Source: Bifidobacterium longum subsp. longum JCM 1217 (GTDB lineage: Bacteria > Actinomycetota > Actinomycetes > Actinomycetales > Bifidobacteriaceae). From it: a DNA stretch of 32,000 nucleotides. A program made the translations under genes and the position numbers. The DNA lies in NCBI RefSeq assembly GCF_000196555.1, contig NC_015067.1, positions 2,280,001-2,312,000 of the forward strand. The letters run 5' to 3'. Positions 1 to 32,000 of this stretch are shown here, one piece after another. The notes below the pieces were generated by a model, which had not been told where the DNA came from, did not search any database, and saw nothing but the letters and a program-made list of their open reading frames with translations. How positions within the stretch are numbered: position 1 is the stretch's first letter; every line of letters starts with the position of its first letter.

Positions 1-287
1 TTTCATGAACCCGAGGGTTTTGCGTGGCCGGTCGTTGAGTTCCTCGGCGACCGCGTCGAGGTAGTCCTCCGGGTAGACGGATAGGTCGGTGCCTTTGGGG
101 AAGTACTGGCGCAGGAGCCCGTTGGTGTTCTCGTTGGTGCCGCGCTGCCACGGGGAGTGCGGGTCGCAGAAGTAGACGGCCATGTCCAGCGAGGCGCCGA
201 TCCGTTTGTGCAGGGCGAGTTCCGCTCCCTGGTCCCAGGTCAGGCTGTTGCGCAGGAGTTTGGGCAGGTGCTGCATCTTGTCGATGA
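1..287 (-). pseudogene. IS30-family transposase, C-terminal fragment. It runs off the window at position 1 and is cut at 287/288 by the IS21-family insertion.
   Basis: Minus-strand translation reads DKMQHLPKLLRNSLTWDQGAELALHKRIGASLDMAVYFCDPHSPWQRGTNENTNGLLRQYFPKGTDLSVYPEDYLDAVAEELNDRPRKTLGFMK. The HSPWQRGTNENTNGLLRQYFPKG block is the hallmark C-terminal catalytic region of IS30-family transposases. It joins in frame to 2880..3830 once the IS21 element and one GATGA copy are removed. Confidence 0.85.
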
Positions 288-364
288 TGTGTTTTGCTTC
301 AATGTTTGTTCGACAGGTTCGGCAGTGTTTTTCCGTAGTGTGGGCTGATGGTTTTCCCCGGTGT
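288..364 (+). repeat. IS21 left end with three tiers of repeats (candidate IstA binding sites).
   Basis: The tiers are TGTGTTTT at 288..295, GTGTTTTTCCGTAGTGTGGGC at 325..345 and GGTTTTCCCCGGTGT at 350..364. Each has an inverted counterpart at a near-equal distance from the right end. Confidence 0.7.
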
Positions 365-482
365 CGTCATCGTTTCCCGGTGATGTGATAGGCATCGGTG
401 CCGCCGCCTGTATATTCCCGAGTTGCCAATCGGTTTTGATTCGGCCGGTTGCCGCCGGCCGGCGCTCGGGAAGGAAAGGAAC

Positions 483-1985
483 ATGGCGATACCGATGCCC
501 ATTGTGCAAGATATCAGGAGACTCGACCGGCAGGGAATGTCGCGCGCGCAGATAGCGCGGCGTCTTCACGTGGATCGCGGGACGGTCGCGAAGTACGCGG
601 ATATGGAGGATTGCTCGCCCAAGCCGAAGGCGGATCGCAGGTACGGGTCGAAGATCGACCCGTACGCGCATCTGGTGGACGAGTGGCTGGAGGCCGATCG
701 TCTGCTGCCCAGGAAGCAGCGGCACACGATCAGGCGCGTGCACGACCGTCTGCTGGCGGAGACGGATTACGACGGCGAGTATTCGACCACGATGCGTTAC
801 GTGCACCGGTGGCGCGAGGCGAACCGCGGCGTGCCGGATCGCGAGGGGTACGTGCGGCTCGAGTGGGCGGCGGGCAGCATGCAGGTCGATTTCGGCGTGG
901 CCCGGGCCCGGATCGCTGGCGAGATGGCGGACGTGCATTGCCTGGTGGTCTCGTTGCCGTATTCGAACATGCGGTTGTGCGTGGCGTTGCCGGGCGAGAA
1001 CGCGGAGTGTCTGTGCCATGGCCTGATGCTCGTGTTCGAGCATATCGGGGGTGTTCCTCCCGTGATCGTGATGGACAACGCGACCGGTGCCGGCCGGCGC
1101 AACGCGAAGGGCGAGGTCGCGTTGACCGGGGTGTTCTCCGCGTTCGTGGCGCATTACCGGCTCGAGGTCCGGTTCTGCAACCCGTATTCGGGCAACGAGA
1201 AGGGCAGCGTGGAGAACGCGGTCGGGTTTTTGCGGCGCAATCTCATGGTGCCGCCCATGCGCGCGGAATCGTATGGGCAGTTGAGCCGTCTCCTGCTGGA
1301 GCGGTGCGACGGGCTCGCCAGGGACTCGTATTGCCCGAGGTTGCTGGACGTGCCCGTGGCCGAGGTGTTCGACGAGGAGAGGGCCGCGTTGATGCCGTTG
1401 CCGTCCACGGCGTTCGACCCGGTTCGCTGGGAAAGCCGGACGGCCGACAAGTACGGGCTGGTCGACATCGACTCGAACCGGTACCTCGCCGGCCCCGATT
1501 CGGCGCGTTCCAGGGTATTGGCCGCGATCCGGTGGGACACGGTCACGCTCACCTCGCCCGCCACCGGCGAGCTCTTCGCGGAGTATCCCAGACAGTACGG
1601 ACGGTCGCGCAATGTGGAGGATCCCGCGCTCGTGCTTCCCCGGCTCGCGGTCAAACCCCGCGCGTGGCGGGAAAGCTCGATCCGCCCGGACGTGCCCGAC
1701 GATATACGCGCGTGGCTTGATTCCATGGACGAAAAGACGTTGAGGGAGAGCCTCAAAGCGATCGGGGACGCGTGCCGGGCGGCCGGGTTCGATCCCGCGA
1801 TGCAGGCGTGCGGCGAGATCCTGCGCTCGAACAGGGACATGGGCCTGCACGCGGACTCGCTCACCCCTATCGCGTTGCGCATGCGCGACGGCGAGTGGGA
1901 ATACCCCGGCGGGATCGAGGAGCCCGACCTGAGCGGCTACGACCGGTTCATCACCGGCACGGACGACGGAGGGGAAGAACGGTGA
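483..1985 (+). CDS. istA: IS21-family transposase IstA (500 aa).
   Basis: The start is taken at MAIPMPIVQDIRRLDRQGMSRAQIARRL, downstream of a GGAAAGGA ribosome-binding site (472..479). It has an N-terminal HTH and the IS21 motifs MQVDFG, VMDNATG and NPYSGNEKGSVEN. Confidence 0.88.
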   Translation: MAIPMPIVQDIRRLDRQGMSRAQIARRLHVDRGTVAKYADMEDCSPKPKADRRYGSKIDPYAHLVDEWLEADRLLPRKQRHTIRRVHDRLLAETDYDGEYSTTMRYVHRWREANRGVPDREGYVRLEWAAGSMQVDFGVARARIAGEMADVHCLVVSLPYSNMRLCVALPGENAECLCHGLMLVFEHIGGVPPVIVMDNATGAGRRNAKGEVALTGVFSAFVAHYRLEVRFCNPYSGNEKGSVENAVGFLRRNLMVPPMRAESYGQLSRLLLERCDGLARDSYCPRLLDVPVAEVFDEERAALMPLPSTAFDPVRWESRTADKYGLVDIDSNRYLAGPDSARSRVLAAIRWDTVTLTSPATGELFAEYPRQYGRSRNVEDPALVLPRLAVKPRAWRESSIRPDVPDDIRAWLDSMDEKTLRESLKAIGDACRAAGFDPAMQACGEILRSNRDMGLHADSLTPIALRMRDGEWEYPGGIEEPDLSGYDRFITGTDDGGEER

Positions 1986-2767
1986 GCGTCAGACCCGATC
2001 CGGTGATCCCGGAGACCCGCCGCCGTCGCGCGTCCACGACCGAGAAGAGCGAGAGGATCCTGAAGATGAGCCGCAGCCTGACCCTGACACGCAGCGTGCT
2101 CGCGGGCACGCTCGCCGAGGCCACGCCCAACCAGCTCGACTTCATCGAACGATGGTTCACGGCCGAACTCGACTCGCGCGAGCGATCCAAACGCCTGCGC
2201 CTGCTCAAACAGGCCGGCTTCCCCGCCGACAAGACCCTCGACGGCTATGACTGGACCAACCTGAAGATGCCCGCCGACTGGGGGCGCGCGCAGCTCGAGA
2301 ACCTCGACTTCGTCGCCGGATGCGAGGACCTCGTGCTCTACGGGCCCGTCGGCACCGGCAAGAGCCACCTGGCCATCGCGATCGGACGGCTCGCCTGCGA
2401 GCGGGGCGTCCCGGTGCGCTTCTTCACCGCGACCGGACTGCTCATGCGTCTGCGCCGCGCCCAGCAGGAGAACCGGCTCGACCGGGAACTCGCGAGCATC
2501 GGCAAGGCCCGACTTCTCATCATCGACGAGTTCGGCTACCTGCCCATAGACGAGGAGGGCAGCAGGCTCCTCTTCCAGATCATTTCCGATTCCTACGAGA
2601 CAAGGAGCATCATCTACACCACCAACATCGAATTCAGCGGATGGGGACGCGTGCTCGGCGACAAGAACATGGCCGCCGCCCTCATCGACCGCACCGTCCA
2701 CCACGGACGGCTCATCAGATTCGAGGGCCGCTCCTACCGAAGCGAACACGCCCTCATGACCAAATAA
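1982..2767 (+). CDS. istB: IS21-family helper ATPase IstB (261 aa from the GTG start).
   Basis: It has Walker A GPVGTGKSHLA and Walker B LLIIDEFGY. The GTG at 1982 overlaps the istA TGA (GTGA). An alternative ATG at 2066 would give 233 aa. Confidence 0.85.
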   Translation: MSVRPDPVIPETRRRRASTTEKSERILKMSRSLTLTRSVLAGTLAEATPNQLDFIERWFTAELDSRERSKRLRLLKQAGFPADKTLDGYDWTNLKMPADWGRAQLENLDFVAGCEDLVLYGPVGTGKSHLAIAIGRLACERGVPVRFFTATGLLMRLRRAQQENRLDRELASIGKARLLIIDEFGYLPIDEEGSRLLFQIISDSYETRSIIYTTNIEFSGWGRVLGDKNMAAALIDRTVHHGRLIRFEGRSYRSEHALMTK

Positions 2768-2800
2768 CCAACACAACGCAGACAGGCAGCGGCCGATACC

Positions 2801-2879
2801 GCACACCCTGCGGAAAACCCGCTGCCTACACTGCGGAAAAACACCGCTCACAAAGCGGACGCCAACTTGCTAAAACACA
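2801..2879 (-). repeat. IS21 right end with matching inverted tiers.
   Basis: Reverse complements are GGGTTTTCCGCAGGGTGTGC (2801..2820), GTGTTTTTCCGCAGTGTAGGC (2824..2844) and TGTGTTTT (2872..2879). Offsets from the end are 59, 35 and 0 nt, against 62, 37 and 0 nt at the left end. Confidence 0.7.
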
Positions 2880-3830
2880 GATGATGGCCTGCTGGACGTG
2901 TTCGGCGTCGTGCCCGTCGGGCAGGTGCAGCAGGATCGTGAACCTGGTGGTGCGCTCGACGAGCGTGCCGATGGCGCTTTTGTTGCGGCTGCCGGTGATG
3001 AGATCGCCCTCCCAGTGGCCCGGGACCGCCCGGTCCTCGATCTCCGGGGGTCGCTCCGAGATCATGGCCATGGGTTCGCGGAAACGGGGTTTGCGGCCTT
3101 GGCCGCCTTGGGGTCTGCGGGCGGTTCGCCCCTGCCTCATGGCGCGTTTCAGCTCCTGCTTGAGTTCGCCCCTGGCCTGCAGGTAGATGGCCTGGTAGAT
3201 CGTCTCGACGCTCGCGTGCATATCCCCATTATCCGGGAAGTCCAGCCTCAGCCGGTTGGCTATCTGCTCCGGGCTCCAATGCCTGCGCAACCCGGCGGCG
3301 ATCTCGTCCCACAGTCGCGTGCCCTCGGCCGCCTTGCGCGGTTTGGGGCGTTTGAGCCGGTCCGCGGCCTTCTGCTGGGCGCGGTAAGGCTCGTAACCGC
3401 CGGACTCGGGATTCCTGTTGCGCTCGACCTCGCGGCTGACCGTGCCGGGGTCGCGGCCCAGCAGGCGGGCGATGGCGCGGATCGAATCGCCCAGACGCAG
3501 ACGGTCCGCGATCTGGATGCGCTCCTCCTGGCTCAGGTAGCGCGGATGGAGGGTCTTGGGTTTGTCCATGGTGGAACGATACCAGTCCACCAGGGGTTTC
3601 TCGTTCCTTCCCGTGGCGCGCGTCCTGCCGTTGCGCCACGCCTTGCCGGTGCGTTTCGAGACGCCGACCGCGTGCGCGGCCTGGGTGAAGTTCATGCCTT
3701 CCTCGTCCAGCAGGCGCACGTACTCGGCGCGTCTCGCCTCGCACATCAGCTTCCTCGTCGGATATTCGACGCCGTTGAACGTCCAACGGTGTTCCCCGCC
3801 ACGGTCTTCGTTTCGGTGGCTTCTGGTCAC
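2880..3830 (-). pseudogene. IS30-family transposase, N-terminal fragment, cut at 2879/2880 by the IS21 insertion.
   Basis: The probable start is GTG at 3830, 5 nt downstream of AAGGAGG (3836..3842). The track ORF begins at a TTG at 3863. The translation has HTH regions and HWEGDLITGSRNKSAIGTLVERTTRFTILLHLPDGHDAEHVQQAII, then changes abruptly to IS21-end sequence. Confidence 0.85.
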
Positions 3831-4143
3831 CTGACCCTCCTTGCGGTAGGTCAGGTGTTGCAACGATCACTAGAACCCACCGTTTCTGGCTCCCCTCAGG
3901 GGGGGGGAGCCGTCCGCACAGCAGACCGGGGGGAGGAGGCCCGGGCGTCGGGATTCCACGGTCACGGACGTGCTGTTTTCCGGATTTCCTGCGGAAATGG
4001 GAACGCGCCGCGCCGTCTCTCTTCGGCCCCGACGGCGGGGCCGGCCGGGAATGGTCCCGGACGTGGGTCTCATGAGTGCGAGAAGCCCCGGGTGTTTTTG
4101 TGGGGGTGTGTGGGTTTGGGTCGTGAGTGTTTCGGGTATGCGA

Positions 4144-4175
4144 AAGCCCCTTGGGGCGTGTGCTCCAAGGGGCTT
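4144..4175 (-). other. Stem-loop just downstream of the 5S rRNA (possible processing or termination structure).
   Basis: An 11-bp stem pairs AAGCCCCTTGG (4144..4154) with CCAAGGGGCTT (4165..4175) around a 10-nt loop. No U-tract follows on the rRNA strand, so it is not a canonical intrinsic terminator. The same structure occurs at 10321..10352. Confidence 0.35.
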
Positions 4176-4187
4176 CCTGTACGTGTG

Positions 4188-4304
4188 GTGCGGCGGCGTG
4201 CTACTCTCCCACACCCTGTCGGGTGCAGTACCATCGCCGTGCCAGGCCTTAGCTTCCGGGTTCGGAATGGGACCGGGCGTCTCACCTGGGCCATGGCCGC
4301 CGCA
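4188..4304 (-). rRNA. rrf: 5S rRNA (operon 1).
   Basis: The reverse complement reads TGCGGCGGCCATGGCCCAGGTGAGACGCCCGGTCCCATTCCGAACCCGGAAGCTAAGGCC...GGGAGAGTAGCACGCCGCCGCAC. It has the 5S helix I pairing and the CCGAAC loop. Confidence 0.93.
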
Positions 4305-4473
4305 AATCTTCTCTTATACGGTCAGACGCTGGGGTCTGCCGGCCTGTGGCGGCCTGGGAACCGGACAGCGGACGCGGATATGTCGATGTTTCGTCTTGTG
4401 GCCAGACAATGCTCATTGCCGTCTGGTGTCGTTTGCAGGAGGAAGATGCGGTCCAACCGCCAGGGGTTGGAAT

Positions 4474-7540
<3,067 letters not shown>

Positions 7541-7969
7541 CACCACGAAAGTGCATGGCCGCAAGATTCCTCTAGCAAATTCCCAGACGACAAATCATCA
7601 CACTAAAAATGATCACAAAACGATCGAAACGAACAATAGAGTTCGATTCGAAATCAACAGCAAAACAAAGATTCAAAAACTCTTGTTTTGCTCGCGTCCA
7701 CTATCCAGTTCTCAAGCCACCACGCACCGCCACGCCATCGCGCCGGCACACGGCCGGCCCCCAGGCACGACGGGCATCGAATCGCGCCAGGCAAAAAGCC
7801 TGGGGTGGCGATCCGGGAGCCCAAAAGCGCATCCATACCACCCCGGCACCCACCGCACGACCGGCAGGGCAAAGCCAACGACGTCTTCCACACCAGCAAC
7901 CCCGCCGCCATCGCACCATGCGACGCGCGGGGCGCACACCGTCGGACGAACATCCGACTGAATTCTCCG

Positions 7970-9497
<1,528 letters not shown>

Positions 9498-9746
9498 AAA
9501 ACTTCATGAAAAGCATCCGAATAGATGACTCTCAAAACAAAAAATTGACGAGCACGTCCTTAAGGAAGGACGCCCTCAAAAAACCTCACCCCTCATCAAA
9601 CCCTCCCGGGTACCCAACCACCACGACAGGCAATCAGGCGAGGAATGAACTGGCAATCATTGACTATAAAGAAGTAGTACAAACACGCTCTTGAGTTCTC
9701 AAACCACCACCACTCACCCACCTCGCAGCTCCCCGGAGGAGAACCA

Positions 9747-9960
9747 CTCGCTGAGCGGCAGCAAGGAAATAACTTACACGCATTCACGGACTCGCGCAAA
9801 TCGGGCGCACGAAGATAAGCCCAAATCGTTGAAACGACAGGCTTCGCTCGGCGTGTCGAAATCGACGTTTCGCACGTCTATATCTTCAGTCTAGAACTAG
9901 ATATCGTCGAAAATTGGATTGAAAATTTTGGTCGATGGGCGTGTCGCGAATTACCTCTTA
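9747..9960 (-). promoter_or_regulatory. Upstream control region of rrn operon 1 (promoter region; exact -35/-10 not resolved).
   Basis: Four boxes are shared with the region upstream of operon 2: GGCGTGTCGCGA 9938..9949, CTCGGCGTGTCG 9847..9858, AATAACTTACACGCAT 9768..9783 and CGCTGAGCGGCA 9749..9760 (plus-strand spelling). An AT-rich tract at 9890..9930 lies between the first two boxes. Confidence 0.45.
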
Positions 9961-10364
9961 CGGCGCATGTGGTGCACCGCCAATTATCGGAATCATCATT
10001 GATCCAGTACACCGATAAGAACCATTATGTTCGGATTACTATATGCTCGCCAGTCGTGCGCCAATCAACCGCCTGGTAGCGATGCGGTTGCCGTATCGCT
10101 TGCCTTGGCACGACCAACGACCGAATGGCATCAGCACATTCAGAACCGCCGGTCCGATCCATGCATCGCAGCACAGATCAGTCGTGGTCCCACGGGTATG
10201 GGGAGGCCCCGTTGCCGTGTGGGTGCCGGAGGTGTCCTGTTTGTGTCCGGGCATGCGAGAAGCCCCGGGTGTTTTTGTGGGGGTGTGTGGGTTTGGGTCG
10301 TGAGTGTTTCGGGTATGCGAAAGCCCCTTGGGGCGTGTGCTCCAAGGGGCTTCCTGTACGTGTG

Positions 10365-10481
10365 GTGCGGCGGCGTGCTACTCTCCCACACCCTGTCGGG
10401 TGCAGTACCATCGCCGTGCCAGGCCTTAGCTTCCGGGTTCGGAATGGGACCGGGCGTCTCACCTGGGCCATGGCCGCCGCA
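10365..10481 (-). rRNA. rrf: 5S rRNA (operon 2).
   Basis: Identical to 4188..4304 at offset 6,177. Confidence 0.93.
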
Positions 10482-10650
10482 AATCTTCTCTTATACGGTC
10501 AGACGCTGGGGTCTGCCGGCCTGTGGCGGCCTGGGAACCGGACAGCGGACGCGGATATGTCGATGTTTCGTCTTGTGGCCAGACAATGCTCATTGCCGTC
10601 TGGTGTCGTTTGCAGGAGGAAGATGCGGTCCAACCGCCAGGGGTTGGAAT

Positions 10651-13717
<3,067 letters not shown>

Positions 13718-14146
13718 CACCACGAAAGTGCATGGCCGCAAGATTCCTCTAGCAAATTCCCAGACGACAAATCATCACACTAAAAATGATCACAAAACGA
13801 TCGAAACGAACAATAGAGTTCGATTCGAAATCAACAGCAAAACAAAGATTCAAAAACTCTTGTTTTGCTCGCGTCCACTATCCAGTTCTCAAGCCACCAC
13901 GCACCGCCACGCCATCGCGCCGGCACACGGCCGGCCCCCAGGCACGACGGGCATCGAATCGCGCCAGGCAAAAAGCCTGGGGTGGCGATCCGGGAGCCCA
14001 AAAGCGCATCCATACCACCCCGGCACCCACCGCACGACCGGCAGGGCAAAGCCAACGACGTCTTCCACACCAGCAACCCCGCCGCCATCGCACCATGCGA
14101 CGCGCGGGGCGCACACCGTCGGACGAACATCCGACTGAATTCTCCG

Positions 14147-15674
<1,528 letters not shown>

Positions 15675-15929
15675 AAAACTTCATGAAAAGCATCCGAATA
15701 GATGACTCTCAAAACAAAAAATTGACGAGCACGTCCTTAAGGAAGGACGCCCTCAAAAAACCTCACCCCTCATCAAACCCTCCCGGGTACCCAACCACCA
15801 CGACAGGCAATCAGGCGAGGAATGAACTGGCAATCATTGACTATAAAGAAGTAGTACAAACACGCTCTTGAGTTCTCAAACCACCACCACACCAGCCAGA
15901 CGGGAAACCAACCAGAGGAAGGAACCCGC

Positions 15930-16140
15930 CGCGCTGAGCGGCAACAGGTGAATAACTTACACGCATGTCCGGATTCACGCAAATCAAGGCGCACAAAAAC
16001 CCCAGGAATCGGCATAACAGCGCGGTTCCCTCGGCGTGTCGCACAGAGCCCACTTTGCTCTGATGAGGCTAGGTTAACCCCTCAAATGTTTCTGAAAAGC
16101 ATCAAATCCACTATTCGGCTGGCGTGTCGCGAGAGTTTTC
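15930..16140 (-). promoter_or_regulatory. Upstream control region of rrn operon 2.
   Basis: The same four boxes occur at 16121..16132, 16030..16041, 15951..15966 and 15932..15943, with the same spacing as upstream of operon 1. Confidence 0.45.
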
Positions 16141-16253
16141 AGCTTGTCGGCCCTGCGTTCATCTCTCGGCAACCACACTGCCGGCGCACAATCGGCGCAT
16201 GACAGCGCTCCGTCATCGGATTTCGTTCATGAATCGCGGGTATACCTGTAGTT

Positions 16254-17009
16254 ATGACCAAGAAGATTGCTGTATTAACCGGGGCGGGCATTTCCACGTC
16301 CGCCGGCATCCCTGATTTCCGCGGTCCGGACGGTGTGTGGACCAAGCATCCTGACCAAATGAGCGTTTACGACATCGATCTGTTCCTGCGCAACAAAGAG
16401 GACCGCGAGTACTCCTGGCGCTGGCAAAAGGAATCGCCAGTATGGAATGCGCAGCCCGGCACTGCGCATAAGGCGCTGGTCAAGCTGGAACAAGCCGGCA
16501 TGCTGACGCTGCTGGCCACGCAGAACTTCGATGCGCTGCATGAGAAGGCCGGCAACAGCGACAACGTCATCGTGAACCTGCACGGCACTATCGGCACCTC
16601 GCATTGCATGAAGTGTCATCAGGAATATGCCACGGCGGACATCATGGCCCGTTTGGATGAAGAGCCCGACCCACATTGCCATCGCAAACTGAAGTATCGT
16701 GGCGATATGCCGTGCAATGGCATTATCAAAACCGATGTGGTGTATTTCGGTGAGGCGTTGCCGGACGGCGCGATGGAGAAGTCGTACAGTCTGGCCACCA
16801 AAGCCGACGAACTATGGGTAATCGGATCGACCCTTGAGGTGTACCCGGCGGCGAGCATTGTGCCGGTGGCCGCGCAGGCGGGCGTGCCCATCACCATTAT
16901 GAATATGGGTCACACGCAATATGACCATCTTGCGAGCCGCTTGATTCATGAGGATATCGCCGTTGCCCTGCCGAAGTTGGTGGACGAGACGATTGCGGAG
17001 AACAAGTAG
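16254..17009 (+). CDS. Sir2-family NAD-dependent protein deacetylase (sirtuin, 251 aa).
   Basis: It has the GAGISTSAGIPDFRGP NAD-binding motif at the N-terminus and the catalytic His in VNLHGT. Zn-ribbon cysteines are CMKC and HCH...PCNG. Its small single-domain size fits a housekeeping sirtuin. Confidence 0.9.
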   Translation: MTKKIAVLTGAGISTSAGIPDFRGPDGVWTKHPDQMSVYDIDLFLRNKEDREYSWRWQKESPVWNAQPGTAHKALVKLEQAGMLTLLATQNFDALHEKAGNSDNVIVNLHGTIGTSHCMKCHQEYATADIMARLDEEPDPHCHRKLKYRGDMPCNGIIKTDVVYFGEALPDGAMEKSYSLATKADELWVIGSTLEVYPAASIVPVAAQAGVPITIMNMGHTQYDHLASRLIHEDIAVALPKLVDETIAENK

Positions 17010-17023
17010 CCCTCAGCATAACG

Positions 17024-17085
17024 AAAGCGCCGGTGGGTGGGTTAAGCAACTGATGATTGTCGGTTAACCACCCACCGGCGCTTTT
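17024..17085. terminator. Long hairpin between the convergent sirtuin and ilvA genes, probably a bidirectional terminator.
   Basis: AAAGCGCCGGTGGGTGGGTTAA (17024..17045) pairs with TTAACCACCCACCGGCGCTTT (17064..17084), with one bulged G and an 18-nt loop. TTTT follows on the plus strand and TTTCGTT on the minus strand. Confidence 0.75.
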
Positions 17086-17154
17086 GCGCCACCTCCCGCC
17101 AGCGGGAGGTATTGGAGCACACTTCTGCGCGGCTTCCCGCCAGCGGTATTGGAA

Positions 17155-18420
17155 TCAGTAGATGCGCTTGGGCTGGAATCCGGCTTCCCTGAGTGCCGCG
17201 AGGATGCGGTCGATGTGCTCGGGGCCGTTGGTCTCGACCGTGACGCCGAGAGACACCGCGTTGGTGTAGTGGCCGGATGCCTTGAACTGGTCGTGATCAA
17301 GCTGAATGACGTTGGCGCGCTGCTCGGCAAGCAGGGTGGCCACCTTGACGAGCTGGCCCGGAGTATCCGGCAGCTCGACCTCGAAGTTCATGATGCGGCC
17401 GCGGGCGATCATACCTTTCTGAATCACCGCACCCATGGTCACGGTGTCGATATTGCCGCCGGACATAATCGGAACCACCACGTGCGGGCCGGTGGCGGCG
17501 GCGAACTTGCGCGAACGCAGGTTCAGGTGTTCCAGCGCAGCCAGCGAAACGGCGCCGGCCGCCTCGACCACCAGCTTATGCTTCTCGAGCATGAGCAGAA
17601 TCATTTCGTTGATGTCGCGCTCGGTGACGGTGACCAGATCGTCCAGGAACTCGTTAATCAGAGCGAAGGGCAGGTCGCCGGGGTGCTTGACCGCAACACC
17701 TTCGGCGGAGGTAACCACATGGTCAGCCGGAGACACACGACCCGCGGCCAGCGAGTCCTTCCAGGCCGGTGAGCCCTCCGGAATCGCACCGATTACGCGC
17801 ACTTCAGGCTTGAATGTCTTGATGGCGAGCGCCACGCCGGCACCCAGGCCACCACCACCGAGCGGCACGACCACGTCAGTGACGTTCGGCACGTCTTCAA
17901 GGATCTCCAGACCGATGGTGCCTTGGCCGCAGATGACTTCGTAATCGTCGAATGGCGGCACGTAAATCATGCCTTCCTTGTCGGCGAGCTCAGCAGCGTG
18001 GGCGGCGGATTCATCGAACACATCGCCGTACAGCACCACGTCGGCACCGTAGGCCTTGGTGGCATCGACCTTCAGCGGCGGGGTGATCTGCGGCATGCAG
18101 ATGGTGGCCTTGGCTCCACGCTCGCGGGCCGCATAGGCCACACCCTGGGCATGGTTGCCGGCAGACGCGGTGACGATGCCGTGAGCGATCTGCTCTTCGG
18201 TGAGCGAAGCAATCTTGTTATAGGCACCGCGGATCTTGAAGGATCCGGTGACCTGCAGGTTTTCCGGCTTCAGGAGAATCTCATGGCCGGTCATCTCGCT
18301 CAGCACCGGAGAAGGAATGATCTCCGTGTGGCGGGCAGTGCCTTTGAGTCGTTCGGCGGCCAGCTTCAGTTCGGCTGCATGATCACGTTGCAGCGCCTTC
18401 AAAACATCCTTTTGTTCCAT
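17155..18420 (-). CDS. ilvA: Threonine ammonia-lyase (threonine dehydratase), PLP-dependent with a C-terminal ACT-like domain (421 aa).
   Basis: It has the PLP-lysine motif GSFKIRGA and the glycine-rich loop PLGGGGLGAG. The start is moved to MEQKDVLKAL (ATG 18420). The 38-codon upstream extension in the track ORF has no family support. Confidence 0.88.
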   Translation of the reverse strand: MEQKDVLKALQRDHAAELKLAAERLKGTARHTEIIPSPVLSEMTGHEILLKPENLQVTGSFKIRGAYNKIASLTEEQIAHGIVTASAGNHAQGVAYAARERGAKATICMPQITPPLKVDATKAYGADVVLYGDVFDESAAHAAELADKEGMIYVPPFDDYEVICGQGTIGLEILEDVPNVTDVVVPLGGGGLGAGVALAIKTFKPEVRVIGAIPEGSPAWKDSLAAGRVSPADHVVTSAEGVAVKHPGDLPFALINEFLDDLVTVTERDINEMILLMLEKHKLVVEAAGAVSLAALEHLNLRSRKFAAATGPHVVVPIMSGGNIDTVTMGAVIQKGMIARGRIMNFEVELPDTPGQLVKVATLLAEQRANVIQLDHDQFKASGHYTNAVSLGVTVETNGPEHIDRILAALREAGFQPKRIY

Positions 18421-18532
18421 AGCTTTCCATTGTAAGCACCACAATGCCGAGAGACACCAGCTATCTCGCTTCACAGAGGTACATTCGGCCTTTTGCAGAC
18501 AGCTATCTGTTTTCATAGGGGTACCGAGAAGC

Positions 18533-18581
18533 AAAAACCCCGGGTATAAGCCTTGATTTTCAATGCTTATACCTGGGGTTT
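18533..18581 (-). terminator. Rho-independent terminator downstream of the GH13 gene at 18668..20491.
   Basis: AACCCCGGGTATAAGC pairs with GCTTATACCTGGGGTT (16-bp stem, one G-U pair). A run of five U (TTTTT) follows on the minus strand, from the AAAAA at 18533..18537. Confidence 0.8.
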
Positions 18582-18667
18582 CGACGTTACGGTACCTCTC
18601 TCAAGACAGATAGCATTTCGGGATAGCCCCGAAGTACCTCTTTGAGCGGAGAAAGGCACTCAATGCA

Positions 18668-20491
18668 CTACAACTGGATGACGGCTGCCTCCCACGGGTC
18701 GAGCTCGCGGTTGGCAAGGGAGGCCACGGTGTGCGGAGCGTCATACGTGCTGATCACCACATTCGGCTCGGCGATTCCGACGGCGGCTAGTTCGGCAGCC
18801 TCACGTGGCAGGTCAACGGTTCGACTGGACATATTGACTACGACCAACAACTTCTCAGCGTCGAGCTCACGGGTAAAGGCATAGACGTGCGGATCAGCGG
18901 CGTCAATCAGTCGCCAGTCGCCGGCGGCCACGACCGGGCTGTTGTGACGCAGCGCAACGAGTTGCTTGTAGAAGGAGTACACCGAATCCGGATCATCGAA
19001 TTCACCGGCGGCGTTGATCTCGGCATGATTCGGATTCACGGAAATCCATGGCTCAGTGGCGGCGTCCGGAGCGGTGAAACCGGCGTAGCCGGAACCGTCC
19101 CATTGCATCGGAGTACGCGCGTTGTCACGGCTGCGCGCGGCCAGACCGGCCATCATTGACTCAGACGACTGCACCTTGGCCTCCTCGACCCTCTGCCGGT
19201 AGGCATTCAAGGATTCAAGGTCACGGTACTGGTCGAGACGCGTGAAGTGGGCGTCGGTCATGCCCAGTTCCTCACCCTGATAGATGTACGGGGTGCCGCG
19301 GTGCATGTGCAGCATCAGGCCAAGTGCCTTGGCCGAACGGACGCGGGATTCCTCCGCGGAGTCGTCGCCCCAGCGGGAGACCACGCGCGGCTGATCATGA
19401 TTGCCGGTGAACAAGCTGGCCCATCCTGCGTTCTGCACGGCAGTCTGGTAACCGGCCATAATGCTCTTGAATTTCGGCAGGTCAAGCGGCAGCGGCTTCC
19501 ACTTGGTACCTTCGCAATCAAAATCAACATGCTCGAACAGGAAGAGCATGTCCAATTCACCGTTGCCCGGATCAGTGATGTGCTCGTTACGCTGAGCCGT
19601 GACGCCTGGCGCCTCGCCCACAGTCAGGAAGCCTTCACGCCCCTCGAATACCTCACGTCGCATTTCAGCCAGGAATTCATCCTGACGGGGGCCGTCCGCA
19701 CAGAACGGATTCGGGTTGGAATAGCCCTCCTCGCCCACAGGAAGATCCTCAAGCTCCGAGCCGTACTCGCCCGGCAGCTTGCCGTTCGAATCGGTGCGCT
19801 TGGAGATCAGGGTGATGACGTCCATGCGGAAGCCGTCGACGCCTCGGTCAAGCCACCAGTTCATCATGTCGTACACAGCGCGGCGCACGGCAGGGTTCTC
19901 CCAGTTGAGGTCCGGCTGCTTCTTCGAGAACTGATGCAGGAAGTATTCGCCACGCTCGGGGCAGTATTCCCATGCGGAGCCGCCAAAGTAGGAGCCCCAC
20001 TGATTGGGCTCGGCGCCGGGCTCGCCGGGCGTGGTGCCGGGACGAGCCGGACGCCACCAATACCAGTCGGCGTGTTCGTCGTCTTTGTTCTTGGATGCTT
20101 CAAACCAGGCGTGTTCATCGGAAGTGTGATTGACAACAAGATCCATCACGATCTTGAGCCCACGCTTGTGGGCCTCGGCCAGCAGCTCGTCCATATCGTC
20201 GAGCGTGCCGAACAGAGGATCAATGTCCTGATAGTCGGAAATGTCATAGCCGTTGTCGTCTTGCGGAGACTTATAGACCGGGGATAGCCACAGCACATCC
20301 ACGCCAAGATCAGCTAAGTAATCAAGACGCGACGTGATGCCCTTAAGATCGCCGAATCCATCGCCGTTCGTGTCTTGGAAAGAGCGCGGGTAAATCTGAT
20401 AGACCACCGCGTTGGACCACCACGGATTGGGGGTGGCGCCGTTGGTGCGGATGGCGTCGGGGATTATTGCGCGGTTGAAAGTAGTCATCAT
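18668..20491 (-). CDS. GH13 alpha-glucosidase / oligo-1,6-glucosidase type (607 aa).
   Basis: It has the N-terminal WWSNAVVYQIYPRSFQDTNGDGFGDLKG and the GH13 regions DLVVNHTSDEH, GVDGFRMDVI, VGEAPG and FTGNHDQPR. AGGAG lies only 3 nt before the first ATG, so the second ATG at 20488 may be the real start. Confidence 0.92.
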   Translation of the reverse strand: MMTTFNRAIIPDAIRTNGATPNPWWSNAVVYQIYPRSFQDTNGDGFGDLKGITSRLDYLADLGVDVLWLSPVYKSPQDDNGYDISDYQDIDPLFGTLDDMDELLAEAHKRGLKIVMDLVVNHTSDEHAWFEASKNKDDEHADWYWWRPARPGTTPGEPGAEPNQWGSYFGGSAWEYCPERGEYFLHQFSKKQPDLNWENPAVRRAVYDMMNWWLDRGVDGFRMDVITLISKRTDSNGKLPGEYGSELEDLPVGEEGYSNPNPFCADGPRQDEFLAEMRREVFEGREGFLTVGEAPGVTAQRNEHITDPGNGELDMLFLFEHVDFDCEGTKWKPLPLDLPKFKSIMAGYQTAVQNAGWASLFTGNHDQPRVVSRWGDDSAEESRVRSAKALGLMLHMHRGTPYIYQGEELGMTDAHFTRLDQYRDLESLNAYRQRVEEAKVQSSESMMAGLAARSRDNARTPMQWDGSGYAGFTAPDAATEPWISVNPNHAEINAAGEFDDPDSVYSFYKQLVALRHNSPVVAAGDWRLIDAADPHVYAFTRELDAEKLLVVVNMSSRTVDLPREAAELAAVGIAEPNVVISTYDAPHTVASLANRELDPWEAAVIQL

Positions 20492-20611
20492 TGGCTCCTT
20501 ATTGATATCTATATTGCTCGTTGCTCACAGTCTAAAAATTGGCGAATTACATTCCCATTGGAGAACTGCGTTGGTGTGCCGGAAAATAAATATCAATCGG
20601 CATATGCGCTT

Positions 20612-22474
20612 TCATGATTGCACCCGGAAAACACGCAGTCGGCCGTACTCGATCTCGCAAGTATGGGTTTCTCCCGGATTCATATCAATCGTCGCACCAT
20701 GGTCATCGATGATGCGGCAAGAGCGACCGCTAGCCGTAATAATGCCGATTTGTGGCTGCCGGCGCAATCCGACGAAAGCGATGACCTGTTCTGCGCCGAA
20801 TCTTGCTGTGACACCGAGCGCATAGTCCGTATGTTCGGGGTCATTGAGCAGTGACGCAATGACTGGTCGGGCCGGCTCATCAGGACGCGGTAATGTACCA
20901 TCTTCGGCAAGTAAATCACGCAAGACAGCCGCATCAGTGTGACCGCAGGCATCGGAACAATACACTGGTCCGCCGCTAAGCAATCGGAGCACGGCATGGA
21001 CTCGCGCATGGGGATGCTCCGTCCAGAACATGTCCCAATCACAGTGGTACAGCTCCCCCATCAGCAGTGCACAGTATGCGTTCTGGATAAGGTGTTCGCC
21101 CAGCGAATCAGGATTGTGCGGTAGATAGTCGTCGCTACTACGGGTGATTGGCGATGAAGGACGATGCCAATAATCCTCCGGTGCCATGCCCATGCAGTTA
21201 ATCAATGCGCCGCCGAATCGTCGTGAGGTCACTTCATCAAGCGCCTGATGGCGTCCCCAGGTGGCTTCACCGTAACTTTCGGTGCCACGAACCATTACTG
21301 ACGTGGAACTTTGCGAATCCACTTTGACGAAATCGACGCCGGCTTCGGCGAGTTCGCCGTCCCAGGCATCCCAGAACTGTGCGGGTTGTTCAGCACGACT
21401 TCCAGGAATCAGGCAACCATTCGCCGTGGTGGTTATTGCGGTCGGGCAGCTGGCCGCGGCTACACCCGATTCGTCCAAACCATTCCAATAGCCTTGGAAC
21501 GCCTGCCACACGCCTACGCTGCGCACGCCATAGTGCGTTTTGAGCAGCGCAATGGTGTGGGCAAGCCCGTGGGGGAAACGTTGGCGATCCGCGCCAAAGT
21601 CGATCAGGGTTTCCTTTGTGCGATCCGTGTTGGACCAACCGTCATCGATAAGCACCCAGGAAATGGGCACATGCTTGGCTTGGAACTCCTCCATCTTGTT
21701 GACGATAGCCTGCTCGTTGACATCTCGCCCCAATGAATCCCAAGTACACCATCCCAACCCGGTGAGCGCATCCGGGAATGGACGCTCCTTACGGGTGCGA
21801 ATACCCAGCTGGCGTGCTGCCGTTTGTGTGGCAGCTCGAATGGCCATATACGGGTCGGATGCGCAAGCGATATATGCGGCAGTGTCACATAGAGTCGTGC
21901 GACCAACCCGGTTGGAAGACAGCACGAGCCGCAAAGCCGTGTCATCAGATTCTGTTGCGGGCTGCCCACTGAAATCAGCCCGAATATCCGTGCCGCAGAT
22001 AGCGACCAACACTAGCCACTCGGCATCTTCGGCATCGTTGTTGCGGCGTAACAATAACTGCGTGCGTTCAGGCAGTTCAGATGGTGTACGCACCCAGGTC
22101 GGGCGCATCCACCACTCCTTGTGCTGGTATAGCGCCAGCATGGTGTCATCGTTGCCGCTGTCGACGCCGGCCATGGTGAGCGACACGTCAATCGCATGGT
22201 GGGGCTCAAACGCTTGTTGTTCCTGAAAGGCAGCGGCGCGGTCCTTGGGCTGGGGTGCATGCGCGTTCACATCGATACGCCAGAGTCGCACCTGAGCATC
22301 ACCCTGGATACCCGCACTGGACGTGCACTCGTCTTCGCATGATTCGGGAACGATTGTGACGGCTTCTACCGGCAGTTCACAGATTGCCGAAGCCTGTTCG
22401 CCATAGACGGCACGACCGGTATCAAGATGGGCCGTTACCGTGCGAACGGTTATTGGACAGGTTTCGGCAATCAT
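20612..22474 (-). CDS. GH36-clan glycosidase of the Sip1 (seed imbibition) / raffinose-synthase type, putative alpha-galactosidase (620 aa).
   Basis: It has the motifs GWCTWDS, VLIDDGW, DFVKVDSQ and HCDWDMFW, which are characteristic of that family. The start is moved to MIAETCPITV (ATG 22474), 8 nt after AAGGAG. The track ORF start overlaps the upstream gene. Confidence 0.8.
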   Translation of the reverse strand: MIAETCPITVRTVTAHLDTGRAVYGEQASAICELPVEAVTIVPESCEDECTSSAGIQGDAQVRLWRIDVNAHAPQPKDRAAAFQEQQAFEPHHAIDVSLTMAGVDSGNDDTMLALYQHKEWWMRPTWVRTPSELPERTQLLLRRNNDAEDAEWLVLVAICGTDIRADFSGQPATESDDTALRLVLSSNRVGRTTLCDTAAYIACASDPYMAIRAATQTAARQLGIRTRKERPFPDALTGLGWCTWDSLGRDVNEQAIVNKMEEFQAKHVPISWVLIDDGWSNTDRTKETLIDFGADRQRFPHGLAHTIALLKTHYGVRSVGVWQAFQGYWNGLDESGVAAASCPTAITTTANGCLIPGSRAEQPAQFWDAWDGELAEAGVDFVKVDSQSSTSVMVRGTESYGEATWGRHQALDEVTSRRFGGALINCMGMAPEDYWHRPSSPITRSSDDYLPHNPDSLGEHLIQNAYCALLMGELYHCDWDMFWTEHPHARVHAVLRLLSGGPVYCSDACGHTDAAVLRDLLAEDGTLPRPDEPARPVIASLLNDPEHTDYALGVTARFGAEQVIAFVGLRRQPQIGIITASGRSCRIIDDHGATIDMNPGETHTCEIEYGRLRVFRVQS

Positions 22475-22505
22475 TGGCGTAACTCCTTGGTGTTCTTCAA
22501 TGAGA

Positions 22506-24176
22506 TTATGCTGGCAAGGCCCAGACGGTAGCAGCTGGAGGAACGCTCTCGACCTGAGTGTTCGCCTGCACAGTCGCGTCAGACACAAGTAGCACGGTCA
22601 TCGGCTGCGGCAAGGCGACTGGTTGACTGTCAGAGAAGTTCGCCATCACAACCATGCCGGACGGCAAGCGCCAACCAAGCAGCGGCGCCGGACACTCTTC
22701 GTTGGTAAGCCACGAGAACTGGAAGTCCGTGCCGTTGGCCACCCACTGTTTGCGCAATGCGACAGCAGCACAATACAGGTGCAGGACGGAAGCCCCGTCA
22801 CCAATCTGACGATTAGTGGCATACTGCGCAAACCATGCCGGCTGGGGCAGCCACGAAGCACCGGTGGCATTGAAGCCGAACGCCGGGCCGTCTGACTGCC
22901 ACGGCAGCGGTACGCGGCAACCGTCGCGCCCCTTGAAATAATGACCGGAACGTTCCCAATTGGGATCCTGAATTTCATCTTCGGTCAAATCAAAGTCCTC
23001 CGGCAAACCAAGCTCTTCACCCTGATACACAAAGGCGGTACCTGGCAGGCCGAGCATCACCAGCGCTGCTGCACGGGCACGACGAGCGGCGAGCGCGGGG
23101 TCAATCGGCGGATTCGTGCCGTTGGACGTCACCCACTGCTCGATGTTTGCACCGCTCGGCAGTCCGAGACGCGAGGCGATACGTGGCACATCGTGGTTGC
23201 CGAGCACCCAGGTGGGGGCGGTTTCGGCAGCGAGAGCATAGCGATGCGTGCGCTCAATCGTGGTGCGGTATTCTTCGCGATTCCAGGCGGCCTTTGACAT
23301 GGAGAAGTCGAATACGGCACCAAGTTCATCAGGCTTGGCGTATTGGAAAATACGGGTGGTGAATGGCGACCACGATTCGCCGACCGCATACTTGGCTGGC
23401 GTGTACTGATTGAACAGGTCGCGCCATTCACGGTAGATATCATGCACGGCGTCGCGGTCCCAGAGCGGATCGGAGCCATCGGTAGCCTGTGGAGACATCA
23501 GTGTCGGGTCGATACGGTCGCGCAGCGGCTCACGCAGGTCTTTGGCCAGACCGTGCGAGACATCGATGCGGAAACCGTCCACACCGCGATCGCACCAGAA
23601 TGTGAGTACACGCAGGAACTCATGCCGCACCTCGGGATTGTCCCAATTGAGGTCCGGCTGCTCCTTGGCGAACAGATGCAGGTAGTACCAGCCGTCTCCA
23701 CACGACTCCCATGCGGAACCGCCGAAGTTACTCAGCCAGTTGGTAGGCGGCAATTCGCCGTGCTCCCCCTTGCCCTGCCGGAACACATACCGTTGTGCCG
23801 CTTCCGATTCCGGACCTTGAGCCAGGGCCTCTTGGAACCAACGGTGCTGATCGGACGTGTGGTTCGGCACGATGTCCACGATGATGCCGATACCGCGTTC
23901 GTGCGCTTTGGCCACTAATTCGTCGAACTGATCGAGTGTGCCAAGGCGGGGATCCACATCACAATAGTCGGCAACATCATAACCTCCATCCGCCAGCGGC
24001 GATGGATAGAATGGAGAAAGCCAGAGCGCGTCCACCCCGAGCGCCTGCAGATAGTCGAGACGATCGATCACGCCTTGGAGATCACCGTTGCCGTCTCCAT
24101 TGGCATCGCTGAATGAGCGGGGGTAAATCTGGTAGATGACGGCGTCGCGCCACCAGTCATTGTTGGTGAAAGTCAT
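22506..24176 (-). CDS. GH13 alpha-glucosidase / oligo-1,6-glucosidase type (556 aa), paralogue of 18668..20491.
   Basis: It has WWRDAVIYQIYPRSFSDANGDGNGDLQG and the GH13 regions DIVPNHTSDQH, GVDGFRIDVSHG, VGESW and LGNHDVPR. Confidence 0.92.
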   Translation of the reverse strand: MTFTNNDWWRDAVIYQIYPRSFSDANGDGNGDLQGVIDRLDYLQALGVDALWLSPFYPSPLADGGYDVADYCDVDPRLGTLDQFDELVAKAHERGIGIIVDIVPNHTSDQHRWFQEALAQGPESEAAQRYVFRQGKGEHGELPPTNWLSNFGGSAWESCGDGWYYLHLFAKEQPDLNWDNPEVRHEFLRVLTFWCDRGVDGFRIDVSHGLAKDLREPLRDRIDPTLMSPQATDGSDPLWDRDAVHDIYREWRDLFNQYTPAKYAVGESWSPFTTRIFQYAKPDELGAVFDFSMSKAAWNREEYRTTIERTHRYALAAETAPTWVLGNHDVPRIASRLGLPSGANIEQWVTSNGTNPPIDPALAARRARAAALVMLGLPGTAFVYQGEELGLPEDFDLTEDEIQDPNWERSGHYFKGRDGCRVPLPWQSDGPAFGFNATGASWLPQPAWFAQYATNRQIGDGASVLHLYCAAVALRKQWVANGTDFQFSWLTNEECPAPLLGWRLPSGMVVMANFSDSQPVALPQPMTVLLVSDATVQANTQVESVPPAATVWALPA

Positions 24177-24276
24177 ATCGTTCCCCTGTCCGATTGCTCG
24201 GTACGTATGGTTTTACCAGTATGGCCGCACGAAACACTGTTCCGGCGGCCATACCCTACATCCTCTTGCCTTCGGA

Positions 24277-25101
24277 TCAGCCCTTAACCGAGCCGGCAAG
24301 CATGGCGCGGATGAAGTAGCGCTGGAGGAAGATGAACAGGATCATCGTCGGTGCCATGATGAGCAGTGCGCCCGCGTTGAGCAGCACCACGTCGGTCTGA
24401 TACTGGCCAACGAACGACTGTAGGGCACCTGCCATCGTGCGCTTGTTCGGGTCGTTCTCCAACACCACAGCCAACAGGAACTGGTTCCAGGTGGCCAGGA
24501 AGGTCAGAATACCGAGCGAGGAGATGGCTGGCAGTGCCAACGGCAGCTGAATGGAACGGAACGTGCGCAGATGGCCTGCACCATCGATGGATGCGGCTTC
24601 GATCAGATCACGCGGCATCTGCTCGAAGCAGGAGCGCATCCACACAATACCGAACGGAATATTCAGGCCGATGAGCGGCAGGATCAGGGCAAGACGGGTA
24701 TTCAGCAAGCCCATGCCACTGATCTCGTAGTACAGCGGAGTGACCAAGGTTTCGAACGGAATGGTCAGACCGACGAGGAACAGCACGTAGATCAGGCCCT
24801 TGCACGGCACCTTGAGCTGAGCGAAGGCATAACCGCCGAGCGAGCAGAAGATCACCACGCAGGGCACGACCACGATCACCAGAATGCAGCTGTTGAGCAG
24901 CAGCGGGGTGATGTTTGCCATGTTCCAGGCGTCGATGAAGTTCTCCCAGTGCGGGTGGGCAGTGAACTGGATACCTTCGGGCATGGAACCTTGCGGCTGC
25001 AATGCCGCGGAGAGCATGCTCAGGAACGGCAGTACGCAGAAGAGGACGGTCAGAGCGAGCATCGCCGTGCCGGTGATGCGAACGGCTTTGGATTGCTGCA
25101 T
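24277..25101 (-). CDS. Carbohydrate ABC transporter permease, MalG-like (274 aa).
   Basis: It is multi-pass hydrophobic with the EAA loop EAASIDGAGHLRTFRSIQLPLALP. The start at MQQSKAVRITG (ATG 25101) lies 2 nt after the stop of the upstream permease gene, which suggests translational coupling. Confidence 0.88.
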   Translation of the reverse strand: MQQSKAVRITGTAMLALTVLFCVLPFLSMLSAALQPQGSMPEGIQFTAHPHWENFIDAWNMANITPLLLNSCILVIVVVPCVVIFCSLGGYAFAQLKVPCKGLIYVLFLVGLTIPFETLVTPLYYEISGMGLLNTRLALILPLIGLNIPFGIVWMRSCFEQMPRDLIEAASIDGAGHLRTFRSIQLPLALPAISSLGILTFLATWNQFLLAVVLENDPNKRTMAGALQSFVGQYQTDVVLLNAGALLIMAPTMILFIFLQRYFIRAMLAGSVKG

Positions 25102-25103
25102 GG

Positions 25104-26015
25104 TCACTGCTCCTTTCCGTTGACCAGACGCTGCAGAGGTCCGACGACCAGCAGCACGAGAATCATCAGGGTGACGGCGAGTGCGGAGGCCAAGCCAACG
25201 CTCTGCTGGGTGAAGGCCAAGCGGTAGACCTGCACGCCGGGCACCATGGTGGAGGTGCCGGGGCCGCCCTGAGTGGACATGTACACCACGTCGAAGCTGG
25301 CGAGCGCGGAGATGATGGTCATGGTCAGGCATACGCCGATTTGGCCGCGCAGACCGGGCAACGTGATGGAGAAGAGCTGACGCCACCAGCCGGCACCGTC
25401 AAGACTTGCTGCCTCGTACAGGGACTGGTCGATGCCGCCGATGCCCGAGAGCAAGAGCACCACACAGAAGCCGAGCTGCAGCCAGAAACCAATCACGCCT
25501 ACCGCGTTCAGGGAGGTGGATTGGTCGCCGAGCCACACGTGGGCGAAGTCGCCGAGGCCTACTGCGCGCAGCAGCTGATTGGCGGTGCCCTTGTCGGCCA
25601 GCATCCAGGTCCAGGCCACACCGGCTGCAGCGCCTGGGATAACGCGCGGCAGGAACAGGCAAACCTGCGCGAAGGAACGACCGACCTTGGACTTCATGTC
25701 TTTGATGAGCACGGCAATGATCAGGCCGAGCACAATCGGGATGATGGAGAAGAAGATGATCAGGTAGAAGGAGTGCAGAATCGATCCGTACAGATCGGGG
25801 TCGGTGAACACGGTGATGTAGTTTTCGACACCGATGAAGGTGCTAGCATCGATACCGTTCCACTCGTAGAACGAGTACCAGATGGTCTGAATGATCGGCC
25901 ACAACTCGAAGGCGATGTAGAACACAAGCGCCGGAGCGAGGAAAAGCAGGCTGACCAGACCGAGGGACATATTGCGCTTGGGCTTGACCGCCTTGGCTGC
26001 CTTATGGGAATCCAT
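25104..26015 (-). CDS. Carbohydrate ABC transporter permease, MalF-like (303 aa).
   Basis: It has the EAA loop EAASLDGAGWWRQLFSITLPGL. The start is chosen at MDSHKAAKAVKPKRNMSLG (ATG 26015). ATG 26063 is an alternative start. Confidence 0.85.
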   Translation of the reverse strand: MDSHKAAKAVKPKRNMSLGLVSLLFLAPALVFYIAFELWPIIQTIWYSFYEWNGIDASTFIGVENYITVFTDPDLYGSILHSFYLIIFFSIIPIVLGLIIAVLIKDMKSKVGRSFAQVCLFLPRVIPGAAAGVAWTWMLADKGTANQLLRAVGLGDFAHVWLGDQSTSLNAVGVIGFWLQLGFCVVLLLSGIGGIDQSLYEAASLDGAGWWRQLFSITLPGLRGQIGVCLTMTIISALASFDVVYMSTQGGPGTSTMVPGVQVYRLAFTQQSVGLASALAVTLMILVLLVVGPLQRLVNGKEQ

Positions 26016-26147
26016 GATTGTCACCACGCTTTGCTGGTTTGGTGTGAACTGGGAATCGAACATCGCACACAACGTCGTGCGCGCGATGGGAAGGAACCAG
26101 GCGGAGCGGGAAAAAGGGAAGAACACTCCGCCCGGTAAGTGCAAGGG

Positions 26148-27473
26148 TTACTTGACCTCCTTCTCGTACTGAGCCTGAATGGATTCGACGAATGCCTTGG
26201 GGGTCATCGTGCCGTCAATCAGGGACTGGAAGCCGGGGATAATGGCGCTGGCCTGCATACCTGCGGTGGCGTTGTTGATGTAGTCGGTGGTGTTACCGGT
26301 CTTCACCAGACCTTCGTAGGCGGTAAGGACCTGGCCGAGAAGCTGGTTATCGGTGCTCGGAGTCTCGCCTTCGCCGACCGGCGGGTAGCCGTTGTCAACT
26401 GCGATCTGGCGGGCTTCGTCGGACTGGAGGAAGTCGAGGAAGGCGGCTGCAGCGTTCTTGTTCTTGGCGTTGGCCGGGATACCGAAAGCGGTCACGGCGT
26501 TGGCTGCGGCAGAACCGGAATCGGCCTTTTCGCCGGGGAAGGCGATCCAGCCGGCGTCATCGCCAAGTGCATCGTTGATGGAGGCGGAGTACCAGCTGCC
26601 GGAGGGGAAGAACAGGGCTTCGCCGTTGCAGAAGCGGCTCAGTGCAGTGGAACCGTCAAGGGCGAGCGCGTCGGAGGAGAAGTAACCGGCATCCTGCCAG
26701 TCCTTGATCTTCTGTGCAGCCTTCACGGCACCGTCGGTGTTGAAGGTGGCGCCATCCTTCTGGATAATCCAATCCTGCACGGTATCGCGACCCTCATAGT
26801 TGGTGAGCAATGCCTGGTAGATGTAGGAAGTGCCGCCTTCCTTGGCCGGCATCATCATGGCGAGCTTGCCAGCGTCGGAGGCCTTCTTCATATCGGCCTC
26901 GAGCTCTTCGACAGTGGCCGGAGCCTCGGTGATGCCGAGTTCCTTGGCGACTTTCTTGTTCCAGTACAGGCCGGTCATCGAGACACCGTCCGGCACTGCG
27001 TAGAGGCTGCCGGAACCGATCTTACCGTCGGAGCCCACGCGGTAGACCTGAGTCTGGGAATCCGGCAGCTTCCAACCGTAAGCATCGGCGTAAGCGTCAA
27101 GATTGACGACATGGTTGCCACGCACAGCGGAGTTGATGTCGGTGATACGGGCAATGTCCGGGGTGTCGGCGGCGGAGATGATGCGCGGGCCATTCTGCTG
27201 GGAGGTGTTGTCCGGATCGTAGGTGGCCTTGATGGTGATGTTCGGGTACTTCTTCTGGAAGGCTTCGATCAGCTGGTCATCAAAGGTCTTCAGGCCAGCG
27301 CCGTCCCACAGCTTGAGCTCATACTTGGTATCGCCAAGATCAGTGCTCACCGCTTCGGTTTCGGTGTTGGCTTTGTTGCTGGACGAGCCCGGGCCGCAAG
27401 CGGCGACGGATGCCAGGCATGCCACAGACATCAGACCGGCAATAACGGTTTTGGCGGTTCGTTCGATCCTCAT
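26148..27473 (-). CDS. Sugar ABC transporter solute-binding lipoprotein (441 aa), here called SBP1.
   Basis: It has a signal peptide with a lipobox (LASVAAC) and the features of a family-1 extracellular solute-binding protein. A GAAAGGA ribosome-binding site lies upstream. It is the first gene of the operon. Confidence 0.9.
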   Translation of the reverse strand: MRIERTAKTVIAGLMSVACLASVAACGPGSSSNKANTETEAVSTDLGDTKYELKLWDGAGLKTFDDQLIEAFQKKYPNITIKATYDPDNTSQQNGPRIISAADTPDIARITDINSAVRGNHVVNLDAYADAYGWKLPDSQTQVYRVGSDGKIGSGSLYAVPDGVSMTGLYWNKKVAKELGITEAPATVEELEADMKKASDAGKLAMMMPAKEGGTSYIYQALLTNYEGRDTVQDWIIQKDGATFNTDGAVKAAQKIKDWQDAGYFSSDALALDGSTALSRFCNGEALFFPSGSWYSASINDALGDDAGWIAFPGEKADSGSAAANAVTAFGIPANAKNKNAAAAFLDFLQSDEARQIAVDNGYPPVGEGETPSTDNQLLGQVLTAYEGLVKTGNTTDYINNATAGMQASAIIPGFQSLIDGTMTPKAFVESIQAQYEKEVK

Positions 27474-27530
27474 TGATCATTCCTTTCTTCCTTCCGGGCG
27501 ATCCCGGCTATGTCTTCCTTGGCTATCTCG

Positions 27531-27591
27531 GCTTAGCGTATTTGCTAAGCGCTTATGCATGAGGATAACAGATGTCGAACCGGTTCGTCAA
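27531..27591 (-). promoter_or_regulatory. Candidate promoter and LacI-type operator of the SBP1 operon.
   Basis: On the minus strand, TTGACG (27586..27591) is followed by a 17-18 nt spacer and TATCCT (27562..27567). The perfect palindrome TAAGCGCTTA (27546..27555) follows immediately. It overlaps the inverted repeat GCTTAGC-N6-GCTAAGC (27531..27550). Confidence 0.5.
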
Positions 27592-27633
27592 ATCCGCAAC
27601 ACGCAAACAAATGGCCGATTCCCGAAGAAATGA

Positions 27634-27668
27634 GGAAGGCTTGACGTTCCCCATAGGCAAGCACTTCC
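27634..27668 (-). terminator. Candidate terminator after the GH172-type gene.
   Basis: GGAAGGCTTG (27634..27643) pairs with CAAGCACTTCC (27658..27668), with one bulge and a 14-nt loop. TCATTTCTTC follows on the minus strand. Confidence 0.35.
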
Positions 27669-27704
27669 TTCTCGCGAAATTGCAACATCGGTCCCTTAAA
27701 TACC

Positions 27705-27714
27705 TAAGCGCTTA
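27705..27714. promoter_or_regulatory. Second copy of the TAAGCGCTTA palindrome.
   Basis: The 12-mer CTAAGCGCTTAT is shared with the site at 27545..27556. This copy lies 6 nt beyond the stop of the GH172-type gene and about 120 bp upstream of the SBP1 promoter. Confidence 0.4.
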
Positions 27715-27719
27715 TTCAT

Positions 27720-28838
27720 TCACCTAGGATGACGTTTCGAAGGCTCGGGCAGCTCGGGAAAAATTGAATGTGGCTCAATTTGATACCAGTACGCCACGCT
27801 AGACACATCATCCTGACGCTCAAATGCACCTTCATATCCTGAACCAATTTGTTGAAGCGTGACTCTAAGCTCACTATCAAACCTGATGGGATCAGGAATA
27901 TGCCATCGGTACAAGCCACGCATAGGTGGACAATAATCGTCATGATATTGGTTTGCTATAGCCCCATCGCGCACAGAATAAAATGGATATCCTACATATG
28001 GGGCACAAAAAGTACGCTCGCGCGTATGACCATCTCGCTGCTCAGCGAAGCTCCATGCACCGCCAAAATAATCTTCGGTGCCGGTACTACACACTGTGGG
28101 ATAATCGTTATCGCCATCTAGGAAAAACTTAATCTCTCCCTCACCCCACCAATATCGTTGCAACGTAGAAATAGCAAGATATGTGCCGACGTAATGGCCC
28201 CGTCCGCTGACTCCATCGAGGATTACATAGTCCTCGCCTAAAGTAGTGATTGGCTGTCTGCGCCATTGCGCATGGAAATAAGCCATTTCACGGGAGGAAT
28301 ACGCATTACCCAATGCATAATCAATCTGATAAAACAAAGCCGGAATAGCATGAGCGTGGTCATTGCGCACTACGATACGTGCCCGTTTACGAAACGGCAT
28401 CGTGAAATAACAATTCATACCTCGTGTAGGTGCCACCACAATAGGCTCTGAGAACACATCGCAACTTTGTCCAAAGCCGCAACAGAAGAAGTCTCCTAGG
28501 GGACATTCCACAGAAGGTCGCTTTTCATCATCCCAATAGATGGCAAGCACCGCATCGCGCAGAACGTATCGATCAGCGTCACTGGTGCGATCCGTAACGG
28601 TAAACCACATGTGCCGAATACAACCGGGGCCTTCAATATCTGCCAATGTCACAGACTGCCCGGGAGCAATGTCATTCAAACACGGCTTTCCCTTGCGCGA
28701 CGGCCCCAACGGACCAGTTTCACGGCAACCAAAACCCTTGGCTCCCGTTGGGTTCTCCGCATTAATCGAACATGTTACTTCGTCGCGGACAGTCGGCAAA
28801 TCCGATAAAGTTCCCGCGTACGGTCCTGCCATCATCAT
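27720..28838 (-). CDS. DUF2961 / glycoside hydrolase family 172-type protein (372 aa).
   Basis: It has the family-typical blocks GPGCIRHMWFT, NCYFTMPF, FYQIDY and WWGEGEIKFFLDGDNDYPTVCSTGTEDYFGGAW. It has no signal peptide, so it is predicted to be cytoplasmic. AGGAG lies 9 nt before the ATG. GC content is lower than in the flanking operon. Confidence 0.7.
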   Translation of the reverse strand: MMMAGPYAGTLSDLPTVRDEVTCSINAENPTGAKGFGCRETGPLGPSRKGKPCLNDIAPGQSVTLADIEGPGCIRHMWFTVTDRTSDADRYVLRDAVLAIYWDDEKRPSVECPLGDFFCCGFGQSCDVFSEPIVVAPTRGMNCYFTMPFRKRARIVVRNDHAHAIPALFYQIDYALGNAYSSREMAYFHAQWRRQPITTLGEDYVILDGVSGRGHYVGTYLAISTLQRYWWGEGEIKFFLDGDNDYPTVCSTGTEDYFGGAWSFAEQRDGHTRERTFCAPYVGYPFYSVRDGAIANQYHDDYCPPMRGLYRWHIPDPIRFDSELRVTLQQIGSGYEGAFERQDDVSSVAYWYQIEPHSIFPELPEPSKRHPR

Positions 28839-28899
28839 AGGTTGACTCTCCTCAAATCAAGCGTCGCTAGCGAAAGCGGCATATAAGTTGAAGCTGTTT

Positions 28900-30228
28900 C
28901 TACCGCTTCGCTTCTTTGTCATATTGCGCCTGCACATTCTTTGTGAATTCCTGAGGCGTGATGCTGTTATCCAGCAGTAACTGGAAGTTAGGGATTAGCC
29001 CACTTGACTGCATTCCCGCAGTAGCATTATTAATGAAATCGCTAGTATGACCGCTCGTCAGCACGTCGGCATAGGCATCAAACATACTCTGCTGCAATGC
29101 GCTATTCGCCTTGAGATCCAAAGTAGATGATTTTGGCAAATAGCCAGAATTGTCAACAATAATCTGTTGCGCTTCGGCACTTTGCGTATAATCGAGGAAC
29201 GCCGCAGCAGCATCACGGTTCTTAGCATTCACCGGAATACCATAAAATGCACCTGCATTAGCAGCAACGTTCGGCTCATCTTCACTGGTGGCACCCGGGA
29301 AAGCAAAGAACTGAACATCATCACCCAGCGCTTTGGCCACAGTATCCAGATTCCAATTACCGCTCGGGAAAAATAGTCCTTCACCATTGCAGAACCTGCT
29401 CAGAGCAGTAGAGGCATCCACTGCGTTAACACCTTCAGGCATATATCCCTTGTTATTCCAATCCTGCAAGGTGGACGCAGCGTCCTGCGCCGCCTGATTG
29501 TCGAAGGTACCAGATTTCTGCAAAATCCAATTCTGCACATCTTCCGCAGAACTGTTATTAGCCATTAACGCCTGAAAGACAAAAGAGGTACCGCCATCCT
29601 TGGCATATGTCATCATCGGCAGTATGCCGGCATCCTTGGCTGTCTGCATATCCGCCTCAAACTCCTCGACAGAGGTAGGAGCTGCATCAATACCTAGCTG
29701 CTCGGCAAGCTTGGTATTGAAATAAATGCCAGTCACCGAATAGGAGTTCGGCAATGCGTACAAATCACCGCTGCCGAGCTTGCCATTTGAATCCACTCGA
29801 TACAATTCAGTCTGCGAATCGGGAACATCCCAGCCGTACGCATCCACATATGCCTCTAAAGACACCAAATGGTTGCCACGAACCGCTGAATTCATGTCGG
29901 TGACGCGGGCGATATCCGGCGCATCTTTTGCTGAAATCACACGCGGGCCATTTTGTCCAGAGACATTATCCGGATCATATTGTCCCGTGATGGTGATGTT
30001 TGGGTATTTCGCTTCGAACCCGGCAATCAGCGCCTCATCTACAGCCTTCAGACCCGCTCCATCCCACAAAGTCAGCTCATATTTTTTATTACCTAAATCA
30101 GTGCTGACCTCAGTAGGATTTGTATCACTTCGTGAGCTACTTGCCGAGCCGGGACCACATGCAGTCAGACTTCCAGCGATAAATATCGCAGCAAGCGCCG
30201 CGCCGCTGTTACGCATAATCCTATTCAT
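28900..30228 (-). CDS. Sugar ABC transporter solute-binding lipoprotein (442 aa), here called SBP2, a paralogue of SBP1.
   Basis: It has a lipobox (GSLTAC) and a strong AAGGAGG site 6 nt before the ATG. By hand alignment, 79 of 111 residues match SBP1 over YEL(K/T)LWDGAGLK...LYA(V/L)P. The nucleotide composition is much less GC-rich. Confidence 0.9.
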   Translation of the reverse strand: MNRIMRNSGAALAAIFIAGSLTACGPGSASSSRSDTNPTEVSTDLGNKKYELTLWDGAGLKAVDEALIAGFEAKYPNITITGQYDPDNVSGQNGPRVISAKDAPDIARVTDMNSAVRGNHLVSLEAYVDAYGWDVPDSQTELYRVDSNGKLGSGDLYALPNSYSVTGIYFNTKLAEQLGIDAAPTSVEEFEADMQTAKDAGILPMMTYAKDGGTSFVFQALMANNSSAEDVQNWILQKSGTFDNQAAQDAASTLQDWNNKGYMPEGVNAVDASTALSRFCNGEGLFFPSGNWNLDTVAKALGDDVQFFAFPGATSEDEPNVAANAGAFYGIPVNAKNRDAAAAFLDYTQSAEAQQIIVDNSGYLPKSSTLDLKANSALQQSMFDAYADVLTSGHTSDFINNATAGMQSSGLIPNFQLLLDNSITPQEFTKNVQAQYDKEAKR

Positions 30229-30254
30229 CGGTTACCTCCTTGCATCCTCATCAT

Positions 30255-30358
30255 ATGCAATCGATATTTCTCTTTACTGTCACCATTTTTCGGCGGCAAT
30301 AAAATATATTTGCGATATCGATTACGCACATCGTACATCTTTTTGCGGAACCCGTCAA
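30255..30358 (-). promoter_or_regulatory. Candidate promoter and operators of the SBP2/GH172 transcription unit.
   Basis: On the minus strand, TTGACG (30353..30358) is followed by a 17-nt spacer and TACGAT (30330..30335). One nt later comes the pseudo-palindrome TGCGTAATCGATATCGCA (30311..30328, 14 of 18 positions symmetric). A related site, ATGCAATCGATAT, lies at 30255..30267. Confidence 0.5.
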
Positions 30359-30400
30359 CCTTGCATCACACCAATGGTGGCCTTAACTTCAAAATCCAGA

Positions 30401-30421
30401 TACAATACAATCGATTACGCA
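30401..30421 (+). promoter_or_regulatory. Candidate -10 element and operator in front of the cassette LacI gene.
   Basis: TACAAT (30401..30406) is followed directly by ACAATCGATTACGCA (30407..30421). ATCGATTACGCA is repeated exactly from 30317..30328, and AATCGATT is a perfect 8-bp palindrome. AGGAG lies at 30426..30430. Confidence 0.4.
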
Positions 30422-30435
30422 ATGCAGGAGATCCC

Positions 30436-31464
30436 ATGAGCGAACCAACAATCTATGAAGTAGCCAAGGAGGCTGGAGTCTCTGCGGCGACCGTATCTCG
30501 TGCAATCAACGGACGTGACCGCATATCGGAAACTACTAGGCAAAAGGTATTTGATGCATGTGCAAAGTTGGGGTTTTCAGCATCGAAAACAGCCTCCATG
30601 CTGCGAACGGGAAAGACAAATCGTATAGCACTTACCGTAGGTAACTCACTGGCTGGCTGGTTCAGTTCACAACTAGCCGAAGGCGTATATTCCGTGCTCG
30701 CATCCCAAGGATATGACTTGCTATCATACCGACTTGCAAACGCCGATCAAAGACGCGATTTCTTTTCCTCAATGCCAGTGAAGCGCAACGCAGACGCGGT
30801 CATCATCTCCTCCTTCGACATCAGCGAGACAGAGAGGCGAACCTTAGAACAACTCGGTATGCCAGTCATCGGTGTCAACACCATCGGGCTTACGGAACAG
30901 CGAGATATGATTTCCATCGGCGTAGACGAAATTATAGCAATGCGACAAACCGTTCATCAGCTCGCAGGACTGGGACATCGCAATATCGCCTTTATCTGCA
31001 AGCAGCAAGACAGTAACGGATTCATATGGGAAGCTGACCAACGTATAGAAGGGTTCCGTCTTGGCATGGCGGCTGAGGGACTCAACTTGCCCGACGGATA
31101 CATCATCGCAGTACAGGACAACGAATTTGCCGGAGCAGAGGCACTCAGTAGCCTGCTCGCACTCTCCCCTCGCCCAACCGCCGTATGCTGCATCAGCGAC
31201 GAGAATGCCATTCCTCTAGTCCATGCGCTTCGCTCATACGGATTCCGCGTACCTGAGGACATATCCGTCATCGGATTCGATGACTGGCCAATGGCACAAG
31301 CGCTCAATATATCAACCGTTCGGCACGACCCTCGGTCCTACGGAGCATTAGCGGCAGATGCCGCAATCCGATTATCACGAGGCGAAATTCTGACAGAAAG
31401 TTGCATCGTTGTTCCCACGACGCTCATGTTGCGCGGCACCACAGGCCCAGCACCTCGAGATTAA
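30436..31464 (+). CDS. LacI-family transcriptional regulator (342 aa), lower-GC cassette copy.
   Basis: It has the N-terminal HTH MSEPTIYEVAKEAGVSAATVSRAINGRDRISETTRQKV and a periplasmic-binding-protein-like sugar domain. The start is moved from the track ORF to the ATG at 30436, behind AGGAG. Confidence 0.9.
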   Translation: MSEPTIYEVAKEAGVSAATVSRAINGRDRISETTRQKVFDACAKLGFSASKTASMLRTGKTNRIALTVGNSLAGWFSSQLAEGVYSVLASQGYDLLSYRLANADQRRDFFSSMPVKRNADAVIISSFDISETERRTLEQLGMPVIGVNTIGLTEQRDMISIGVDEIIAMRQTVHQLAGLGHRNIAFICKQQDSNGFIWEADQRIEGFRLGMAAEGLNLPDGYIIAVQDNEFAGAEALSSLLALSPRPTAVCCISDENAIPLVHALRSYGFRVPEDISVIGFDDWPMAQALNISTVRHDPRSYGALAADAAIRLSRGEILTESCIVVPTTLMLRGTTGPAPRD

Positions 31465-31581
31465 ACATCGACAACGTCCGCATTTGATGATGTGCATATC
31501 ATTATTGCAACAGCGAAACAACAGGTACCAGCCAGAGGAAGGACGACCGGGTAACAGCCACAAGGCGGCCACCCATTCACC

Positions 31582-32000
31582 ATGAAACGCGCGACCATCA
31601 ACGACGTAGCTCTCACGGCCGGAGTCTCAACTTTTACCGCATCCCGCGCTTTGCGAGGTAAGGATCACGTGGCAGCAGCTACGCGGGATAAGGTGCTGAA
31701 AGCGGCCAAAGAGCTGAATTACACCGCGTCTCGCTCGGCGGCGGCGCTGGCAAGCGGACGCACCAATCGCATTGCCATGCTGGCTCGCGAACGGCTGGCC
31801 GGCTGGTTCATGGGCGAATTATTCGACGGGCTGTATGACGAACTGAGCCGCGCACGCTATGACTTGACCGTATACCGAGCCGGCAGCGTCGAGGAGCGTG
31901 CGGAATTCTTTACTCGGCTGCCAGCCAATCGTAACGCCGACGCCCTCATCGTATCCGGATTTTCCGCCACCGATGAGGAAGCCGACACGTTGGCCAGCAT
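31582..32000 (+). CDS. LacI-family transcriptional regulator, 5' partial (continues past the window end), high-GC copy.
   Basis: Not in the ORF track because there is no stop inside the window. Translation reads MKRATINDVALTAGVSTFTASRALRGKDHVAAATRDKVLKAAKELNYTASRSAAALASGRTNRIAMLARERLAGWFMGELFDGLYDE... An in-frame stop at 31552 excludes a longer N-terminus. It is a paralogue of 30436..31464. Confidence 0.85.
   Translation, partial: MKRATINDVALTAGVSTFTASRALRGKDHVAAATRDKVLKAAKELNYTASRSAAALASGRTNRIAMLARERLAGWFMGELFDGLYDELSRARYDLTVYRAGSVEERAEFFTRLPANRNADALIVSGFSATDEEADTLAS

Follow-up and report, generated by a model that had tools for sequence, protein, structure and literature searches.

The low-GC block at ∼27.5-31.5 kb of the DNA analyzed here (a 32,000-nucleotide stretch of the Bifidobacterium longum subsp. 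longum JCM 1217 genome, termed the window) consists of three genes, encoding a LacI repressor, a lipoprotein binding protein (SBP) and a cytoplasmic GH172 enzyme. It is best explained, with a probability of roughly 0.62, as the remnant of a foreign operon grafted into the control region of a resident mel locus, where the repressor MelR2 (LacI_c) represses SBP2-GH172 and SBP2 shares the MelB/MelC permeases. The relevant features, in window coordinates, are as follows.

20612-22474, minus strand: GH36-like/raffinose-synthase-like enzyme (MelE type), from domain search and locus comparison
22506-24176, minus strand: GH13 α-glucosidase (MelD type), from domain search and locus comparison
24277..26015, minus strand: two resident permeases (MelB/MelC type), BPD_transp_1
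26148..27473, minus strand: SBP1 (MelA, orthologue of Bbr_1860), the resident mel binding protein, in the genus-wide SBP1 clade
27474..27719: retained native mel control region, with P_melA and two candidate operators
27546-27555 and 27705-27714: TAAGCGCTTA candidate operators, the second abutting the GH172 stop codon at the insertion junction
27591-27562, minus strand: P_melA, from promoter scan
27720..28838, minus strand: GH172 (DUF2961), 372 aa, cytoplasmic, orthologue of Bbr_1861; PF11175, E 2.2e-92, 309 bits, whole profile
28900..30228, minus strand: SBP2, CUT1-type ABC importer SBP, 442 aa, orthologue of Bbr_1862; SBP_bac_1 PF01547 (2.6e-28)
30229..30435: divergent control region, 207 bp, GC 0.42, with two promoter-like sites and three LacI-type candidate operators
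30253..30269: third operator-like site, ATATGCAATCGATATTT, adjoining the SBP2 ribosome-binding site
30311..30328: central candidate operator, TGCGATATCGATTACGCA, directly downstream of the P_SBP2 -10
30358-30330, minus strand: P_SBP2, promoter-like, from promoter scan
30383-30411, plus strand: P_LacI_c, promoter-like, from promoter scan
30406..30422: candidate operator, TACAATCGATTACGCAA, overlapping the P_LacI_c -10
30436..31464, plus strand: LacI_c (MelR2), LacI-family repressor, 342 aa; Pfam LacI HTH PF00356 (1e-15) and Peripla_BP_3 PF13377 (4e-31)
31582..32000, plus strand: LacI_n (MelR1, orthologue of Bbr_1864), 5' part, truncated at the window end; separated by 117 bp from the upstream LacI_c, same strand

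The initial annotation had placed SBP2, GH172/DUF2961 and a cassette LacI between the SBP1 operon and a second LacI gene, and both gene content and coordinates proved correct. Its claim of a lower GC content was borne out by formal GC, GC3 and tetranucleotide analysis. The region 27474-31581 has a GC content of 0.497, compared with 0.588 for 16000-27473, and the 4-kb segment with the lowest GC in 16-32 kb begins at 27501. When 100-bp GC bins inside and outside the cassette were compared, a Mann-Whitney p value of 1e-15 was obtained. GC3 values of 0.437, 0.497 and 0.513 were determined for GH172, SBP2 and LacI_c, respectively, whereas 18 neighboring B. longum genes average 0.772 (sd 0.081, minimum 0.588); the corresponding z values were -3.2 to -4.1 for GC3 and -3.7 to -5.2 for total GC, the compositional background being ∼35 kb of neighboring sequence and not the whole genome. 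The tetranucleotide-usage correlation between cassette and flank was 0.667, lower than for all 15 of the 15 flank control segments (0.712-0.825), and the intergenic DNA of the cassette is likewise GC-poor (0.42-0.48). With no integrase or transposase ORF in 27474-31581, no tRNA found within the window and no long flanking repeats (just a chance-level 12-nt near-repeat, 11 of 12 bases, at 27679-27690 and 31504-31515), the cassette is not a mobile element or genomic island in the strict sense.

An empty site, in which LacI_n is directly divergent from SBP1-permease-permease-GH13, was observed in at least 12 Bifidobacteriaceae species. The taxa concerned are B. callitrichos, B. psychraerophilum, B. 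moukalabense, B. subtile, B. tibiigranuli and B. pullorum, together with Aeriscardovia, Alloscardovia and adolescentis-like contigs, and LacI_n is the regulator adjoining SBP1 in all empty-site species. The block TTGACGAACCGGTTCGA...CATAAGCGCTTAGCA, which contains promoter and operator, is conserved in these species; in the window, the native mel promoter and the TAAGCGCTTA candidate operators persist as far as the GH172 stop codon. The comparison of loci that the initial annotation had proposed thus gave empty sites in other species, but no B. longum or B. breve contig with the mel operon and without the cassette was found.

Apart from B. longum and B. breve, the cassette was detected only in B. 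saguinibicoloris, where it is rearranged. In that species, the ORFs are intact and the permease-less layout is kept although GC3 has risen to host-like values of 0.90-0.97, which argues for long-term selection. The copy at host-like GC implies either two acquisitions or an old association, the latter leaving the low GC of the B. longum cassette without an explanation. The window is 99.1% identical to the B. breve CP045532 sequence over 11.5 kb, and, beyond the raf genes, the identity of this B. breve locus to a B. longum locus reaching past the window end (L001) drops to ∼80%. The whole mel island, including the cassette, belongs to the accessory genome, and recombination has recently transferred it between B. 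longum and B. breve. The locus termed "native" in the initial annotation is therefore itself accessory. For B. longum NCC2705, B. infantis ATCC 15697 and B. breve DSM 20213, neither a MelR1 nor a MelR2 orthologue is listed (PMC4746261).

Phylogenies were constructed by neighbor joining of 18-25 sequences, rather than by maximum likelihood. SBP2, LacI_c and GH172 each had their sister genes, at a bootstrap value of 100, in a single operon of bee-gut bifidobacteria rather than in SBP1 or LacI_n. This operon, LacI|SBP-permease-permease-GH13-GH172, is intact in B. asteroides ESL0199, Bifidobacterium sp. H1HS16N and the metagenome contig L110. The paralogy noted at the outset is real but old: SBP2 is 55% identical to SBP1, and identity between the LacI proteins is 44% across the 137 aa inside the window and 36% at full length. 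In the trees, the SBP1/SBP2 and LacI_n/LacI_c splits are older than the divergence of Alloscardovia and Aeriscardovia from Bifidobacterium. Such congruent trees exclude a recent in-genome duplication of SBP1 and the neighboring LacI. Given that the cassette genes group with a complete bee-gut operon and have a promoter/operator layout in common with it, the cassette corresponds to a xenologous operon minus its permeases and GH13. Composition, empty sites and congruent trees, as three independent lines of evidence, support the horizontally acquired module, sited in the control region of a related locus, that the initial annotation had suggested.

The source would be an operon of this structure within the mel operon family, contributed by a lower-GC member of the Bifidobacteriaceae; no closer low-GC donor was found among 5.8 billion proteins searched. 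Entry would have been at the divergent control region between resident MelR1 and melA. Redundant permease and GH13 genes would have been lost before or after insertion, leaving a self-contained regulatory unit. This pruning is a step that we infer, because the spacer between SBP2 and GH172 is just 61 bp and contains no remnant of deleted permease or GH13 genes.

Three palindromic candidate operators with an AATCGAT core and a central CG overlap or adjoin the promoter-like hexamers of the cassette and are conserved across species. The palindrome TGCGTAATCGATTACGCA has a single match in the window at ≤3 mismatches, namely the central site at 30311..30328, against a chance expectation of 0. Its counterpart at the same position is TGCGTAATCGATATCGCA in B. 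saguinibicoloris and TGCAACCGATATTACA in the bee-gut operons. The half-site ATCGATTACGCA occurs identically at 30317-30328 and 30410-30421, and the third site has counterparts ahead of the SBP gene both in B. saguinibicoloris and in the bee-gut operons. The same promoter/operator layout is kept in B. saguinibicoloris, B. asteroides, Bifidobacterium sp. H1HS16N and B. mizhiense. The overlap of the site at 30406..30422 with the LacI_c -10 suggests that LacI_c is autoregulated. Binding at the three predicted operators, MelR2 would repress its own gene and the SBP2-GH172 transcript until a sugar effector is bound.

SBP2 carries the lipobox GSLTAC (LTAC) of a surface lipoprotein and is 86% identical to its B. 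saguinibicoloris counterpart. Permease ORFs are absent from 27474-31581, the nearest being the resident pair, so that SBP2 lacks the two cognate co-operonic permeases expected of a CUT1 system and present in the bee-gut relatives. The resident permeases are 71-76% identical to those serving the SBP2-like protein in the bee-gut operons, and MelB/MelC are presumed, from this sequence comparison, to be the docking partners of both SBP1 and SBP2. Ligand passed from SBP2 to MelB/MelC would give one transporter two specificities. Subsequently, the cytoplasmic GH172 would cleave off an α-D-furanosyl residue and resident α-glucosidases would complete the breakdown.

An unlikely alternative, though the best of those considered, is that the cassette is a decaying remnant in which SBP2 is no longer part of a transporter, GH172 acts on sugars imported by SBP1 or otherwise, or has no role, and MelR2 mainly affects transcription of melR1 and mel. 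SBP2 is truncated, frameshifted or IS-interrupted in several B. longum contigs (L009/L017, L013, L106-L109 and L114), and GH172 is intact in essentially all loci, including these; SBP2 may therefore be dispensable in present-day strains. The position of MelR1, 117 bp behind MelR2 and without the operator-like sites found upstream of LacI_n in empty-site species, would also fit such decay, and MelR2 reportedly exerts only an "apparent indirect" control on mel. Against this, SBP2 is full-length in most contigs (the 442-aa sequence of the window on at least 1000, another full-length variant on 337), it is 86% conserved in B. saguinibicoloris even though synonymous sites have turned over completely, and the operator and promoter architecture has been maintained.

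The enzyme encoded by the cassette is likely a retaining α-D-furanosidase, as predicted from its sequence. Enzymes of GH172 are typified by configuration-retaining hydrolysis of α-D-furanosides and by trimer-based oligomers. Precomputed domain matches comprise GH172_1st, GH172_dom and GH172_2nd, and a signal peptide was not found. The best match in the PDB was 8ic8, ExoMA1 (E 5e-72, residues 12-365), followed by 7v1v, αFFase1 (E 5e-48). Residues E233, E255, D256, W230 and W262 align with E270, E291, D292, W267 and W298 of αFFase1 and are invariant in 21 homologues; E270 and E291 are the Glu pair that provides the catalytic acid/base and nucleophile of αFFase1 (PMC8605356). At the position that governs specificity, the small Gly299 of αFFase1 admits the 1-hydroxymethyl group of fructofuranose, and Asn253 of ExoMA1 blocks α-D-Fruf (PMC10509167). 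The cassette enzyme and all 21 subfamily members examined have Ser at this position (Ser263, motif W-S-F), and so conform to neither the Gly-bearing αFFase1 type nor the Asn-bearing ExoMA1 type. Given that Ser263 is small, activity on fructofuranosides is still possible.

A substrate of the α-D-arabinofuranoside type, for example fragments of corynebacterial or mycobacterial cell-wall D-arabinan in place of a caramel- or honey-type α-D-fructofuranoside, would leave the proposed architecture unchanged and is, in our view, quite improbable. The closest structure is that of the α-D-Araf-specific ExoMA1, with αFFase1 the weaker match, and every characterized GH172 enzyme cleaves pNP-α-D-Araf (PMC8605356; PMC10509167). 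However, the fructofuranose-blocking Asn is replaced by the smaller Ser throughout the subfamily members examined, GH172 is co-operonic with a GH13 α-glucosidase in the bee-gut operons, and the genomic setting of the B. longum gene is a melezitose/α-glucoside locus rather than one for D-arabinan that contains GH183 or GH116.

Very improbable is an origin without horizontal transfer, by ancient tandem duplication of mel in the longum/callitrichos lineage with divergence, loss of the duplicate permeases and GH13, and low GC through relaxed selection or low expression: the side-by-side paralogue pairs, the host-like GC in B. saguinibicoloris and the lack of mobile-element genes or long flanking repeats would suit it, but the paralogue splits predate the Alloscardovia/Aeriscardovia divergence, the bee-gut grouping has a bootstrap of 100, the cassette GH172 has no resident paralogue, B. 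callitrichos (as near to B. longum as is B. saguinibicoloris) has an empty site, and intergenic GC and tetranucleotide usage are deviant.

Returning to the grafted-operon reading, we tentatively consider a broader possibility, itself doubtful, that the locus is a natural operon graft, a bee-gut-type mel-like operon pruned to regulator, SBP and GH172 so that the permeases serve two independently regulated specificities, and that the Ser-type GH172 represents a third specificity class, acting for example on α-D-fructofuranosides of heated, caramelized or honeydew sugars. If this is true, a cooked-food or honey glycan would be linked to bifidobacteria abundant in the infant and adult gut. B. longum and B. 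breve rank among the major commensals and probiotics of the gut, and the GH172 protein occurs widely: more than 52,000 indexed blocks of the assembly collection contain precisely this sequence. The analysis gives the "hypothetical" Bbr_1861 a family and a catalytic apparatus, offers an evolutionary explanation of why the mel locus has the odd combination of two regulators and two binding proteins, and indicates concrete candidate substrates for a GH172 subfamily that matches neither characterized type.

The initial annotation knew of no description of a three-gene, permease-less GH172 module, yet this unit is already on record as Bbr_1861-1863 of the B. breve UCC2003 mel locus, an identical entity with the same gene order (O'Connell et al. 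2014; Khoroshkin et al. 2016, PMC4746261; PMC9177967). There, Bbr_1861 (hypothetical), Bbr_1862 (SBP) and Bbr_1863 (MelR2) lie beside MelR1 and melABCDE-agl1 (PMC4746261; PMC9177967). LacI_c is the orthologue of this MelR2, occupying the same locus position and the same 90%-identity cluster as ABE96525.1. The MelR2 regulon, labeled "unknown sugar utilization", consists of one operon of two genes (PMC4746261), which matches SBP2-GH172. In the literature searched, there is no mention of the GH172 identity, foreign composition, empty sites or cognate bee-gut full operon of Bbr_1861-1863.

The B. dentium αFFase1 cluster (BBDE_2038-2043; Kashima et al. 2021, PMC8605356) is likewise a Bifidobacterium locus in which a LacI regulator, a GH172 enzyme and an ABC importer occur together, and αFFase1 has the catalytic Glu pair and the Trp, Asp and Trp of the -1 subsite in common with the cassette enzyme. 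By contrast, that cluster has its own permeases and a GH32 β-fructofuranosidase, and αFFase1, at 460 aa and with Gly299 in place of Ser263, is a distant relative whose substrate, DFA I/inulobiose, is established for the B. dentium enzyme alone. ExoMA1 of Microbacterium arabinogalactanolyticum (PDB 8IC8, PMC10509167) is the nearest solved structure, of similar length and with common catalytic motifs, but has the fructofuranose-excluding Asn253 and is encoded in a different genomic context, a locus for the degradation of D-arabinan alongside GH183 and GH116 enzymes.

The uncharacterized bee-gut operon supplies the closest outgroup of the cassette genes, with identities of 57% for LacI, 63% for SBP (B. 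asteroides) and 66% for GH172. Promoter and three-operator layout are common to both, and its GC3 is likewise below that of the housekeeping genes of its host. It differs in having two permeases of its own and a GH13 gene between the SBP and GH172 genes and, unlike the cassette, does not adjoin a second mel-type operon.

ABC importers in which more than one binding protein serves a single permease pair are known, such as HisJ/LAO with HisQMP. As in that system, two paralogous SBP genes lie beside one permease pair, and the second SBP has no permeases of its own; here, however, transfer brought in the accessory SBP along with a repressor of its own and a dedicated hydrolase, and permease sharing is presumptive. 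Horizontal gain of sugar modules and of accessory binding proteins is commonplace in bifidobacteria. Given this and the record of the unit in B. breve UCC2003, the cassette is a neat example of operon grafting rather than a system of a new kind.

The gene order at this locus was derived from open reading frames and domain matches at each gene, and the gene calls of the initial annotation proved correct throughout. A cassette of three genes, encoding a LacI-family regulator (LacI_c, the MelR2 orthologue), a second solute-binding protein (SBP2) and a DUF2961/GH172 enzyme, lies between the resident mel operon, with its binding protein SBP1 (MelA), and the regulator LacI_n (MelR1), as follows.

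18668-20488, minus strand: GH13 enzyme, Agl1 type
20612-22474, minus strand: GH36-like enzyme, MelE type
22506-24176, minus strand: GH13 enzyme, MelD type
24277-26015, minus strand: two permeases
26148-27473, minus strand: SBP1
27720-28838, minus strand: GH172 enzyme
28900-30228, minus strand: SBP2
30436-31464, plus strand: LacI_c
31582 to window end, plus strand: LacI_n

The window is chromosomal DNA of B. longum; exact-protein look-ups located identical GH172, SBP1 and GH13 proteins on many complete B. longum genomes. The MelE-type gene (20612-22474) has a GC3 of 0.588, the lowest of the non-cassette genes, and its product shares 58-59% identity with the B. saguinibicoloris and B. callitrichos orthologues, compared with ~95% for the adjacent permeases; either its rate of evolution is unusually high or it has a history of its own. 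Two antisense reading frames on the plus strand, at 26139-27476 (445 amino acids) over SBP1 and 25341-26138 (265 amino acids) over a permease gene, look like high-GC artefacts rather than genes because no gene is called at these positions on related contigs. The window contains no tRNA genes but does contain two complete rRNA operons in tandem on the minus strand (4188-15674), with a period of 6177 bp and identical bit scores.

rRNA operon A, minus strand: 5S 4188-4304, 23S 4475-7540, 16S 7973-9497
rRNA operon B, minus strand: 5S 10365-10481, 23S 10652-13717, 16S 14150-15674

The lower GC content first noticed by spot counts was confirmed by GC, GC3, binned GC and tetranucleotide usage, with ~35 kb of sequence rather than the whole genome as the background. 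GC was 0.497 in the block 27474-31581 and 0.588 in 16000-27473, the 4-kb segment of lowest GC within 16-32 kb starts at 27501, and 100-bp bins inside and outside the block differed with p = 1e-15. GC3 values of 0.437, 0.497 and 0.513 were obtained for GH172, SBP2 and LacI_c, respectively, compared with 0.59-0.83 for the adjacent mel genes. Relative to 18 neighbouring B. longum genes (mean GC3 0.772, sd 0.081), the cassette genes lie 3.2-4.1 sd lower in GC3 and 3.7-5.2 sd lower in total GC, and the intergenic spacers of the cassette are also GC-poor (0.42-0.48). The tetranucleotide usage of the block correlated with that of the flank at 0.667, a value exceeded by all 15 flank control segments (0.712-0.825).

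One genome per species was scanned with an alignment of SBP1 and SBP2, and the matches were mapped by tblastn. An empty site, in which LacI_n is directly divergent from an SBP1-permease-permease-GH13 operon, was observed in B. callitrichos, B. psychraerophilum, B. moukalabense, B. subtile, B. tibiigranuli and B. pullorum, and also in Aeriscardovia, two Alloscardovia species and several adolescentis-like contigs. These loci usually adjoin a raffinose transporter and a ROK regulator, and SBP2, LacI_c and GH172 were absent between regulator and SBP1 from all those mapped. All of the ~35 B. longum and B. breve contigs fetched carried the cassette. Within B. longum, look-ups of the exact GH172, SBP1 and downstream GH13 proteins, which reach near-identical alleles only, returned no contig with a mel operon and without the cassette. 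No representative of B. longum, B. breve or B. infantis matched in the species scan; for B. longum this may reflect masking of the source genome, and for the other two it would fit strains DSM 20213 and ATCC 15697, for which no MelR1/MelR2 orthologue is listed, if those are the representatives. Several bifidobacterial mel/raf contigs (loci L023, L030-L032, L035 and L038) are filed as Collinsella, Anaerovoracaceae, Dysosmobacter, Senegalimassilia and Acidaminococcaceae MAGs, probably through binning contamination in public MAGs.

The closest outside relatives of all three cassette genes sit together in one bee-gut operon, arranged LacI / SBP-permease-permease-GH13-GH172 and found in B. asteroides ESL0199, Bifidobacterium sp. 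H1HS16N and one metagenome contig, with identities of 57% (LacI), 63% (SBP) and 66% (GH172). An operon of this type that lacks GH172 is present in B. mizhiense. In neighbour-joining trees (100 bootstraps) of each cassette gene, the B. longum and B. breve sequences group with that of B. saguinibicoloris, and this group is sister to the bee-gut genes with a support of 100. By contrast, SBP1 and LacI_n fall apart from these, each in a clade of its own with members from across the family, Alloscardovia and Aeriscardovia included. Recent duplication within the genome therefore does not account for SBP2 or LacI_c, which the phylogenies identify as xenologues originating in a second kind of mel-like operon. 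The proposal that a xenologous module had landed in the intergenic control region of a related sugar locus is thus supported by composition, empty sites and trees alike.

Given that the bee-gut operons have GC3 values of 0.49-0.69, below those of the housekeeping genes of their hosts, a lower-GC donor within Bifidobacteriaceae is plausible; a donor closer than these operons was not found in a collection of 5.8 billion proteins. SBP2 matches of 82-93% (P0122 and P0156), considered as a low-GC donor, proved to be truncated B. longum alleles of the same locus. In B. saguinibicoloris the cassette is rearranged (LacI_n on the minus strand, SBP2, GH172, LacI_c on the plus strand, SBP1) and has a GC3 of 0.90-0.97, equal to its flanks. 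Entry of the cassette into the common ancestor with this species would leave its low GC in B. longum without a ready explanation. Alternatively, B. longum/B. breve and B. saguinibicoloris may each have acquired it separately, from donors related to each other. The different placement of LacI_c in B. saguinibicoloris and the empty site of B. callitrichos are consistent with two acquisitions, as is the greater divergence of cassette pairs than of flank pairs (86% identity for SBP2 and 93% for SBP1; 77% for LacI_c and 85% for LacI_n).

As regards the insertion of the xenologous module in B. longum, no integrase, transposase, tRNA or convincing flanking repeat was detected at the cassette. A 12-nt near-direct repeat, ATTGCAACATCG at 27679-27690 and ATTGCAACAGCG at 31504-31515, occurs once in either junction spacer, the copies being separated by 3825 bp; insertion microhomology may be the reason, but a repeat this short is at chance level. 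The 207-bp LacI_c-SBP2 intergenic region contains promoter-like hexamers for both genes, and motif comparison identified three putative operators.

30253-30269: putative operator, AATCGAT core
30311-30328: putative operator, AATCGAT core, TGCGATATCGATTACGCA
30406-30422: putative operator, AATCGAT core

A layout of -35, -10 and operator, with sites near the regulator start and the SBP ribosome-binding site, is shared with B. saguinibicoloris and the bee-gut operons; it follows that the cassette brought a control region of its own. The native mel promoter/operator block, TTGACGAACCGGTTCGA...TATCCT...CATAAGCGCTTAGCA, is conserved with empty-site species, and a second TAAGCGCTTA site, 159 bp upstream, touches the GH172 stop codon. 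Together, these features locate the insertion point within the ancestral divergent region, with the upstream mel operator on one side and the promoter of LacI_n on the other. In the present arrangement LacI_n follows LacI_c on the same strand after 117 bp, and it lacks the operator-like site found upstream of it in empty-site species. A consensus scan found no terminator on the minus strand between GH172 and melA, and although this region can form a hairpin (~27671-27632, followed by UCAUUUCUUC), its folding is no more stable than that of shuffled sequence (z = 0.19); read-through from GH172 into melA may therefore occur.

The identities of the genes, the insertion and its phylogenetic source, and the conserved motifs are demonstrated by these results. 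A minimal scheme for the cassette can be proposed as follows: MelR2, acting at the three putative operators, would repress both its own gene and SBP2-GH172, the SBP2 lipoprotein would hand its ligand to the resident MelB/MelC permeases, and GH172, as a cytoplasmic enzyme, would cleave off an alpha-D-furanosyl residue. Permease and GH13 genes would have been pruned from the module. O'Connell et al. (2014), on MelR1/MelR2, reportedly described 'indirect control' by MelR2. MelB/MelC share 71-76% identity with the permeases that serve the bee-gut SBP2 relatives, and the best PDB relatives of SBP2 (E 4e-14) are too remote for ligand inference. Several B. longum contigs carry a truncated, frameshifted or IS-interrupted SBP2 alongside an intact GH172, which counts against an essential role for SBP2. 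In contig ERZ28750145 (L114, 172-1248) an IS element with an rve-type transposase lies inside the gene, truncated or frameshifted alleles of 299, 389 or 417 amino acids occur in other strains (L013 and L106-L109 among the loci affected), and L009/L017 have no called SBP2 gene. Conversely, the permease-less layout has stayed intact in B. saguinibicoloris despite complete synonymous-site turnover, which counts for a role.

The GH172 enzyme has no signal peptide and, by alignment, retains the acid/base Glu (E233) and nucleophile Glu (E255) together with D256, W230 and W262. NCBIfam holds no specific model for this protein or for either SBP. Among solved structures, ExoMA1, an alpha-D-arabinofuranosidase, is the closest (8IC8, E 5e-72); alphaFFase1, which acts on difructose dianhydride, is a more remote match (E 5e-48). 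Fructofuranose or arabinofuranose specificity is set by one position, Gly299 in alphaFFase1 and Asn253 in ExoMA1 (PMC10509167). The corresponding residue here is Ser263, and Ser occupies this position in 21 of the 21 subfamily members examined, from bifidobacteria and Firmicutes. The Ser-type enzymes are an uncharacterised GH172 subtype, distinct from both characterised types, with a substrate that is not readable from sequence. The gene is co-operonic with a GH13 alpha-glucosidase in the bee-gut operons and embedded here in an alpha-glucoside/melezitose locus, a context that would favour a dietary oligosaccharide over mycobacterial D-arabinan. Ser-subfamily GH172 genes were also observed beside genes for sugar-binding proteins in other bifidobacteria. 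A B. scardovii MAG (L111, 6507-13953) has the order SBP-GH172-SBP-LacI-permease-permease, and in B. scaligerum and B. olomucense (L040/L041, 4141-5190) the GH172 gene is found immediately past the regulator, LacI_n-like, of a mel-like operon.

MelR1/MelR2 orthologues are not listed for B. longum NCC2705, B. infantis ATCC 15697 or B. breve DSM 20213 (PMC4746261) and melezitose use varies by strain in B. breve; the whole mel island is therefore accessory. Window positions 20439-32000 are 99.1% identical over 11.5 kb to a B. breve locus (L102, CP045532.1), cassette and flanks alike, and past the window's end identity between L102 and the B. longum locus L001 drops, first to 91-97% across the raf transporter genes and then to ~80% beyond. 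Such a profile, with its right-hand decay mapped, points to recent recombination between the two species over a tract of 12 kb or more, and what they recently exchanged is the entire mel island rather than the cassette.

The initial annotation knew of no description of a three-gene, permease-less GH172 module; the module is in fact the known, though functionally unassigned, MelR2 regulon of B. breve UCC2003. In that strain, the melezitose locus comprises Bbr_1855 (agl1), Bbr_1856 (melE), Bbr_1857 (melD), the permeases Bbr_1858 and Bbr_1859, Bbr_1860 (melA), a 'hypothetical protein' (Bbr_1861), a second binding protein (Bbr_1862), MelR2 (Bbr_1863) and MelR1 (Bbr_1864) (PMC4746261; PMC9177967). 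LacI_c and B. breve ABE96525.1 fall in one 90% cluster. Khoroshkin et al. (2016) assigned MelR1 to melezitose, with one operon of five genes, and MelR2 to 'unknown sugar utilization', with one operon of two genes (PMC4746261). Events of this class are ordinary in the sugar loci of bifidobacteria. Two leads are useful: the Ser-type GH172 subfamily, and the idea, which can be tested, that one permease pair serves two binding proteins.

Follow-up and report, generated by a model that had tools for sequence, protein, structure and literature searches.

A Ser-type GH172 glycosidase in a compositionally foreign cassette of the Bifidobacterium longum melezitose locus, with a fructose-based sugar as its favoured substrate

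The gene at positions 27720..28838 (minus strand) of the window, i.e., the 32,000-nucleotide stretch of the Bifidobacterium longum chromosome that was analysed, encodes a glycosidase of the GH172 (DUF2961) family. With the genes for a solute-binding protein (SBP2) and a LacI-type repressor (LacI-a) it constitutes a low-GC, compositionally foreign three-gene cassette that is newly recognised here. The favoured explanation of this arrangement, with a probability of about 0.55, is that the foreign cassette operates with a shared MelB/MelC permease and a cytoplasmic GH172 enzyme, which would most likely function as an alpha-D-fructofuranosidase on an imported fructose-based sugar.

Few human gut commensals and probiotics have received as much study as B. 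longum and B. breve. Although the GH172 protein is catalogued in more than 50,000 assembly blocks, the label of its regulon remains "unknown sugar utilization". On the basis of its sequence it belongs to a large clade of the family, the Ser-type clade, that contains no characterised member, the characterised GH172 enzymes being a handful that all fall outside it. Naming the sugar would close a recognised gap in the carbohydrate maps of bifidobacteria and would calibrate the residue separating fructofuranosidase from arabinofuranosidase activity in GH172. Additionally, it could reveal a dietary niche, perhaps of cooked-food or caramel-type fructose anhydrides, that these bifidobacteria share with Blautia and other Lachnospiraceae.

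The GH172 protein and its active site

The gene, the orthologue of Bbr_1861 of B. breve, encodes 372 amino acids from an ATG start, with a GAGGAG ribosome-binding site 8 nt 5' of it. A first-pass annotation had assigned exactly this open reading frame to GH172 and proposed a PF11175 search and an alignment to the B. dentium enzyme as checks. The assignment holds on both: the score along the full profile (1-235/235) is 309.3 bits (E 2.2e-92), the cutoff being 27, and none of the catalytic residues is lost. The precomputed domains on the protein are GH172_1st, GH172_dom and GH172_2nd, and NCBI names the exact protein 'glycoside hydrolase family 172 protein [Bifidobacterium longum]'. A search of the PDB matched all four distinct GH172 sequences, namely 8ic8 (5e-72), 7v1v (5e-48), 4kq7 (2e-42) and 8ah3 (2e-35), while an NCBIfam scan yielded no model matching this protein or the MelE-like protein encoded nearby. 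A pseudogene or chance reading frame is ruled out by the full length, the invariant catalytic residues and the identical copies of the protein catalogued in 52,237 assembly blocks. The protein is cytoplasmic, as had been claimed: a 12-residue hydropathy scan peaks at 0.66, with no N-terminal hydrophobic segment or signal peptide, and the neighbouring lipoprotein SBPs reach 2.27 and 2.43.

An AlphaFold2 monomer model (mean pLDDT 78, pTM 0.83) was compared with known structures by Foldseek, which returned a TM-score of 0.84 to 8ic8 and scores of 0.72-0.75 to 7v1v, 4kq7 and 8ah3, followed by viral double jelly-roll capsid proteins. As modelled, the protein has the double jelly-roll fold. The pLDDT falls below 50 at residues 263-265 and 287-304, and the pocket near the specificity-discriminating residue is therefore uninterpretable from the model.

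Residues E255, E233, D256, W230 and W262 are the counterparts of E291, E270, D292, W267 and W298 of alphaFFase1, the characterised B. dentium enzyme; they align unambiguously within the motifs WWGEGE and GTGTEDYFGGAW and are invariant in 44 clade members. The roles of the catalytic and -1 subsite residues of alphaFFase1 come from published mutagenesis, and in the B. longum protein E255 is predicted to be the nucleophile and E233 the acid/base. The position that discriminates between specificities is filled by S263, which is invariant in the Ser-type clade. Members of GH172 retain the anomeric configuration in acting on alpha-D-furanosides and form trimer-based oligomers with the active site at the subunit interface; from its residues, we infer that the B. 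longum protein is likewise a functional anomer-retaining exo-alpha-D-furanosidase.

The cassette and its place in the mel locus

SBP2 (28900..30228, minus strand; BAJ67542.1 and others), the orthologue of Bbr_1862, is a lipoprotein solute-binding protein with a SBP_bac_1 domain, a hydrophobic N-terminal signal and the lipobox L-T-A-C. The 61-nt gap between SBP2 and the GH172 gene, which lie on the same strand, contains a ribosome-binding site and no hairpin. LacI-a (30436..31464, plus strand), with Pfam LacI and Peripla_BP_3 domains, is divergent from SBP2 and is the positional orthologue of MelR2 (Bbr_1863). The GC content of these three genes is 0.49-0.52, with LacI-a at 0.52, as against 0.57-0.60 in the flanking genes. 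In B. longum and B. breve the cassette is situated between a MelR1-like repressor and the melezitose operon, whereas in B. saguinibicoloris (locus L087) LacI-a stays with SBP2 and GH172 at a different position.

The flanking genes on the minus strand encode SBP1 (26148..27473), a MelA-like solute-binding lipoprotein orthologous to Bbr_1860; the MelB-like (25104-26015, 303 aa) and MelC-like (24277-25101, 274 aa) ABC permeases, both with BPD_transp_1 domains; and, as assigned from Pfam, NCBIfam and the B. breve gene table, a MelD-like GH13 (22506-24176), a MelE-like GH36/Raffinose_syn protein (20612-22474) and an Agl GH13 (18668-20491). On the other side of the cassette, the 5' part of a second repressor, LacI-b (31582..32000, plus strand; MelR1/Bbr_1864-like), runs off the window, its full gene being present in locus L001; it is 85% identical to the LacI encoded 5' of SBP2 in B. 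saguinibicoloris. A melezitose (mel) cluster was reportedly described in B. breve UCC2003 by O'Connell et al. in 2014. The present locus is the orthologue of that published cluster, with an identical order of ten genes (two LacI, SBP, 372-aa GH172, SBP, two permeases, GH13, Raffinose_syn/GH36, GH13). In B. breve JCM 7019 (L093), the sequence compared here, the Bbr_ names being those of UCC2003, gene order and sizes are the same and the block shares 98-99.8% nucleotide identity with B. longum (GH172 99.1%, SBP2 98.9%, LacI-a 99.2%). Bbr_1861-1863 show no substantive difference from their B. longum counterparts, representing the same system in a sister species. The adjoining GH13 and GH36 alpha-glycosidases named by the first-pass annotation are both present by Pfam; it had overlooked that they are part of a separately regulated, characterised mel cluster of B. 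breve and B. longum, and that the GH172 gene corresponds to Bbr_1861 of that cluster.

The dedicated LacI repressor that the annotation had postulated agrees with the regulon reconstruction of Khoroshkin et al. 2016, in which MelR2 (Bbr_1863) has a single two-gene operon under its control, for 'unknown sugar utilization'; the published regulon annotation thereby sets this pair apart from the five mel genes. Bbr_1861 appears in the literature only as 'hypothetical protein', and GH172, DUF2961 and Bbr_1861 all go unmentioned in the supplements of a large bifidobacterial reconstruction.

A consensus scan predicts a promoter-like site for SBP2-GH172 at 30330..30358 (minus strand; TTGACG, 17-nt spacer, TACGAT), and the same -35/-10 arrangement (TTGACA ... 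TACGAT) is kept 5' of SBP2 in B. saguinibicoloris. A putative LacI-a (MelR2-type) operator, GCGTAATCGATATCGC (30312..30327, minus strand), begins 3 nt after the -10 hexamer, with an identical 16-mer at the same place in that species. Pattern matching locates two further ATCGAT-centred sites on the minus strand: TAATCGATTG (30408..30417), which lies between the LacI-a start codon and the SBP2 promoter and might serve autoregulation of LacI-a, and ATATCGATTG (30258..30267) in the SBP2 5' leader. The pattern occurs three times in the window against an expectation of 0.62, always within this intergenic region, at 30258-30417. The melA-like operon has its own predicted promoter-like site (27562-27591, minus strand, consensus scan), 6 nt downstream of which a putative MelR1-type operator, ATAAGCGCTTAG (27545..27556, minus strand), is conserved along with the promoter in B. 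saguinibicoloris. A second, exact copy of ATAAGCGCTTAG is found a few nt past the GH172 stop codon (27704..27715, minus strand); these are the only two exact matches in the window, both in 27545-27715, as compared with 0.04 expected. The copy at 27545..27556 putatively delimits the GH172 module from the mel regulon. The SBP2 promoter would thus possess a putative operator type of its own, distinct from the melA operator, and the division of B. breve MelR1 and MelR2 into two regulons is consistent with two such types. The pairing of SBP2 with GH172 in one transcript under LacI-a repression, as earlier supposed, remains a prediction to which the retention of promoter-like site and putative operator in a second species lends support.

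Inspection of open reading frames and Pfam domains reveals no permease gene within the cassette, which would therefore have to borrow MelB/MelC, a point missed by the first-pass annotation; these are the only permeases locally available to SBP2, which probably shares them with MelA. SBP2 is 55% identical to its paralogue, the MelA-like SBP1, and at most 27% identical to the SBPs adjoining other GH172 genes. Sharing is further favoured by the coding changes that Bbr_1862 acquired in 4 of 5 E. coli isolates during evolution on melezitose. Its relatives in the PDB are weak (E ~1e-14; chitin-, mannan- and arabino-oligosaccharide binders), and hence no ligand can be deduced from them.

Relation to the characterised GH172 enzymes

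The first-pass annotation drew on the B. dentium enzyme, without recognising that the present protein is, by its sequence, not an orthologue of it but a member of the Ser-type clade, with an arabinofuranosidase as the closest solved relative. This relative is ExoMA1 of Microbacterium arabinogalactanolyticum (PDB 8ic8), an arabinofuranose-specific GH172 exo-alpha-D-arabinofuranosidase in which Asn253 blocks the binding of alpha-D-fructofuranose. Both proteins are ~370-378 aa long, lack a long C-terminal helix and have identical WWGEGE and GTGTEDYFGGAW catalytic motifs; further, ExoMA1 also lacks a signal peptide and acts intracellularly on ABC-imported oligosaccharides. However, the two are only 42% identical, ExoMA1 falls outside the query's clade, and its Asn253 is replaced by Ser. 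Moreover, the D-arabinan locus that encodes ExoMA1 also contains GH183, GH116, an isomerase and a kinase; neither GH183, GH116, a D-arabinose isomerase nor such a kinase was detected in the window or the B. longum loci, and the neighbours in the window and loci L001-L006 are confined to SBPs, permeases, LacI/ROK regulators and GH13 or GH36. Orthology with ExoMA1 is rejected on account of the missing Asn253 and arabinan context and the placement of ExoMA1 outside the clade. An ExoMA1-type Asn at the discriminator position occurs in none of 86 relatives examined.

B. dentium alphaFFase1 comes from the same family and genus, is cytoplasmic with an adjoining ABC transporter, has the same -1 subsite residues except for Tyr187 (Phe in the query), and shows a functional link to GH32, as do many relatives of the query. 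In contrast, identity amounts to ~45% over the alignable core and 29-31% in the structural alignment, and Gly299, which gives room for the C1 hydroxymethyl of fructofuranose, corresponds to Ser263. Activity on inulobiose/DFA I depends, according to mutant data, on Glu85' and Lys147' of the +1 subsite, which lie in alphaFFase1-specific insertions without counterpart in the query. Likewise, the 51-residue C-terminal helix (397-448) that builds the alphaFFase1 hexamer is absent from the query, which ends at residue 372; the Foldseek TM-score normalised to 7v1v is only 0.60-0.62. Unlike the B. dentium gene, which has an adjacent GH32 gene, its B. longum counterpart has none adjacent, and no GH32 was found in the window or in 21-kb B. 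longum loci. In a published reconstruction, the DFA pathway of the B. dentium type is confined to a separate clade of B. longum. With Gly299, the +1 subsite and the C-terminal helix all missing, orthology with the B. dentium DFA I enzyme is also rejected.

The remaining solved members, DgGH172c (8ah3) and BACUNI_00161 (4kq7) from Bacteroidota, share the fold and the catalytic glutamates with the query at 33-35% identity, but carry a Cys at the discriminator position, which in BACUNI_00161 has been argued to clash with fructofuranose; the latter is, in addition, secreted. Across 84 diverse family representatives with an intact motif this position is highly variable (G 45, N 14, S 9, C 6, D 5, A 2, Y 2, M 1), an indication that the two known specificities are not the only ones.

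Genomic context of the clade and the probable sugar

A census of 285 neighbours in 43 Ser-clade loci identified GH32 as the only recurrent glycosidase, with at least 12 proteins, in addition to 3 PfkB kinases and 1 FucI. Of 84 related loci, in which GH172 and GH32 reading frames were located by phmmer/hmmsearch, 12 have GH32 at a distance of up to 10 kb and 7 at no more than 200 bp, the loci with a nearby GH32 coming from Paenibacillus, Lachnospiraceae, Spirochaetes, Kribbella, Microbacterium and B. scardovii. FucI, a fucose/D-arabinose isomerase, occurs in 2 of the 84. In Ala-type sister clades, GH172 is accompanied by a LevR-like regulator and a mannose/fructose-family PTS, and a ROK kinase directly after GH172 exceeds the ScrK fructokinase equivalog cutoff (402 vs 400 bits); no match in Pfam, NCBIfam or the PDB was obtained for a 700-aa partner protein conserved in the PTS-linked loci. 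DUF2961-GH32 fusion proteins also exist. With GH32 as the sole recurrent glycosidase partner and ScrK fructokinase in distant relatives, an alpha-D-fructofuranosidase is favoured, and the sugar would be alpha-linked fructose in preference to D-arabinose. The earlier statement that the substrate is unreadable from the sequence, with a DFA or an alpha-arabinofuranoside as candidates, stands insofar as the sugar is still not named; however, the context narrows the choice to the fructoside over the arabinoside.

Several observations run counter to a fructoside. In size, Ser263 is close to the Cys of the arabinofuranosidase DgGH172c, the closest characterised enzyme is arabinofuranose-specific, and GH32 is adjacent in only 9 other Ser-clade loci (~1 in 5), and not in B. 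longum. The +1 subsite residues on which alphaFFase1 relies for DFA I/inulobiose are lacking. Natural alpha-D-fructofuranosides are rare. Bifidobacteria have been reported not to ferment DFA III or IV, and Blautia handles DFA III by a GH91 enzyme; on these grounds DFA III is rejected as the substrate.

Were the protein instead an exo-alpha-D-arabinofuranosidase, SBP2 would import short D-arabino-oligosaccharides from Corynebacteriales/Mycobacteriales walls or similar D-arabinans, to be trimmed to D-arabinose. This is unlikely, although ExoMA1 is the best match in both sequence and structure, all characterised GH172 enzymes cleave pNP-alpha-D-Araf, the discriminator Ser resembles the DgGH172c Cys in size, and the fucose/D-arabinose isomerase gene lies directly before GH172 in the Cys-type locus L048 and nearby in the Ser-type locus L040. 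Against it, beyond the distance from ExoMA1 and the lack of its Asn253, the window and B. longum locus have no GH183, GH116, isomerase or pentulose kinase, FucI is outnumbered by GH32 (2 vs 12 of the 84 loci), and in the sister clades the gene next after GH172 encodes a ScrK fructokinase. A further furanoside of related ring configuration, i.e., an alpha-linked psicose, tagatose or sorbose ketofuranoside or a mixed fructose-glucose dianhydride, would accord with the variable discriminator position and with a +1 subsite unlike both characterised types in a clade without a characterised member; nevertheless, nothing positive points to any particular one of these, fructose is the simplest account of the GH32 and fructokinase associations, and such a substrate is quite unlikely.

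Still more improbable is an accessory function in the melezitose/alpha-glucoside pathway, whereby SBP2 and GH172 would handle melezitose, turanose or a close honeydew sugar along with MelA-E. The gene lies inside the mel cluster, with which it moves between species at the above-noted B. breve/B. longum identities, SBP2 is a paralogue of MelA, a convincing terminator between GH172 and melA is lacking in B. longum, and E. coli evolved on melezitose acquired Bbr_1862 coding changes in 4/5 isolates. However, none of these isolates had mutations in Bbr_1861, and gene-trait matching for melezitose growth picked out Bbr_1856 and Bbr_1860 rather than the SBP2-GH172 pair. Further, neither melezitose nor its breakdown products have an alpha-furanosidic bond, while all characterised GH172 activities are on alpha-D-furanosides; the pair differs in base composition and has its own repressor, putative operator and published regulon; a repressor gene and a hairpin intervene between GH172 and melA in B. 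saguinibicoloris; and most Ser-clade loci elsewhere lack GH13 or GH36 partners. A role in melezitose breakdown itself is rejected on the grounds of bond type, regulon and base composition.

Under the favoured fructofuranosidase reading, LacI-a would occupy the ATCGAT-centred operators overlapping the SBP2 promoter as long as no inducer is present, and the cognate sugar would allow expression of SBP2 and GH172. SBP2 would capture the sugar outside the cell and deliver it to the MelB/MelC permease shared with its paralogue MelA, the ATPase for this import being presumably encoded elsewhere. In the cytoplasm, GH172 would remove or open a terminal alpha-D-furanosyl linkage, the unit removed most likely being alpha-D-fructofuranose, and a GH32 beta-fructofuranosidase encoded elsewhere in the genome would finish any beta-linked remainder. 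The substrate could be a small fructose-based sugar other than DFA III/IV, e.g., a difructose anhydride formed by heating or by an enzyme, or an oligosaccharide related to one. As a tentative and rather doubtful extension, the Ser-type clade as a whole might represent a widespread alpha-D-fructofuranosidase system that has so far gone unrecognised, acting on alpha-fructosides or fructose anhydrides other than DFA I and DFA III. Its proposed range would cover B. longum, B. breve, other bifidobacteria, Blautia, other Lachnospiraceae and Paenibacillus, with furanose-pyranose diheterolevulosans, glycosylated DFAs from cooked food and microbial fructotransferase products as possible substrates. In B. 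longum and B. breve, access to the sugar would stem from a horizontally acquired cassette of repressor, SBP and enzyme that was attached to the melezitose permease already present.

Apart from the identity of the sugar, the locus is a compact case of a cassette of binding protein and enzyme that probably depends on the permease of a neighbouring transporter.

A GH172 enzyme in the melezitose locus

The gene read by the first-pass annotation as encoding a cytoplasmic GH172 (DUF2961) enzyme is real, and that reading is supported as a whole. The open reading frame occupies exactly the coordinates proposed (27720-28838, minus strand), with an ATG start preceded at 8 nt by a GAGGAG ribosome-binding site, and its 372-aa product matches Pfam PF11175 over the full profile length at 309 bits (cutoff 27). 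In the PDB it matches each of the four distinct GH172 sequences, i.e., the exo-alpha-D-arabinofuranosidase ExoMA1 of Microbacterium arabinogalactanolyticum (8ic8, E = 5e-72), alphaFFase1 of B. dentium (7v1v, 5e-48), BACUNI_00161 (4kq7, 2e-42) and DgGH172c (8ah3, 2e-35). An AlphaFold2 model built on an alignment of 44 clade members (mean pLDDT 78, pTM 0.83) superimposes on 8ic8 with a TM-score of 0.84 (0.72-0.75 for the remaining three structures), the next matches being viral double jelly-roll capsid proteins, as the fold predicts. The hydropathy scan bears out the claimed absence of a signal peptide: the N-terminus lacks a hydrophobic stretch (maximum 12-residue hydropathy 0.66, against 2.27 and 2.43 in the two adjacent lipoprotein solute-binding proteins, or SBPs), and hence the protein is placed in the cytoplasm. 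This core description can be held with high confidence. The identical protein, to which NCBI gives the name glycoside hydrolase family 172 protein, is catalogued in 52,237 assembly blocks, complete genomes among them.

On the operon strand, a GH36 alpha-galactosidase, a ROK regulator and the raf ABC transporter, all beyond the window, are followed by the repressor genes LacI-b (from 31582, plus strand) and LacI-a (30436-31464, plus), SBP2 (28900-30228, minus), GH172, the MelA-like SBP1 (26148-27473, minus), two permeases, a GH13, a Raffinose_syn/GH36 and a further GH13 gene. The locus is that known from B. breve UCC2003 as the melezitose (mel) cluster, which comprises MelR1, MelR2, the SBP Bbr_1862, the "hypothetical protein" Bbr_1861, MelA-MelE and Agl (PMC9177967; PMC6045613). 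As B. breve JCM 7019 shares the architecture of the B. longum locus, with a 372-aa GH172 between two SBPs, the "hypothetical protein" of the cluster is a GH172 enzyme. The regulon entries for this cluster in the supplements of Khoroshkin et al. (PMC4746261 supplements) assign melezitose and five genes to MelR1 (Bbr_1864), and "Unknown sugar utilization", with one site and one operon of two genes, to MelR2 (Bbr_1863). The start of the MelB-like permease (25104-26144, minus) is ambiguous: the longest frame opens at TTG 26144 (346 aa), and public gene calls mostly use ATG 26015 (303 aa), with some giving 340-346 aa.

Active site and placement in the family

In the alignment to alphaFFase1 that the first-pass annotation had proposed, the catalytic and -1 subsite residues W267, E270 (acid/base), E291 (nucleophile), D292 and W298 find their counterparts in W230, E233, E255, D256 and W262, all of which are invariant across the clade to which the protein belongs. 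Tyr187' of alphaFFase1 is replaced by Phe169; in alphaFFase1, the Y187F mutation left 90% of the pNP-Araf activity and 31% of that on inulobiose. Specificity has been proposed to depend on the residue after W298: Gly299 of alphaFFase1 leaves the C1 hydroxymethyl group of fructofuranose enough space, Asn253 of ExoMA1 obstructs fructofuranose binding, and DgGH172c and BACUNI_00161 carry a cysteine. The B. longum enzyme has Ser263 at this position, and the discriminator residue alone is therefore ambiguous. The position is clearly plastic: in a set of 84 diverse representatives whose motif is intact, it is G in 45, N in 14, S in 9, C in 6, D in 5, A and Y in 2 each and M in 1. Additionally, the +1 residues Glu85' and Lys147', needed by alphaFFase1 for inulobiose and difructose dianhydride (DFA) I, lie in alphaFFase1-specific insertions which the B. 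longum enzyme lacks, as it does the long C-terminal helix.

In a neighbour-joining tree of 90 sequences, the protein falls inside a large coherent clade with serine at the discriminator position (Ser-type), drawn from bifidobacteria, Lachnospiraceae, Clostridia, Paenibacillus and one spirochaete, and surrounded by Ala-, Cys- and Gly-type sister groups. Every characterised GH172 enzyme lies outside this clade; identities are 42% to ExoMA1, about 45% to alphaFFase1 over the alignable core only, and 33-35% to DgGH172c and BACUNI_00161. Among the 6,440 family representatives that an exhaustive search yields at 50% clustering, the Ser-type clade amounts to essentially one, and our literature search found no paper characterising any of its members. 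In a published reconstruction, the DFA pathway of the B. dentium type is confined to a separate clade of B. longum.

Gene neighbourhoods and the probable substrate

Neighbourhoods were compared across 80 related loci from species genomes, among the matches listed, and four more bifidobacterial loci. In the commonest layout in Firmicutes, genes for a histidine kinase and an AraC-type response regulator precede an SBP gene, a pair of permease genes, GH172 and another SBP gene, with GH172 usually the sole glycosidase. Among 285 proteins encoded within 4.5 kb of 43 genes of the Ser-type clade, a Pfam census recovered 33 ABC permeases, 27 SBPs, 12 histidine kinases, at least 12 GH32 proteins, three PfkB kinases, two to four GH13, two GH51 and one fucose/D-arabinose isomerase, GH32 being the only recurrent glycosidase. 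By HMM search, GH32 genes lie within 10 kb of GH172 in 12 of the 84 loci, all Ser- or Ala-type and spanning five phyla, and within 200 bp in seven of these 12, often on both flanks; most closely they resemble the BT1760 endo-levanase type, and some are classical GH32. DUF2961-GH32 fusion proteins are also on record. Further, in sister clades of the Ala type (Collinsella, Enterococcus and others), GH172 accompanies a LevR-like sigma-54 activator and a PTS of the mannose/fructose family, with a ROK kinase gene directly downstream; the Enterococcus raffinosus kinase exceeds the NCBIfam ScrK fructokinase equivalog cutoff (402 against 400 bits), and that of Collinsella has ScrK as its best NCBIfam match, below the cutoff.

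A D-arabinose isomerase occurs near GH172 in only two of the 84 loci. One, in Paenibacillus sp. J31TS4 (L048:7954-9807, plus), adjoins a Cys-type GH172, which fits the arabinofuranosidase activity of the Cys-type DgGH172c; the other, in Eisenbergiella (L040:13976-15775, plus), is close to a Ser-type GH172 with three flanking GH32 genes, a mixed signal. Judging from these contexts, the sugar released by the Ser/Ala group is most likely fructose, i.e., the members of the group would be alpha-D-fructofuranosidases, and for the B. longum enzyme itself a fructoside is modestly favoured. Since most loci, that of B. longum among them, have no GH32, completing the breakdown would fall to a beta-fructofuranosidase from another part of the genome. 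B. longum is known to possess such an enzyme. The alphaFFase1 determinants for DFA I are missing. DFA III and DFA IV are reportedly not fermented by bifidobacteria, and Blautia breaks down DFA III by a GH91 enzyme. Other caramel or fructotransferase products containing an alpha-D-fructofuranosyl unit are plausible candidates.

The gene was already annotated as GH172, and earlier work had marked the operon as a regulon for an unknown sugar within a well-known locus. What is added here is the identity of the gene with Bbr_1861, a view of the module as a cassette that would rely on the permease of the mel system, the assignment of the enzyme to a Ser-type clade without characterised members and the context-based preference for an alpha-fructofuranoside; we give the overall explanation a probability of about 0.55.

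Two side observations concern related loci. In Microbacterium sp. RU1D (L070, 2328-18674), an Ala-type GH172 lies amid five GH32-like genes and an oligopeptide-type (SBP_bac_5) ABC system, an arrangement that suggests a locus devoted to some complex fructan or a substrate derived from one. Directly upstream of GH172, loci linked to a PTS in Enterococcus, Catenibacterium and Bombilactobacillus and one locus of Lachnobacterium (L066:7911-10013, plus; L067, L068 and L045) encode a conserved 620-700-aa protein that has no match in Pfam or NCBIfam, nor by sequence in the PDB; it may be an undescribed partner enzyme.

Regulation and history of the cassette

SBP2 and GH172 are separated by 61 nt without a hairpin. 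Upstream of SBP2 lies a promoter-like site (TTGACG, 17-nt spacer, TACGAT), followed after 3 nt by the putative operator GCGTAATCGATATCGC (30312-30327) and accompanied by two further ATCGAT-centred sites; the three found in the whole window, against 0.62 expected, all fall in this intergenic region. The 246-nt gap between GH172 and SBP1 has its own promoter-like site (27562-27591) and two copies of a different palindrome, ATAAGCGCTTAG, against 0.04 expected. Both predicted promoter-operator pairs are kept in B. saguinibicoloris despite diverged surroundings, which fits the published scheme of two repressors and two operators. A search for a terminator downstream of GH172 in B. longum found none convincing, and read-through into melA is hence possible; B. 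saguinibicoloris, in contrast, has a hairpin and a repressor gene in this gap. The hairpin there (L087, 11119-11256) is GC-rich, reads CCCGTCACC-CCC-GGTGACGGG and directly follows the GH172 stop codon.

LacI-a, SBP2 and GH172 have a GC content of 0.49-0.52 (GC3 0.44-0.52); for LacI-b and the flanking mel genes the values are 0.57-0.60 and 0.59-0.82. Between B. longum and B. saguinibicoloris the cassette genes are 77-86% identical and the mel genes 93-95%. In composition, arrangement and divergence, the three genes thus act as one unit with a separate history. Its internal order is not fixed, as the LacI-a orthologue (77%) of B. saguinibicoloris is inserted between GH172 and melA, the gene divergent from SBP2 there being the LacI-b orthologue (85%). 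The cassette contains no permease. SBP2 is a 55% identical paralogue of MelA and at most 27% identical to SBPs beside GH172 genes elsewhere; we infer that it docks on MelB/MelC. A hint in the same direction comes from E. coli evolved on melezitose with the B. breve cluster, in which four of five isolates acquired coding changes in Bbr_1862 and none in Bbr_1861 (PMC9177967).

B. breve and B. longum share 98-99.8% nucleotide identity over the block from LacI-b to MelE, about 11 kb (window 18669-32000 against L093, B. breve JCM 7019, 2126-15458; also L091 and L092), whereas the flanking genes are far more diverged (agl 84.5%, PALP 85.5%, raf permease 94.9%), indicating a recent transfer of the island from one species to the other. 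In other B. breve genomes the entire block is missing, and the raf transporter adjoins agl directly.

Elsewhere in the window, long frames, the largest of 445 aa, lie on the strand opposite real genes (26139-27476, 19247-20287 and 25341-26138, all plus, among others); they have no family support in Pfam and are base-composition artefacts of GC-rich DNA. The repeated pattern of open reading frames is due to two complete tandem rRNA operons (4188-15674, minus), about 6.2 kb apart and with identical model scores, which comprise 5S (4188-4304 and 10365-10481), 23S (4475-7540 and 10652-13717) and 16S rRNA genes (7973-9497 and 14150-15674).
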